DNA of 64,000 nt, from positions 17,867 to 81,866 of the forward strand of contig CAUSLO010000001.1 in the NCBI GenBank assembly GCA_963532875.1, written 5' to 3'. Source of the stretch: an uncultured Clostridia bacterium (GTDB lineage Bacteria > Bacillota > Clostridia > Christensenellales > CAG-917). The translations under genes were made by a program, and so were the position numbers. Shown here in pieces: positions 1-64,000 of this stretch; the stretch's first letter is position 1; each line of letters begins with the position of its first letter. The notes beneath the pieces are model-generated. The model saw only the letters and a program-made list of their open reading frames with translations. It was not told where the DNA came from and ran no database searches.

Positions 1-306
1 AGTGTATCCGATGAGATAAATCGTCCAAACGTTATGCCATTTTCACCATTGAGTCCTGAAAAGATAAGGGAATATGAGGGAGACTTTAATATATGTGTAG
101 ACCTATCGGGAACGGTGGATAGTTTTTCAAATAAAGGAAATAAAGACAGAGCCGCAGCATGGAAATTTATGAAAAGTGTAAAAGAAAATACAATGCTATG
201 CATCCCAGCTAAAATATATGCGACGAAAGAAGTGCTATTTTTAAATGATCAATATGGTTTAATCTATTCAGCAATAAAATACAAAATTACAAAATTTAAA
301 AAATGA
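1..306 (+). CDS. 3' end of a probable ABC-importer substrate-binding protein (5' end outside window)
   Basis: Frame 1 is open from base 1, with no stop before the listed ATG at 34, and ends at TGA 304-306. That stop overlaps the ATG of the next gene (ATGA). The call rests on position directly upstream of two FecCD permeases and an ATPase; the 101 aa present show no diagnostic motif. Confidence 0.4.
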   Translation, partial: SVSDEINRPNVMPFSPLSPEKIREYEGDFNICVDLSGTVDSFSNKGNKDRAAAWKFMKSVKENTMLCIPAKIYATKEVLFLNDQYGLIYSAIKYKITKFKK

Positions 307-1304
307 AGAGTAGGCTAAATAATACACATAAGTTTATTATACTCATTATAGTATCGTTAGTTTTGATGTTTATTTTTTCTGTTTTATCTATGGTAATCGG
401 ACAAAAGAAAATAGCAGTTATAGAAGTGCTTAGAGCCTTATTTAAATATGATGGAAGTTATGATCACGAAATAGTTAGAGATTTTAGATTACCAAGAGTA
501 TTCGCTGGAATATTTGTAGGGGCATCGCTTTCAGTTACTGGTGCAATTATGCAAGGCAATACAAAGAACCCATTAGCAGACTCTGGATTGATGGGTATTA
601 CTTCGGGTTCAATGTTCTCAGTAATATTGCTAATGATTTATTTCCCACATGTTTCCATATATGGACGAATTGGCATTTCATGCTTGGGGGCAGGCTTGGC
701 GACAGGGTTAATTTATCTAATTGCTTACATAGGCAGAAAGGGATTAAAACCAGAAAGAATGATATTGTCAGGCATGGCAATTTCTACATTGTTTGGCTCA
801 ATTTCTACGGCGATAGTATTACAAAATGGTAAGACAGCAGAAATGGTTAGATACATGAGTGGTAGCGTCTCTAATGCGAATTGGGAGGAAATACTAGTTG
901 CTTTGCCAATATTTATAATAGGTATTATTTTAGCAATTGCGTTATCACGAACGCTCACAGTTATGAATTTAGGAGATGATGTTTCTTCTGGATTAGGGGC
1001 AAATATTCGTACTACAAAAGTTGTTAGTACAGTAATAGTATTTTTATTAAGCGCAATCGCATTTATAATAATAGGACCAGTTGCTTACATCGGGTTGATG
1101 GTCCCGCATGTAGTTAGAAAGGTGGTCGGAACAGATTATAGATTTGTATTACCAGGGTCAATAATCTTAGGAAGCACATTTATTTTAGTCATGGATTTCA
1201 TAGCGAGAAACATTCAAAGGAATCACGAATTTCCTATAGGAATATTAATTGCTATGATAGGTGTTCCATTCTTTATATTTATTTCTAGAAGGAGTCTAAA
1301 ATAG
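303..1304 (+). CDS. FecCD/BtuC-family ABC importer permease (iron-siderophore / haem / corrinoid type)
   Basis: 333 aa, polytopic and hydrophobic. Family signature region RLPRVFAGIFVGASLSVTGAIMQGNTKNPLADSGLMGITSG and C-terminal PIGILIAMIGVPFFIFI. Start overlaps the upstream stop. Confidence 0.9.
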   Translation: MKSRLNNTHKFIILIIVSLVLMFIFSVLSMVIGQKKIAVIEVLRALFKYDGSYDHEIVRDFRLPRVFAGIFVGASLSVTGAIMQGNTKNPLADSGLMGITSGSMFSVILLMIYFPHVSIYGRIGISCLGAGLATGLIYLIAYIGRKGLKPERMILSGMAISTLFGSISTAIVLQNGKTAEMVRYMSGSVSNANWEEILVALPIFIIGIILAIALSRTLTVMNLGDDVSSGLGANIRTTKVVSTVIVFLLSAIAFIIIGPVAYIGLMVPHVVRKVVGTDYRFVLPGSIILGSTFILVMDFIARNIQRNHEFPIGILIAMIGVPFFIFISRRSLK

Positions 1305-2368
1305 TGAAAACAAATATTAGTACTATCCTTCCAGTAAAAAGAAAACAAGTTATAATCATGATAGTTACCGCTATTGTTTTATTGCTTGTATTCTTTATCG
1401 CACTTCATATAGGTAGGGCTGGATTAACATATAAAGAAACAATATCTGCAATTTTTGGAATGGGGAACAGGTCAAATATAGATGTCATATATAAAGACAG
1501 ATTACCTAAAATTGTTCTGGGCATTCTAGTTGGAATAGGAATGGGAATATCTGGGGTGATAATGCAAGATATAATGCACAACTCATTGGCATCTCCAGGA
1601 ACACTTGGTGTAAGTTCTGGGTCAAGCGTTTTTGTAACTGTTTATATGCTTGCTTCTGGATTTGTCATAACAAAAAATGGAATTAATACAAAAACAGCAA
1701 CAGTTTTATCTAGTATAGGGTTACCCCTTGCTGCACTTTTAGGTGGAGTATTTTCAGCAATTTTAATATTCCTTTTGAGCAAAAAAAAGAAGGACTATTT
1801 CAGTGCTACTAGATTAATAATGATAGGTGTTGCCGTGAGTTCTCTATATGGGGCAATATCAATGTTTCTGGTCAACATATTAGACGAAAATAAAATTGAA
1901 TTAGTGCAACGTTGGCAGTCTGGTGAGTTATGGGGTACTGAGTGGAAGTACATAATCGTCTTAACCATTTGGTTAGCAATAAGCATATTTTTTGTTTATA
2001 GAGAAGCAATGGTATTGAATGTAATAAAGTTAAGTTATGAAACATCAAAGGCACTTGGAGTAAATATAGAAAAAAAGTTTTTATATTTCGCTACGATGTC
2101 TGTAGTGATGTGCTCTGGAGTTGTTGCCTTCGGTGGAAACTTTTTCTTCTTAGGATTAATAGGGCCACATATAGCAAGAAAGATGGTAGGAACAGATTCT
2201 AGAATTCTAATACCAACTGCAGGTGTTGTGTCTGCAATAATTGTTGTAATTGCAAATGCTTTTGGATCTGGATTAAAATTTTTGGCTAATGTACCAATAG
2301 GTATCATTATCTCAATATTCTCAGTTCCATATTTCATTTATTTGTTACTAAGAAAGAGTGAGGATTAA
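1304..2368 (+). CDS. second FecCD/BtuC-family ABC importer permease
   Basis: 354 aa. RLPKIVLGILVGIGMGISGVIMQDIMHNSLASPGTLGVSSG, paralogous to the upstream permease. GTG start overlaps the upstream TAG by 1 nt. Confidence 0.9.
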   Translation: MKTNISTILPVKRKQVIIMIVTAIVLLLVFFIALHIGRAGLTYKETISAIFGMGNRSNIDVIYKDRLPKIVLGILVGIGMGISGVIMQDIMHNSLASPGTLGVSSGSSVFVTVYMLASGFVITKNGINTKTATVLSSIGLPLAALLGGVFSAILIFLLSKKKKDYFSATRLIMIGVAVSSLYGAISMFLVNILDENKIELVQRWQSGELWGTEWKYIIVLTIWLAISIFFVYREAMVLNVIKLSYETSKALGVNIEKKFLYFATMSVVMCSGVVAFGGNFFFLGLIGPHIARKMVGTDSRILIPTAGVVSAIIVVIANAFGSGLKFLANVPIGIIISIFSVPYFIYLLLRKSED

Positions 2369-2370
2369 TA

Positions 2371-3213
2371 ATGAAATTTAAAGATAAAGATAAATTACTC
2401 ATGACTGCAAAACAAGATGCAGAGGCTGTGGAAACAGAAAATTTAAAGATTGGATATAATGACAACATTATTGTTGAGTCTTTAGATATGAAAATTGAAA
2501 AAGGTAAAATCACATCAATCATAGGAGCCAATGGGTGCGGAAAGAGTACTATTCTGAAGGCAATAGGACGAATCATAAAAAAGAAATCAGGCTCAGTATT
2601 TATAAATGGATATAATATTGAATACCAAAAAAGCAAAGATATAGCGAAGCAAGTCGCAATATTATCGCAAATACCTATAGCCCCAACATCACTTACTTGT
2701 TATGAATTAGTTTCATATGGTCGATTCCCATATCAAAAAGGATTTGGCAAAATGTCGCCAGAAGATAAAACAATTGTTAATTGGGCGTTAGAATCAACCA
2801 ATTTGACACAATTCAAAGATAGAGTGATTGGAAGTTTGTCTGGCGGGCAAAGACAGAGAGTTTGGATCGCCATGGCGTTAGCACAAAATGGAAACATCAT
2901 ATTACTTGATGAACCAACAACATATTTAGATTTAAGTTGCCAATTGGAAATCTTAGAGTTACTTGTTAAATTGAATAAAGAAAACAATACAACAATTGTG
3001 ATGGTTTTGCATGATTTAAATTTGGCAGCTAAATATTCTGATAATTTAATTGCAATAAAGGATGGCAAGATATTCAAAGATGGAAGCACAGAAGATGTGT
3101 TAACAGATAACATGTTGAGAGAATGCTTTGGGGTAATGGCAGAAATCATTAAGGATAAGGAAAGCAAAAAACCACTTTGTTTTAATTTTAAATTGGTAAA
3201 AGAAAATGAATAG
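2371..3213 (+). CDS. ABC transporter ATP-binding protein (FepC/FhuC-like)
   Basis: Walker A GANGCGKST, ABC signature LSGGQRQR, Walker B IILLDEPT, H-loop VLHDL. Starts 2 nt after the permease stop. Confidence 0.93.
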   Translation: MKFKDKDKLLMTAKQDAEAVETENLKIGYNDNIIVESLDMKIEKGKITSIIGANGCGKSTILKAIGRIIKKKSGSVFINGYNIEYQKSKDIAKQVAILSQIPIAPTSLTCYELVSYGRFPYQKGFGKMSPEDKTIVNWALESTNLTQFKDRVIGSLSGGQRQRVWIAMALAQNGNIILLDEPTTYLDLSCQLEILELLVKLNKENNTTIVMVLHDLNLAAKYSDNLIAIKDGKIFKDGSTEDVLTDNMLRECFGVMAEIIKDKESKKPLCFNFKLVKENE

Positions 3214-4534
3214 GTATAATAAAATAACTAAAATTATTTTTTGTATAATGCTAATAAGCATTACATTGTTATTGGCAACGGCATGCAATTCAAAGAAGGA
3301 TAAATGGTTCGCCGATGGGATTAAAACAACAGAATTAAAACAAGTTGAAACTGTAAACAATAGAGAAGACCTAACAAACCTCATGGATTATTCCGCATTT
3401 TATTCAAGAAGGGTAAAAGCAAAAATTTCAGAAAGTTATAAACAAAAATTAAAAGCGGAGTTTGATTTAGAAACTCGTTGGGCGGCACAATATGCAGACT
3501 TGGCACATAACGCAGAGAGAGTATTGGTATACGATGAAAACCTAGATCAAGGCGATATCGAAGTGCATTCTCAAATGCCAATTAGATATGGATTCAAAAC
3601 AGGAAATAACGGAGATGTACAAAAAATATATACGCTTGATTATTTTAAATTAACACGGCTAAAAAAAGATAAAGTCAAATATCAAGACTTAAGATTGTAT
3701 AAAAGCAATAAGGGATTTATAAAAGTAGAAAACTCAGAGCAACTTTTCTATGCGACATTAAATGGATACTTTCCAGTGTGGGACAAATCTAATAAAGTAA
3801 TAAAGACAATAATGGAGAAATGCCTTGAGGTTTTGTCTGTTCAACATAGTAAAAGCGAATTTGAACGGATTAGACGTACATATTTACATATGATTAACGA
3901 GGCGAACTACGATTTTGATACGCAGAAAAAAAAGACAAAAGATGATTACAGGGAATATGCTGCATACTACCTGGAGGGCTTCTTTTTTCATAAGCAAGCC
4001 GTATGTGATGGATTAACAAAAGCATATTCTTTGTTGTTATCGCTTGATGGATTTGAAACATATCATGTTGCAGATGTAATTAAAGGTGTTGGTGGACATG
4101 CATATAACTATGTAAAGGTTGAAGGGAAATATTATTTGTCATCAATAACGAATTCAATTCAAATAACCCGAGGTGAAAGGATTAGGGATTACAGATATTT
4201 CCTAGCTGATTACAAAGCAAACGATTTTGATGGATATAAATTTCAGTCAGAAGAATTCCCCCAAATTAAAGAGAAATTATTGAAAACGAAACCAATTAAT
4301 TATCATGAAAAATTTAGCGACGTAAAGTTGTCTTTAGTAACTAAAAAAATTAAAACAGAAAAGATTTCAGATATTAAAATGATTATTGAATATGCAAAAA
4401 AAATGTCAAGAGTCAAAAAAATTAAAATTGAGATTCCATTTCAAACCACAAGAGAAGTAAGAGAGCAAATTGCAAAAAAAGAAGATGTAGAAATTTTATG
4501 TACAGGATGTGAAAATTGGGCATGTTTCGTTTAA
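3206..4534 (+). CDS. lipoprotein with transglutaminase-like (Cys-His) core
   Basis: Leader MNRYNKITKIIFCIMLISITLLLATAC followed by NSKKDK. Core QAVCDGLTKAYSLLLSLDGFETYHV...GGHAYNYVKVEGKYYLSS resembles the transglutaminase-like/cysteine-protease fold (Cys then His). Overlaps the ATPase gene by 8 nt. Confidence 0.75.
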   Translation: MNRYNKITKIIFCIMLISITLLLATACNSKKDKWFADGIKTTELKQVETVNNREDLTNLMDYSAFYSRRVKAKISESYKQKLKAEFDLETRWAAQYADLAHNAERVLVYDENLDQGDIEVHSQMPIRYGFKTGNNGDVQKIYTLDYFKLTRLKKDKVKYQDLRLYKSNKGFIKVENSEQLFYATLNGYFPVWDKSNKVIKTIMEKCLEVLSVQHSKSEFERIRRTYLHMINEANYDFDTQKKKTKDDYREYAAYYLEGFFFHKQAVCDGLTKAYSLLLSLDGFETYHVADVIKGVGGHAYNYVKVEGKYYLSSITNSIQITRGERIRDYRYFLADYKANDFDGYKFQSEEFPQIKEKLLKTKPINYHEKFSDVKLSLVTKKIKTEKISDIKMIIEYAKKMSRVKKIKIEIPFQTTREVREQIAKKEDVEILCTGCENWACFV

Positions 4535-5925
4535 AAATAACTATAGTTATAGTTTTATTATTACTGTTATTTTCAACAGTCATTATCGCTTGTAATAAGA
4601 ACAACAAAAATAAAATAGCGAAACCAATACAATCTCAATACATTGATGAGATAACTGTTACTGGTGAACACAAGTTACAGACCCCAAAACGAACTATTAG
4701 TAGTAGAGAAGACTTTGTATATGCCTTAGATTATATGAGGTTTTATATGATTTCTAACTATGTTAAGTTTTTGATTGGTAAAGAGTACAAGTCAAAAATT
4801 TCAAGTATACATTATGAGTACGACATAGTTTCACAGTTATCCGACATTGCGGAGTTATCACCAAACAACTTAGATTATTCGCAATTTGAAACAGAAAGTA
4901 TAATTAAAATAAAAATTAGAGAAGGTAAATTTGCTACAAAACCCAACATGCAAGATAAGAGTAAAGAGTTCGCAAAGAATATTGATTATTTGGATGTGCT
5001 GAACAATAAGACTACTGAGTTCAACGATTTTTATACTGACAAATATAACAAAAAATTAAATGTTGAAAATTCAGAGCAGTTATATTATGCAGTGCAAAAT
5101 GGATACAGACCAATTGTGGCAAGTGGTAGTATCGCTGAAAAAATTTACAACGAAGGGAAAAAAATATTAAGAAGAATACTAGAACCAAATATGAGCGAAT
5201 TTCAAAAGGCCAAACAAATATTCAACTATCTAACTACAGAAATACAATACGGTTACGAGATTCTAAAGGATGCACATGCTGGAAATATCGAACCATACGC
5301 ATATTACTTAGAAGGGGTTTTCCTAACGCAATCGGCAGTTTGTGATGGGAGAAGTAAGGCATATGTTTTTTTGCTCGCCATGGCAGGTATAGAGAGTAAG
5401 AGGGTTACAGCAAAAGACGATGAAGGAAACGGACACGCATACAACTATGTAAAAATTAATTCAAAATGGTATTTGTCTTGTACTACATATGGGCAAGTAA
5501 ACGATAACAGTAATCAATTAAATTTAAATAAGAGCCTTATTTATTCAAGATATAATATGCTATATACAACTAAAGATACCGAACTAGGTATTGATTCAAG
5601 TGGCAAAAATGCGTGGAAGTATAAGTCTTTAAAGTGCATGGATATATATGAAAAGATAGAGGCTAACGTGCCAAAATTAACAGAGTATCAATTTAAAAAT
5701 CAGACCGAACTTAAAACATATTTAAATAGTCAAATAGATAAATTCATAGAGAAATATAAGAATAGCAGATATCCAAAATATACAACTATGCAAGCTGAAA
5801 TAAAAGAAGGGGAACTAGACACAGATTTGATTGAAAATTTAAACACATCAGAAGTAACCCTTAGGCTTATTAAAAATAGATCCACAAGTACAAATTTATA
5901 CACAGTGATTTTTCAATTTCTCTAG
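4522..5925 (+). CDS. paralogous transglutaminase-like lipoprotein
   Basis: Leader MFRLKITIVIVLLLLLFSTVIIAC followed by NKNNKNK. Shares VENSEQLYYAVQNGYRP, YYLEGVF..QSAVCDGRSKAYVFLLAMAGIE and GHAYNYVKINSKWYLS with the upstream gene. ATG 4522 is preferred over the listed TTG 4516. Overlaps the upstream gene by 13 nt. Confidence 0.75.
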   Translation: MFRLKITIVIVLLLLLFSTVIIACNKNNKNKIAKPIQSQYIDEITVTGEHKLQTPKRTISSREDFVYALDYMRFYMISNYVKFLIGKEYKSKISSIHYEYDIVSQLSDIAELSPNNLDYSQFETESIIKIKIREGKFATKPNMQDKSKEFAKNIDYLDVLNNKTTEFNDFYTDKYNKKLNVENSEQLYYAVQNGYRPIVASGSIAEKIYNEGKKILRRILEPNMSEFQKAKQIFNYLTTEIQYGYEILKDAHAGNIEPYAYYLEGVFLTQSAVCDGRSKAYVFLLAMAGIESKRVTAKDDEGNGHAYNYVKINSKWYLSCTTYGQVNDNSNQLNLNKSLIYSRYNMLYTTKDTELGIDSSGKNAWKYKSLKCMDIYEKIEANVPKLTEYQFKNQTELKTYLNSQIDKFIEKYKNSRYPKYTTMQAEIKEGELDTDLIENLNTSEVTLRLIKNRSTSTNLYTVIFQFL

Positions 5926-5933
5926 ATATTAAT

Positions 5934-5962
5934 TTGTCCAGCATTGTAAAAAATGATATCAT
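5934..5962 (+). promoter_or_regulatory. candidate sigma-70-type promoter for the 1,244-aa lipoprotein gene
   Basis: TTGTCC (5934-5939), 17-nt spacer, then TATCAT (5957-5962) preceded by TG (an extended -10, TGaTATCAT). RBS AAAGGAG at 5986-5992, ATG at 5999. Confidence 0.5.
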
Positions 5963-5998
5963 TTAATAAGTTAAAATACATTAACAAAGGAGATTAAT

Positions 5999-8900
5999 AT
6001 GTCAAAAAACAAGAAGTTAGTAGCACTTTTGCTAAGTATTCTTTTAATTGCTGTTGTGGTTTTTTCAGTAACCGCATGTACAAGAAAGAAAAAACCCAAC
6101 GATAAAAAGCAACAAGAAGAAAAAATTAAAGAGATCAAGAAAAAACAAAGCACACTTGATGAACTATATGACTTTATGAAAATTAAAAACATGGAGTTTG
6201 ATGTAGAGTCTGAAGGAAGTAAATTCAAGACATATGCAACAGAGAGATACTCATATAACACAGAAAAGAATCTTGGATTTGTAAATTTTGACTCGTGGGT
6301 TCACGAATTCAGTATAGATAACAATGAAGTTAAGATTGGAAGAAGAACTGCTAGAACTATCGGATTTCCACATTATCTTAAGGGTGAATATGCAAGAAAA
6401 CAATTCTTCTCAATACAAGCCTCAATGAGAGATAAAGATATGTATACTATTGCAAAAATACATCAAGGTGGTTATGAGTTCAAAGTTGAAGGGAATGTAG
6501 CAGAAACAACTAACAGTAATGTAATAGAATCAGTCGCAAATTCATTAGGTAGCAAGATTCCATTTGATAAATTAGTAAAGGCAGTATTCAAAATAGAGAA
6601 CAACAAATTAACCATTAAGTTGATTGCAGATAACGGCGAGACTGGTGTTGAAGCTACAATGGTTAAAGAAGAAAAGAGTATTTCATCTGTTGATAGTTAT
6701 TTAGCAAACAATAGCAATTATGAGACTCCAGTAAAAATGGATGAAAGCAACAATGTTATTAAAAGTATAAAAGAATTAATCAGCAACAAGACACAAGCAT
6801 ATAAAATGCAAATCCTAGATTATTCACACATAATCGCTGGAAGAACTCAAGAAGATATTCAAGGTGAGAATGATTGGGAAAAGGCAACAGCAAAAAAACA
6901 TGAAATCATACAATACTTTGGGGCACAAGAAGCATTTAAATATAACAGTCGTACAAAAGAGTTTTATAACTTCAAAGAAGTAAATTCAAGAAAATTGGCT
7001 ATGTATGGTACTTACGAAAATTCTCAATTTAGAATGCAATCAGAAGCAGATGATTATAAATTTGCAGAACAAAATTTGATAGAAACTATATTTGCCAACA
7101 TGGACAAAATCAGTTATTTTGCAAAAACAGATGAGTACATATTGGATTATAAAAATATCCCAGGGTTTGAGGATTTATTAAAGGCAGTACTTCAAATTCA
7201 AAACAAGAACTTTTTTAATGAAAATAAAATTGACACGGTTACATTAACAGTTATTGACAACAAGTTAGTTGTAAATGTAAATAGAAAAATATTGGATAAA
7301 GAATCATTGAGTAGCAAAATGGTTGATAATGCCGTTGCTGTTCAAGCGATAATAGAGTTTTCTAATAAGTTAGACAATGTTTTTGAAGCGGATACTTTAG
7401 CTAAATTAGAAGCAGAGTATATTTACAATAAGTCTGAAGAAATTTCTAACGAATTGGGCGAACTTGTTAATTTAATGCAGGCAGAAGCACTTACATTCAG
7501 CACAGATGAACAAGTACAATATGATGAAATTATAAATGCAATAAAAAATAATACTATTGCCACATATGCCACATGTTTAGAAATGGAAAGTAAGAGTAAA
7601 ACACTTATAGATTCTGTACAATCTAGATCTAAAACAATATTGAAAAGGACAATTTTAGAACATATAGCAGATGTAAGAAAAATAGCAGACAATAATTTAT
7701 TAGATACAACGGTGGAAATTCTTAGAGACACGTTAGCAGTAATAGATGAGAATTTAGAAGTAGTGAACAATCCAGAAACAACAAAGGAAACATTAAAAAC
7801 AATAAAAGAAGGATTTGCAGACGCTCTTAATCAAATGATTAACCTTATTAAACCAAGGTTAATTCAAGAAACTCAAGATGTTAAAGGAATAGAGTTAAAT
7901 GATGGTAATGGATACTTGTATACGGAAGACAGCATAAAGGAATTTCTCGATGGCGTACAAGAATTAGAAAATGATTTGAAGACTGTTGATGACATGGTTG
8001 ATCGTGCAAAGAAACTTCCTATAGTAAGAAACACTTTAAAGGTACTTACACGTCAAGAAGAAAGAGAAATTGAAGGAATGAGAGTTTGGTATTCAATGCC
8101 AATAGACGTATTCATTGATTCTATTCAAGGCACTATTGAAAACGTTAATAATGCATTCAATGCACTAGGCGTTGTAAAACGTCCACAAGCATTGGAAATG
8201 CTTGGCAGATTGAGAACAATTTATAATAATTTAAAATTCTTAAAGCCAAGAGAAAAAGAGGTTACTGCATATAACCAAGTTAAGGGACAAATAGAAGCAT
8301 TAAAGGCGGATGCACGTTATGCTACATTATCAACAGAACTAAAAAGAAGAGTTGATGAGCTATTGCATCATTCAGTTGATAATTTAGAAGACATTTTGAA
8401 AGTTACCGAGAGTATGTCAACAATTGTTAAAGATGTAACTAAGGAGCTAAGTAACGATGAATTAAAGGCAGAAATTAGCACATTTATTGATAATAACGCA
8501 GTAAATGCAGAAGAATATTCTAACGGTGAAGCATATAAGAAATTGTTGGAAGAAATTAAGGGGAAAATTACAGATGCTGAAGCAGATAGTTACGAACAAT
8601 TGATTGAGTATAAGACACTTCTGAACCAAGCAAAAGATAAACTAATCAAAAAGACAGAAGTTGCTACGGATGAAGTTAAAAAACAAAACCTTAAAGATTT
8701 AAAAGAAAAATTTAAATTATTCTATAACGGTGATATTCCAACACAATACCAAGCAGAGATTACAGATACCATAAATGGCAACAAACAAACATTAATATTT
8801 AAGAATAATCAATACGTATTTAACCTAACAACTAGAAAAGGAATTTATAAAGAGAAGGCAAATAGTGAAGATTATGTGGGTTACAAAATAAATGCAGAAT

Positions 8901-9733
8901 TAGGTAGTGATAATCAAATTATATCAAGCGAAACTAATTATTTAGAAAGTAACACAATTACAGGACACCTTAGACATCAAATAGAAAAAAGCACATTTAA
9001 CAAGAATAACACAGTGTTGAATGGCAAGGGATTTACGTATTTGGATGATGAAACTGATAGTCCTACAGTTCCAGTTGGAATAGCAAAAATAATAGCATTA
9101 CTACAATATAAAGATATAGACAGAGTTGTTGCTGTAAATAATAGCGATAATACAGTAACCCTTATTGGATATAGAAAAACAAAGAACTTGAAAGTTAATG
9201 ACAATGACTTCGCATATTATGAAGTATTCAGAATGAAGGCTACTGCAGAAATTGATAGCACAATTGATGAACAAATCACATCTAGTATGAATGCAAGAAA
9301 AGCAAGGTCATGGGAAGAAATTAAAAACAAAGTAGATGGAACATATAAGGTTGAATATCAAACAGAAAGAAATGTAGCATCATATGGATATAGTGATTCA
9401 AAAACAATTATAGATGATATGATTTTGAGAAGAAACGGAGAAACTTCTCACAAATTAGGATTCACAAGTAATTATCAAAGTAGCGAAGAAAAACAACTAA
9501 AAATGAAGAATGACATTTCTGAGTTGATTAAGGATATCATAGATGGTATTAACGATAAGAACGAGAAAAATCCAGAAATAGATAATGAGAATATACTTCG
9601 TAGATTCAGAGATGTATTTGGAATTGATCAAAGTTCTGATGAATACATTGGATTGATGAAAGTTGGAAATGAACTTTTGATGGAATATAACAATAGAGAT
9701 ACAAGTTACAAATTCGCAATACAGTTTAAATAA
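5999..9733 (+). CDS. large lipoprotein, predominantly helical/coiled-coil, function unknown
   Basis: 1,244 aa. Leader MSKNKKLVALLLSILLIAVVVFSVTAC followed by TRKKKPNDKK. The middle ~700 aa are rich in heptad-like charged helices (e.g. ALEMLGRLRTIYNNLKFL, EAYKKLLEEIKGKITDAEADSYEQLIEYKTLLNQAKDKLIKK). Good RBS. Confidence 0.85.
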   Translation: MSKNKKLVALLLSILLIAVVVFSVTACTRKKKPNDKKQQEEKIKEIKKKQSTLDELYDFMKIKNMEFDVESEGSKFKTYATERYSYNTEKNLGFVNFDSWVHEFSIDNNEVKIGRRTARTIGFPHYLKGEYARKQFFSIQASMRDKDMYTIAKIHQGGYEFKVEGNVAETTNSNVIESVANSLGSKIPFDKLVKAVFKIENNKLTIKLIADNGETGVEATMVKEEKSISSVDSYLANNSNYETPVKMDESNNVIKSIKELISNKTQAYKMQILDYSHIIAGRTQEDIQGENDWEKATAKKHEIIQYFGAQEAFKYNSRTKEFYNFKEVNSRKLAMYGTYENSQFRMQSEADDYKFAEQNLIETIFANMDKISYFAKTDEYILDYKNIPGFEDLLKAVLQIQNKNFFNENKIDTVTLTVIDNKLVVNVNRKILDKESLSSKMVDNAVAVQAIIEFSNKLDNVFEADTLAKLEAEYIYNKSEEISNELGELVNLMQAEALTFSTDEQVQYDEIINAIKNNTIATYATCLEMESKSKTLIDSVQSRSKTILKRTILEHIADVRKIADNNLLDTTVEILRDTLAVIDENLEVVNNPETTKETLKTIKEGFADALNQMINLIKPRLIQETQDVKGIELNDGNGYLYTEDSIKEFLDGVQELENDLKTVDDMVDRAKKLPIVRNTLKVLTRQEEREIEGMRVWYSMPIDVFIDSIQGTIENVNNAFNALGVVKRPQALEMLGRLRTIYNNLKFLKPREKEVTAYNQVKGQIEALKADARYATLSTELKRRVDELLHHSVDNLEDILKVTESMSTIVKDVTKELSNDELKAEISTFIDNNAVNAEEYSNGEAYKKLLEEIKGKITDAEADSYEQLIEYKTLLNQAKDKLIKKTEVATDEVKKQNLKDLKEKFKLFYNGDIPTQYQAEITDTINGNKQTLIFKNNQYVFNLTTRKGIYKEKANSEDYVGYKINAELGSDNQIISSETNYLESNTITGHLRHQIEKSTFNKNNTVLNGKGFTYLDDETDSPTVPVGIAKIIALLQYKDIDRVVAVNNSDNTVTLIGYRKTKNLKVNDNDFAYYEVFRMKATAEIDSTIDEQITSSMNARKARSWEEIKNKVDGTYKVEYQTERNVASYGYSDSKTIIDDMILRRNGETSHKLGFTSNYQSSEEKQLKMKNDISELIKDIIDGINDKNEKNPEIDNENILRRFRDVFGIDQSSDEYIGLMKVGNELLMEYNNRDTSYKFAIQFK

Positions 9734-9742
9734 GAATTAATC

Positions 9743-9772
9743 AGAGCAGCATACATTATGGTATGCTGTTCT
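9743..9772 (+). other. intergenic stem-loop (possible partial terminator or processing/attenuation site)
   Basis: AGAGCAGCATAC / ATTATG loop / GTATGCTGTTCT: a 12-bp stem with one G-U pair. No U-tract follows. The ATG listed at 9758 lies in the loop. Confidence 0.5.
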
Positions 9773-9778
9773 AGACTT

Positions 9779-10534
9779 ATGAAAAGAATAGCAATATATG
9801 GGAAAGGTGGAATAGGTAAGACAACAACAGTTTCTAATTTAGCAACAATACTTGCTAAACAAGGTAATGTGGTCTTACAAGTAGGTTGTGATCCTAAGGG
9901 GGATTCAACCATTCTTCATACTCACGGCAAGAGAATCAATACAGTTTTAAATGCATATATAGAAAAAGGAGAAAATCTTGAAATCAGCAATTTTCTAGTT
10001 GAAGCAGATGACGGAGTCCTATGCATAGAGGCTGGTGGTCCTACTCCAGGAACTGGATGTGCTGGTCGTGGAATAATAACAGCGTTTGAAAAAATTAAAG
10101 AATTAAAAGTGTTTGAAAAATACAAACCCGATTACGTCTTATATGATGTCCTTGGAGATGTTGTTTGTGGTGGGTTTGCAATGCCAATAAAGAACGGATA
10201 TGCAGATGAGTTGTATGTTGTAACATCTGGTGAAATGATGTCATTATATGCAGCAGATAACGTAATAGAAGCCGTTAGAATAAATAAGAATCCAAGCATT
10301 GCAAAGTTTAAGGGCGTTATACTTAATAAGAAAAATATAGAAAATGAAGATGAAACAGTCTTAAAATTTTGTAAAGAGAAAGGTGTAGATTTAATACAAA
10401 TTATAGAACGATCACCATATATTCAAGAAGCTGAGAAGAACAGCAATACCGTAGTGCAGCAATTTCCAGACGCAGAAATAACGAAAAGATATTTTGAATT
10501 GGCTCAAAAGATAAGTGGGAAAAATGAACAATAA
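9779..10534 (+). CDS. NifH/BchL/CfbC-family ATPase (nitrogenase iron protein-like, 4Fe-4S)
   Basis: 251 aa from ATG 9779 (MKRIAIYGKGGIGKTT). Walker A GKGGIGKTT, switch I GCDPKGDST, cluster ligands in GTGCAGRGIIT (Cys 10058-10060) and YDVLGDVVCGGFAMP (Cys 10166-10168). Confidence 0.9.
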   Translation: MKRIAIYGKGGIGKTTTVSNLATILAKQGNVVLQVGCDPKGDSTILHTHGKRINTVLNAYIEKGENLEISNFLVEADDGVLCIEAGGPTPGTGCAGRGIITAFEKIKELKVFEKYKPDYVLYDVLGDVVCGGFAMPIKNGYADELYVVTSGEMMSLYAADNVIEAVRINKNPSIAKFKGVILNKKNIENEDETVLKFCKEKGVDLIQIIERSPYIQEAEKNSNTVVQQFPDAEITKRYFELAQKISGKNEQ

Positions 10535-11081
10535 CTTACAACATTGCAACATGGATATAATAGCGGAAGAGTTATCTTGTTATGGAGATATAACTATCCT
10601 AATACTTGGGGCTCATGAATGTTCATATTTCGTCCATAAATTTTCTAACGACAATATTTATTCATATTTGCTAACCGATAAAGAATTGGCTTTGGGTAAT
10701 TATGATGAATTAATTGAGAGTATAAAAGAATTAGAATCCAATAATAGAAAGTTAGTAATAATATCAACTTGCATTGCTCAAATGGTAAATATTCGTGCTG
10801 ATATAGAATTCGAGTTAGGGGCAAGAACAGTTTTCATAAACGGCTCAGATTTTAAAACGTGTGCAGATATTTTACAAACTTTATATGAGCAACTTTTGTT
10901 AAAAGAGAACATTGAAATCAAAGATAAAAAATCTATGTTAAAAGAAAACTACAATAACTTCGAAGAATTACGTGATGATATTTTCTGCAAGCAAGTATTA
11001 TATAACGATAAAAAATACGAATTGATTCTTAATCATTTACAAGACAAAGATGGGGTAATTGCTACATATGCCACTAATTAA
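10524..11081 (+). CDS. short nitrogenase component-1-like protein (first domain only), Cys-bearing
   Basis: 185 aa; overlaps the NifH-like gene by 11 nt. By eye it matches the conserved N-terminal domain pattern of NifD/K-BchN/B-CfbD proteins: GAHEC (Cys 10620-10622), LLTDKELALGNYDEL and VIISTCIAQMVNIRAD (Cys 10770-10772). Confidence 0.55.
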   Translation: MNNNLQHCNMDIIAEELSCYGDITILILGAHECSYFVHKFSNDNIYSYLLTDKELALGNYDELIESIKELESNNRKLVIISTCIAQMVNIRADIEFELGARTVFINGSDFKTCADILQTLYEQLLLKENIEIKDKKSMLKENYNNFEELRDDIFCKQVLYNDKKYELILNHLQDKDGVIATYATN

Positions 11082-12216
11082 AAACGGCATAGTGCCAAGT
11101 GTGAGACACAATCTATATAAACAATTAGAACTAATAACAGACTTGGCTTTGTTGGATCTATCTGGTAAGGGGCATGCACTGTACAACTTAGGGCATAATT
11201 CCTTGTTACATATAAAGCAACCAAACAGCGATAATTTATTCTCTTTGCCACTTACAGATGCAGAAGTTGCAGTTTCAAATTTTGACAGAGTATATAAAGA
11301 GATTGAAACAATTCTTGATAAGGGTTACAAGAATTTATTTTTGATGCCATCTGCAATTGCAAAACTAACAAACTTTGATTACGAGCAGTTAAGATTTAAT
11401 ATTATAGAAAAATTCAATTTGAATGTTTTCTATTTGGCTGATAGTGATGAGAAAACATTTTTAACAAATACCATATTCAATTTAAATTCGCAGGCAAATA
11501 GAACTAATAACCCAAAGGATGGATTCTCTATTTTAACGCCAGTATTTAGTTATGAGAGCAAAAGAGATGCACGATATGTAAAGCATTTTATCGAAACGAC
11601 CTATGACGTGAAATGTGTCTTCAGCAACGCCGAGCGATTCAACTTATCTGACGTGACTAATTTATATAACAGTCAGGTAATAATAACGCTGAGCGATGAT
11701 TTCAGCGGACTTGCCAATAGATTAGATAAAGACACTGAACTCATTTCTTGTAATCATATAGACCTAAAAAATGAAAGCAATTTCATAACTCAAGTCAATG
11801 AAATTTTCAACAAAAGTGTTGAAGTAAAATACCAAAAAGAGTACCAAATCATAGCGGAACAATTTAAAAATGTAATTAAATTTTCAGGCACACAAATTGT
11901 GATTTTTCTTGAAAATAATTTAAACGATAGGTTGAATAACTTTTTCAAAAGTTTAGACATCACAGTTGAAATATACACGCCATATACAAGTGATAAATAC
12001 AAAACTATTTCAATAGATGAATTTATTCAAGAATACAAGGATGGTAATCAAATAATAATCTCATACGATCGAATAGTCCGAACATTACACAGAGGCATAA
12101 CTCTTGAGTCATTAGGGTTAGATTATTATCTAATTGCACCAACTCCAAGTAGAAGAATAATGACTAATGGTGCGTTTTCTTTGATGGAGGAAATAATTAA
12201 AAATATTAACTTATGA
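11068..12216 (+). CDS. nitrogenase component-1-like protein, Cys-less at the canonical ligand positions
   Basis: 382 aa from ATG 11068 (listed TTG 11059); overlaps the upstream gene by 14 nt. Same N-terminal pattern with substitutions (NLGHNSLL; LPLTDAEVAVSNFDRVYKEI; LFLMPSAIAKLTNFDYEQL), followed by further alpha/beta-looking domains. Confidence 0.5.
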   Translation: MPLIKNGIVPSVRHNLYKQLELITDLALLDLSGKGHALYNLGHNSLLHIKQPNSDNLFSLPLTDAEVAVSNFDRVYKEIETILDKGYKNLFLMPSAIAKLTNFDYEQLRFNIIEKFNLNVFYLADSDEKTFLTNTIFNLNSQANRTNNPKDGFSILTPVFSYESKRDARYVKHFIETTYDVKCVFSNAERFNLSDVTNLYNSQVIITLSDDFSGLANRLDKDTELISCNHIDLKNESNFITQVNEIFNKSVEVKYQKEYQIIAEQFKNVIKFSGTQIVIFLENNLNDRLNNFFKSLDITVEIYTPYTSDKYKTISIDEFIQEYKDGNQIIISYDRIVRTLHRGITLESLGLDYYLIAPTPSRRIMTNGAFSLMEEIIKNINL

Positions 12217-12545
12217 GGAAAAAGTTAAGTTTATTTATTAATAAAGAGCAAAATTTATATTATCCGAGGGCAAAGAGTCATGCTTGATTAAGATTTGGCG
12301 GAAATATATGGGTATAAACCCAAAAACTTCAATAGACAAGTGAAAACAATATTGAAAAGTTTGAAGGCGAAGATTTTATATTTCAATTGAGAGAAATGAG
12401 TTTACAAACTTGAGGTGCAAAAATTTCACCTCAATTTGATGATGATTTTATGTTCAAATTAGACGAAAGTGAGTTGATATATTTGAGGTCAATATTTTTG
12501 ACCTCAAATATCAGTTATAAAAGTTTGATCGTTTTAAAAGTATAA
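12213..12545 (+). pseudogene. decayed ORF6N-domain (KilA-N-related, phage antirepressor-type) gene
   Basis: Stitching frames gives MRKKLSLFINKE/SKIYIIRGQRVMLD*DLAEIYGYKPKNFNRQVK/NNIEKFEGEDFIFQLREMSLQT*GAKISPQFDDDFMFKLDESELIYLRSIFLTSN. This matches the ORF6N consensus (IRGqkVMLDsDLAelYgV..k.LN.qVkRNieRFp.DFmFqLt..E...LRSQ..TS). Disabling lesions: a frameshift near 12235-12245, in-frame TAA at 12289-12291, a 1-nt loss in the A-run at 12343-12346, and in-frame TGA at 12411-12413. Confidence 0.65.
12479..12511. terminator. perfect 14-bp hairpin between convergent transcription units (candidate bidirectional terminator)
   Basis: ATATTTGAGGTCAA / TATTT loop / TTGACCTCAAATAT. A second 8-bp hairpin lies at 12410-12434 (TTGAGGTG...CACCTCAA). 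Neither strand has a clear U-tract, so terminator function is uncertain. Confidence 0.35.
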
Positions 12546-12591
12546 ACTTATTAAATTGCTGCACGCAAAAGCAATATAGGTTATTTGTTAA

Positions 12592-13035
12592 TTAGCATTC
12601 AAATACAAACGACAGTGGTCCGTCTTGTTGTTGTTCAATATACATGTGTGCCCCAAATACGCCGTTCTTAACAGTTATGCCTTCATTTTGAATTTCTTTT
12701 GTGATGTATTCATAAAGTTCTCTAGCACGTTGCGGCTCTTCAGCAAGGTAGAAGTCAGGTCTGTTGCCAGTTCCTTTACCCAGAGTCCCTGCAAGTGAAA
12801 ATTGAGAAACGAGTAGGATTTCGCCACCCGCTTGTTTGATATTAAGATTCATTTTTCCATTCTTATCACGGAAGACACGCAACTTGGCCATTTTAGTAGC
12901 AAAGTATTTTGCTTGCTCAAAAGTATCACCTTTAGTTATGCCAAGGAAAATAGTTAGACCGTTTGGAATCTCGCTTATTAACTTGTCATCAACAAATAAT
13001 TTTGAATTGAATGTTCTCTGTATTAATGCTCTCAT
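12592..13035 (-). CDS. dtd: D-aminoacyl-tRNA deacylase
   Basis: 147 aa. MRALIQR N-terminus, SQFSLAGTLGKGTGNRPDF (SQFTL...G.RP.F motif), C-terminal FGAHMYIEQQQDGPLSFVFE. Typical Dtd length. Confidence 0.93.
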   Translation of the reverse strand: MRALIQRTFNSKLFVDDKLISEIPNGLTIFLGITKGDTFEQAKYFATKMAKLRVFRDKNGKMNLNIKQAGGEILLVSQFSLAGTLGKGTGNRPDFYLAEEPQRARELYEYITKEIQNEGITVKNGVFGAHMYIEQQQDGPLSFVFEC

Positions 13036-13056
13036 AGAAGTAGTCTAGAGGGAATA

Positions 13057-13085
13057 TTGAAAAATGTAAACTGCTATGTTAAACT
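13057..13085 (+). promoter_or_regulatory. candidate promoter for the hexosaminidase/deacetylase pair
   Basis: TTGAAA (13057-13062), 17-nt spacer, then TAAACT (13080-13085) preceded by TG (TGtTAAACT). RBS GAGGT at 13093-13097, ATG at 13103. Confidence 0.45.
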
Positions 13086-13102
13086 TTTTTTTGAGGTAAA
13101 TT

Positions 13103-14656
13103 ATGAAAATCGTTCCAAAACCATTTTGCGTAGAATACGCAGAAGGTATATTTGTTTTCAATAAGAAAACTAAAGTTGATGTAGAAGAATATATATATAA
13201 CGAATTATTCTTTCTAGATTTTGATGAAGTTGTCGAAAACAGTGTAGAAATTAATATTTCTGACATTGAATTTGACTACATCATAGAGATTGCAGATAAA
13301 ATTAAAATTACGTTAAAAGATGAGAAGCAGTTATTCTATTCCGTTCAATCATTAAAACAATTGATTTTTGAATACTACAATGACGGAAAAAGCGAAATTC
13401 CATATATGACAATCAAAGATAAAGCAAAAATGGAATATAGGGGATACATGTTGGATATTTCACGTCATTTCTTTGGCTTAGATGTAATTAAACAAGTAGT
13501 AGACTGTATATCGCTGGCTAAAATAAATAAGTTGCATTTACATCTATCAGATGATCAGGGATTTAGAGTTGAGAGTAAAATATATCCTAGACTTAACGAA
13601 ATAGGCTCTGTACGTAAAGAAACCTATGGTGATGGGAAAGAACATCGTGGATATCTAAAACAGGAAGAAATTAAAGAACTAGTTGAATATTGCGATAAGC
13701 GAGGGATAGAAATAATCCCAGAAATTGATCTACCAGGGCATACTGTTTCAGTGATTGCAAGTTATCCAGAGTTATCATGTTTCAATACTAAAATTGAAAC
13801 TGCAACATGGGCAGGAATTAATTACTATGTATTATGTTTAGCAAATGAGAAAGTTTATGAATTCATAAGCAACTTGTTAAAGGAGATTTTAGACTTATTC
13901 CCTAGTAAATATGTACATTTAGGGGGCGATGAAGCACCAAGTTATAGTTGGTCGCTATGTCCAAAGTGCCAAGAATTATATAAAAAATCAGGTGTAAAAG
14001 GCTATTACGAGTACCAATTATTATTTACAAATAAAGTTGCAGAAATTGTTAAAGGATTAGGTAAAGTGCCAATAATGTGGAATGAAGCATTTTCTGGTGG
14101 TATGAATAAGGATGCAGTAATGCAATACTGGTCAGAGGATTTTAGAAAGAAAGTTGGAGCCAAGCATACAGCAAATGGGCAAAAGACTATAATAAGCCGA
14201 AGAACTTCACATTATCTTGATTATCCACATTATCCAACATCAATGAAAAAGGTATATAAATATAATCCAAAGCGAGATGGATTCAAGAGAATGGATAATA
14301 TTCTAGGATTTGAAGCACCATTGTGGTCAGAATTTGTACCAAATACTGAAAAACTATTTAAAAATACATTCCCAAGAGTATTTGCACTTGCGGAAGCAAC
14401 TTGGAGCGAAAATAAGAATTATAGGGACTTTAAAAATCGTCTATGCAACCTTTTGGGTATAATGGAAGCATATGAATATCCATACGAAGAGTTGAAAAAT
14501 GTTGATTCAAAGAGTATCCCAAATATTCATAAAGTAATCAAGTTTGGTATGGGATTTGCAAAGGCGGCGAATCATAAAGAGAAAGAAAATCAAAAGAAAA
14601 AAATATTAGAAATATCTAAATCGAACGGATTAGATACTTATAAACAAGAAAAATGA
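13103..14656 (+). CDS. beta-N-acetylhexosaminidase (GH20)
   Basis: 517 aa. GH20 catalytic-domain motifs RGYMLDISRHFF, NKLHLHLSDDQGFRVE, IPEIDLPGHT, HLGGDE, and W near the C-terminus (PLWSEF). Confidence 0.9.
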   Translation: MKIVPKPFCVEYAEGIFVFNKKTKVDVEEYIYNELFFLDFDEVVENSVEINISDIEFDYIIEIADKIKITLKDEKQLFYSVQSLKQLIFEYYNDGKSEIPYMTIKDKAKMEYRGYMLDISRHFFGLDVIKQVVDCISLAKINKLHLHLSDDQGFRVESKIYPRLNEIGSVRKETYGDGKEHRGYLKQEEIKELVEYCDKRGIEIIPEIDLPGHTVSVIASYPELSCFNTKIETATWAGINYYVLCLANEKVYEFISNLLKEILDLFPSKYVHLGGDEAPSYSWSLCPKCQELYKKSGVKGYYEYQLLFTNKVAEIVKGLGKVPIMWNEAFSGGMNKDAVMQYWSEDFRKKVGAKHTANGQKTIISRRTSHYLDYPHYPTSMKKVYKYNPKRDGFKRMDNILGFEAPLWSEFVPNTEKLFKNTFPRVFALAEATWSENKNYRDFKNRLCNLLGIMEAYEYPYEELKNVDSKSIPNIHKVIKFGMGFAKAANHKEKENQKKKILEISKSNGLDTYKQEK

Positions 14657-15456
14657 TACAGATAGAAGAGTATATACCAAAGACTGCAAGACACGTGCCA
14701 ATTACCCATATTGCTATAGCCGCACACAAAGATGACGGCGAGATGTTGGCGTTGCATGGAATATTAAATTGCTATGATAAGGGTGGATTTGCCCTAATTG
14801 TTCTAACAGATGGAGGGAACTGCCCCAAAAGCGGTAAATATGCAGATGTTTCATATGATGATATGGCTGAATTACGTACGGAAGAACAAAAAAGGGCAGC
14901 GACATTTGGGAAATATGAAAAAGTGTACTTTCTGCAGTTGCCATCTTCATCTTTAGAAACAGATTTTGACGAAATTTCATCAAAAGTAGCGACGATTTTC
15001 AATGAAAATCCAACGATCAAATATGTTTATGCACATTCATTGTTTGATAGACATAAGACACATATAAATGCTAGCAAAATTGCAATTGAGTCGATTAGAC
15101 AGTCTAAAAATAAGGAAAAAATAAAGATGCTCTATGGAGTTGAACTGTGGAGAGACCTTGATTGGATACCTGAAAATGAACAAATTTTACTAGATGTTTC
15201 TGGTAGTAAAGATTTCGCAATGGAGTTGTTATCATTTTTTCCTAGTCAAAATCAATCAAAGATGTACAATAAGGGTTTTTGCGGAAGAGTTGTTGCCAAC
15301 GCAACATTCTCTAATTCACATTCAAACAGTCTAGCGTCCGAGCAAATAAGGGCAATAAACATGACTAAACTTGTTTTTGCCGATAAAAAAGCAGTTAGAG
15401 CGTTCGTGGACGAGAAACTTGAAAAATTTAAACAAGAGATTTTAACCTCTTTTTAG
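14653..15456 (+). CDS. PIG-L/LmbE-family N-acetylglucosaminyl deacetylase-like protein
   Basis: 267 aa. IAIAAHKDDGEM corresponds to the AHPDDE metal motif, and FDRHKTH to the HxDH motif. ATGA start/stop overlap with the GH20 gene. Confidence 0.65.
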   Translation: MIQIEEYIPKTARHVPITHIAIAAHKDDGEMLALHGILNCYDKGGFALIVLTDGGNCPKSGKYADVSYDDMAELRTEEQKRAATFGKYEKVYFLQLPSSSLETDFDEISSKVATIFNENPTIKYVYAHSLFDRHKTHINASKIAIESIRQSKNKEKIKMLYGVELWRDLDWIPENEQILLDVSGSKDFAMELLSFFPSQNQSKMYNKGFCGRVVANATFSNSHSNSLASEQIRAINMTKLVFADKKAVRAFVDEKLEKFKQEILTSF

Positions 15457-15476
15457 TTAAATATTTTACTTTAATC

Positions 15477-15506
15477 TTGATTTTATAAGCAATTTTCCAC
15501 TATTAT
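15477..15506 (+). promoter_or_regulatory. weak candidate promoter for the giant lipoprotein gene
   Basis: TTGATT (15477-15482), 18-nt spacer, TATTAT (15501-15506). The AT-rich context makes such matches common. RBS AGGGGAG at 15546-15552. Confidence 0.3.
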
Positions 15507-15558
15507 AGTTATATATATAATAATAAAGGCTATTTTCATAGTTTTAGGGGAGTTAATT

Positions 15559-18500
15559 ATGAAAAAATTAAAAAGTTTAAAAGCATTATTAATCATCACA
15601 TTAATCGCAGTCCTAGTTTCTACTTTTGCGGCATGTACAAAAAAGAAGAAATCGAATACAAAACCAGGCACTGGCCAAATTGAGTCCAGCATGGAAGGGA
15701 AATATATTTCTTCGCTTGATGCTTGGGAAGACCTCAAGAAGGCTGGGCAGCGAACTGGAGGTTCTCGATATATAACTTTCGAGAATGACTACAGCCTTGA
15801 TTTCAACTCTCAAATCAAGGGTCAGAACAAAGCACACTCATATAGCAATGTTCCTGCATTAAAAGTCAGAATGGCGGCCAATATTGATACACAAGACATT
15901 AACTCCCAAAGCAAAATTGCATTTGATGTCTTCAATCAAACAACTGGCAAAAAAATTATGGGCTTTTATTATGACTCAGATTATCGTGGACAAGGTTCAC
16001 GTCTATTCATGGACTTTTCAGGAATACTTAAGAGCAGACACATCGAAGGGCATCAAATACATCAAGTAACGGATGCACAAGGTAATGAGAGATATGGAGT
16101 TTACACTGTAAACACAAGAGATATTAATCCAGCAACAATCATTGAGTTAATTAACAATATTTCAAGTCAATCTGAAATATCTAGAGTTTTAGCAAAGAAT
16201 TTGCTTAACCTAAATTTGGGAACATTCCTAAAAGATTCAAATGGGAAGCTAGTAGTTTCAGTAACTATTGAGAGATTATTCAAAGAATTCTTGTTAGGTA
16301 AAAACTCACTTGCTAAGAAAACTGAATTGCCAGGCGAGAATAATTACACGCTTGATATCCCAATCAACATGGGACTTATCACTGGATTAATCCCAGTTTT
16401 GATGAAACTTGTTCCAGGAGATGTTTTTGATCTAGTCAGAGAGCAATTCGGTTTAAATCTTGAAACGTTAAGAGCAATGGCTGGTATCAACCTAGTTTTA
16501 AAAGCACAAATTGAAAGTGGAAAAATTAGAAGAATTGGAGCAACTTTTGATGCTAGATTAGACTCAAGAATAGCAAGAGACCTTGAAAATAAATATGGGT
16601 CATTTGATAAAGAATTCTTGGCAAACTTTGAAAAGAAAAACAACATACTCGCTGGTTTCTCACAAAATGCTTTGAATATTGATTTTGATGATGAAAATTC
16701 AAAATATTGCATTAGGGATTATGACGGATCAAAGATAGATCTTGATAAAAGTGCAACATACAATCCATTACAATTCGATTTCAATGCAAAATTAATATTC
16801 AATCTAGAACAAAGAAAGTTCACTGTTGATAGTGCACTTGGAATGTTCGGAGACCTTCTCAAAAATGTCTTGAATGAGAATATAGACAGTAATTCACCAT
16901 TGTACAGAATGATTATTGAAACGCTACAAGGTAGTGCAAAAATCAATGTTCGTGCTGCTGGTAAATATTCAAATGTCGACTTCAATAGAACAGAAATGCT
17001 TTTAGAATTTAGAAGAGATAATGACGATTTATTGGGAACTATTGCATATCTAGGAAGTGAAGACAGAGCATATTTAGACTTCTCACCAATCTTTGGATCA
17101 AAGTTAAAACTTAAAACTTCAAAATTAGAATTTAAGAAATTCCTTGCTAATACAGCAAACGATTTGGTAGCAAAACTTAACTCTGTATTGAATCCTTTGG
17201 CTAAATCAAACGATGCAGATGAAAGAGCATTCTATGGCAACTATAGAGAACAAATGAAGGGCTACATTCCAATGTACACTACAGATGATGGTCCAAGTTC
17301 AACAATTGATTTAGTTGCAAAAATTTTACAATCAATCAAATTAGACCAAGACGAAAATATTATAAATTTAAAAACTCTACAACTTCACCTTGCACAAGAT
17401 ATTTTGAACAAAATAATGAAACAATTTGTCTTCAAGGATGATACCCCATCACCAGTTACAGACATTGACATCCAACTACTAAACGGTGGATTTGGGTTAC
17501 ATAAAGAACTTAAATTAACAGCAAAAATTGACGGTGGTGTTGACAACTTTGGTGCAAATGTAGGACTAGAATTAAAGGGTAAATTCGGTAGTTATAATAC
17601 AGAAATCAAGGGTATTTTAGATAACATCAAAGGTGATAACGAATATATAGAAATGACAACAGATTCTCTTAAAAATGGTTTCAAGAACTTAGGATTGAAT
17701 CTAGAAGCATTAAAAGTTAAAACAAAAATTCCTTTCAAATTGAGTGCAGAACTTGCAAAGAGTGATTTGTTGAAACTTAAGTATGAAAAGAAGTTTGATG
17801 CAGAAAATGGCAATAGACCAAAGTTGTTTGGGAAGACGCTAAATGAAGTATTGATTGATCTTTTGATTTCAGCACAAGAACAATTGGAACCAGATTTAGA
17901 TATTGAACTAGAAGCAGTTCTTAACCTCAAAGAAGGCTTTAACATTAAGGCTATCTTTAACTCAGAAATTCAGTTAGCTGTTAAGGGTAGATGGAAGAGT
18001 GGATCAGCATACGATAACATATTCAAGTTGAATATAAGCCAAGGTGAAATTTTCTTAGAGACAAAATTGTTGGGTATTGGAAAAGCAAAAATTAAACTAT
18101 CTGAAATACTTCCACAAATTGAAAGTTTGCTGAATAGTTTGAAAGCAAATAAGAAAACAAATGATGCTCCAAAAGCAGTTGCAGAAGACAAAATGCAAAC
18201 GTACAAGTTTGAACAAAAGGATGATAAGGGAAAATATTATAAAGCAACAGTTAATGGAAGAACCGTATATTACAAAGTTGAAAATGGAGTAATTCCAGCA
18301 ACCACAGAGAGATATTTATTAATCGCAGATGCAACTGGAGAATACGTTAAAGTTGTAAAGGAAGGCAAAACATCTTTCGTTAAGAAGTCAGAATTAGCAG
18401 AGAGTGAAAAACCTTATGTAGCCACAAAGAACGCAATAATCCCATTAGTATCTTCTTTGATTAGTGGCATTAAGTTAGGCACAGACAGAATTGAAGCATA

Positions 18501-21500
18501 CATGGCACAAAACGTATTTGCGAAGTTAGGTTCTGTTATTGGTTTCTTAAAAGATTTAAAAGTTGAATTCATAGGAACAGAGGCGGGTCCAGACGGTCAT
18601 TTCTATATGAATATAAACGGCTTGAGATTGAGTGAGGCACAAATTGGATTCACAGGTTCATCAGCAGCGAATACATTCAAGTTTGAAGTAAGTGGGTTGA
18701 AAGTTGGAGTAGGTAATGACTTCACATTAGAAAATGCAACACAACCATTTGCAAAAATAGCAACAGGATATAGAGATGTCTTTGAAGATCCATCATATTA
18801 TGCACAAGCAAGAATGCGTTTTAATTTCGATATTAAGGATACGTCAATAGAGAAAATCAATTTACATAACAACGTTAAATTAGATTACACATTTGATATG
18901 AAGGGATCACTAGACTTCAGACCATTAGTTGAATATTTACAAGGAAAAGAAATCAATACATTATCAAACAATTCAGAATTTTTGATGGAGTTGAGAGGAG
19001 CAAACTTTAAAGATAACGTTACTGACGCAGATAGAGAATTATACATGGGTCTATATTATTCAGCAGGATATCTATATGCAGATTTCTCAAAATTAGGAAT
19101 AGATAAGACAAGAATTAAATTTGATCTATATGAGACATTACTAAAGTTATTATTAAAGGATAACAAACTTAATATAAATGGTGCATCAACAACAGCAAAA
19201 ACATGTGAACCAGCAAATCAAAATCCAAACGAAGTTGTTGACTTAGGTATTAAGTTAGGAATGTTACTTTCATCAAAGACTTTACAACTGAAAGTCTTAG
19301 GACAATTAGCAGAAACTATAATGAAGTTGTTCAAGGTTAATGTTGGTAACTTAAACGTAGCATTGAACGTATTCCTAGAACAAATTCTAAAGACAGATAA
19401 GATTGGAAAAGAATTCTCAGAAGTAGATGCAGATGCTGAATTTAAGGTTGAGACATCAGATCATAACGGTCAAGAAACTGCCAAACTTAATATAAGTATT
19501 AAAGGATTGGCAGCAGAAATTGGACATCGCCCAATTAAAATAAAGAAGGGAGCAACTGATTATCAAACATTGCCAGAATATCTAACGGAGCATTCATTTG
19601 ATCAAGTAGACCTATTTGATAAATATGGCGATTTAAAATTCAATGGTGGTTTCTTTGAAGCAAAGGGAAACTTTAGATTTAAGGCAGATGCATCAACAGC
19701 ACATTGGACAGTAGGAAAATGGATTGAACAGTTATGGTCTAAATTAGACAAAGATGGGAAAGTACCTGCAGATTTAAAATCAATGATTGGACAGTTAGCA
19801 TTTAACTTCAATATCCCAATCAATGTCGAACAAGAATACGGATATCGTATTGCTGCTAAGTTAAGAACTGGTGGCACAACATTTGATTTTGCTGACAATG
19901 CAAAGTTCATAAAATTAGATCAAAAGCCATCTGATGCAACATGGCAATCAGTGGACTACAAAATATATAAGTACAATGAATCATTCAGAAAGTTTATGGA
20001 ACTAACGGCTGATGAATTAGCAGGGCCTTTAGCATATAACGGAGATGTATTTAGAAAAGCATATAAGGATGGTGAAGGTAACAAATTTGAAGAGATAACT
20101 GAAAAAGAAAAAACTGACATAGATAACATAAACGCAAGCACAGAAAACGGCAAGAATGAATTAAATAAAAAAGACCTATATATTAAGGAAGGGGATGAAT
20201 ATTTAAGATTACGCACTGAAAAAATTCAAAATTACCCAGGCAAGATATATAAGAGAAAAGCACCATTTGATGTAAAGAAAATTCTTTCTAATTCAGATGT
20301 AGCATTAGAATTCTATGGCGAGAATATAAATAATATTAAATTCAACAAGAGTGATGTAAATGACCCTAAATATTTTGGAAAGGCAGCAAAATTATCAGTA
20401 AGAGTTGAAAGCCAAGGGACAACAAATTCACAAGGAATGGGATTAAGTACTGTATATATTGATTACGGCAAATTCCACTTCAAGGTTGAAGATATTGCAT
20501 TAGAAAGTTTATTTAAAAAGGATGGTAGCAATCAAACTTCTGGTGCACCATCAACACCTCAAAATCCTCCAGCAAATAAGCCATCTATTTTAGATTTAAT
20601 CAAAAAGGCAATTAGTGGGGTAGAAATTGATAATACAGCAGTGGTTGCAAAAATTGCAGAGAAATTCCCAGAGTATTTGGTTAAGCATTTCTTCAATATT
20701 GATGTTGATTCTAACTTTGTAAAATTCACACCATACTCACAATTATCATTAGCATGGGCTAACTTAGGATTTAATTTCCAAGTTGGAGTAGAACCTTTCT
20801 TATTAGGACTTGAATTATCAAAGTGGAGATTGAGTCTAAGCGAAGATGCTACAGTTATGCCTGAAGGTTTTGACAGAACGAAGTATGCGTCTCCAAAGAG
20901 CAAAGGCACAATTTCAATGAATACAAAAGGACAATTGAAACTTAAATTGACTGACGACAACAGAATGGTTCTTAAGTTCCAAGATTATTTGGCAGCATTT
21001 AATTCTGACATTCTTACAAACTTAGGATTAGAGGTTGAAAAGAATGTTGAATATATATTCTCAGCAGCAATGTCTACAAATATCGATTTGGCAGATCCTA
21101 GCAGAACTCAAATTGTATTTGAAGTATATAACAACAATACAAAAGAATTCTTGTATGCATTCTATATAAATGGAGATAAGTTGTATGTAGATAAGGGAAT
21201 CTTTGGAAAGAAGACTAGACTACCAAATAGAAAAACTTACACGTTACAAGGCACAGCATATGCATCAATGATTGTTAATGAACTTAATAATCTATTTGGC
21301 ATGGTTAGTGATAAGTTAGCAGCAAGAACAACAAGCCCAGACCAAGATATTTCATTAGGAATGAAAATATTACAAAAGGGAATTGGAGTTTCAATTACTC
21401 AAAAAGTTGTTTTAGCAATTTTGGGTACATTCTTAAAACAATCAAATCTTGTAGATACGATTAACAAAATTCCAGATGTAGATCTAAAGGTATTTGCAGA

Positions 21501-24500
21501 TGCAGACTTTGATAACTGGAATGTAGATGTAGGATTTACAAGTAAAATTGGATCTTTAAAATTAAGTGTTATTGAGCCTAAAATCTCAACAGAGTATGAC
21601 AACAACATAACGAATCAAATTGAAGAAGCCAAAAAGTTTATGCAAATTTCTCAAGGGGAGTATGATGATTTGCCAGCAACTTCAACAGATGGATTATCAA
21701 AGGCTGATTTTGAAACAGATAGATATGACTACGATGTAACAAGCACAAGCGGTTCAAAATATGTTGTAAATACAGATGGAAAGTTCATGAAACTTAAAAA
21801 CAAATCAAGATTCCACGCATATCAAAGAACAGGTATCATGACATTTAATATGACACTTGAAGTTGGATATAACGTATTGTCAACATATAAGAGGATACCA
21901 GAAGTAACAAGTGGTGAAGATCCAATTGAAAAGTATTCATATAACAATAGATATAGAAGAAATGACGCAGACGGTTCGTTTGAACAAAGCGATACTGGTA
22001 GATATGTTAAAACACCATTGAACCTAAACGGAATAATTGAGACATTGCTACAAATTCAAAAAATTAGAGAACAACTAGAAAAGACAGAAATAACATTAAA
22101 TAAAGGAAAGGCAACAGAAAAAAAGATTTCATTATTAAGTATTCTAAATAGAATAGCATTAGAGAATGCCGTTAATGATGATTTCAGTGATATCTATTAC
22201 TTAACATTAAAAGGAAGAATAGACACTGATGCACTTAACCTATATGAAATCTTAACAGGTCAAAAGAGACTTGAGGATGTAAGCATTGACTTAAATGATA
22301 TTGTTAATGCAATACAATTAGGATTCGAGTTAGAAATAGGTAAAGGAACACCACAATATAAGAAGATGGGTATCTATCTAATTAAAGGTCAAGTGTTCTT
22401 GAAGATGAATGAAATCGCTGGATTTAACGTAAAATTAGATTTATATGATTTTGCTAAAGGTTTCGGAATCTTAGATCAAAAATCACAAATCAGAGAGATA
22501 TTGACAGCGGGTGGCGTAAGTTCATTAAATCCAAAGAAAGACAAATATGGAATTGAAGGAACTGATGGAGAACAAACTCCAGAAAACAGAGGCAATGATA
22601 AACTTAAGAAATTTGTAAAGATTGTTGATTCAATTGTTAAGTCAATTGTACTGAGAAGCAAATTAGATATAGAGCATTCAAGTCATCTTGACATCTTATT
22701 CCAATCAAAGATAATTCAATCAGTATTTGAATTGATATTAAAAAAGAAAGTAGATAGTTTAAAAGATTTAGCACTAAATGATGAGAAGTCTGGTATTTTT
22801 ATGCAATTCCCTGAAGATGAAACTGGTAACCAAACAAAGATAAGATTTGCTATCAGAACTAAGAACAACAACGGCGTTGAATACGGTCAAGATTTAACAA
22901 TTGGTGCAACTACAGAAGTAAATGTAAATTCTCAATCAACAGAAAATATATTGAGTGATGCTGAAATTAACTCATATACATCAATGGATGGATATGTAAA
23001 CAACATCATTGATATTATCGGCAAGATTACAAAAGAAAAGTATCAAGCAGTAAACAGCGATGTAATGCACTATATGTTTACTAAATATGATGAAAATGAT
23101 ACAGAAGCAAAAAATAATAAAGATAAATACGTATATAAATTTACAGAAAACAAAGATGGCGACACAGTTATAAGCGGTACATTCCATAGAATTCTTGCAG
23201 ACAAGATTTCTAATGTAGAACAAAAAGATAGATACATGAGAATAAACGTTATATATATGAACGGCAAATTCTACAAGATAGTATTTAAACAAGATAACAA
23301 AGGAATGTTCATATATGATAAAAACCTTGGCGACTATGTAATAGCAAAACCTGACAAGTTGGCAAGAGTAGATGCAAAAAATCGTTTTGGTTTTACATAT
23401 GAAGAATTATCAAGCGAAGAAGTTGAAGGAATAAATGGTTCAAATCCAACTAAGCACTTAGCAGTATTAGATGGTTCTCATATCGGTGTTGGCATTAGAT
23501 ATAAGACATTATCTAAGAGAAATGGTTCAGATGTAAGTGGTGATCCAAAATCAGAAGTATTATTAAAAGAAAACAATGGATCAAACCCAGTTGAATATTA
23601 TTACTTTGAAAAAACTAAAGAAGGCAACTATGTCCTTAACAAGTTCCCTAAAGTATACAGAGCAATGACAAAGGCGGAGATTATTAAATTAAATAATAAC
23701 GAAGCAACAACTCCAGAAGAACAGAAGACAAATAGATACTTTAAGTTCTCAGTTAAGAAACAAGACGGAAAGAATATCGTTACTAAGTATGTTAAAGATT
23801 CAGCAGGTGAATTTGTATTTAATGACATGACATACGAATTTGAACCATATACATCATCAAGCACAGGACAAAGATATCGCAAAGTAGAAGAAGAACTTCC
23901 ATATGGGACGATTCTATACAAGAAGACAAATAGAATTACAACAGATGACCAATTTGTTTCATTTGAAGGAACAATGGTTACAACAATGGATATTCTCGAC
24001 GTTAAGGAATATAGCACAAGTTCATTAGGTGGTATTCTAGCAGAAACATTTAAGCAAATGATTTTCAAGATTAAAGCACGTTCAACATTTAATGATGGTA
24101 TCGGCTTTAGATTGAGAGGAAACGTTGACTTAAAGAAATTTGATTTCAAAGCATTGATGTCTGGCGATTTCAAATCATTCTTAACTAAGACTGAATGGGA
24201 TGCATTGCAATTAGCATTTGAAATTGTTGAAGTACAAAATGGAAAAGTTGTTTATACAAACGACCCAGAAGGTAGATTAGACGCTGACGGAAATATTCTA
24301 CAAGTACCAAAGGTAAGGGGAGGAATTTACTTCTCAAATAATAAAATATACTTTGACGGTGTCGATATCTTCGACAATGTTAAGACATATACATATATCC
24401 CTAACTTTGATGCATTACTAAAGAGCGTTCCAGATTATATTGAAAAAGGAAAGAAGTTGTTAGAGGGATTAAAAGAGTCATTAAAGAAGATTAAGACAAC

Positions 24501-27500
24501 AGATGGCGGAGAAGAAGTTGATAGAGATTCAAGTCTAGAATTCTTGTTCTCAAATGAAGCAACACAATTAACTTTAACAAAATCTATAATCAAGTTATTA
24601 GTTACATTATTTCTACCTCAATTAGGGAATATTGACAATGTATTTGATCAATTTGATTTCAGCGTTGGTATGGATTACGGTGAGAACACATACAAAAAGA
24701 TTAGCGATGTAATTAACAATACAGATGAATTAAATAAGATTGCTCCACAAGATTATAGATACGAAGCAACAAATGCAAGACTATATACACCAGCAGATGA
24801 AAACAATAAGGATAAATATGTATATGAACAAAAAACTGGTGTAGCTGGTACATATTATGTTTATGCAAAGGGTGAAAGTGGAGTTGGTAAATATCGTGTA
24901 GACTTTGTACAGAATGCAGGCACACAAGGCAGATATGTAGCAGTTTATGCAGTTGGAAAGACATTCTACAGATTCATTGTTCCACAAGAATCAAGATATA
25001 GTAAGTTTGACACAGTTCAATGGGTATCTAACCCAACATTGGGAAGATATGCAAAGGCTTCAAATGGCGGTATTACTGAATACTTTGACTTAGAGCAATA
25101 TCAAATATATAAAGATGAAGGTGGTGCTAAAGTTGCTACGAAAGAACGAGCACCAGGCGTTAGATATATTAGATATGGTTCTGTATATTACACAATTGAA
25201 GGATACTTTGATAGAAAAATTGGATATGTACATGATGAAAACGGAGATTACTTCAAATATAGTACAAAGTTCAGAAGTTTTGACAGAGTTGGTTTAGCAG
25301 CAGAACTTAAGATTGGTAAATCTAAATTTGTAGGCAAACTTACAGGTCTAAAATTAGACTTTGGTAAAGATGAAATATTGTTACCAAAATATGTAAGAGA
25401 AGGTAAGAGCAAGAATAACATTAATAAAGATGTACCTTTAAATAACTACACAGATACAAGATTGTCATTCTCAACATCAGTAGACTTTGAGGCTGCTATC
25501 ACAGAAGGACAATTTGATTTAGGCAAATTGGTTAGCCATATAGTTGGAAACATTGCTGGTGTTAAGATGGAAACTCCTGCAACTGCAAAAGGATATTCAT
25601 CAGGACACTTCAGAGCAGATCTTAAATTCATGCTTGATTTAAAGAACTACGGTAACTCTGAAATCAACTTTGAATTAAAACAAATCAGCGAAGTTGGAGT
25701 ACCAAACAAATGGTTAGGATTCTACTTTGTAAATGACATTATGTACATGGATTTGAGTTACTTTGGACTACCAAAAGTTAGCGTTTCTTCAGTATCGGTG
25801 CACAAGTTAGTGACAGATATTTTAGAGAAAATTAAGAAAGGCGAGAAGTTAGATATTAAAGATATCATCAAACAAAATGCTGGGGCATACACAACAGAGG
25901 CAGTTTCAACATCTGATGATAACCAACTTGCTGGAACATTCTTATTCGATAAGAGAAGATTAACAGTTGCAATTACAAAGTTATTAATCAACTGGATTTT
26001 AGATAAGGTAGAAATTGCACCTGGCAAGACATTAAGATATTTGATCAACCAAGAATTAGATTCTAATGTTGACGTAAACATTGATGTAAGAGATTCATTG
26101 AACTTTGGTGCAGATGTAATCTTTAAACTTAAAGGTGAAAAGTATACAAAGGTTAATGCAAGTGAAGTAGTTGATGACAAGACACTTACATACTTTGATT
26201 TTGTAGCAGATTCAGACGGAAGATATATCCAACTTGCAAATGGCGAATTTAAGATGCTTGCTAGAAATGAAGAAAGTTCAAATCAAAGATACAAGAAGAG
26301 AGAAGTTGTAAAACGTGGTACAAATTGGTATATCGCACAATATGTACAAGATAATGCCGGAGAGGTTGTCTTTGATTCTAGAACACGTGAATATAGAGCA
26401 ATAAAAATTGGCGAATACGTAGAAGAAAGATATAGATTTAAACGTAACCTTGTAGCGTCAACAGTAGGAGATATTTATAAGGTATCAAAGAGCACAACTC
26501 TTACTGATAATCCATATGACACTACATTAAAGATTTCATTCGGAATCAGTGATGCACAACTATACTTTACAGATGGTCAAAACTATTCATTAACAAATGA
26601 TGTATTGAAAGGATATGTAGACATTGAAGAAATCAAGACCCTACAATTCAAAGATACAATTGATATAACAACCCTTGTAAGAAATACAGATATAATAGAC
26701 TTTAAGGATTTACTTGCTCATTTCTTGCCAGCAGATCAAATTCAAAATATTGAAGCATTAGTTAAGAATGGCGAAGGCGTAGACTTAAATTACAAGTTTG
26801 AGTTAAGACTAGAAGGAGAAATTAAACTTGCTGCTTTGGTTAACTACTTGAGAAAGACAGTTGCTCCAGATGCAGAGATAGACTTCTTCTCAAGAAGATT
26901 TACAATATTTGACGCAATTAAGTTAGTGAAGGATTTATTCGAGAAGAAAGATCTTAAGATTGCAGAGTTGTTAAATTATGTAAATGCAAAGATTGAGTTA
27001 TACGTAAATGGAAATCCATTAAAGGGAACAGACGGAAAGACATACTTCGGAGATCAACATAAGGTTATCGGAATGTATGTTAAACCTGATACTTATGCAG
27101 AACTAACAGCAGATGAAAAAGATAGCACAAACTTAAAATATGTTGCACCTAATAAAAGATACAGCCATTACTTCAAGAACAAAAATGGAGCATACATATA
27201 TAGAGATGGCCAGTATGTTTCAGCAGGTTCAGAAAAGGTTAATACATACAGTTATGATCCATTTAACTGGTATTTAAATGAAAATGGCGAATATAAGAAG
27301 ATAGGCGGAAGTCTAGATATTGATTTAAGTTACTTAAGAGTTAAGAGTTTAACTATTTCAATGGAAGACCTAGTATTATTGGCAAATGACTTGTTGAGTA
27401 AGAAGACAAGCAAGACAACGGCAGATACACCATTTGCAGATAAGAAGTTGAAGTTCCCATTCTTAAATAATGAGATAAGTTCTATAATCACAGCATTCTT

Positions 27501-30500
27501 GTATGGATTTAGAATGACTTCATCATATGTAAGGATGTTAGTAACTCCAGATTATATTAATCAAATACTTAAGTTGATTGCTAAGGATAAAGATCCAATT
27601 GTATTCAATACACCATTTAAAGATTCATCATATGTACAAATGAATACAGAACTTGTTAACTATAAGTTCAAAGAAGAAGCACATGCAACTGCAGATGAAA
27701 TCAAAACCACACCAAATAGATTTACCTTAAAAGAAGCAGAGTACGGAGCATACTACAAGACTCAAGATGGTAACTATGCACCAATTGAGGCGTTGTCAAA
27801 GAGTGAATTGGCAGACTACTTAGCAACTGGAAAGAAATTATACGATATAGACAGAATTGAAGGATATATCTATGTTGACGGAAACAGAGATAACAACTAT
27901 GACAACGTAAGATATAACGGAAAGTACTACTTACCAACAGACAATACAGTAAGCAGTTTGGGCGATGACTACTTGTTACCAATATCAAAATCAACACAAG
28001 ATGAAAGAGATCGTGCTAGAAAGAGAGATCTTGGTGGTGGAAAGAGCACATTCATGTTACACGTTCCAAAGAAGGAGAAAAGAGGTTGGTATAAGAAGAA
28101 TATTGACGGATCATTCACAAAATTTAAGAGTGTAACTGAGAGAAATCAATATATCTTTGAAAACGGTGAAGGTTCTCTATATACATTTACAAATACTGAT
28201 GTATTACAAACTGTAACTGGAGAAGTTGGAACTCACGTAGTTTCACCAGTAGGCGAAATTACTCCTTCAGCGGGTGGACAATATATTTACCCAACTACAG
28301 ATGGAACATTCTTGCTTGGTGTAAATACAGATAAGAAAAAACCAATTTTAACGGCGAAGTTCTATATTTGGGACTACAGCACAACAATTGATTTGAATGT
28401 ACCATCATTCTCATCAAGACAAATTAACTTTAAATCTGCTACAGCAGATACATTGTTAGAGCATAACAGATATGTTGAAAAACCAGTATATGGATACGAG
28501 AGAGAAGATTTCGATAGATTTAAAGACAAATATACAACTGGTGGCAACTTTGATCCTGATAAGTATTATGCAAATCCAAATTATGTATTCTATCGTGATC
28601 CACAAGCAACAGTTGGACAGATCAGTACAGAAGATACATATCATAAGTTAGACATCAACGAATTGTATGAGAAAGACGCTACTGGATTTACAAAATTAAC
28701 TGGAACGATAACACTTGCACAATGGCAGAAGATATTTGAAGATGATTCAAACATCTATATGAACGTTTTAGATGGAAGACAAAAAGTTAAACTTGGTAGC
28801 AGAAACGTATATACAAAAGAGGAATTGAGAAAACTTCACAGTATTGTTGACGGTGGAAATTTAATCATGGATCCAGATCCAGAAGTTTCACCATATGAAA
28901 AACCAAATAAAGCATATTTAGTTAAGAAATATGATTATGCTAGCACAGACGGATATGTATATGATATTGAAAATAATAAATATGTACTTTACTCAACATA
29001 TACAGCACCATATGGACTAGATAAGACAAAATTAACAAGATATGAAGAAACACAAGTTTCATATAAACGTGGTGATGAAATATTCAACGTTTCAACAACA
29101 ATACGTGGTGGAATATTCTTGAATAACGCATATCTACAAATTGCAGAATATGTAAAGATGCAACAAGCAGTAAACCCAAGTTATCAAATTAGTGATATCC
29201 CAGCAGATCGCAGATATAGGAATGAGGCTGGTAAGTATATTCAAGATAACAACGGTGATTATGTAATTCTAAATCCAAACGGTGAAAGTGAAATAATCGG
29301 AAAGGTTTTGGGTGCATTGGTTGGACAATTAAATGGAAGAATAGATGTAACTAAAGGCTTCACTGGTGAAGTACTATTTGAAATGAAATTGAACTTAACA
29401 TTTGAAATGCACGTACAACCAGAATTAGAGTTCAAGATTCATGATTTAGACGTTGCATTTGATGTATGGAGAAGAAAGAACGACAAGAACGTCGGTGGAA
29501 CATTAGAAGATGGTTCACTACAACATATAATGGGTCTTTACTACAACAAAGATACAGAAACTGGCGAAACAGGCTTGTACATGGATTTATCATGGTTACT
29601 TGGTGAATCTGGTAAGTTATCAATGAAACTTGAAAACTCAGCAGTTGAAGAAGTTGTTGGAAAGATTATTACAGAAAAATTAATCAAGAAGAATGACAAG
29701 AAACCATCAGCACAGACAACAGCACCTGTAGAACCAAAGATACCTGGAGCAGACGCAACAAAAAAGGCAATATACTTGTCAATGTTCAAGAATACAGTTT
29801 CTGTAGACTTAACTGTAGGGATTTTGAAGACAATACTTGGTGCAGCAATGGAGAATGCATCAAAGATAACTAAGTTATTCCCTAACTTTAAATTGTATGT
29901 AAAGGGCAATTCGTTGCCATACTACTTAGCAGCAGGAATGATGTTGTTTAATGAAAACGGAACAAAGGCTTTAGTTGATATATCTTTGAGACTTGAAGGA
30001 TTGAACGGAAACCCTGAGACATCATCAACAGTTGAATATTCTTCAACAGAAGAGCACAACGAAGCATTTGAAAACAGCAGAATGAAAGGACTTGATAATT
30101 CAGAATATGATCAAACTGAAGCAAGCAAATATACATTCTATTATGCAAACTTCTCACATAAACAAAATGGTAACTTTAGTACAGACAAGACAACATGGAA
30201 GAAGGCATACCTAAGAACACCAAATGCTGGTGATTTTGAAAGAGATACAAAAGACGGAAATACAGTTCTATACAAAGAAATCAGACCACAAGCAGTTCCT
30301 GGATACTATAACAAGTCAAAGATATTCACATTGGCTGAAGATGGTAAAACATATATTGAATTTGGAACAAAATATTCTGGAAAGACAATATATGAAGAAA
30401 TAGTTAATACAGATGACTTTAAGCGTAGCAAAGATGCGTTGTTTGTATTTGAGAATCAAGTATACAGACGTGTATCAAAGGCAGAACTTGCAGGATATCA

Positions 30501-33500
30501 AGGTAAGATTTATAGCGATAACAGCGGAGCAACAGAATGGGATAAAGTAAGTCCAAGCATTGATGAAATCAAGGCAGGCACAGCAAAAGTATACAAGATG
30601 GTATCAGACTTCATCGGATATAAGTCAATCGCAGAATTGAACTTACAAGATATCTTAACAAATGTAGAAAAAAAGACATTTGAAGCAAAAGATATATTAG
30701 ACAAGGTTACACTTAACAGTATTGAGATGAGCACACAAATGAACCTAACGGCTTCATTGGAAGGAATCATTAACTATACAAAACAAATGTCTGAGTTCGT
30801 TAATAGTTCAGCACAATCATATTTGATGGCATTAATTGCTGGCTTAAGTTCATCATTAGACAAGTCAGAAAAGATTAAATTTGATATTGTTGCAGAAATT
30901 AAAGCATGGCTTAATATGAGAAAGTTCCTAAGTGAAAAGGATATCTTAGATAAACTTGAAGGAGCAAAAGTTGCATTGAATTTGGCAGTTACTCACAAGA
31001 TAACTTCGGCAACAGAGAAGACTACAAATATTAAGATGTATGCAGAAATCAATAACGGATTCTTAGAAGGCTTCCTTGACTTCAGCAATATCAATTTAGG
31101 GACAACTGGCAATTTCTTAGCACAAAAGATTAAAGTAAAATTGAATTTAACTAAGTTGTTCAAGAAGAATACATATGCTAGCGGAACTTCATATATTGCA
31201 CGTTCAACTTCTGGAGATGAAGAGAATAGCGGAATTCTACCAGCAAAATTAACAAGTCTATTAAATATCTTGATTGGAAAGATTTTAGTAACAAATGACT
31301 TATTCTCAGTTGGATTTAATCCAAATATTATCTCATCTTTGGTTAAGAAATTTGCCCCAGAACTAGCAGATGATCCAGAGACAAACAGATTATTAGGATA
31401 TCTACCAAAACTAAGAGAGACGCTTGATAACACTAATAGTGCAATCAATGCAGACTTCAGTCAATATAGACCAAAGTTTGGAATGAAGATTGGCGTTGAA
31501 GCAGATCAAGAGTTCTTCGTAACGAAAGAGGAATATAAGAATAACAAGTTAAAGATTAATAAATCTGGAACTGATTGGAATGTAGCAGATGGAACATATA
31601 ATAAAGTTGGAGACAAGTTTGTATTTGCTGGGACATCAGGCACACACGTTTTAGTTTCAAATAGTAAATACGCATTGATAAGTTATGCATATCCAAATAA
31701 ACCATGGACTGGAGATAAGTACAAGAACGTAAACGGTAACTTCGTACAAGATTCATCTGGTAAATATTTGATGTTAGGAGACATTGATGTTTCAATCAAC
31801 TTTGGTGATATTTCATTGAAGTATGATCAAGCATTTAGTGAAACAAAACCTAACGCAGTAGAATATAAAGAGCTAACAGATCAAAAACTTAATGTTGACA
31901 TGAGTGTGGACTTTGCATTCTCAGGAAAGAACGTTCCAGGACAAGATGAAGTCGACTTTGGACCTTTACTAGATCGTATCATGGAAGTTATAGCACCGAA
32001 ATCAAGTGCAAGAAATAAATTGAAACTAAAGATACAAGAAACATTAGGTAAAGATGATAAGCAAGTCGGAAACATTAGTGTATATGGATATGTTGATATA
32101 AATAACTTTGCAAATACACAATTAAGAATAACTGTAAGCAAATATAAAGATGATGGTCAACTTGATGAAATCGTTAGAATGTACTACTACGATGACTCAC
32201 TATTTGTTGATACATCAAGATTCTTTGGTAATGCAGGAAGAATGGCATTTACAAATCTAGGAGTTACAGAAAAACTTGATGAAGCAGTTGGCAAGATTAT
32301 AAAGAAAGCAAACGATTCACTAAAGACGACAGCATCAGTATTTGAATTTGAAAATAATCCACATTCCGGAACTGGAACATTTGATTATCCATACTTAATG
32401 ATGTTGACAAAACCACAAGTATTTATAACACAACTTAATGCATTGTTAATTAACGCATTATACAGAAAGATAATGCAAATGCGTGGAAAACCAACAGTTG
32501 ATAACTACATCCCAGACATTGGATCAATCTTGATAAAAGGAACAGGAACAGATGAGCACGGCAACGCACAACTTGGTGGAAAACTCCAATTGAAATTAAC
32601 AGATTCAATCATGATGGGCTTATCAACAAAGACATTAGCAGTCAATAGTGGATATCAAGATAAATTATCAGGAACAGAGCCAAGCGACTTGCTAGAAGAA
32701 ACCACAAGCTTTGCAGAAGCAACAGATGGATTGGATAAGGTATCAAAAGTAATACGTAGCAAGAAAGATGGTGATACAGTAGCAAACTTTGATAAGTTGT
32801 ACAAGAGAAGATATAGAAAAGTATTGGATTTCAAACAAATTGAAGACAAGAAGATTGATATCAAAACATTGTCTGCAAAATTCAACGCATCAATGGAATT
32901 AGATTTCACAGGACTTACTGAATCAGCCCCTGGATACGCAACATCATTTAATAAGTGGTTGGTAGAGTTGGTACGTAGTCTAGTTGATGGAAAGGATATG
33001 TTTGGTAAATATGTACCAATTGCAGATCAAGATGAATTTAATCAAATAAAGAACAGCAAGGTTAAAATCTTTGAAAAAGACGGAGATGGATATAAAGAAG
33101 TAGTTAAAGATGATAGTCTCGCATTTGTAGCAGGTAAGTACTTCAAGTTTGATGCATTCAAGTTATCTTTAATATCTAATAGACAGAGAGTAAATCTAAA
33201 TGTTCAAGTAAAGGCTGATATCAACTTACCAGCAGTATTACAAAACGGATTAAGTGGATTGTTATATTCTGACTTTGAGATGACAGTATCTTTGGCACAA
33301 CCACAAAATCATCAACTAGTAAAGCTTACATACCTAGGATCTTCAAAATTAAAGAAGGGAACGGCGTCTGGTTATGATAATCAGTATTACCTAGATGAAA
33401 ATGACCTAGCAGTTGGCGAGAAGAGAATATTCTCTGATGCATTATATATTGACGCAAGTGGACTTGGTCTAGGCAAGATCAAGTTCCAAGGTGTAACTGG

Positions 33501-36500
33501 ATTACTAGGTGGAAAGCAATTAAGACAAGCAGGAACAACTGCACCAAAACAATTAAAAGATCACGGTGCACTATTAATTGATATCTTACTCTCAAAGAAT
33601 AGATTTGGTATCAGTTTGTCAAAGTCAGTTGTTGAATTTGCACTTGATATATTGGGTGTTTCATTACCATTTAACTTACCACCAATTCAAAATATTCGTC
33701 TTGATGTTGAGTATCAATCAAATGGTATTAAGAGCATGAAGATAGAGTCAAAACTTGACGACCAAGGTGCAAGAGTAAAACTATCTGCAGAGGACATCGA
33801 CTTCAAACTAGAAGAAAGACTACTCGACGTTAAAGAATTAACAAAACAAGTCAAAGCAGGCTACGCAGGATTAACCTTCTCAAAAACAGCAGGTATAGGT
33901 TCACTAATCCAAAACGTAATTGACAACATAAATCCATCAGTATCAGTAGCACTAGAAAAGAGATCAGCATATACTACTGCACTTGGCATATCGTGGGGTA
34001 AGTGGCAAGTAGGAGGAGGTTATGCTGGAACACTTGCAGTAATGAAAATTAGTAGAGAAAAAATGAAGTTGGGAACATACAATGAAATTAATGGTTCTGA
34101 TATTACAAGGTTGAAAGTAACTGTAGCAGCTACACATCAACTAGGATATATTAATATGGGTAGAACTAATAATCCAAGTGGGCTAGATGTTGGTGTTACT
34201 GGTAATAATATATATCTCACACATATCAACGTATTGGCTGGCTTTGGATCAAATTTGGATGCTGTAAAAAAACAATTAAATGTTGTCGCAATAGAAGGCA
34301 AGTCGGGGCAACCATTATTAGGTATGGTTAAAGGTGATGATGGTGATGATAGAGATTTCGCATATCCTACAAATGAAACAAATAAAATCAAGTCAGGTTG
34401 GTCAACTGCTAAAAAAGTAGGTAGGGAGTATACTACACCAACATTAGATGAATTAAAAAATGACCCAGAACGCAAATACTCATATACACCAAGATTAAGA
34501 AACCTTATTAAAGACGTTAAGTTAAATATGTTTACCGATATTGGATATAACCCAAATATTAATGGCAGAAAAGTAGACAGTAATGATGGGGGCAAAAGTG
34601 CAAGATTTTCATTAGATGTAACAATGGACAGAGATGCATACAATGAACTTGTTTTAAAAGTTACAACGTTGTTATTGAATATTGTAAGAGAGGCTTTAGA
34701 TAGTGATCCTAATGATTACAGATATATAACACATTGGTCAGCAATGCGAGGCACAGATTATACAGATGATAATGATGTAACAAGTGATGGAAAAACTGGA
34801 GCATTTATAGGCTATAAATATTATCAAGATGTAAGTCGATACGATGGGAATTACACAATTACAAGATTATTAAGAGATTTTGATTCACTTGTGGTTGACG
34901 GGAAAAATACCAGAGAGTTGGTTGAATGGCTTAATGATTATTTGCCATCAATGACTCGAATGTTTGAATTGTTCGTAACATATGCGAATGCACACTTGAA
35001 CAAGCGTTTGTATGGTATTATTATGACAGGTTTTTGGAAAAATCTGGCGAATTTGGCAAATTTAGTAAATGCATTCTTACCATTACCATTTGCAAGTTAT
35101 AGCAATATAAATGGCTTTAATGCTGACCCTAAACTTAAGTTATATATGGATATGGTTCCAGATTTTAGCAAATATCATTTAAATTCTACGGTAAATCAAA
35201 TTTATCCAGGTATTCAATCAATAGAATTGCTCGTTAATGCTGAAAAATGGGATAATGGCACAGATATCCGATATACATTTGAAAAGAACCCAAATGAGAG
35301 TCATGGAAGTTTCCATGTAAATCAAAAGGCTACTGAAACTACAAATGATCATGAACATGCATTTAATCATATGTTGATGCGTATTATGCCAAATGCCCTA
35401 ACTGATGCTGGACGAGATGGAATTATTAAAAGGTTGAATGTTTCTGGTAATAATAAGAATAAAATGGTTTCATTCCATGAGTCTGAAAAAATTAAAGATA
35501 TGGTTGGATCAAACACAAATGTTCCAACTGAAATAGAAATTACAGACCCTGCACGACGTTCGGGAACAATGCTGGTAAATGGAGTAAAAGCACCAATTGA
35601 ACTACGTGATTCATTCTTAAGCAATCCAAATAATTTACCACAATATGTAAACTTACAATATGTTGATAAGTATCAAACAGACACTATTGGTAACCCAGGG
35701 GCACAATATTCTAACGGTAGAGGAACAAGTATTGTTTGGGATGCATCATCAATTGATTTCACACCAAAGAAAACATCTGAACAAAATCGAGTACTTGTTG
35801 GATACCTATATGGATACGCATTAAATAGTGTAGTAGCAGCCGTACCAGTATATGTTACTGATACTTTTGAACTTAAGACAGTTGAAGAGGTCTATAAGAG
35901 TGGCAATAAATTCAAGACACGTGATTTGGGAATTGATATTGCTTCTCAATCAAAGACATATCAAAATACATTGCCTCAATTAGTATCTATGACATTTAAA
36001 CAAGGTGGAACATATACGTTTGGTACTGCGTTGAAATTAAAGAATGGCAAGATGGCTAAGGCAATTAGGTATAAGGATGGAAGTCCAGTTAAACTTGGCA
36101 AGAAGCCAGATGGCACACAAATTCTAAATGAAGATAAAAATGAATATGAGTTAATGCCTGCATATGAGGCTGGATTAATTCCAGATGGCGATGATTACCA
36201 GATGGATAACTTAGTCCTCGATGATGAAGGAAAACCAAAATACTACAAACTAGACATGAGTCAAATCCCTACAAAATCCGCTAGACCAATAGGGACTATC
36301 GAGTGGGATTACAAGAAGTTTAAATATGAGTGGAAGGAAACTGAACTTACAATTCCATTTAAATATCAATGGGGTGCATCAAGTATAATAAGTGGACAAG
36401 TTAAAGTTCCAGTTAAGAACTACAATGTTGAAGAGGTTAAAAAATTAGTTAATAAGGCAAATAATAAGAAATATAAATCGCTGACATTTGATTCGTTAAA

Positions 36501-39500
36501 GGAAATGCCGGGTAACTTGTATGAATTTATCAATCAATTAGATCAACTTGAAACTAACGTAGGTAAATTTGATGTTAAATGGGATCTTGAGAACTTAAAG
36601 AAGCGTTTAGAAGAGATTGCAGTACGTGATAGTGCTGGTAACATTACTGGATATGAATACTATAAAGGAATTGACTTAAAGTTAACAGCATACATTGGTG
36701 GAAATAACTTTAAGGCAAGAAAGACTCTAAATGAATTAACAGGTTTATTTGCACACGGATTCTCAGGCAAGGGCGATACAACATCACTTTATACAAATAA
36801 TGGAACAGAAATTGATTACGAAAAGGGATACTATGTTGCACAAAAAGTAGAGATTCCATTAAAGGTCTTAGGATCAGTATATAGTGGCACGAAGAACAAG
36901 TTAGAGTATGACCCATATGCAAATAAAGAACTCAATGATTCAACATTTGCAGATGAGAAGTTGAAGATCGACTTTGTAGGAAAGGATAAGACAATAGGCT
37001 TAAAGCCAGAACAATATGATATTAGTGCACCATATATTTGGAATTATGGAATGGGTAGATATGAAGCATACACATTAACAGACCCAATCACATACGAAGG
37101 ATTTGATGTAACTAAATTGTATGCAAAAGTTACAATTAAAACTCCAAAATTATTAAGTCATGATGGAACAACAGCATCAAATGTTGCAAATCAAACTGTA
37201 TACTTGCCAATCAATGTATTGAAAATGAAGGCAAAAACAATAAATTACAAGTTGAAAAATGCACTTGATGAAGAATGGTACAAATCAGTATCTAAATTCA
37301 CGAACGTATCATTTGAAGGCAACAAGAAACAACATGATGTAATTCCTGATTGGTCAAAGGGTGTTAAATACTATAAAGATAAGTCAATGACTGTTTTGGC
37401 AGAAGATATCTTTGAAGGTGGCACATATTACTTGAAAGTCCCAGGAGAGGTACAAAATAATTTGGGTCAAAGCATGGGAACAGCAAATGGAACAGTAGAG
37501 AAGCAAATCTTTACAGTTGAATTGAAAGTTGACAAACCAAAGATTTCACAAATTAAGTTCTACAAGAAAGATATTTACTATAACCAAGAATACCAGACAA
37601 TTGCAGAGACTGAACTTAAGAATCCAGCGAATTATGTTGAACAGTATGCCGGCTTTGAATCAACAGGAAAGTTAAATCCTAGTGAATACTTGAAACACAA
37701 CTCAGATTACTTAAAGACTGGGGAATATGGGAACTTCAGAGAAGGAACACCTGTTTTAGCAACATTAGAAAATGGTGAGTCATCAATTACATATGTTAAG
37801 GCATTTGACTTATCTAAGTTTAAATTGAACGAAGCAGTTACGAAGTTGGGAGTTAAACTTGGCAACATAGTTACAGAAGTTGATGTAAATGTTCTATCTA
37901 CAACAATTGATGACATCAACATATCATCTGCTTGTTTAACAAAGGTAGGAACATTTGAGTATAACTATGATGTACAACAAAACTGGAACTTACCAAGCAA
38001 TGTAGATTTAGTAACATCAGATATGACATATACAAATACATCTATAGTTTGGGATAAGATATATCCTGGAAGTCTCGCAATGTCAAATGATATTCAAGAT
38101 GGCAAATTCGTACGAAAAGCAACTATATTTGCTGGCACTGAGATTGAACAAGTAAAGGATGTAACATTTAACATCACCAACCAAGTTGGACACGACATAA
38201 TTGAATTCACACTAAAAGGAATTGAAAAGGACGGAGACAAGTATATATATAACGCATTCAGTAGTGATCCAGTCCCAAGTAAAGCTGACGTAGTAGTTGA
38301 TGACGGTTCCAACACAACAATAACAGATGTTGATGTAACATTTAGAGAAAACTTTAGACCTACATATGAAGAAATCAGAAATGGTCAATTTACTAGAAAA
38401 GCAACATTCTTTGGTGACAAATTTGTTGATTTAACATTTGAAGTAATCGGCGGACAAAATATTAGCATTGACGGATTGGTTGATACGAAATATCAAATAA
38501 GTGCTGATGATTTCTATAAAGGTTTAAACAAGAAGGCAACAGTTAATGTTGGAGGAGTTCAAGCAGAAGGAACAGTCGAATGGTACTATACAAACGGCAG
38601 AACTGTTGATGAGGTTTGTGCACTAAACGATGATGAATTAAAGGCATCAAAGGTTACATATACACAAGACGGATTACCAGAAACTGAAGTATTTGCAATG
38701 GTTAAGATTAACAATGATAAGCATTGCTTGTATGGAATTAAACTAACAGTTGCAAAGGCTGAAAAATCACCACAATTAACACGTACAGTAATGTTTGATA
38801 CATTTGGTCAAGATGCGAATGCTGAATTGAAGAATATTGATGGTGAAGCAGTTGATGTAGAAGTTAAGGTAGGAAACAGTGTTTATAATGTAAGAGTAAA
38901 ATACAAAGTACCAGAAACTATTGAAAAAGACTTTAATAAAGTTAGTGGTAAGGATGTTGAGTTCACATTTACATGTGTAAATCCAGACTACAAAGCTAAC
39001 AGCACAAACCATGTACTATTCAAAGGCTCTGTATACATCATGGATAGAAGAGCATCTGAAATCAAAGATGACAAATATAAATCATTAACAATTGACCCTA
39101 CAATGATTTCAAAGATGGCAGATTTGAATCTCCCAAATAAAGTATTAGTAGAAACAAGAGAAGGACAACCAGTAGAGATGTTAATAGAATGGCCTTCAGA
39201 TTCAAATATCACTATTGATGGTGGTGATTATAATGATGCAGAAGGAAGAGTAAGCCTATATAGAGAAACAAGTATCGGATTATACTGCTATGAACTTGTA
39301 AATAAAGAATACAAATACATGTTGGTATCTGAATATGAAGAACTTCAAAAGAAGAACAACCCAAATTATGTGTACACAGGAAGAAGATTTGCTAAATATT
39401 CATCAAGCATTAATATCCCAACAACTGTATTAAGAAGAAGAGTTTTAAATTCTACATTTGTATTACCAGGATATACATTCATATACGAAACTAAAGAGGG

Positions 39501-41940
39501 TAACGATTTAGTTAGATATTATCGTGGATCAAATAAAGAATTCATAAAGGTTTACTTCGGAAGCAACAACTTACCAAAGAAGGTACAAATATTAAATACA
39601 TACAAATTCGATCCTAACTTTGTACCAGAAAAGATAACCCTTACATATGGTGCTTTGGTTGGGACAACAGAGTTGATTGATTGTGAACGTACTTTTGATA
39701 TTGAACTAAAGGGAATACCTTCAAAAGAAAATATGCAATTTGACATTAAGAAGAACTATACAATGAGATTGAATGTTCTTAATAATGGAAAAGCAGTTCA
39801 TAAACAAAACGTAACGTTGACAATTGAAAGTGCACAACCTTCTATGAGTACAACTAATATAGCATCGGATAAGGTTGATTTGACTGATGGAGGTCTAAAG
39901 CATAGATATGGTGCATACGATTCTGAAAGCGATTCAATCTTCACTAAGATTTACCAGAATCAATATAGCAAGGCAACAATGTACTTTGAAGGAAGATTTG
40001 TAACCCTATTAGAATGGAGCAGAATGCAGGGCGTTAAAGATAAACAAGGATATTCATTCTATAAGACATTGGGTGATGGAAGCGGCCAATATAGATATTC
40101 AGTAGACCCAGATACAAGACAATACAAGATTGATCCAGTGGGTGATTATGTTTATGCATACTCTTATTCTGATGAAGTCTCTGTAGAATGGGATTTAGCA
40201 GATTTAAGTTACAGCCATAAGGGCGGACGTAAGTATGTAAAAGCAAAATTAAGAAGCGATGTATTTAATTCTGTCGGAACGGTTTTGAAAGTCCCTGTAT
40301 ATATTGAAAGTGCATCATCAACATCTGAGACATTTGAATCATGGTCAAGCGATTACTTTGTAAAACGTAGTGGCGAGAGAATCTTTGATTATGTAAGGAA
40401 GGATGAAGCATTCTTTGAAAGATATGATGGATACACTGGTCAAAGATATGTTAAGACAGAGACTGGATATGCAATGGCAGATGCAAGAAATCCAGAAGCA
40501 ATTTACAAGGATGCGTTCGGAACAAAACTTACAAGAAGAGAATTGGCATTACCAAGAGATGTTCAAAGGTATACTTTAAAACGTAATGGCAAATATGTTG
40601 AAGACGATTTAGGAGTCTACTATAAAGACTTGTCTGGTGAATATAAAGAAATGACAGAAGCACAAAAAGGAGTATTTAAATACTTACCAGAAACAGTTAA
40701 ATTGAGTAACGGCAAAACAGTAGATGCATATTGGGATGTTTCAGGATTTAGCCCAGCATTAGAAGGTGGAGAATTTAGAATCACATTAAAGATAAATGTA
40801 AGAGGCGAATTCAACTATTTAATTAAGGCAAATAGCAAGAATAAACACGATGTAGGCATCCAAAACATTTACTATACAGTAGTAGTAAAGGACAACAAGG
40901 CAACAAGTCTAGATGTAAGTAAGAACAATGCATTGGCTAATAAAAATGGTTTTATAAATATGTGGACAGAGTCTGAAGTAACACCAAATAATCCATTATC
41001 TGCATACACATTTAAGCAAAATGCATTTGAGCAGGACATTAGCACTATTAGTGAACTTATCCTAAAAAATGAAGCAGGTGAGGAAATGAAATTTACAGGT
41101 ACAGCATCTGCAGGCAGCCTTGGAACATTTAAGTGGATATACAATGATATGACGCCTAATACATCTGGTAACGTAGCATACTTAAAAGCACTCATAACTT
41201 TAAAAGATGGAACAGAACAAACATTTAGTATTCCATTTGCATTCACAGAAGATAAGATTACAAAGATAAAATACGGTTCATATGAGAGCAATATCAATAA
41301 CAATGTTGCGGTTGCACCTTATCAAATTAACATTTATGACGCAACAACACATACGTTGCCAAATAGATATGACGTTACATATAACTCGGCACAATATAAA
41401 TATAGAAAGAACGAGTTTGGTTATATGGCAAAAACAACAGTACATTCAATGACTACTGGTCATACTGTTAATAAGGTAGACGCTGATGTAACTATGAAGA
41501 GTAATTATAAGTTATACATTGAGGGAACAACTTCAAAAGGTGTAAATGGAGAAGGAACATTGTACTTTGGTGATTATGCAAAATTAACAGTACCATACAC
41601 TGTAGCACAAGTAAACAAACCAAGCGGAGCATGGAATTCAGGATTAGTATCTGGTAACAAATTAGTTACAAGAAAGAATGGATACCCAGTTGTTTGGAGA
41701 GGAACAGCAAAAGTATACAGAGCAGATGGAACAATTGTGACTGAGTATAATGTTGAAATCAGTAGCAGAGATGAATATACAACATTGACTGCAGATAACT
41801 ACCAAAGAGTTGTCTATACATTGACACCATACTATGGAGTTATACTTGATATTAACAACAATATCATCAGTGGAAGAGAAAACAACGGTTCGCCAAAAGC
41901 ATGGGAGAGTGGGACAACTCAAACGGTAAATATTAACTAG
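15559..41940 (+). CDS. giant surface lipoprotein, 8,793 aa, function unknown
   Basis: 26,382 nt without a stop in AT-rich DNA, where antisense ORFs within it top out near 180 codons. Strong RBS. Lipoprotein leader MKKLKSLKALLIITLIAVLVSTFAAC (Cys26 at 15634-15636) followed by TKKKKSNTKPGTGQ. Hairpin terminator just downstream. Confidence 0.9.
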   Translation: MKKLKSLKALLIITLIAVLVSTFAACTKKKKSNTKPGTGQIESSMEGKYISSLDAWEDLKKAGQRTGGSRYITFENDYSLDFNSQIKGQNKAHSYSNVPALKVRMAANIDTQDINSQSKIAFDVFNQTTGKKIMGFYYDSDYRGQGSRLFMDFSGILKSRHIEGHQIHQVTDAQGNERYGVYTVNTRDINPATIIELINNISSQSEISRVLAKNLLNLNLGTFLKDSNGKLVVSVTIERLFKEFLLGKNSLAKKTELPGENNYTLDIPINMGLITGLIPVLMKLVPGDVFDLVREQFGLNLETLRAMAGINLVLKAQIESGKIRRIGATFDARLDSRIARDLENKYGSFDKEFLANFEKKNNILAGFSQNALNIDFDDENSKYCIRDYDGSKIDLDKSATYNPLQFDFNAKLIFNLEQRKFTVDSALGMFGDLLKNVLNENIDSNSPLYRMIIETLQGSAKINVRAAGKYSNVDFNRTEMLLEFRRDNDDLLGTIAYLGSEDRAYLDFSPIFGSKLKLKTSKLEFKKFLANTANDLVAKLNSVLNPLAKSNDADERAFYGNYREQMKGYIPMYTTDDGPSSTIDLVAKILQSIKLDQDENIINLKTLQLHLAQDILNKIMKQFVFKDDTPSPVTDIDIQLLNGGFGLHKELKLTAKIDGGVDNFGANVGLELKGKFGSYNTEIKGILDNIKGDNEYIEMTTDSLKNGFKNLGLNLEALKVKTKIPFKLSAELAKSDLLKLKYEKKFDAENGNRPKLFGKTLNEVLIDLLISAQEQLEPDLDIELEAVLNLKEGFNIKAIFNSEIQLAVKGRWKSGSAYDNIFKLNISQGEIFLETKLLGIGKAKIKLSEILPQIESLLNSLKANKKTNDAPKAVAEDKMQTYKFEQKDDKGKYYKATVNGRTVYYKVENGVIPATTERYLLIADATGEYVKVVKEGKTSFVKKSELAESEKPYVATKNAIIPLVSSLISGIKLGTDRIEAYMAQNVFAKLGSVIGFLKDLKVEFIGTEAGPDGHFYMNINGLRLSEAQIGFTGSSAANTFKFEVSGLKVGVGNDFTLENATQPFAKIATGYRDVFEDPSYYAQARMRFNFDIKDTSIEKINLHNNVKLDYTFDMKGSLDFRPLVEYLQGKEINTLSNNSEFLMELRGANFKDNVTDADRELYMGLYYSAGYLYADFSKLGIDKTRIKFDLYETLLKLLLKDNKLNINGASTTAKTCEPANQNPNEVVDLGIKLGMLLSSKTLQLKVLGQLAETIMKLFKVNVGNLNVALNVFLEQILKTDKIGKEFSEVDADAEFKVETSDHNGQETAKLNISIKGLAAEIGHRPIKIKKGATDYQTLPEYLTEHSFDQVDLFDKYGDLKFNGGFFEAKGNFRFKADASTAHWTVGKWIEQLWSKLDKDGKVPADLKSMIGQLAFNFNIPINVEQEYGYRIAAKLRTGGTTFDFADNAKFIKLDQKPSDATWQSVDYKIYKYNESFRKFMELTADELAGPLAYNGDVFRKAYKDGEGNKFEEITEKEKTDIDNINASTENGKNELNKKDLYIKEGDEYLRLRTEKIQNYPGKIYKRKAPFDVKKILSNSDVALEFYGENINNIKFNKSDVNDPKYFGKAAKLSVRVESQGTTNSQGMGLSTVYIDYGKFHFKVEDIALESLFKKDGSNQTSGAPSTPQNPPANKPSILDLIKKAISGVEIDNTAVVAKIAEKFPEYLVKHFFNIDVDSNFVKFTPYSQLSLAWANLGFNFQVGVEPFLLGLELSKWRLSLSEDATVMPEGFDRTKYASPKSKGTISMNTKGQLKLKLTDDNRMVLKFQDYLAAFNSDILTNLGLEVEKNVEYIFSAAMSTNIDLADPSRTQIVFEVYNNNTKEFLYAFYINGDKLYVDKGIFGKKTRLPNRKTYTLQGTAYASMIVNELNNLFGMVSDKLAARTTSPDQDISLGMKILQKGIGVSITQKVVLAILGTFLKQSNLVDTINKIPDVDLKVFADADFDNWNVDVGFTSKIGSLKLSVIEPKISTEYDNNITNQIEEAKKFMQISQGEYDDLPATSTDGLSKADFETDRYDYDVTSTSGSKYVVNTDGKFMKLKNKSRFHAYQRTGIMTFNMTLEVGYNVLSTYKRIPEVTSGEDPIEKYSYNNRYRRNDADGSFEQSDTGRYVKTPLNLNGIIETLLQIQKIREQLEKTEITLNKGKATEKKISLLSILNRIALENAVNDDFSDIYYLTLKGRIDTDALNLYEILTGQKRLEDVSIDLNDIVNAIQLGFELEIGKGTPQYKKMGIYLIKGQVFLKMNEIAGFNVKLDLYDFAKGFGILDQKSQIREILTAGGVSSLNPKKDKYGIEGTDGEQTPENRGNDKLKKFVKIVDSIVKSIVLRSKLDIEHSSHLDILFQSKIIQSVFELILKKKVDSLKDLALNDEKSGIFMQFPEDETGNQTKIRFAIRTKNNNGVEYGQDLTIGATTEVNVNSQSTENILSDAEINSYTSMDGYVNNIIDIIGKITKEKYQAVNSDVMHYMFTKYDENDTEAKNNKDKYVYKFTENKDGDTVISGTFHRILADKISNVEQKDRYMRINVIYMNGKFYKIVFKQDNKGMFIYDKNLGDYVIAKPDKLARVDAKNRFGFTYEELSSEEVEGINGSNPTKHLAVLDGSHIGVGIRYKTLSKRNGSDVSGDPKSEVLLKENNGSNPVEYYYFEKTKEGNYVLNKFPKVYRAMTKAEIIKLNNNEATTPEEQKTNRYFKFSVKKQDGKNIVTKYVKDSAGEFVFNDMTYEFEPYTSSSTGQRYRKVEEELPYGTILYKKTNRITTDDQFVSFEGTMVTTMDILDVKEYSTSSLGGILAETFKQMIFKIKARSTFNDGIGFRLRGNVDLKKFDFKALMSGDFKSFLTKTEWDALQLAFEIVEVQNGKVVYTNDPEGRLDADGNILQVPKVRGGIYFSNNKIYFDGVDIFDNVKTYTYIPNFDALLKSVPDYIEKGKKLLEGLKESLKKIKTTDGGEEVDRDSSLEFLFSNEATQLTLTKSIIKLLVTLFLPQLGNIDNVFDQFDFSVGMDYGENTYKKISDVINNTDELNKIAPQDYRYEATNARLYTPADENNKDKYVYEQKTGVAGTYYVYAKGESGVGKYRVDFVQNAGTQGRYVAVYAVGKTFYRFIVPQESRYSKFDTVQWVSNPTLGRYAKASNGGITEYFDLEQYQIYKDEGGAKVATKERAPGVRYIRYGSVYYTIEGYFDRKIGYVHDENGDYFKYSTKFRSFDRVGLAAELKIGKSKFVGKLTGLKLDFGKDEILLPKYVREGKSKNNINKDVPLNNYTDTRLSFSTSVDFEAAITEGQFDLGKLVSHIVGNIAGVKMETPATAKGYSSGHFRADLKFMLDLKNYGNSEINFELKQISEVGVPNKWLGFYFVNDIMYMDLSYFGLPKVSVSSVSVHKLVTDILEKIKKGEKLDIKDIIKQNAGAYTTEAVSTSDDNQLAGTFLFDKRRLTVAITKLLINWILDKVEIAPGKTLRYLINQELDSNVDVNIDVRDSLNFGADVIFKLKGEKYTKVNASEVVDDKTLTYFDFVADSDGRYIQLANGEFKMLARNEESSNQRYKKREVVKRGTNWYIAQYVQDNAGEVVFDSRTREYRAIKIGEYVEERYRFKRNLVASTVGDIYKVSKSTTLTDNPYDTTLKISFGISDAQLYFTDGQNYSLTNDVLKGYVDIEEIKTLQFKDTIDITTLVRNTDIIDFKDLLAHFLPADQIQNIEALVKNGEGVDLNYKFELRLEGEIKLAALVNYLRKTVAPDAEIDFFSRRFTIFDAIKLVKDLFEKKDLKIAELLNYVNAKIELYVNGNPLKGTDGKTYFGDQHKVIGMYVKPDTYAELTADEKDSTNLKYVAPNKRYSHYFKNKNGAYIYRDGQYVSAGSEKVNTYSYDPFNWYLNENGEYKKIGGSLDIDLSYLRVKSLTISMEDLVLLANDLLSKKTSKTTADTPFADKKLKFPFLNNEISSIITAFLYGFRMTSSYVRMLVTPDYINQILKLIAKDKDPIVFNTPFKDSSYVQMNTELVNYKFKEEAHATADEIKTTPNRFTLKEAEYGAYYKTQDGNYAPIEALSKSELADYLATGKKLYDIDRIEGYIYVDGNRDNNYDNVRYNGKYYLPTDNTVSSLGDDYLLPISKSTQDERDRARKRDLGGGKSTFMLHVPKKEKRGWYKKNIDGSFTKFKSVTERNQYIFENGEGSLYTFTNTDVLQTVTGEVGTHVVSPVGEITPSAGGQYIYPTTDGTFLLGVNTDKKKPILTAKFYIWDYSTTIDLNVPSFSSRQINFKSATADTLLEHNRYVEKPVYGYEREDFDRFKDKYTTGGNFDPDKYYANPNYVFYRDPQATVGQISTEDTYHKLDINELYEKDATGFTKLTGTITLAQWQKIFEDDSNIYMNVLDGRQKVKLGSRNVYTKEELRKLHSIVDGGNLIMDPDPEVSPYEKPNKAYLVKKYDYASTDGYVYDIENNKYVLYSTYTAPYGLDKTKLTRYEETQVSYKRGDEIFNVSTTIRGGIFLNNAYLQIAEYVKMQQAVNPSYQISDIPADRRYRNEAGKYIQDNNGDYVILNPNGESEIIGKVLGALVGQLNGRIDVTKGFTGEVLFEMKLNLTFEMHVQPELEFKIHDLDVAFDVWRRKNDKNVGGTLEDGSLQHIMGLYYNKDTETGETGLYMDLSWLLGESGKLSMKLENSAVEEVVGKIITEKLIKKNDKKPSAQTTAPVEPKIPGADATKKAIYLSMFKNTVSVDLTVGILKTILGAAMENASKITKLFPNFKLYVKGNSLPYYLAAGMMLFNENGTKALVDISLRLEGLNGNPETSSTVEYSSTEEHNEAFENSRMKGLDNSEYDQTEASKYTFYYANFSHKQNGNFSTDKTTWKKAYLRTPNAGDFERDTKDGNTVLYKEIRPQAVPGYYNKSKIFTLAEDGKTYIEFGTKYSGKTIYEEIVNTDDFKRSKDALFVFENQVYRRVSKAELAGYQGKIYSDNSGATEWDKVSPSIDEIKAGTAKVYKMVSDFIGYKSIAELNLQDILTNVEKKTFEAKDILDKVTLNSIEMSTQMNLTASLEGIINYTKQMSEFVNSSAQSYLMALIAGLSSSLDKSEKIKFDIVAEIKAWLNMRKFLSEKDILDKLEGAKVALNLAVTHKITSATEKTTNIKMYAEINNGFLEGFLDFSNINLGTTGNFLAQKIKVKLNLTKLFKKNTYASGTSYIARSTSGDEENSGILPAKLTSLLNILIGKILVTNDLFSVGFNPNIISSLVKKFAPELADDPETNRLLGYLPKLRETLDNTNSAINADFSQYRPKFGMKIGVEADQEFFVTKEEYKNNKLKINKSGTDWNVADGTYNKVGDKFVFAGTSGTHVLVSNSKYALISYAYPNKPWTGDKYKNVNGNFVQDSSGKYLMLGDIDVSINFGDISLKYDQAFSETKPNAVEYKELTDQKLNVDMSVDFAFSGKNVPGQDEVDFGPLLDRIMEVIAPKSSARNKLKLKIQETLGKDDKQVGNISVYGYVDINNFANTQLRITVSKYKDDGQLDEIVRMYYYDDSLFVDTSRFFGNAGRMAFTNLGVTEKLDEAVGKIIKKANDSLKTTASVFEFENNPHSGTGTFDYPYLMMLTKPQVFITQLNALLINALYRKIMQMRGKPTVDNYIPDIGSILIKGTGTDEHGNAQLGGKLQLKLTDSIMMGLSTKTLAVNSGYQDKLSGTEPSDLLEETTSFAEATDGLDKVSKVIRSKKDGDTVANFDKLYKRRYRKVLDFKQIEDKKIDIKTLSAKFNASMELDFTGLTESAPGYATSFNKWLVELVRSLVDGKDMFGKYVPIADQDEFNQIKNSKVKIFEKDGDGYKEVVKDDSLAFVAGKYFKFDAFKLSLISNRQRVNLNVQVKADINLPAVLQNGLSGLLYSDFEMTVSLAQPQNHQLVKLTYLGSSKLKKGTASGYDNQYYLDENDLAVGEKRIFSDALYIDASGLGLGKIKFQGVTGLLGGKQLRQAGTTAPKQLKDHGALLIDILLSKNRFGISLSKSVVEFALDILGVSLPFNLPPIQNIRLDVEYQSNGIKSMKIESKLDDQGARVKLSAEDIDFKLEERLLDVKELTKQVKAGYAGLTFSKTAGIGSLIQNVIDNINPSVSVALEKRSAYTTALGISWGKWQVGGGYAGTLAVMKISREKMKLGTYNEINGSDITRLKVTVAATHQLGYINMGRTNNPSGLDVGVTGNNIYLTHINVLAGFGSNLDAVKKQLNVVAIEGKSGQPLLGMVKGDDGDDRDFAYPTNETNKIKSGWSTAKKVGREYTTPTLDELKNDPERKYSYTPRLRNLIKDVKLNMFTDIGYNPNINGRKVDSNDGGKSARFSLDVTMDRDAYNELVLKVTTLLLNIVREALDSDPNDYRYITHWSAMRGTDYTDDNDVTSDGKTGAFIGYKYYQDVSRYDGNYTITRLLRDFDSLVVDGKNTRELVEWLNDYLPSMTRMFELFVTYANAHLNKRLYGIIMTGFWKNLANLANLVNAFLPLPFASYSNINGFNADPKLKLYMDMVPDFSKYHLNSTVNQIYPGIQSIELLVNAEKWDNGTDIRYTFEKNPNESHGSFHVNQKATETTNDHEHAFNHMLMRIMPNALTDAGRDGIIKRLNVSGNNKNKMVSFHESEKIKDMVGSNTNVPTEIEITDPARRSGTMLVNGVKAPIELRDSFLSNPNNLPQYVNLQYVDKYQTDTIGNPGAQYSNGRGTSIVWDASSIDFTPKKTSEQNRVLVGYLYGYALNSVVAAVPVYVTDTFELKTVEEVYKSGNKFKTRDLGIDIASQSKTYQNTLPQLVSMTFKQGGTYTFGTALKLKNGKMAKAIRYKDGSPVKLGKKPDGTQILNEDKNEYELMPAYEAGLIPDGDDYQMDNLVLDDEGKPKYYKLDMSQIPTKSARPIGTIEWDYKKFKYEWKETELTIPFKYQWGASSIISGQVKVPVKNYNVEEVKKLVNKANNKKYKSLTFDSLKEMPGNLYEFINQLDQLETNVGKFDVKWDLENLKKRLEEIAVRDSAGNITGYEYYKGIDLKLTAYIGGNNFKARKTLNELTGLFAHGFSGKGDTTSLYTNNGTEIDYEKGYYVAQKVEIPLKVLGSVYSGTKNKLEYDPYANKELNDSTFADEKLKIDFVGKDKTIGLKPEQYDISAPYIWNYGMGRYEAYTLTDPITYEGFDVTKLYAKVTIKTPKLLSHDGTTASNVANQTVYLPINVLKMKAKTINYKLKNALDEEWYKSVSKFTNVSFEGNKKQHDVIPDWSKGVKYYKDKSMTVLAEDIFEGGTYYLKVPGEVQNNLGQSMGTANGTVEKQIFTVELKVDKPKISQIKFYKKDIYYNQEYQTIAETELKNPANYVEQYAGFESTGKLNPSEYLKHNSDYLKTGEYGNFREGTPVLATLENGESSITYVKAFDLSKFKLNEAVTKLGVKLGNIVTEVDVNVLSTTIDDINISSACLTKVGTFEYNYDVQQNWNLPSNVDLVTSDMTYTNTSIVWDKIYPGSLAMSNDIQDGKFVRKATIFAGTEIEQVKDVTFNITNQVGHDIIEFTLKGIEKDGDKYIYNAFSSDPVPSKADVVVDDGSNTTITDVDVTFRENFRPTYEEIRNGQFTRKATFFGDKFVDLTFEVIGGQNISIDGLVDTKYQISADDFYKGLNKKATVNVGGVQAEGTVEWYYTNGRTVDEVCALNDDELKASKVTYTQDGLPETEVFAMVKINNDKHCLYGIKLTVAKAEKSPQLTRTVMFDTFGQDANAELKNIDGEAVDVEVKVGNSVYNVRVKYKVPETIEKDFNKVSGKDVEFTFTCVNPDYKANSTNHVLFKGSVYIMDRRASEIKDDKYKSLTIDPTMISKMADLNLPNKVLVETREGQPVEMLIEWPSDSNITIDGGDYNDAEGRVSLYRETSIGLYCYELVNKEYKYMLVSEYEELQKKNNPNYVYTGRRFAKYSSSINIPTTVLRRRVLNSTFVLPGYTFIYETKEGNDLVRYYRGSNKEFIKVYFGSNNLPKKVQILNTYKFDPNFVPEKITLTYGALVGTTELIDCERTFDIELKGIPSKENMQFDIKKNYTMRLNVLNNGKAVHKQNVTLTIESAQPSMSTTNIASDKVDLTDGGLKHRYGAYDSESDSIFTKIYQNQYSKATMYFEGRFVTLLEWSRMQGVKDKQGYSFYKTLGDGSGQYRYSVDPDTRQYKIDPVGDYVYAYSYSDEVSVEWDLADLSYSHKGGRKYVKAKLRSDVFNSVGTVLKVPVYIESASSTSETFESWSSDYFVKRSGERIFDYVRKDEAFFERYDGYTGQRYVKTETGYAMADARNPEAIYKDAFGTKLTRRELALPRDVQRYTLKRNGKYVEDDLGVYYKDLSGEYKEMTEAQKGVFKYLPETVKLSNGKTVDAYWDVSGFSPALEGGEFRITLKINVRGEFNYLIKANSKNKHDVGIQNIYYTVVVKDNKATSLDVSKNNALANKNGFINMWTESEVTPNNPLSAYTFKQNAFEQDISTISELILKNEAGEEMKFTGTASAGSLGTFKWIYNDMTPNTSGNVAYLKALITLKDGTEQTFSIPFAFTEDKITKIKYGSYESNINNNVAVAPYQINIYDATTHTLPNRYDVTYNSAQYKYRKNEFGYMAKTTVHSMTTGHTVNKVDADVTMKSNYKLYIEGTTSKGVNGEGTLYFGDYAKLTVPYTVAQVNKPSGAWNSGLVSGNKLVTRKNGYPVVWRGTAKVYRADGTIVTEYNVEISSRDEYTTLTADNYQRVVYTLTPYYGVILDINNNIISGRENNGSPKAWESGTTQTVNIN
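15958..33490 (+). repeat. protein-level array of 13-14 highly diverged ~350-aa modules (no DNA-level repeat)
   Basis: Recurrent anchor [ML]-G-h-Y-[YF]...h-[YF]-h-D-h-S..G..K-h-K-h at about 15958, 17044, 18022 (weak), 19045, 20437 (weak), 21151, 22366, 24319, 25711, 27067/27307, 29530, 31036, 32179 and 33322/33439. Each copy is flanked by the same ordered set of other conserved blocks (see findings). Confidence 0.6.
35720..41940 (+). repeat. C-terminal array of roughly ten beta-sandwich (Ig-like?) units
   Basis: Recurrent h-x-W-[DEY] unit starts: SIVWDASSIDF ~35730, IEWDYKKF ~36298, VKWDLENL ~36570, SIVWDKIYPG ~38041, VEWYYTNG ~38575, IEWPSDSNI ~39184, VEWDLADLSY ~40180, AYWDVSGF ~40725, FKWIYNDM ~41128, VVWRGTAKVY ~41688. 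Each is followed by strand-like V-x-V/Y-x-V segments. The fold assignment is inference. Confidence 0.4.
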
Positions 41941-41948
41941 ATGAATTG

Positions 41949-41978
41949 ATTCAAGTGGCTAGCATCAGCCACTTGAAT
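41949..41978 (+). terminator. rho-independent-type terminator hairpin after the giant gene
   Basis: ATTCAAGTGGCT / AGCATC loop / AGCCACTTGAAT: a 12-bp perfect stem starting 9 nt after the TAG stop, followed by the pyrimidine-rich TTCTGCTTC. Confidence 0.6.
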
Positions 41979-42026
41979 TCTGCTTCATAATAAGAAGAAT
42001 TAGATAAAGAGGAAGACTAGAGAGTA

Positions 42027-43061
42027 ATGGCAGATATTTTTTTCAATATGCTAACGCTAGTAGCCATGATGATACCAGGTTACTTGTTAGTAAAAAGCAA
42101 ACTTGTTAAAGAGAATTCACTAAAAAGTTTTTCAGCACTATTGCTGTATGTTGGTCAGCCCTTCTTATCACTTGCATCATTCTTAGGTACAAAGTATACA
42201 AAGGAAATAGGTTTAAATTTATTATATGCCTTCTTATTCGCTCTGATTTTTCAATTGGTATTGTTTGGAATAGTCTATTTGATAACTTTTAAGTTCTATG
42301 ACAATCCAAAGGAATCAAAAGAGTTACTAGCAGATGAAAAATTTGATCCAATATTTATCTTGGCTGGTAGTGAAGAAGAGCAATTGTATAAGAGAATAAA
42401 GAGGGGACGTGCCACGCGTGCGATGGCATTATGTACAATTTTCGGGAATGTGGGTTTTTTTGGTGTACCAGTCTTAAAGGTGTTATTCCCAGGGAATGAC
42501 GTCGTTATCGCATATTCATCAATGTATGTACTAGCAATGAATTTAATGGCATGGACAATTGGCGTGTTTATAATAACTGGAGAGAGGAAATACATAAGCA
42601 TACGAAAGGCACTAATAAATCCACAAACAATAACTTTGATAATTGCTCTGCCAATACTGTTAACTAACAGTGGTTCAAAAGTACCACAACAGATTAGCAA
42701 TATGATAAAGATGTTAGGTGATATGACAACCCCATTGTGCATGATAGTATTGGGACTAAGATTTGGATTTGTCAAAATTAAAGATTTCTTCACAGATTAC
42801 AAGATATTTATATCGGTATTCCTTAAAATATTAGCAATACCACTAATTGTATTTGGGGTAATGTATAAAATCCCAATGGAACTTGAACTTAAGAGGACTT
42901 TGATAATATTATCTGGAATGCCTACAGCGGTTATTACTTTAGGTTTCAGCGAATTATATGGGGGAGATCAAAAGAGCACTGCTAGTATGGTTTTACTTTC
43001 TTCTATCCTTGCATCAGCAACAATTCCGTTAATGATGTTTTTAGTTGGAAAAATCAGTTAA
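42027..43061 (+). CDS. AEC (auxin efflux carrier) family membrane transporter
   Basis: 344 aa. Two hydrophobic 5-TM-like halves separated by a charged loop. N-terminus MADIFFNMLTLVAMMIPGYLLVKSKLV and LLYVGQPFLSLASF are typical of the Mem_trans/AEC family. Confidence 0.7.
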   Translation: MADIFFNMLTLVAMMIPGYLLVKSKLVKENSLKSFSALLLYVGQPFLSLASFLGTKYTKEIGLNLLYAFLFALIFQLVLFGIVYLITFKFYDNPKESKELLADEKFDPIFILAGSEEEQLYKRIKRGRATRAMALCTIFGNVGFFGVPVLKVLFPGNDVVIAYSSMYVLAMNLMAWTIGVFIITGERKYISIRKALINPQTITLIIALPILLTNSGSKVPQQISNMIKMLGDMTTPLCMIVLGLRFGFVKIKDFFTDYKIFISVFLKILAIPLIVFGVMYKIPMELELKRTLIILSGMPTAVITLGFSELYGGDQKSTASMVLLSSILASATIPLMMFLVGKIS

Positions 43062-44118
43062 AGATTGTTGATAAAAGAGCAAGGTATGCTACAAACCCAG
43101 CGATGAGAATGCCACCTTGCCAACGTCTAAATTTACCAGATATTAATGTGGGGAAGAGTGCTAATGAACATGTCGCTAAACAAAATGGTAAATCTAGTTG
43201 TAACGTTTGAGTACTTACAGGCAATGCCTTGCCAGAAATAAAGGCACAAATAGGTAGAATTAAAGTTATATCAATTATATTAGCCCCAATTACATTTCCT
43301 ATGGATAAGTCAGATTTCTTTTGAGCAATAGATGTTATTGTAGTTACTAATTCAGGTAAAGAAGTTCCGACGGCAATTATAGTTACTGCAATTATACGAG
43401 AAGATACACCGACGCCAAGTGCGAATTTTTCGCCAAATATAACAAGCAGTTCAGCTCCGCCGATAATTCCGCCAACGCCAAAGAAGAAGTAAAAAAGATT
43501 AGTAAATACTTCTTTTTTTGAGGTTTTTGATTTGAGTTTAAGTTTAATGATTTTACCATTACCAAGTAACTTAAATTCGTTACTACTATGTACATAGTTG
43601 TATTCATCAACATCAATCGTGTTAGCAAGACAAAATTTCTTTTTATATTGACGCATCGTCATTAAAATGTTTTCGATGATAAATATTACGAATATTCCAA
43701 TTGGGATTAGACTGTAATACAAATTAAGTTCTTTTTTTGTAAATACTATTAACCATAGTGAAAGTATTGCAATAACCAATAAGAAAAATTTAGCGATATA
43801 TTCTCTGCGTTTAATAGCCATTGGTATAAACAAAATTGATAATGCCATTATAAGGGCGATATTGGCATTTACAGAGCCAATAGCATTACCTATTGCAATA
43901 TCTACCTTGCCCTGACTAGCAGCGATTGAAGATACGATTATTTCGGGTAAAGTAGTTACAAACGAAACAAGAGTAGCCCCAATAATGAATCGAGGGACAC
44001 CAAGTTTTTCAGCAATCCAAGATACGCTTTTTACAAATGTATCACCACCGAAAATAATTAGTATTAGACCAATTACAATTAAGACAAAAAACAGTGTAAT
44101 GCTTGTTGCTGACGCCAT
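43054..44118 (-). CDS. Ca2+/cation antiporter (CaCA family, YrbG-like Na+/Ca2+ exchanger)
   Basis: 354 aa with two alpha-repeat regions: IGATLVSFVTTLPEIIVSSIAASQGKVDIAIGNAIGSVNANIALIMA and IIAVGTSLPELVTTITSIAQKKSDLSIGNVIGANIIDITLIL. Confidence 0.88.
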   Translation of the reverse strand: MASATSITLFFVLIVIGLILIIFGGDTFVKSVSWIAEKLGVPRFIIGATLVSFVTTLPEIIVSSIAASQGKVDIAIGNAIGSVNANIALIMALSILFIPMAIKRREYIAKFFLLVIAILSLWLIVFTKKELNLYYSLIPIGIFVIFIIENILMTMRQYKKKFCLANTIDVDEYNYVHSSNEFKLLGNGKIIKLKLKSKTSKKEVFTNLFYFFFGVGGIIGGAELLVIFGEKFALGVGVSSRIIAVTIIAVGTSLPELVTTITSIAQKKSDLSIGNVIGANIIDITLILPICAFISGKALPVSTQTLQLDLPFCLATCSLALFPTLISGKFRRWQGGILIAGFVAYLALLSTIFN

Positions 44119-44202
44119 ACAAGTATTGTATATAATATATAAAATAAATTAAAGTACCAGCACGAAGTTAGTGTAATTCATTTTTAATTTATATATTGGA
44201 AA

Positions 44203-44211
44203 TGCTATACT
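44203..44211 (+). promoter_or_regulatory. candidate extended -10 element upstream of rpsU
   Basis: TGcTATACT. The -35 is poor (TTTAAT at 44183-44188, 17-nt spacing). RBS GAGGAGGTGA at 44231-44240. Confidence 0.35.
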
Positions 44212-44245
44212 TTACATGTTATTAAACAGCGAGGAGGTGATATTG

Positions 44246-44431
44246 ATGTCTAGAGTAGAAGCAAAAGAAAACGAAACATTAGAAATGACACTTAGAAGAT
44301 GGAAAAGAAGATGTGCTCATGATGGTATCATTGGTGACCTTCGCAGAAAAGAAGCATACGAAAAACCAAGTGTTAAAAAGAAAAAGAAAGCAGAAGCAGC
44401 ACGTAAAAGAATGTTCGCAAAACAAAGATAA
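44246..44431 (+). CDS. rpsU: 30S ribosomal protein S21
   Basis: 61 aa from ATG 44246, directly after a strong RBS. Basic sequence with LRRWKRRCAHDGIIGDLRRKEAYEKPSVKKKKK, typical of S21. The listed start at 44216 lies upstream of the RBS. Confidence 0.9.
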   Translation: MSRVEAKENETLEMTLRRWKRRCAHDGIIGDLRRKEAYEKPSVKKKKKAEAARKRMFAKQR

Positions 44432-44525
44432 TTAAACGTTTAAATTTTCAATTTTTAAACATATGAGTAACAAATCCGTATAAAGTACGTTGTTTTATTT
44501 TATCCAAATCGAGATATTCGCTTTA

Positions 44526-44555
44526 TTGACTAAAACCTTCAGAATAAAGTATAAT
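44526..44555 (+). promoter_or_regulatory. near-consensus promoter for the PEPCK gene
   Basis: TTGACT (44526-44531), 18-nt spacer, TATAAT (44550-44555). RBS AAGGAG at 44592-44597, ATG at 44607. Confidence 0.55.
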
Positions 44556-44606
44556 TTAAGTGATTTGTTTTCTCAATGTTTGAGAAAAATTAAGGAGAAA
44601 AAAAAG

Positions 44607-46373
44607 ATGGAATTTTTAAGTAAAGGTCTAACAAAATTTGTTAATGATTCAGTGGCATTATGTAAACCTGATAAGGTTGTTTTAATTGACGGATCGGAGG
44701 AGCAATTAGAACAATTAAGAGCAGAAGCATGTTCAACTGGTGAGATAATTAAATTAAATGAAGAGAAACTACCTGGGTGCTATTTGCACAGAACTAAAGA
44801 AAATGACGTCGCACGTGTAGAAGGTAGGACATTTATTTGCACAAAGAAAAAAGAAAACGCTGGACCAACAAACAACTGGATGGCTTCTAAAGAAGCATAT
44901 GCAATGTTAGAAAAACTTTACGATGGAGCAATGAAAGGAAGAACAATGTATATCATTCCATATTCAATGGGAGCAGTTGGCTCACCATTCTCAAAAATTG
45001 GTATTGAATTAACAGACTCAATATATGTCGTTTTAAACATGAATATAATGACAAGAGTTGGACAAAAAGTTTTAGATCAACTTGGAAAGAGCAACGATTT
45101 TGTAAGAGGTTTGCACGCAAAGGCAGATATTGACGCAGAAAAGAGATATATTTGTCAGTTTCCTGAAGACAATATGATTATGTCAGTTAACTCAGGATAC
45201 GGCGGAAACGTCCTACTAGGAAAGAAGTGTTTTGCACTTAGAATCGCTTCTTATTTAGGTAACAAGGAAGGTTGGCTTGCTGAACATATGTTGATTTTAT
45301 GTTTAGAAAAACCAAACGGGGAAAAGAGATATATCGCAGCGGCATTCCCATCTGCTTGCGGAAAGACAAATTTAGCAATGTTAATTCCACCAAAAGAATT
45401 TGCCGATAAGGGATATAAAGTATATACAATTGGTGATGACATTGCATGGATTAAAATCAAAGATGGAAAGATGTATGCAGTAAACCCGGAGAATGGTTTC
45501 TTTGGAGTTGCACCAGGAACAAATGAGAAGTCAAATCCTAATGCTTTAGCATCTACAAGAAAGAATACAATCTTTACTAACGTTGTTCACAATACAAAAG
45601 ACAATACTGTATGGTGGGAAGGATTGGATAAAAATCCACCAAAAGAAGCAATAGACTGGAAGGGAAATCCTTGGACAGAAAAAGAAAGAGCAGAAGGCAT
45701 TAAGGGAGCACACCCAAATTCAAGATTTACTGCACCTGCAATTAATTGCCCATGTATTTCTGAAGATTTTGAAAATCCACAAGGTGTACCATTAGATGCA
45801 ATAATTTTTGGTGGAAGAAGAGCAAAGACAGCACCATTAGTATATGAAGCAAGAAGTTGGAATCATGGTGTATTTATTGGATCCATAATGGCTTCTGAAA
45901 CGACAGCAGCAGCAAGCGGAGCAGTTGGTGTTGTTAGACGTGATCCTATGGCAATGTTACCATTCTGTGGTTACAATATGGGTGATTACTTTAATCATTG
46001 GATTAAATTAGGTAAAAAAGTAAAACATCAACCTAAGTTCTTCAATGTAAACTGGTTTAGAACAGACGAAAAAGGTAACTTCCTATGGCCTGGGTTCGGA
46101 GACAACATGAGAGTTCTAGATTGGATTATCAAAAGAGTTGATGGCGAAGTTGAAGCAAAAGAAACACCAATCGGATTTATTCCAGATGCAAAGGATATTA
46201 ATGTTAGTGGCTTAGATATGAAAGAAGAAGACGTTGCAAATCTTTTAACAATAGAAAATGATTTGTGGGCTGAAGATGCTAAAGGAATTGAAGAGTTTTA
46301 TGCAAAGATTGGAAAGACTTTACCTAAAGAATTAGCAGTTGAATTAGATACACTTAAAAACAATCTAAAATAA
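44607..46373 (+). CDS. pck: phosphoenolpyruvate carboxykinase (GTP)
   Basis: 588 aa from ATG 44607. GTP-PEPCK motifs AAAFPSACGKTNLAML (P-loop), GDDIAW, NPENGFFGVAPGT, HPNSRFT, FGGRR, NWF. The listed 44490 start adds a non-conserved extension that overlaps the promoter. Confidence 0.93.
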   Translation: MEFLSKGLTKFVNDSVALCKPDKVVLIDGSEEQLEQLRAEACSTGEIIKLNEEKLPGCYLHRTKENDVARVEGRTFICTKKKENAGPTNNWMASKEAYAMLEKLYDGAMKGRTMYIIPYSMGAVGSPFSKIGIELTDSIYVVLNMNIMTRVGQKVLDQLGKSNDFVRGLHAKADIDAEKRYICQFPEDNMIMSVNSGYGGNVLLGKKCFALRIASYLGNKEGWLAEHMLILCLEKPNGEKRYIAAAFPSACGKTNLAMLIPPKEFADKGYKVYTIGDDIAWIKIKDGKMYAVNPENGFFGVAPGTNEKSNPNALASTRKNTIFTNVVHNTKDNTVWWEGLDKNPPKEAIDWKGNPWTEKERAEGIKGAHPNSRFTAPAINCPCISEDFENPQGVPLDAIIFGGRRAKTAPLVYEARSWNHGVFIGSIMASETTAAASGAVGVVRRDPMAMLPFCGYNMGDYFNHWIKLGKKVKHQPKFFNVNWFRTDEKGNFLWPGFGDNMRVLDWIIKRVDGEVEAKETPIGFIPDAKDINVSGLDMKEEDVANLLTIENDLWAEDAKGIEEFYAKIGKTLPKELAVELDTLKNNLK

Positions 46374-46401
46374 CTCTTATATCTGCTAGAAGAGATTCAA
46401 G

Positions 46402-48039
46402 TTGGAGTTATATAAAAAGTACATAAAAGAAGAGATAGGAAAGGATGGTCAGTTAAAGTCTATCTCTTTTTTTAATTATGAAAATTACAATTTTGGTTAC
46501 GATGTCGTAGATTACTATGCACAAAAAAATCCAAATAAAGTGGCTTTACTTTGGGTTTCAGATGCTAAAGAAGAAAAGCAGTTTACTTTCTCTGAAATAT
46601 CAAAACTTTCAAATAAACTAGCAAATTACTTCTTATCATTGGGTATAAAAAAAGGTTCAAGAGTCTTAGTTATTTTAAGGCGTCATTACGATTTCTGGAT
46701 GTCTATGGTTGCTTTACATAAAATAGGTGCAATAGCAGTTCCAGCGACGGTACAACTTAAGAAAAAAGATTTACTATACAGATTTGATGCGGCAGAAATA
46801 GATGCAATATTATGCGTATCAACCGAGGACGTGATACAAGAAGCAGAAGATGCAATAAAGGAGCAAAAAAGAAAAATAGTCAAAATAGCATCTGACGGTG
46901 AGAGAGAAGGTTGGAATAATATATCAGAAGGATATAATAATTTCTCAGACAAATTGCAAATCGACCCGATTAGAATGCCTAAAAGTTCAGAACCAATGCT
47001 TATGTTTTTCACATCAGGAACTACTGCATATCCTAAAATAGCGGAGCATATTCATACGTATTCTTTGGCACATTTTGTAACTGCTAAGTGGTGGCATTCA
47101 ATCAAAGAAGGCGATATCCATTTAACTGTTGCCGAAACAGGCTGGGGCAAAGCTGCTTGGGGCAAATTGTATGGACAGTGGCTAGCCGGTGGATGTGTAT
47201 TTGCTTTTGACTTTCGTAAGTTTGATAATTTTGAGTTATTAGAATTGATAGAAAAGTACAAAATTACAACATTTTGTGCTCCACCAACAGTTTATCGCTT
47301 CCTAATCAAGGCGGATTTATCAAAATATGATTTATCTTCTTTGCGTTATTTAACTACTGCTGGTGAGGCATTAAATCCTGAAGTCGTAACTAGAATTAAA
47401 GAAGCAACTGGACTAGAGATAAAGGAAGGTTTTGGACAAACAGAAACAACTTTGACAGTTGCAAATCTTTTAAATATGAATATTAAACCCGCCAGTATGG
47501 GGAAACCTACCCCAAATTATCAAGTAGAATTGTTAGACTCTGAAGGTAAAAATGTTGACCCAGGAATTGTTGGAGAGATATGTATTTCACTTAAAACAGG
47601 CATTCCAGTCGGGTTATTTTCAAAATATTATAAAAATCCTGCCGAAACCAAGAGGGTTATGCACGATGGTTATTATCATACAGGTGATATGGCATGGCGT
47701 GATGAGGATGGCTACTATTACTTCGTGGGTCGTAAGGATGATATTATCAAGTCAAGTGGCTACAGAATTTCACCTTTTGAGATAGAATCAGTTCTTATGG
47801 AGCACAAAGCAGTGTTGGAATGTGCAGTAATAGGAGTTCCCGATCCAATTAGAGGACAAGTTGTAAAGGCATTTATTTTACTTTCTCAAGGTCATGAACC
47901 ATCAGAAACATTGAAAAAAGAGATACAAAATTATGTAAAATCCTCAACAGCACCATATAAATACCCAAGAATCATTGAGTTTGTAGAGAGTTTGCCAAAG
48001 ACAATTTCGGGGAAAATTATTCGTACACAACTTCGTTAG
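46402..48039 (+). CDS. AMP-forming acyl-CoA synthetase/ligase (medium-chain/acetate-type adenylate-forming enzyme)
   Basis: 545 aa. AMP-binding motifs FFTSGTTAYPK, EGFGQTE, YHTGDMAWRDEDGYYYFVGRKDDIIKSSGYRISPFEIE, LPKTISGKIIR. TTG start as listed; substrate not assignable. Confidence 0.85.
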   Translation: MELYKKYIKEEIGKDGQLKSISFFNYENYNFGYDVVDYYAQKNPNKVALLWVSDAKEEKQFTFSEISKLSNKLANYFLSLGIKKGSRVLVILRRHYDFWMSMVALHKIGAIAVPATVQLKKKDLLYRFDAAEIDAILCVSTEDVIQEAEDAIKEQKRKIVKIASDGEREGWNNISEGYNNFSDKLQIDPIRMPKSSEPMLMFFTSGTTAYPKIAEHIHTYSLAHFVTAKWWHSIKEGDIHLTVAETGWGKAAWGKLYGQWLAGGCVFAFDFRKFDNFELLELIEKYKITTFCAPPTVYRFLIKADLSKYDLSSLRYLTTAGEALNPEVVTRIKEATGLEIKEGFGQTETTLTVANLLNMNIKPASMGKPTPNYQVELLDSEGKNVDPGIVGEICISLKTGIPVGLFSKYYKNPAETKRVMHDGYYHTGDMAWRDEDGYYYFVGRKDDIIKSSGYRISPFEIESVLMEHKAVLECAVIGVPDPIRGQVVKAFILLSQGHEPSETLKKEIQNYVKSSTAPYKYPRIIEFVESLPKTISGKIIRTQLR

Positions 48040-48114
48040 ATTACTTATTTTGCTATTGTATTAAACGCTCATTTTTTTGTATTATTAATATATATAATAT
48101 AAAGGGTGGTCGTT

Positions 48115-51100
48115 ATGAATATTTCTAGTAAAAAAAACATTAAACTTTTTAATAGAATATTTTTCTTTATTTTATTGCTTGCGATGCTGGTTTCAATTTT
48201 TTTCATCAACAGCAACGTTAATAAAGTATTTGCTGCTTCGGGAGAGCATGGGGGTAGCGATATAGTACCTCCATATACTTTTGATAAACTAGTGAATACT
48301 GGGAATGACACATATGAGTTTGATATGAAGACTCATTTGAACGAGCCACATGGAGATTTTTCTTGGTTTTCTGATGTGCCATATACCCATAATGGTAATG
48401 GCGATAATAGTTACACAATCCATAGAAATGATGGTTCAGGGGAAGACACCGTAAAGATGGTTTTAAATTACAAGATTCCAGAAGAGATAAAGAACCTTTT
48501 AGAACGATATCCAAATGCTTTTGAATTAAGTTATACAGCGACGGTTAATTTGAATGATAGTAATGGAAGATTATACTATGCATTTATCGGTGCTTTAAAA
48601 GGAAGCGATTCATTTTCTTCAACTAATCTTCTTGGAGAAAAGACTAAAAGTTTCGAATCATTTGTCAATACGCACGGATCAAATCTTCAATCTAGTAGCA
48701 GAAAGCCTAGTTATAGTGGGGCTTGGGATTATACAAGTAACTTAACAGGGAATTTTTCGTCAACACTAAATGAAACCAATAAATATATTTCGCTTCTATA
48801 TTACAATTACACATGGGGATCAAAAAAATATCATCCAAAAAATTTAAAAGGAAGCGTTTCAAATTTTAAATTATTACTAAAAAGGAAAAGCACTATGGGG
48901 CTTCTTAAACCACATATTGCTGGTAATGAAAATGGATTTTCTGGTAGTAATTTGAAAAAGAAGGTTGCGGATTATGACATTTTTGGGGCGAACTATGACA
49001 ATATTTCAAACGAATATTCAAAAATAAAAAATGACGTAGAGTCTAGATTAGATAGTATTGAAATAGATGGTCAAAAAGCAAAAGTAGATATGCTTTCTCT
49101 AGCAAGTAAGATAATAGAGAAGGACGGAAGAAATTGTTATAAATGGGCTTCTTTTGTTTTTGAGGACTGGACAGCGTTAAATGATGAGATGACAGCAAAG
49201 TTTATAGATCCGTCTCAAGACTATAAACAATTAAAGGCGTTAAAAATTGGAGACGAGACTGTTCAACTAACGCACGACAAATCCAGCGGAACAATCAAAG
49301 TGGATGGTGAAGAGGTTGGACAATATGAATATGAAAAAATAGGATCAAAAGTCAGATTAACGCTATATCTGACTAAAAATGCGGTTTTTGAAGTAATTGC
49401 AATAAATCAATTTGATGTTGAATATAAAGTTGAATGCAAGTTCAATGGGATACATCAATCTCAGACAATAACTGGTGTAAGCGATACGGAGTTTGCATCT
49501 TCAGATAATTTAGGTAGCGTTAGTGAATGGCTTCACTCAAGTACAAATGGATCCTTTGATGTAACTCAAGCAGATGATGATTCTGGCTTTAACATGTTCT
49601 ACTATGCTATTTCAAGAAGTAACGATGGTAACTTCGGTTCAGCAAATAGTTTTGATTTAAATGATTTGAAAGGCAAAATGCCAATAGGTTATGGCAAGAT
49701 GCCTAAAATTTCATATGATGCAACTACTGGTTTTATCAATGGCAAAACGCCAATATTCTCAAGTGGCGGAGTTACACAAACTGGATATTACAGACTAGAA
49801 ATAGTTTCCCTAAGTTTAGGTGGGGGAATTTCTAGTGTAAAGACCGTATACTTTAAACTTGATAAAGACGAGCCAACAACTACAATTAAGAAGCTGGTTG
49901 GCGATACGAATGAAGTTGTTCAGACTGTAGATAATGAGAAGTGGTTCAACAAAAAAATGACTGTTGAGTTTTTACTTACACCAAACATCACAGGGAATTA
50001 TATTGAATATACTTTTGGGGATGACCAAGTAAAATTATATTTCAAAAACAATAAAATCACAGGAATAAACGAAACAAAGAATTTAAGTGAGACCCAAATA
50101 ACACAGGATGGCATTCAATACAAGATAGAGCAATCAGGAACACAAACAAAAATCACGGCAATATTTGGGGATACACCAAACGCACAAGGCGTATATCCAA
50201 ATGTAAACATTAAGAGTGAATTCAAGACATACGTTGGTGAAAATGATGAGCATCCAAATCCACTATTCGCAAAGAATACGGAGTGGGGCAATAAGGTTTG
50301 TATTAGAGTTGATAGAACAGCCCCTGGCGAAGTAAGTATAAACGATGAAGATGAAATTGCATCTAGTACGTATGGTGATGCAAAGTGGTATACAGACAGG
50401 TGGATTAAGAAGTTTGAGTTTGAATTAAATGCAGAAGAACTTGGAAGCAGTTTAGGAGAAGATTACAAAGACATTACTTTCTATGCTGGTATTGCTAAAG
50501 GAGAATTTCCACAACATAATGGCAACAACCTTGATGATGTATATACAAGTTTGCAAGATGGCGATGTAGATAATTACTTCAGCAAAGTTATGAGAATAAA
50601 AGGAAGTCAAATTAAAGATTCATTCTCTAAGGATTTTGATCTTGATTTGGGAGACAATAGTTATGGTAACAGAACAATGTACTTCTGGATTAAAGACCAA
50701 GCAGGGAACGTTGGGGCTTTATACAAGAGATATTTAAAAGTTGACCCAACAAAATATCAATTGAGAACAGAATTCTATAGAGCCGGGCTCGCAGAAAACA
50801 GTGAATACATGCCAGAAATGCAATTTGTTAATGAAGAAGGCGATGAAGTAAGTGTAGCGAAACGTGGAGAAAAGATTAAAGTAACTACCACTTTATCGGA
50901 CAAACTTGCATCATATAAGTTATCTACTAAATTTGGTAAGACAGATTCAACAGCAGTTACTCAGTTATTAGAACAACCAGCAGAACACTTTAAATCAACA
51001 TATTTCCATCCTAGTTCTTTAATAAATCCAAACTCACCTTTATCTGGCATTGATGAAGGGTCATTTATGTATGATTTGGGATTTGGAGATGAGACTAAGA

Positions 51101-54100
51101 AGTTCACAGATGGAGCAAATGGAGTAGGTAACGAACAAAATGTAATTAGATTTAAATATGAGTATAAAAAAATTGTTAGTTATCAAATCAATACATTCGT
51201 TTCAGAATATCTAGGAGAAAACTTTAAATTAAATACTGAAATTGATGAGGATGTTGATAGCGAATTAGAAGTACTTAAAACCTTATTTGAAACCTCAACA
51301 GGTATTGTAAGTTTCACAACTAAGGACGATATACCAGTTGTTGGTAAAGTAAATGTTGGTCAGTACAAAGTTAAAGTAAGTCTTGAGAATGCATCTCAAC
51401 AATTGAAAGACGCATACATCATAGAATCATTTGAACATGACTATACAATCGTAAAGAGAAATGCAACGGTAAGAGTAAAGAAAAATTTAGAAAAAACATA
51501 TAAACAATCAATGAATTTAAATGATCCATCTAATATTGTATATGAGATACAAAATCTAGTTGGAGAAGATGCAAATGAATTTAATACAACAGGACAATTA
51601 ACTGGATTAAGCGGAACTGTTAAGTTAGAAACAGCAACAGCGATGGAAGACTTGAATGTTGGGTTATATAAGGTTATCGCAGATCAAGAGTTTGATCATC
51701 AGAACTATCAATTTGAGTTTGTAGAAGGCAACTTAAATGTAAAACCATTTGAGATAAATGTTAGACCACAAGATGTAACAAAGACATATAGAGATAATGA
51801 TAGTTCAGTCCAATTTGAAGTAGATGATATTGCAAACATAACAGACATTATAAGCAACATTGAAGTGGTTGATATAGCAAATAGAATATATAAAGGAAAA
51901 GATAATCAACAAGTTATCTTACGTAATTCTGGTGAAGATGTAGGAGAGTATCTATACAGAGCAACAGCAATCAATTTTGAAACAAATCCTAACTATAAAG
52001 TCAAAGTTGATATATCAACTGGTAAATTCACAATTACAAAGAGAAATATATCTCTAACACCAAAAGCAGATCAAGGAACAAAAGTTAGACAAGAAAGTGA
52101 TATAACAGAAGATTTTATAAACTCACAAGTTCCAGAGTTTGATCTTGATGATAGTAAATTTAATGGCGAGTTAGCAGGCAGTTTAGGTGTAAAATGGGAC
52201 GCTTCAGTTACTGGTACAAATAGAGATTATGATTATGAACTAAAATTAACAGAAGCATTAAACAAAAACTTTAACGTTACATTGGCAGGAACAGTGAAGT
52301 ATAAGGTTGAAGTAATTGGGGACAAGGTAATCGTAAGAAACAAGACAAGACTTGAATATGTATACGGTGATACAAATGACGTTACATATTTAGGGAATGA
52401 GGACAAGTTTGAGTTTGATGGCGTTGATGTTACTGGCAAGAATGTTACTTTAACTTGGGATGCAATAGATTACAGCAACAAGAACGTAGGCGTATATTCT
52501 GAGACAGTTGCAAATCCACAATTAACAATTGACGGTGTAATACATGAAGTAGTTTGCGAACCAATTAATATTGAAGTTAAGCAAAGAGTGGTAGATATTA
52601 AGCCAACAGTTGTTAATGACACAAAAGAATATGGTGCAGACGACGGCGAGTATGGTATTGGATACGAAACCTTAACAGACAAGGATGGCGGAGTATTAAC
52701 AGTTAATAGCGGAAGTCTTGGAAGAATGATTCAAGGTGAGGCAACTACTACAACAAAATTTGATGATATAACTGATAACAATGGTTATATATATAGTAGT
52801 GATAGAAAATATATAATAGGCGTTACTCAAGAATTTGTTCTAAGCAATTCTAACTACAGAGCAGAACTTAAAGAAGAAAAATTCTTATATATTGCAAAGA
52901 AGAAATTAGACATCAATGATGCCGGCTTTATCGGAAAGAATAAGGTATTCGACAATACAGCAAAATTTGACATTGATTATGAGACAGAAAAAATATATAA
53001 CTTGGCAGTAGTTAGACCTAATGAAGCATATTTATATGCAAGAGAAACATACTATGCTGAAGTTGGAAGCGACGAGTTATCAAGTTCAAAAGGTGCAAAA
53101 GACATCATATTCAAGCAGATTTCACTCAGAGGCGAAAAGGCATATAACTATCAGATTTTGAAGAGTGGTCAACCAGTATCTCAAAACGATATGTTCAGAA
53201 GCACAGGACACATGATTGAAGATGTTGAAACTATCAAGTTGAAAAAGGGGTGGTTTAGCATTAATAAACAATATGACGGAACAAATGAAATAAATAACGG
53301 TGATGTGTCGATAGCACAAAGGTTATTATCTAACCTTGAGAAGCAAATTATCAATGCAACAAAATTTAGTTCAGAAAGAGTTGGAACTCAAGAGATATTA
53401 AATGAAGTTAAATTCTTATTTAAGAATGTAGATGCTTCAGCAGTTACGCTTGAAATTGCATCTGGTGAATCAGATATTTCTGTTGAGTATGAAGGAAGCC
53501 AATGGGTAGTAACTGTAAAGAATATTCCTGGAAAGATTATACCAAGAGAAATAACTCCAAATGATATGGATATGACTGTTGAAGGTAGCAAAGACTTTAC
53601 AAATATCACAAGAGAATATAATGCTACAAAGAACGTTACTATTGAAGGAATACTTAAGAATCAATCAGGTATTTATGCAGGAGTAAAACTTACTTTCAAG
53701 GCAGAAACAGAATCTAAAGATGTTGGAGAGTACACAATTTCAGTTACAAACATATATTCAAACAATGAGAACTTCACAGCAAAGAATGATGTATTTACTG
53801 AGTATTTCTTGAGAAGCAAAGTAAATATTACTAAAGCAAAATTGTTGCCAGAGATTATATTTAGAGAAAGAGGTGCTGAATATAACGGAACAACATATCT
53901 AGATGTAACAGATGATGAAACCGAATTTGAAAGAGATAAGAGTAAGGTTGCGTACGTTAGCGGAAAGGCTACAGTTAAATCTGATAAGAACTTACCAATT
54001 GAATTAAAAGAAGAGTTATCAAAAATCAAATTGAGCGTTTCTGGATCATTTACTCTATCAAAAGACGGAATTAAGAATAAAGATGTAAACTTTGAAGGTG

Positions 54101-57100
54101 AGAATGAGACATATCATGACTTCATAATTAATCAATTGAAGGTTGAACAATTAGATGGCAACTATGAAGAGTTCATGAAAAACTATGAATTGTTTGGTGG
54201 CAATGTATATTCATATGATGGATCAACATATTCAAAGACAAAAGAAGCAAATGATTATGATTTATCTCAAGGCGAGCAAACAGTCAATAATATTGAATAT
54301 AAGAATGTAATGGTTCTAAAGAGAAAGAGAATAATCTTTACAGATACAGCACTTAGAGCAAAAGATAAAATATTTGATGGATACAATCAACACGGAAGAG
54401 TTAATGCTGATGTTGAATATGCTCAAAGCGATACGTTTGCAGTTGGTGAAGACGATAAAGTTGAAATAGGTTTAAGGGCTGTATTTAGAGAAAGAAACGT
54501 AAAACGTGATAACAATAACGAACCTATTAAAACAACTGTTATGGTTGAAGTTCTTGGATTGAGAAACAAAGAAGAGATGCCAGCAGAAGACTACAAGAGA
54601 AACTATATCTTGGAAGTAGATTATTCAAATACAACTAATTTTGAGTTTGAAGAAGACATTAAGGTAAAAGCGTTCAGAACCGAAGCAATATTAAAGCCAG
54701 CACCAGTTGTTGTTAATGATTTCAATTTAGAAGAAAAACAGTACGATGCAAGTCCAGTTGCAAGAACAATTGAGCCAAAGGACATTGTTGGATTACTTAA
54801 TAACGACAACGATAAGGACGGTTATAAGATTACAGTTCAATCATCAACATATGCTACAAAAGATGTAGAGTTAGATAGTGATGGAAATCCAACAGCAAAG
54901 AGCGGTATAGTTTACAACGCAAAGATTGAAAGAAAGAAATCTGGAAGCAGTAACTATATATTGGCATACATTGATAACGATTCTACAGAAACACCATACT
55001 TTGAAAAAGACGGTAATAAGTATTATCTATTACCAGTTTCAACACGCTTTATAAGAGAGGCTAACTATAATGAATCTCTACACGCAGATAAGGTAGTAGG
55101 AAAATATTTCCACAACGGCGAAGAAGGCTATCTAGTTAAGTCAGGAGTAGCATTAGGTGCAGTTGCAACAACAATAGGCGAAGTAAATTACGCAGGTGCA
55201 ATGGGAAAAATCACAAAGGCAAAAATTAGGGTAAACTTTGAAATCAAGACAGACAGTGATATGTATGATTTTTCAAAAGCATCATTGTGGAAATACTATG
55301 ACGGAACAAAGAGTTTTGGTGGTCAGTATGGTATTGACTTCCAATTCAAGAGTGCAACATTGAAAGGTAATGATACATGGAACGAAACAGACGTAGATAT
55401 AGTTGCAGAGTTCAGAAATCGTACAGTTGGAAGAACGGATATTGTTTTGAAGTGCAAGTTTACAAGTAACGCAAATCCTTTATCAAATAACTATGACTTT
55501 GATGAATTAGGAACAACAATAAACGGTTGGATACTTGCTCCTAGAATGAATATTACAGTTAAGAATATAGATTTGCAGTATGGACACAGATTAGAAAGTA
55601 AGCATTTAGATAATAAGTATACAATCCTAAAGACGGGCGGTATAGAAGTAGAATTAAAATATATTGACAATATTTTTTACATGCCATACGACGATTACAA
55701 AGATTTATTTAAACAAGAACCAGATACAAGTTTGAGATATGGACTTGTTGATGGGAAACCAATACAAGAAGATGCTGGTGGATATGTTAAGTTAGATGTT
55801 GAACTTGACATGTCTATCAATTCAAATTTAAGCAATAACCAAAAAGTTGGAGATTCAAAAGAATTTACAGTATACACTAAATCACCAGAGAATAAAGTTG
55901 AACCAAGAGTACAGTATGAAGATGGGGCTGCTAATGGAAAAGTAACCATTGTTAAAGCAAAGGTATATGTAAGCCCAGTTGGAACATATAAATATGAATA
56001 TGGCTCAGGATGGGACAAATGGGATAAGAAGCAAATTAAACTATTGTTCTCACAAAATGAGAATGACGAAGTAAATGGTTTAGTTGGCGGAGATAAAGCA
56101 GAAAATGAGTTCAGCAATTATGAGAATTTATTGAATGATATTAAGTTCTATAAATACAGCCCAAGTAATCCTAATGGGGACGAATTAGACGCTAGACCAA
56201 AATATGTTGGAGATCTAGAGGATGGTGAAGTATACAGAATGAAGTTGCCTGATGGGTTCTCAAGTTTATCAAGTTCTAAGTATGATGTCGTAATGAAGGA
56301 TGTTAAATACTGGAAGGGCGGTGGTTTAGAAGTAACAGAAGCACAATTAAAGATTAGCCAAAAAAAGGAATTGGAATTCTATTACAATGGTGAAACAGCA
56401 CTTGAACAAGCAAAGAAAATTCTTAACTTAGAAAGCATACCGGCAGAGCAAGATGGAATAGATGAAGTAACATTCAAGTTTACACAAATCAAAAAAGAAG
56501 GAAACAGTGAATTAGACATTGCACCAAATGACCCACTTCAAGCAGGCGACTACTTTGTTGAGGTTACTTTGGTTAGAAGGTTTAAGGATGACCCAAATAA
56601 TTATGCATACAAGAAAGTAGTCATTAACACGAGAACTGATGGAAAACCAGGTGCACCACGAATCACTATTAAGAAGTCTCAAATACACTTTAAACATGGT
56701 GATTTAAATGATGAATATAAATATGGCGGTGTACAAGATCAAAATGTTAGAAAGCTTGAAATAACTGACAATTATAAAGACACAATAAGTGCTGATGACT
56801 TTGAGTACAAATGGGAAAAGAGAGTCGGCTCAGAATATGTTGAAGAATTTGAGTTGGGAGTTGGAGCATATAGAGTTGTCTATACATTAAAAGCAGACAA
56901 AAAAGAATTTTATCAGAGAAACTTCACGAATATTAGATATCAATATGCGTATGAAATTTCACCAAAGATAGTTACTGTTAAGATTAAGAACGAACTTACA
57001 TATGACATTGAAAATAGAGAATATGTACTGCGTGAGGGATTTGTTGGAGAAACCAACCCGATTAGTATCGAAACAGAAACTGAAAGTGATGGAGATAAAT

Positions 57101-57837
57101 TAAGTGATATTTATGTTCAATATTATAAGTACTATAAAGAAAGAGATAAGAGAAATTCTGAAACAATAACAAAACCAGGAAGATATCTATTTGATTTCAT
57201 GTCAAGAGAAAACAAGGAAATTACAAGAAAGAATATTGAATTTAGATATATGATGAGAAAAGGCGATAGCGACCAGTACTACGATATAGATAGAGCAAGT
57301 AGATTTGCAGTAGAATTACACACCAACAGCGTTAAGGCAAGTAACGGCTCTTCAGCAAATACAATCGGTGAAACTCAAATAGTTGCGTCTGAGTTATATT
57401 TGAAACAATTGGTTAGAGGTGCAGATTTAGAAGGTACAGCAGCATATGCAACAATAGATAACATCTTTAAACATAATAATATGAAATTGACGGCAAATAA
57501 CATATACAAGGTTAGAGTTAAAGATGGCGAAAGAATAGTTGAACTTAATGGTAATATGAAATATAGGATTAAGGTAGGTAGAGGTACAGATAAGACAAAA
57601 CTATATAAATACTCAAATGGTCAATTAGAAGAATTGAAGGCAAAGAAGAATGGCGAGTACCTAGAATTCACAGCGGAGGATTTGGATTATTTAGTAGTAG
57701 CAAAGTATACCTTAAGTAGAGAACAAAAGATAACAATTGCAGTATCGACATCAGCAGTTATTATAGCACTTGCAATAATAGGTGGAGTTGTAGCGTTTGT
57801 AATCATAGATAAAAAAAGATATGTAGCGAGGAATTAA
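48115..57837 (+). CDS. giant surface protein, 3,240 aa: signal peptide, Ig-like region, MBG-type repeats, C-terminal membrane anchor
   Basis: ATG 48115 follows RBS AAAGGGTGG (48101-48109). Signal peptide ...IFFFILLLAMLVSIFFINSNVNKVFA/AS. D.AGN-type Ig-like signatures (WIKDQAGNVGALYKRYLKVDPT, VDRTAPGE). C-terminal TM ITIAVSTSAVIIALAIIGGVVAFVII plus DKKRYVARN (about 57730-57834). Confidence 0.88.
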   Translation: MNISSKKNIKLFNRIFFFILLLAMLVSIFFINSNVNKVFAASGEHGGSDIVPPYTFDKLVNTGNDTYEFDMKTHLNEPHGDFSWFSDVPYTHNGNGDNSYTIHRNDGSGEDTVKMVLNYKIPEEIKNLLERYPNAFELSYTATVNLNDSNGRLYYAFIGALKGSDSFSSTNLLGEKTKSFESFVNTHGSNLQSSSRKPSYSGAWDYTSNLTGNFSSTLNETNKYISLLYYNYTWGSKKYHPKNLKGSVSNFKLLLKRKSTMGLLKPHIAGNENGFSGSNLKKKVADYDIFGANYDNISNEYSKIKNDVESRLDSIEIDGQKAKVDMLSLASKIIEKDGRNCYKWASFVFEDWTALNDEMTAKFIDPSQDYKQLKALKIGDETVQLTHDKSSGTIKVDGEEVGQYEYEKIGSKVRLTLYLTKNAVFEVIAINQFDVEYKVECKFNGIHQSQTITGVSDTEFASSDNLGSVSEWLHSSTNGSFDVTQADDDSGFNMFYYAISRSNDGNFGSANSFDLNDLKGKMPIGYGKMPKISYDATTGFINGKTPIFSSGGVTQTGYYRLEIVSLSLGGGISSVKTVYFKLDKDEPTTTIKKLVGDTNEVVQTVDNEKWFNKKMTVEFLLTPNITGNYIEYTFGDDQVKLYFKNNKITGINETKNLSETQITQDGIQYKIEQSGTQTKITAIFGDTPNAQGVYPNVNIKSEFKTYVGENDEHPNPLFAKNTEWGNKVCIRVDRTAPGEVSINDEDEIASSTYGDAKWYTDRWIKKFEFELNAEELGSSLGEDYKDITFYAGIAKGEFPQHNGNNLDDVYTSLQDGDVDNYFSKVMRIKGSQIKDSFSKDFDLDLGDNSYGNRTMYFWIKDQAGNVGALYKRYLKVDPTKYQLRTEFYRAGLAENSEYMPEMQFVNEEGDEVSVAKRGEKIKVTTTLSDKLASYKLSTKFGKTDSTAVTQLLEQPAEHFKSTYFHPSSLINPNSPLSGIDEGSFMYDLGFGDETKKFTDGANGVGNEQNVIRFKYEYKKIVSYQINTFVSEYLGENFKLNTEIDEDVDSELEVLKTLFETSTGIVSFTTKDDIPVVGKVNVGQYKVKVSLENASQQLKDAYIIESFEHDYTIVKRNATVRVKKNLEKTYKQSMNLNDPSNIVYEIQNLVGEDANEFNTTGQLTGLSGTVKLETATAMEDLNVGLYKVIADQEFDHQNYQFEFVEGNLNVKPFEINVRPQDVTKTYRDNDSSVQFEVDDIANITDIISNIEVVDIANRIYKGKDNQQVILRNSGEDVGEYLYRATAINFETNPNYKVKVDISTGKFTITKRNISLTPKADQGTKVRQESDITEDFINSQVPEFDLDDSKFNGELAGSLGVKWDASVTGTNRDYDYELKLTEALNKNFNVTLAGTVKYKVEVIGDKVIVRNKTRLEYVYGDTNDVTYLGNEDKFEFDGVDVTGKNVTLTWDAIDYSNKNVGVYSETVANPQLTIDGVIHEVVCEPINIEVKQRVVDIKPTVVNDTKEYGADDGEYGIGYETLTDKDGGVLTVNSGSLGRMIQGEATTTTKFDDITDNNGYIYSSDRKYIIGVTQEFVLSNSNYRAELKEEKFLYIAKKKLDINDAGFIGKNKVFDNTAKFDIDYETEKIYNLAVVRPNEAYLYARETYYAEVGSDELSSSKGAKDIIFKQISLRGEKAYNYQILKSGQPVSQNDMFRSTGHMIEDVETIKLKKGWFSINKQYDGTNEINNGDVSIAQRLLSNLEKQIINATKFSSERVGTQEILNEVKFLFKNVDASAVTLEIASGESDISVEYEGSQWVVTVKNIPGKIIPREITPNDMDMTVEGSKDFTNITREYNATKNVTIEGILKNQSGIYAGVKLTFKAETESKDVGEYTISVTNIYSNNENFTAKNDVFTEYFLRSKVNITKAKLLPEIIFRERGAEYNGTTYLDVTDDETEFERDKSKVAYVSGKATVKSDKNLPIELKEELSKIKLSVSGSFTLSKDGIKNKDVNFEGENETYHDFIINQLKVEQLDGNYEEFMKNYELFGGNVYSYDGSTYSKTKEANDYDLSQGEQTVNNIEYKNVMVLKRKRIIFTDTALRAKDKIFDGYNQHGRVNADVEYAQSDTFAVGEDDKVEIGLRAVFRERNVKRDNNNEPIKTTVMVEVLGLRNKEEMPAEDYKRNYILEVDYSNTTNFEFEEDIKVKAFRTEAILKPAPVVVNDFNLEEKQYDASPVARTIEPKDIVGLLNNDNDKDGYKITVQSSTYATKDVELDSDGNPTAKSGIVYNAKIERKKSGSSNYILAYIDNDSTETPYFEKDGNKYYLLPVSTRFIREANYNESLHADKVVGKYFHNGEEGYLVKSGVALGAVATTIGEVNYAGAMGKITKAKIRVNFEIKTDSDMYDFSKASLWKYYDGTKSFGGQYGIDFQFKSATLKGNDTWNETDVDIVAEFRNRTVGRTDIVLKCKFTSNANPLSNNYDFDELGTTINGWILAPRMNITVKNIDLQYGHRLESKHLDNKYTILKTGGIEVELKYIDNIFYMPYDDYKDLFKQEPDTSLRYGLVDGKPIQEDAGGYVKLDVELDMSINSNLSNNQKVGDSKEFTVYTKSPENKVEPRVQYEDGAANGKVTIVKAKVYVSPVGTYKYEYGSGWDKWDKKQIKLLFSQNENDEVNGLVGGDKAENEFSNYENLLNDIKFYKYSPSNPNGDELDARPKYVGDLEDGEVYRMKLPDGFSSLSSSKYDVVMKDVKYWKGGGLEVTEAQLKISQKKELEFYYNGETALEQAKKILNLESIPAEQDGIDEVTFKFTQIKKEGNSELDIAPNDPLQAGDYFVEVTLVRRFKDDPNNYAYKKVVINTRTDGKPGAPRITIKKSQIHFKHGDLNDEYKYGGVQDQNVRKLEITDNYKDTISADDFEYKWEKRVGSEYVEEFELGVGAYRVVYTLKADKKEFYQRNFTNIRYQYAYEISPKIVTVKIKNELTYDIENREYVLREGFVGETNPISIETETESDGDKLSDIYVQYYKYYKERDKRNSETITKPGRYLFDFMSRENKEITRKNIEFRYMMRKGDSDQYYDIDRASRFAVELHTNSVKASNGSSANTIGETQIVASELYLKQLVRGADLEGTAAYATIDNIFKHNNMKLTANNIYKVRVKDGERIVELNGNMKYRIKVGRGTDKTKLYKYSNGQLEELKAKKNGEYLEFTAEDLDYLVVAKYTLSREQKITIAVSTSAVIIALAIIGGVVAFVIIDKKRYVARN
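51300..57010 (+). repeat. array of about 10 MBG-type (YGX) adhesin repeats, diverged
   Basis: Recurrent pattern: K-x-Y-(G/R/K) line, then G-x-L-x, then (V/A)G-x-Y, then NY-x-h-x-h-x-x-G-x-h-x-I-x-(K/P). Examples: VGQYKVKVSL...HDYTIVKRNATVRVKKNLEKTYKQS; VGLYKVIADQEFDHQNYQFEFVEGNLNVKPFEINVRPQDVTKTYRD; VGEYLYRATAINFETNPNYKVKVDISTGKFTITKRNISLTP; VGEYTISVTNIYSNNENFT; VGAYRVVYTL...YAYEISPKIVTVKIKNELTYD. Confidence 0.55.
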
Positions 57838-57839
57838 TT

Positions 57840-58289
57840 ATGAAGATAGCGATAGGTTGCGATCACGCAGGTATTGATATTAAAGATGAAGTCATCAGAG
57901 TATTAAATGACCTTAAAGTTGAAATTGTTGATTGTGGCACAGATTCACATGACAGTGTTGACTATCCAATTTTTGCAGAGAAAGTAGCAAATTTAGTTGC
58001 TTCAAAAAAAGTGGATGCTGGGGTGTTAATGTGTGGAACTGGTATAGGCATTTCAATAGCAGCAAATAAGGTTAAAGGTATTAGATGTGCTGTTGTTACA
58101 GATACATATACTGCTAAAATGACAAAAGAACACAACAATGCTAATATCATTGCAATGGGTTCTAGAGTGCTTAAAAAAGAGGCTGTGGAAGATATTATAA
58201 AGGCATGGTTCAACGCAGAGTTTTTAGGGGACAAACACCTAAAGAGAATTAACCTTATAGCAGATATAGAAAACAAGAACTTTAAGTAA
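57840..58289 (+). CDS. rpiB: ribose-5-phosphate isomerase B (RpiB/LacAB family)
   Basis: 149 aa. MKIAIGCDHAGIDIK, MCGTGIGISIAANKVKGIRCA, HNNANIIAMGSRV. ATG lies 2 nt after the giant gene stop. Confidence 0.92.
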   Translation: MKIAIGCDHAGIDIKDEVIRVLNDLKVEIVDCGTDSHDSVDYPIFAEKVANLVASKKVDAGVLMCGTGIGISIAANKVKGIRCAVVTDTYTAKMTKEHNNANIIAMGSRVLKKEAVEDIIKAWFNAEFLGDKHLKRINLIADIENKNFK

Positions 58290-58300
58290 TCGGAGCAGAG

Positions 58301-58621
58301 ATGATTGAGGAAATAGTAAGCAAAATTAAGAGTGCCGAAGATGAAGCGGATTCAGTTATTAAAGATTCATATTTAAGGGGACGTGATATCGTTTTAAGTG
58401 CAGAGAAAGAGGCGGAGAGAAAAGTTAAAGAAGCATTTAAAGAGGTAAAGGCTCAATCTGAGGAGAACGAGAATAAACTCTTCGAAGAACTAGAAAACAA
58501 CAATATTTCCTTTATAGAGCAAGAAAAGAAAGAATCAGAAGATAGATATAAAAAGAAACTTTCAAGTGTTGAAAAGTTTTCAGATATCATAGTGGAGAAG
58601 TATAAGAATAGCAGTATATGA
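58301..58621 (+). CDS. V-type ATPase small peripheral-stalk subunit (G/H-like)
   Basis: 106 aa, highly charged helix (AEKEAERKVKEAFKEVKAQSEENE). First gene of the cluster, with an ATGA overlap onto subunit I. The call rests on position and composition. Confidence 0.5.
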   Translation: MIEEIVSKIKSAEDEADSVIKDSYLRGRDIVLSAEKEAERKVKEAFKEVKAQSEENENKLFEELENNNISFIEQEKKESEDRYKKKLSSVEKFSDIIVEKYKNSSI

Positions 58622-60651
58622 TACTTGAAATGAAGAAACTTACTCTAATAGGTCATAAATCTATTAGACATAAACTATTTAATAAATTGAATAGTACCCA
58701 GAATGTAGAAGTTGTTTCGACAAAAGAATTTTCTAATACTTCCAGATTAGATAACCAAGAACAGTCAATTTTGATTCAGCAAAAAATGCAAAAGATTGAT
58801 TCAGTACTTGAAGAGATTAATCAGACAAAAAATGATGCAAAAGTTTCAATTGACAAATTCGTTGATGTAGATAAGAACAAGTATAAAAAAATAAGTCAGG
58901 AACAAATAACTTCACTCGAAGAGTTTGAGAGTATTGGAGTAAAAGAAATAGAGTTGTTAAGTGTTGCTGATGAAGTTATCGAATTAGTAAAAAAGAAAGA
59001 CGAACTTAAAAAATCTAATACTCAATTTGAAGAATTAATTTCCAGGATATCTAAGTATCGTAATGTAGATATTGAGTTTAATAAAATCAAAGACACAGAA
59101 AGATGTGCAGTTATTTTGGGGTCAGTTAATCTGTCAAAAATGACAAGACTTAAAGAGATAGCAAGCGAAGAGAACTATTGTATTGAGTATATACAACAGA
59201 AAAATGAGATTATCTTTATTGCAGTTTCGTTTAGAGAAGAAAAGGATAAGTTATTAAGTAAACTTAATGAATTAGAATATATTCCTTGTAGTGAGAACTT
59301 TGATAAAAAACCAAATGAAATTTTATATGAGTCAGAGAAGAATATAAGAAATAACAGAGCAGAAATTGAAAAAATAACATACGATATATTAGCAAAACGT
59401 AAGTATGTTAGAGACCTTAAAATACTATACGATTTTTACTTCACAGAAGTTGAACGTAACAAGGCTTTAGATGAATTCGCTACAACAAAAAAGAGTTTCA
59501 TCTTGGTTGGATATTATCCAAAAGAAAAAGAGAACGAAGTGGAGAAGATGTTGACTGAGTTGCCAACTGAACTAATCTATTTCTTAGATGAAGTAACAGA
59601 AGAAGATGATGTACCAACATTGGTTAAATCAAAGGGAATAATAGAGCCATATGAATACGTTACAAATTTATACTCAGCACCTAAGTATGGCAAAGATTTA
59701 GATCCAAATCCAATAATGGCAATTTTCTATTTCATATTCTTTGGAATGATGGTAGCCGACGCAGCCTATGGTTTGATTTTAACAGTTACAACTTTAGCGT
59801 TGTATTTCATAAAGAAACCAAGAAAAGGCAAGGGGCAGATGCTGTTACTAATTGCTATGGGCGGTATATCTACCATGATATGGGGAATAATATTTGGCGG
59901 ATATTTCGGAATTGATTTGGGTAAGTTCACTCATGGAAAGAGATACGCAGCCTTTAACCCAATAGAGGGAAATGGTCCTTTATTAACTTTAGGTATTTCA
60001 ATGGGACTTGGGTTCTTGCATATAATAGTTGGAATGTTCTTGAAGGCAATCAAACTTGGAAGAGAAAAAAGATATTTTGAAATTTTTTCTAAAGTAGTTG
60101 TATGGTATATGATATTTATTGGTATCGGAGTCTTAGCACTGGGTATGCTTGGACCATCACTAAAGATAAAGAATAGTAAATATATTAGTTATGCAGGGTA
60201 CGCAATTCTAGGGGTAAGTGTTTTAAGTATATTCCTTTCAGGTATGTACGGAAAGAAAGGAGCAAAAAAGATACTAGGTATATTTGGTGGCTTTGGTGAG
60301 TTATATGGCGGTATTGGATTCTTATCAGATATACTTTCATATGCTAGATTATTTGGTTTAGGACTTGCAGGTGGTGTAATAGCGATGGTTGTAAATCAAA
60401 TTTGCAACGTTGTTATTGATATATTTGTAGGAATTAATCCAGCATTGATAGCATTAGGATATATAATAGCAACACCAGTATTTATTATTGGTCATGGGTT
60501 TAATATAGGGTTATCTACTTTAGGAGCATTTGTTCACAATAGTAGGTTACAATATATAGAGTTTTTTGGTAAGTTTTACGAAGGTGGCGGACATTTGTTC
60601 AAGCCTTTTGGAACACAGAAAAAATATACGTATTTAGATTTACGGAGGTAA
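58618..60651 (+). CDS. ntpI: V-type ATPase subunit I (a-type membrane subunit)
   Basis: 677 aa. Soluble coiled-coil N-terminal half, polytopic C-terminal half with LSYARLFGLGLAGGVIA, the conserved essential-Arg region of a/I subunits. Confidence 0.88.
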   Translation: MILEMKKLTLIGHKSIRHKLFNKLNSTQNVEVVSTKEFSNTSRLDNQEQSILIQQKMQKIDSVLEEINQTKNDAKVSIDKFVDVDKNKYKKISQEQITSLEEFESIGVKEIELLSVADEVIELVKKKDELKKSNTQFEELISRISKYRNVDIEFNKIKDTERCAVILGSVNLSKMTRLKEIASEENYCIEYIQQKNEIIFIAVSFREEKDKLLSKLNELEYIPCSENFDKKPNEILYESEKNIRNNRAEIEKITYDILAKRKYVRDLKILYDFYFTEVERNKALDEFATTKKSFILVGYYPKEKENEVEKMLTELPTELIYFLDEVTEEDDVPTLVKSKGIIEPYEYVTNLYSAPKYGKDLDPNPIMAIFYFIFFGMMVADAAYGLILTVTTLALYFIKKPRKGKGQMLLLIAMGGISTMIWGIIFGGYFGIDLGKFTHGKRYAAFNPIEGNGPLLTLGISMGLGFLHIIVGMFLKAIKLGREKRYFEIFSKVVVWYMIFIGIGVLALGMLGPSLKIKNSKYISYAGYAILGVSVLSIFLSGMYGKKGAKKILGIFGGFGELYGGIGFLSDILSYARLFGLGLAGGVIAMVVNQICNVVIDIFVGINPALIALGYIIATPVFIIGHGFNIGLSTLGAFVHNSRLQYIEFFGKFYEGGGHLFKPFGTQKKYTYLDLRR

Positions 60652-60656
60652 ATGAA

Positions 60657-61127
60657 ATGACAGTAGGAGCAGCATTAGCAATTTTAGGTGCCGCATTGGC
60701 AGCAACATTTTGCGGAATTGGTTCAGCAATTGGAACAGGTATGGCAGGTAAGGCAGCGGCTGGGGTTACAGCAGAATCCCCAGATAAGTATTCAAAAGCC
60801 TTGCTATTACAAATCTTGCCTGGTTCACAAGGTATTTATGGACTTTTAACGGCGTTCTTGGTTTTTGGTAAAATTAACTTATTTACAACTACATTACCAT
60901 TGACACTAGAAAAAGGTTTGATACTTTTCTTTGCATGTTTGCCAATGGCATTGGTTGGATTAATCAGTGCAATATATCAAGCAAAGGTCGCTATATCAGG
61001 TATTATGATGATTGTAAAGAGACCAGAAGAAAGTGGTAAAGCAATTACTTTCTGTATCATGGTTGAAACATACGCAATCTTGGCTTTGCTTATTTCTCTA
61101 TTAGGAATTCTAATTCCAAAGATGTAG
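60657..61127 (+). CDS. ntpK: V-type ATPase proteolipid subunit K
   Basis: 156 aa, four hydrophobic helices (duplicated hairpin). Gly-rich helix GIGSAIGTGMAGKAAAG and a carboxylate in IMVETYAILAL. Confidence 0.88.
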   Translation: MTVGAALAILGAALAATFCGIGSAIGTGMAGKAAAGVTAESPDKYSKALLLQILPGSQGIYGLLTAFLVFGKINLFTTTLPLTLEKGLILFFACLPMALVGLISAIYQAKVAISGIMMIVKRPEESGKAITFCIMVETYAILALLISLLGILIPKM

Positions 61128-61131
61128 TGAT

Positions 61132-61710
61132 ATGGCTTTAGAAAACATTATCAACAAAATCAAAGAAGATTCTATACGAAAGGCGGAATCATTTGTTGCG
61201 TCTCAACAAGAGAAAGCAGATGAGATATTAGCAGAGGCTGAAGCTAAAATAGAGGCTATAAAGCAAAACGAAGATGCCAAAAGAAGCAAAAGGTTAGACT
61301 CAATAAAAGATGCAGAGACAGTTCTAAATAAACTTGAGATTCGTAAAATCAAGTTAGAAGAGAAACGTAAAATTCTAGACGAGATATATAACAAAGCATT
61401 AGAAAAAATATTGAAGTTATCAAAGGCAGAATATAAGAAAATTGTTATGAAGCAACTTAATGCTATTCAAGACGGAGACATTGTTTACCTATCTGAGAAA
61501 GAACAGGGGGTAGTACTCAAGAAAGATATAGACGAAATTGCAAAGAATAAGGGTGTAAAAGTTACGTTATCAAAAGATCTAAATTCTAATATCGCTGGAA
61601 TAGTAATAGAACGAACAGATATGTCTTTAGATTTTAATATAGTTTTAGAATTGAAGAATTTTGTTAATGAGATGGAAGGAGAGATAATTAAGGAAATATA
61701 TAATGAGTGA
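61132..61710 (+). CDS. ntpE: V-type ATPase subunit E
   Basis: 192 aa. Long charged N-terminal helix (QQEKADEILAEAEAKIEAIKQNEDAKR) plus a C-terminal globular part. Position between K and C. Confidence 0.7.
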   Translation: MALENIINKIKEDSIRKAESFVASQQEKADEILAEAEAKIEAIKQNEDAKRSKRLDSIKDAETVLNKLEIRKIKLEEKRKILDEIYNKALEKILKLSKAEYKKIVMKQLNAIQDGDIVYLSEKEQGVVLKKDIDEIAKNKGVKVTLSKDLNSNIAGIVIERTDMSLDFNIVLELKNFVNEMEGEIIKEIYNE

Positions 61711-62647
61711 TTACGTTTTTCAAAATGCAAGATCTAAGTTTAAAGAATTAACAACACTAGATAAAACAGATCTAGAAAAACTTTTAGTTGCAGAAGATGA
61801 AAAAGAACTCATGCAATTCTTGTCTGAAAAGAAAGGAAAGGAATTTGAAAGTTTCGATCAATTTAGAGAAAGTGAAGAATTGGAAACTTTCCAAATGTTG
61901 AAAGAAAATCCAGATGGGAAAGCATTAAGACCATTAATTATCTTAGAGGACTATAAGAACTTAAGAGCATATGTAAAGGCAAAATTTTCAAATATAGAAG
62001 TCAAAGAGCCAATACAAGACGGACTATATCTAAGAGAAAATTTGAGAAGTTTTGTTAATACGCTTGATAGGACGAAAGCATCAAGTTATATGTATGACGC
62101 AGTAACGGCTATTGAAAGAGAGAAAGAAAAGGATTCATTTAAGAATTCAGATATTGACGTAATACTTGATAAGTACATGTATAAAGAAGTGTTAAGTTTG
62201 GCTAATAAGAGCCTTAAGAAATACTTTAGTAAATATATAAATCTAATTAATCTAAACACGATGGTTAGATGTAAAAAGTTGAACTTAGACGCTGAGGCAT
62301 ATAAGTATTACTATCTCAGTCAAAGTGAAAAAGATGGAGACCCAGAAAAGATATATTCCAAGACTCCAGAAGAGGCATACAGTGAAATTTTCTTTGGGAT
62401 GTATGATGTACCCAAAGTTAGCGGCGATATATTCAATAACGAAATAAACTTGGATATTTTTGCATATAAATATTGGGGAAGTTCAAAGTGGGATTATGAA
62501 ACAGAAAAACCAATTTTCTATCTATACTTTAAAAGAAGATTGATTTTAAAAATTGTAAACCTAATATATTCACTTAAGAAGTTTAAAGAATCTGCAGTGC
62601 TTAAAATAGAAGATATTCAAGAAGTTATAGGTTACGCATTTAGTTAG
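61703..62647 (+). CDS. ntpC: V-type ATPase subunit C (d-type)
   Basis: 314 aa, helical. Operon position between E and F; overlaps E by 8 nt. Confidence 0.65.
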   Translation: MSDYVFQNARSKFKELTTLDKTDLEKLLVAEDEKELMQFLSEKKGKEFESFDQFRESEELETFQMLKENPDGKALRPLIILEDYKNLRAYVKAKFSNIEVKEPIQDGLYLRENLRSFVNTLDRTKASSYMYDAVTAIEREKEKDSFKNSDIDVILDKYMYKEVLSLANKSLKKYFSKYINLINLNTMVRCKKLNLDAEAYKYYYLSQSEKDGDPEKIYSKTPEEAYSEIFFGMYDVPKVSGDIFNNEINLDIFAYKYWGSSKWDYETEKPIFYLYFKRRLILKIVNLIYSLKKFKESAVLKIEDIQEVIGYAFS

Positions 62648-62655
62648 GAGTAGAG

Positions 62656-62973
62656 ATGGAAAGAGAAAACATAGCAATAGTAGGATTAACAGATGCAATA
62701 TTACCATTCAGCACTTTTGGCATACATTGCGAAAAACTAAATAGATTAAGTGATGCTGGCGAGAGGGTTAAGTTATTGGCTAGACAATACAGCATAATTA
62801 TGATTGAGGAAGAAATAGCATCTGAGATAGACTATTTAATAACAAGATATAAAACGCAACCATATCCAATTATTTTAGTCTTGCCATCGGCAGATTTTGA
62901 AAACGGATATGCAATGCAAGAGATAAATAAAAATATTGAGAAAGCAATAGGAACAAGCATTAATTTAAATTAA
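62656..62973 (+). CDS. V-type ATPase subunit F
   Basis: 105 aa, alpha/beta-like ([18 protein letters not shown]...IIMIEEEIA). Lies immediately upstream of the catalytic A subunit. Confidence 0.65.
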
Positions 62974-62983
62974 AGAGGTCAGA

Positions 62984-64000
62984 ATGAGTGTAGGTAAAAT
63001 AATTAAAATTTCAGGACCATTAATCGTTGCAGAGGGAATGCAAGATTGTAAGATGTACGATGTTGTAGAGGTATCTAAGCAAAAATTAATTGGTGAAATA
63101 ATAGAATTAAGGGGAGACAAAGCATCAATTCAAGTATATGAAGATACAAGCATGATTGGATGCGGAGAAGATGTATATCCAACAGATGAACCTTTATCGG
63201 TAGAACTTGGACCAGGACTAATAGGGTCTATGTTTGATGGTATTCAAAGACCTTTAAAGAAAATGTTAGAAACATCGGGGGAAAGAATTGGTAGGGGTGT
63301 TCACGTTAATGCACTTGACAGAAAGGCTAAATATAAATTCAAAGCAAAGGCAAAGAAGGGAGATAAAGTAACTCCAGGATGCGTATTAGGTGAAGTTCAA
63401 GAGAACGAGTTGGTTGTTTGCAAGATTTTAGTGCCAAACGGAATTGAAGGAGAAATTACTGAAATCAAGGAAGGGGAATACACCGTAGACCAAACAATAG
63501 TAAAAATCAAAGATGATAAAAAGATTCATAACGTAACAATGATGCAAAAATGGCCTGTTCGTATTGGAAGACCATACAAACAAAAATTAACGCCAGACAC
63601 GCCTATGATAACTGGTCAAAGGGTTATAGATACATTCTTCCCAATCGCTAAAGGTGGTGTTGCTGCAGTACCTGGACCATTTGGAAGTGGAAAGACAATA
63701 GTTCAACATCAGTTAGCAAAATGGGCTGATGCTGACATAATCATATACATTGGATGTGGAGAGCGTGGTAATGAAATGACTGACGTTCTTAATGAATTTC
63801 CACAACTTATAGATCCAAAGAGTGGGCAACCATTAATGAAGAGAACTGTATTGATTGCAAATACTTCAGATATGCCAGTTGCTGCTAGAGAAGCATCAAT
63901 CTATACAGGTATTACAATTGCAGAATACTATAGAGACATGGGATATTCAGTTGCAATTATGGCTGACTCAACTTCAAGATGGGCAGAAGCATTAAGAGAA
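62984..64000 (+). CDS. ntpA: V-type ATPase catalytic subunit A (5' part, runs off the window)
   Basis: Not in the ORF track because there is no stop. ATG 62984 follows AAAGAGG, and the frame is open to 64000. [19 protein letters not shown]..., [21 protein letters not shown], Walker [10 protein letters not shown] at 63671-63697, then GCGERGNEM. Confidence 0.93.

Follow-up and report, generated by a model that had tools for sequence, protein, structure and literature searches.

A domain I-only, three-cysteine alpha-type subunit and a cysteine-less beta-type subunit encoded beside a FecBCD-type importer in an uncultured Clostridia bacterium

Introduction

Descriptions of nitrogenase-like enzymes usually call for two complete three-domain subunits that surround a bridging cluster. 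The window analyzed here, a 64-kb stretch of DNA from an uncultured Clostridia bacterium, encodes two adjacent proteins of 185 and 382 aa, which raise the question of how little of such an enzyme is needed to hold the cluster. An earlier note on this DNA described the pair as a truncated subunit with cluster Cys beside a full-length subunit without them, and offered as explanations either a cluster site formed mainly by the small subunit or a gene-fission or degenerate variant. Here, we ask whether both genes are sound, which subunits they correspond to, which residues could bind a cluster, and what the surrounding operon suggests about the substrate.

Results

The 185-aa protein is domain I of an alpha-type subunit

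The coordinates proposed for the two ORFs (10524-11081 and 11068-12216) were both verified. The features of the first are as follows.

10524..11081, + strand: truncated alpha-type subunit of 185 aa, made up of domain I and a ~60-aa tail (ATG 10524, TAA 11081)
10545..10547, + strand: Cys8 codon, first cluster-ligand position (NifD C62/ChlN C22); H7-C8 invariant in 71 sequences
10620..10622, + strand: Cys33 codon, second cluster-ligand position (NifD C88/ChlN C47); E32-C33 invariant in 71 sequences
10770..10772, + strand: Cys83 codon, third cluster-ligand position (NifD C154/ChlN C107); T82-C83 invariant in 71 sequences

The product of ORF 10524-11081 corresponds to the N-terminal domain of alpha-type subunits (NifD/NifE/BchN-like) and is essentially single-domain. 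The direct sequence link is weak, and the assignment rests on intermediates and synteny: the 185-aa protein matches Pfam PF00148 with an E value of 1.7e-4 (21 bits, below the 28.6 cut-off) and scores just 14.7 bits against an HMM built from full-length alphas alone. Close relatives (P0007-P0046 and P0048/P0049) have precomputed PF00148 matches. BLASTP connects the protein to a 341-aa relative (1e-16), hhalign aligns it with a 434-aa form (probability 91%), and it spans positions 33-211 of a 431-position alpha-type HMM, ending at 211. The AF2 model has a pLDDT of 75.5, with most of residues 10-130 at a block-mean pLDDT of 68-95 and the C-terminal 60 residues modeled at low confidence. The best PDB folds for this model are domain I of BchN, MarDK, and NifD (probability 1.00, Foldseek E ~1e-3), and its superposition on BchN domain I gives an rmsd of 2.8 over 120 columns.

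The three Cys, which lie in the contexts QHCNMD (Cys8), GAHEC (Cys33), and IISTCIAQ (Cys83), are all invariant among the 71 alpha-type relatives. They align with ChlN C22, C47, and C107, an alignment that is weak alone (E 0.65), and via full-length relatives they are also in register with the motif Cys of NifE and NifD. Because the three Cys remain invariant and in register among proteins down to 16-20% identity, because of the BLASTP match to the 341-aa relative, and because both proteins of the pair fold as predicted, the pattern goes beyond chance. The description of a truncated, single-domain, Cys-bearing protein stands, including the exact coordinates of Cys33 and Cys83; the earlier note had counted these two as the canonical ligands and missed Cys8.

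Across the relatives, the alpha subunit forms a size series of ~417-436 aa, 327-353 aa, and 185-187 aa. The 185-aa protein arose by C-terminal deletion of an alpha-type subunit down to domain I, a loss of over half the ancestral protein. A conserved C-terminal Cys in the ~340-aa alphas was considered as a ligand and rejected, its conservation being explained by a TGC codon that overlaps the ATG-CC of the partner gene.

The 382-aa protein is a complete subunit with His36 at the fourth-ligand position

The features of the second ORF are as follows.

11068..12216, + strand: full-length Cys-less second (beta-type) subunit, 382 aa (ATG 11068, TGA 12216)
11173..11175, + strand: His36 codon, candidate fourth ligand, at the position of NifK C95/NifN C44/BchB D36
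11353..11355, + strand: Ala96 codon, opposite the NifD C154-type Cys ('lpSs' segment facing 'ATC' of NifE)

ORF 11068-12216 encodes a complete three-domain subunit of the NifK/NifN/BchB position with no Cys at the ligand positions. A Pfam search with the 382-aa protein by itself gave no match, and the beta family profile searched against the PDB retrieved NifEN (1e-58), NifD-like proteins (1e-33), and BchB (6e-27). The AF2 model (pLDDT 90.4, pTM 0.90) superposes by Foldseek on NifK, ChlB, AnfK, and NifN with TM scores of 0.75-0.76. By profile and structure comparison, the pair thus has the component 1 superfamily fold (PF00148), with three domains in the beta subunit and domain I in the alpha subunit.

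None of the 88 relatives of the beta subunit (0/88) has a conserved Cys at the ligand positions, and at the Ala96 position the family carries Ser, Ala, or Thr. This bears out the proposal that the 382-aa protein, which is full-length, lacks Cys where ligands are expected. As for the two segments that had been picked out by eye, LFLMPSAIAKL is correct, with Ala96 opposite the Cys of 'ATC', and NLGHNSLL misses the register by seven residues, the correct residue being His36. That a His occupies the fourth-ligand position had gone unnoticed. Lack of ligand Cys in the second subunit characterizes the whole family, was published in 2012 (Dos Santos et al.), and is not peculiar to this locus.

His36, in the segment GKGHALYN, faces a Cys in three independent PDB alignments, that of 'GPIGC' in two NifD-like chains and that of 'GAQGC' in a NifN part; NifD-, NifE-, and NifN-type chains have a cluster Cys here. 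The MarD chain, with Gln at this position, is the exception among the printed alignments that cover His36. These alignments suggest that His36 is the equivalent of BchB D36 and that it would lie near the Cys triad. His36 is invariant in the 21-sequence subfamily to which the beta subunit of the window belongs; in the wider family, 44 of the 88 relatives have His at position 36 and 42 have Thr. A fourth Cys, in the motif 'HF[KA]C', is present in five of six full-length alpha subunits. Since this Cys is found with His36 and Thr36 partners alike, His36 is not a universal fourth ligand, and there is no support for the idea that beta His36 and the alpha 'HF[KA]C' Cys replace each other in this role.

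The variation at position 36 bears on how the cluster could be held. If only the three small-subunit Cys were ligands, the fourth iron would be open or water-bound and would bind substrate directly, as in aconitase, IspH, or radical-SAM-like sites, and His36 would serve as an acid/base or second-sphere residue. The switch between His and Thr, which leaves no non-Cys ligand conserved family-wide, fits such a cluster, as does the loss of alpha domains II-III, which would leave it exposed. We nevertheless regard this arrangement as unlikely, because His36 is strictly invariant in the subfamily of the window, sits exactly at the fourth-ligand place of DPOR and NifEN, and because, to our knowledge, the nitrogenase-like [4Fe-4S] sites characterized to date are all ligated wholly by protein.

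Both genes are intact and under purifying selection

The junction of the two genes is an overlap of alpha stop and beta start.

11068..11081, + strand: 14-nt alpha-stop/beta-start overlap ATGCCACTAATTAA, translational coupling; overlap of 10-20 nt in 13/13 relatives

The two ORFs are genuine genes, each translated on its own and coupled in translation. The overlap is kept in every one of the 13 relatives regardless of alpha length. A sequencing frameshift near 11059-11081 that breaks one gene in two, which the earlier note had named as a condition that could undo its reading, would also give two ORFs that overlap in different frames, yet its probability is negligible. The identical 14-nt ATG..TAA overlap occurs in four independent assemblies at 58-67% identity, all relatives show comparable overlaps, even where the alpha has ~417-436 aa, and the 382-aa protein opens with the conserved N-terminus of its family. 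The recurrence of the short alpha length and a dN/dS of ~0.12 likewise speak against a sequencing error.

An alpha length of 185 or 187 aa recurs on well over 100 contigs; the 187-aa form is spread over many independent contigs, 49 of which have one and the same sequence. Values of dN/dS are 0.11-0.125 for alpha, 0.11-0.13 for beta, and ~0.05 for the NifH-like protein (dS ~0.5-0.7). The 185-aa alpha gene is under purifying selection (dN/dS ~0.12), like its partner, and a pseudogene was rejected on this ground. The large missing portion and the poorly modeled C-terminal tail could still be read as signs of a broken alpha gene in decay, in a lineage where the system is inactive. We judge this very improbable given that the three alpha Cys and the partner His36 are invariant at 56-67% identity, that dN/dS equals that of the partner, that the length is fixed and the coupling overlap kept, and that there are neither in-frame stops nor leftover fragments. 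The suggestion of a degenerate variant is accordingly apt for the missing domains and fails for the gene itself, which is retained by selection.

Gene fission, with the lost alpha domains encoded elsewhere, was rejected. An HMM search of all six frames of the 64-kb window found no remnant of alpha domains II-III, and the 382-aa protein starts with the N-terminus 'MPLIK..P..R' that is conserved in every second subunit, including the partners of ~417-436-aa alphas.

The pair closes an operon with an importer, lipoproteins, and a NifH-like reductase

Upstream of the pair, on the same strand, lie the following genes.

1..306, + strand: 3' end of the gene for a Peripla_BP_2-type substrate-binding protein (phmmer 2.7e-11 to the L006 Peripla_BP_2 protein)
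303..1304, + strand: FecCD-family ABC permease 1 (Pfam PF01032, 4.3e-87)
1304..2368, + strand: FecCD-family ABC permease 2 (Pfam PF01032, 8e-73)
2371..3213, + strand: ABC ATPase of the iron-chelate/heme/B12 importer class (Pfam ABC_tran)
3206..4534, + strand: weakly transglutaminase-like lipoprotein, 442 aa (signal peptide and 'LATACN' lipobox)
4516..5925, + strand: transglutaminase-like lipoprotein, 469 aa (Pfam PF01841, 1.3e-7; lipobox 'IIACN')
5999..9733, + strand: 1244-aa lipoprotein (signal peptide and 'VTACT')
9758..10534, + strand: NifH-like ATP-dependent reductase (Pfam Fer4_NifH, 6.8e-83; probable start Met8, 9779)

The operon thus runs from the binding protein through two FecCD permeases, the ABC ATPase, two transglutaminase-like lipoproteins, and the large lipoprotein to NifH, alpha, and beta. 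The window begins inside the binding-protein gene; the full gene is present at that place in related loci L016 and L006, where it spans 3240-4307. Parts of this order recur in L003-L006, L011, and L014-L025, and more distant relatives likewise adjoin Peripla_BP_2/FecCD/ABC genes; some relatives are without an adjacent transporter on the contig piece examined. A locus scan of genome contigs returned two MAG loci. Names among the relatives include Phascolarctobacterium, Christensenellales, Epulopiscium, and Ca. Fimimorpha, and the wider family is common in gut Firmicutes.

The NifH-like protein has an intact Walker A motif (GKGGIGKTT) and intact cluster Cys motifs (CAGRG and VCGGF). Its best PDB match is C. 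pasteurianum NifH (4.7e-70), and its NCBIfam scores of 295.6 bits for CfbC (cut-off 402) and 291.6 bits for NifH are both under cut-off, as is that for BchL (170.7 bits, cut-off 345). Among the importer genes, permease 1 has Fe(3+)-siderophore, FecC, and BtuC permeases as best NCBIfam matches, all below cut-off, and the ATPase scores 293.8 bits against FecE (cut-off 375). The binding proteins give weak and mixed NCBIfam matches to IsdE, FepB, FecB, and BtuF.

The lipoproteins are less readily classified. The 442-aa protein has a Transglut_core match under cut-off (Pfam, E 0.0017) and is syntenic in relatives. The 469-aa protein, with motifs CDG and GHAYNYVK, matches the transglutaminase-like PDB entry 9crn_A (2.6e-4), which was the one weak match that PDB sequence searches of the lipoproteins returned. 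Pfam and PDB searches with the 1244-aa protein gave no match, and a lipoprotein of 1025-1240 aa occupies its position in L003-L005, L011, and L017-L019.

Regulatory signals were sought as well. An Rfam search of the window and 11 related loci found no family and hence no cobalamin riboswitch, Fur-box scans gave just scattered matches within genes, and a promoter/terminator scan gave nothing informative. Because the genes close a conserved operon of a FecBCD-type importer and three surface lipoproteins, we predict that the substrate is the cargo of the importer, most likely an imported iron chelate or metallo-tetrapyrrole.

Discussion

The best explanation of these data, to which we assign a probability of roughly 60% including its mechanism, is that the pair forms the catalytic component of an ATP-dependent nitrogenase-like reductase. 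Its alpha subunit retains the three Cys to which the inter-subunit iron-sulfur cluster is bound throughout the superfamily. The dimer of the NifH-like protein from the upstream gene would dock above the alpha/beta junction and, upon ATP hydrolysis, would pass one electron to a [4Fe-4S] cluster on Cys8, Cys33, and Cys83. The fourth iron would most likely be completed by His36 of the large subunit, in a manner comparable to the three Cys plus Asp36 of DPOR and the three Cys plus NifN-Cys44 of NifEN. From there, the electron would move on to a substrate bound chiefly by the large subunit, since alpha domains II-III are missing. A cluster site formed mainly by the small subunit, with the large subunit supplying the remainder, as the earlier note had suggested, fits all the data.

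The surroundings of the pair also bring to mind a NifEN-like scaffold or metal-handling module, which would take imported metal to build or repair a metal cofactor and would not act as a substrate reductase. NifE and NifEN are among the top sequence matches of the family, the tie to a metal-chelate-type ABC importer is conserved, and metal transport coupled to cofactor assembly has been proposed (Dos Santos et al. 2012, PMC3464626). We find this function quite improbable, because NifB, radical-SAM, and other cofactor-biosynthesis genes are absent from the operon and the window ORFs examined, the L-cluster of NifE is bound by exactly the alpha domains that the 185-aa protein has lost, and no acceptor enzyme is evident.

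The layout of three Cys in one subunit and none in the other, beside an ABC transporter, has already been described for Firmicutes (Dos Santos et al. 2012, PMC3464626). The truncation of the alpha subunit appears to be new; our literature search found no description of it and no functional study of the clade beyond Dos Santos 2012. A domain I-only variant maintained by selection sets a lower limit on what is required for holding the cluster and, presumably, for accepting electrons from the Fe protein, and it points to the Cys-less subunit as the substrate-binding site. The conserved link to an importer and surface lipoproteins provides a testable lead toward oxygen-independent, ATP-driven reduction of an imported metal complex, and the small size of alpha would suit biochemical and structural work.

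A bolder proposal, which we advance only tentatively, is that the reductase is a minimal nitrogenase-like component in a capture-import-reduction pathway of gut Clostridia, with a one-domain alpha subunit that serves for docking and binds a [4Fe-4S] cluster through three Cys and either His or an open site, and a Cys-less beta subunit that takes over all substrate binding. If true, this would be a previously unrecognized pathway: a FecBCD-type importer would be supplied by the transglutaminase-like and giant surface lipoproteins, and at the cytoplasmic end a low-potential, ATP-driven reductase would act on the iron chelate or metallo-tetrapyrrole brought in, as in an oxygen-independent processing of heme, a chlorophyll catabolite, or a corrinoid.

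Comparison with known systems

Nitrogenase proper (NifDK/VnfDK/AnfDK) has six P-cluster Cys, three per subunit, whereas the pair described here has three in alpha and zero in beta; in addition, the alpha region past HMM position 211/431 is absent, and no nifB or nifEN was found among the window ORFs examined. A closer parallel is the asymmetric [4Fe-4S] cluster of NifEN, to which NifE contributes three Cys and NifN one, C44 (numbered as in Dos Santos et al. 2012). The three-plus-one asymmetry is shared, and NifEN provides the best sequence matches for both subunit families. The differences are that NifN retains its Cys, that NifE binds the L-cluster in domains lost here, and that nifB, nifX, and nifDK are absent from the window.

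CfbCD resembles the system as a simple, [4Fe-4S]-only nitrogenase-like tetrapyrrole reductase, and the CfbC model gives the NifH-like protein its top score, which is under cut-off. CfbD, however, is a single subunit with a symmetric homomeric cluster site (review), whereas two different subunits with Cys on one only are found here. The Group VI NflHDK system of Elusimicrobia has D/K-like proteins that are very divergent and retain no more than four of the six P-cluster Cys; a tetrapyrrole-related role was proposed for it (Méheust et al. 2020). The high divergence and reduced set of P-cluster Cys are common to both systems; Group VI differs in its radical-SAM surroundings, in place of FecBCD-type importers and lipoproteins, and a truncated D has not been reported there.

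The inter-subunit [4Fe-4S] site of DPOR takes three Cys from the first subunit and a single non-Cys ligand (Asp) from the second (review), and was rightly named as the precedent in the earlier note. Three first-subunit Cys in register with ChlN and a non-Cys fourth position in the second subunit are likewise present here, and the 382-aa beta superposes on ChlB (TM 0.76). The systems differ in that the fourth position is His36 rather than Asp36 of the B subunit, that BchN is a full three-domain subunit which helps form the pigment pocket, that the NifH-like protein scores 239 bits with NifH but just 142 bits with BchL in the PDB search and is thus much nearer to NifH, and that the neighbors are transporter and lipoprotein genes, with chlorophyll genes absent nearby.

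The remaining comparison is with the Firmicute clade in which a NifE-like protein with three P-cluster Cys, a NifN-like protein with none, and an adjacent ABC ATPase were described, with C. botulinum CLM_0808/0809 and Alkaliphilus oremlandii Clos_0313/0314 as members (Dos Santos et al. 2012, PMC3464626). Compared by description, the NifE-like protein is full-length in that clade and 185 aa here, and the window has three lipoprotein genes between the transporter and nifH. By the same comparison, the window and its relatives display all four features of the clade: the order NifH, alpha, beta, a three-Cys alpha, a zero-Cys beta, and an ABC transporter nearby.

Organization of the locus

The nitrogenase-like part of the locus consists of three genes:

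9758-10534, + strand, NifH-like gene (Pfam Fer4_NifH, 6.8e-83)
10524-11081, + strand, small ORF (185 aa)
11068-12216, + strand, large ORF (382 aa)

The 3' end of the NifH-like gene overlaps the start of the small ORF by 11 nt, and the stop codon of the small ORF and the ATG of the large ORF overlap by 14 nt. The gene upstream of the small ORF encodes a well-formed NifH-type ATPase, in which Walker A and both cluster-Cys motifs were found. Its closest solved structure is Clostridium pasteurianum NifH (4.7e-70), and it scores ∼295 bits with CfbC and ∼292 bits with NifH in NCBIfam, each under its own cut-off.

The three genes belong to an operon in a single direction, which consists of the 3' end of a Peripla_BP_2 gene, two FecCD permeases, a FecE-like ATPase, two lipoproteins with transglutaminase-like cores, a 1244-aa lipoprotein, and the nifH-like, alpha (small), and beta (large) genes. 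The two lipoproteins (3206-4534 and 4516-5925) are paralogous, with a Cys-protease core of the transglutaminase-like type (motifs AVCDG and GHAYNYVK). The block from these lipoproteins through NifH, alpha, and beta is kept in the related loci L014-L025, with beta only 21-26% identical, and L017-L019 have a recognizable large lipoprotein between the transglutaminase-like lipoproteins and NifH. In L001, L006, L016, and L031 the transporter immediately precedes nifH, and in L008 it separates nifH from alpha; some relatives have none on the recovered stretch. Transporters of this class take up ferric chelates, heme, or corrinoids. The binding proteins have only weak matches, to IsdE, FepB, FecB, and BtuF, which do not single out one cargo. 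Searches for riboswitches were negative, and those for Fur boxes gave nothing convincing.

The window (33% GC) also contains two giant ORFs, 15559-41940 (8793 aa), the product of which has a lipoprotein-type signal peptide (STFAACT), and 48106-57837 (3243 aa), with no Pfam domain at E ≤ 1e-4. Ordinary chromosomal neighbors at 12592-15456 and 42027-62647 include a D-Tyr-tRNA deacylase (minus strand), a GH20 hexosaminidase, a PIG-L deacetylase, GTP-dependent PEP carboxykinase, an acyl-CoA synthetase-like enzyme, RpiB, and V-type ATPase subunits. A search of the window for tRNAs and other Rfam families gave no match.

The small protein is an alpha-type domain I with three Cys

By itself, the small protein matches Pfam PF00148 at E 1.7e-4, under the cut-off. 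It is connected to known subunits by a chain of homologs at the same operon position, which passes from 185/187-aa forms (56-96% identity) to 327-353-aa forms and then to 417-436-aa forms (hhalign probability 91%). Residues 6-156 align with the 341-aa protein of L001 (BLASTP 1e-16, 30% identity). In L008, the alpha is a 434-aa protein with matches to NifE (3.5e-17) and NifD (∼1e-14), and its Cys align on the NifE SC, GPIAC, and ATC motifs and the corresponding NifD motifs. On an alpha-family HMM of 431 positions the small protein spans 33-211 only, and it scores 14.7 bits with an HMM built from full-length alphas alone. In the AlphaFold model (pLDDT 75.5), four strands form a Rossmann-like domain; the block-mean pLDDT is 68-95 for most of residues 10-130, and the last 60 residues are helices of low confidence. 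The best PDB folds are domain I of MarDK, BchN, NifD, and NifEN (BchN domain I: 120 columns, rmsd 2.8). It is the combination of synteny, fold, and intermediate forms that firmly places the small protein with the alpha-type subunits.

An earlier note had described a single-domain subunit with two ligand-position Cys, Cys33 (GAHEC, 10620-10622) and Cys83 (IISTCIAQ, 10770-10772). Both coordinates are exact and the domain assignment stands; the count is three, since Cys8 must be added. H7-C8, E32-C33, and T82-C83 are among the invariant columns in an alignment of 71 alpha-type proteins, and the triad is in register with ChlN C22, C47, and C107 in a weak alignment. By numbering, Cys8, Cys33, and Cys83 are NifD C62, C88, and C154, and the small protein therefore carries all three alpha-side ligands.

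Two side observations concern alphas of related loci. In L010 (867-7447), one nifH-like gene is followed by two tandem alpha/beta pairs, the second alpha being only 340 aa (HMM positions 3-326), and a flavodoxin gene lies downstream. The 90%-identity cluster of the related protein P0203 holds 433-aa NifE-like proteins together with 259-aa ABC ATPases (Phascolarctobacterium faecium names), which suggests either a bridging ABC-ATPase/NifE-like fusion or a clustering artifact.

The large protein is a complete Cys-less second subunit

The large protein alone has no Pfam match. An exhaustive profile search gave 141 cluster representatives of 370-420 aa, and a profile of 88 of these matches a NifEN fusion (1e-58), a NifD-like chain (1e-33), and BchB (6e-27). 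The AlphaFold model (pLDDT 90.4, pTM 0.90) shows a complete three-domain fold, the closest structures to which are NifK (TM 0.75) and ChlB, AnfK, and NifN (each TM 0.76). In sequence the protein is about equally close to NifE and NifD; because the gene order and the best structural matches are those of second subunits, we call it beta-type.

In profile alignments, His36 (GKGHALYN) aligns with the GPIGC Cys of two NifD-like chains and with the GAQGC Cys in the NifN part of the NifEN fusion; the MarD chain has Gln. We take this site to be specifically the HG.QG[C/D] position. The motif originally proposed, NLGHNSLL, sits seven residues downstream of it and is not homologous to it, whereas the second was correctly chosen, with Ala96 (LMPSAIA) opposite the Cys of ATC. 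Of the 88 family members, 44 have His and 42 have Thr at position 36; Ser, Ala, or Thr occupies position 96, and no ligand-site column of the N-terminal domain has a conserved Cys, in agreement with the claim of a large subunit without Cys ligands. Gly35 is invariant, Arg13, Ser95, and Asp104 are nearly so, and His36 is invariant in the 21-sequence subfamily of the window. The position of His36 is numbered C95 in NifK and C44 in NifN (Dos Santos et al. 2012, PMC3464626), and, according to a 2026 review of nitrogenase-like systems, DPOR carries BchB Asp36 where NifK has a Cys.

Full-length alphas of the wider family (L008, L010, L028, L029, and L031) have a fourth conserved Cys, in HF[KA]C, which is present in five of six of them and missing from the compact and truncated alpha clade. 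It is found with His36 and Thr36 beta partners alike. In NifK, the equivalent segment is presumably the Ser188 region.

The truncation is genuine and arose by C-terminal deletion

A single frameshifted gene or sequencing error, as once considered, is rejected: the 14-nt ATG..TAA overlap recurs with the same design in four assemblies that are independent and only 58-67% identical to the window, all relatives examined have alpha/beta overlaps of 10-20 nt whatever the alpha length, and the 187-aa form has been predicted on numerous independent contigs, one sequence on 49 and another on 27. A pseudogene is rejected by dN/dS, taken at unsaturated divergence (dS ∼0.5-0.7), which is 0.11-0.125 for the small gene, on par with the large gene (0.11-0.13), and ∼0.05 for nifH. 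Fission, also proposed, is not borne out, as a search of all frames across the 64-kb window gave no fragment resembling alpha domains II-III and the large protein starts at the conserved N-terminus of its own family. Therefore, the small subunit arose by C-terminal deletion of an alpha gene. The 327-353-aa forms represent the stage before the deletion; their C-terminal part was by then compact and is less conserved than the N-terminal domain (29% vs 43% mean pairwise identity).

The ∼340-aa alphas (L001, L006, L013, L016, L017, and L020-L022) all end in Cys (LCH, LCR, and similar). Because the codon of this Cys, TGC, shares nucleotides with the ATG-CC at the start of the partner gene, the residue is probably conserved through the constraint of the second reading frame and not for its function.

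Proposed function

The NifH-type, alpha, and beta genes are co-translated, under purifying selection, and conserved in their linkage to an importer. We propose that alpha and beta associate in the manner of NifDK, NifEN, and BchNB, that the Cys triad and His36 would hold a [4Fe-4S] cluster beneath the site where the NifH-like dimer docks, and that ATP hydrolysis would drive electrons to a beta-held substrate, most likely the imported cargo. The fourth ligand is the main uncertainty of the model, since His and Thr alternate family-wide and the HF[KA]C Cys accompanies either partner kind in full-length alphas. The same alternation at position 36 favors a serious alternative, that the cluster has an open iron which binds substrate. 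A scaffold or metal-handling role is possible but less attractive for two reasons: NifE holds its cofactor in the domains that the small protein has lost, and no cofactor-biosynthesis genes lie nearby. That role was suggested in 2012 (Dos Santos et al., PMC3464626).

Comparison with known systems

Nitrogenase is ruled out, with three of six P-cluster Cys present and the FeMo-co region missing. DPOR is ruled out by His in place of Asp, by a reductase of the NifH-like and not the BchL-like kind, and by the lack of pigment genes at the locus; CfbCD is ruled out by a pair of two unlike subunits. In C. botulinum and Alkaliphilus oremlandii, NifEN-like genes follow nifH and the gene of an ABC-transporter ATPase, their NifE-like protein keeps the three P-cluster Cys and their NifN-like protein has none, and both the transporter linkage and the DPOR Asp precedent were pointed out at the time (Dos Santos et al. 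2012, PMC3464626). Matched by description, the family of the window agrees with these genes in every feature, and therefore the Cys asymmetry itself was already known. The available passages of the 2026 review give the clade no function and describe no truncated D/E subunit, nor was one found in other literature searches. The central idea of the earlier note, a truncated Cys-bearing subunit with a full-length Cys-less partner, is right and the observation is real; its novelty is narrower than first seemed, the new part being a truncated-alpha variant of a known, uncharacterized Firmicute nitrogenase-like family.
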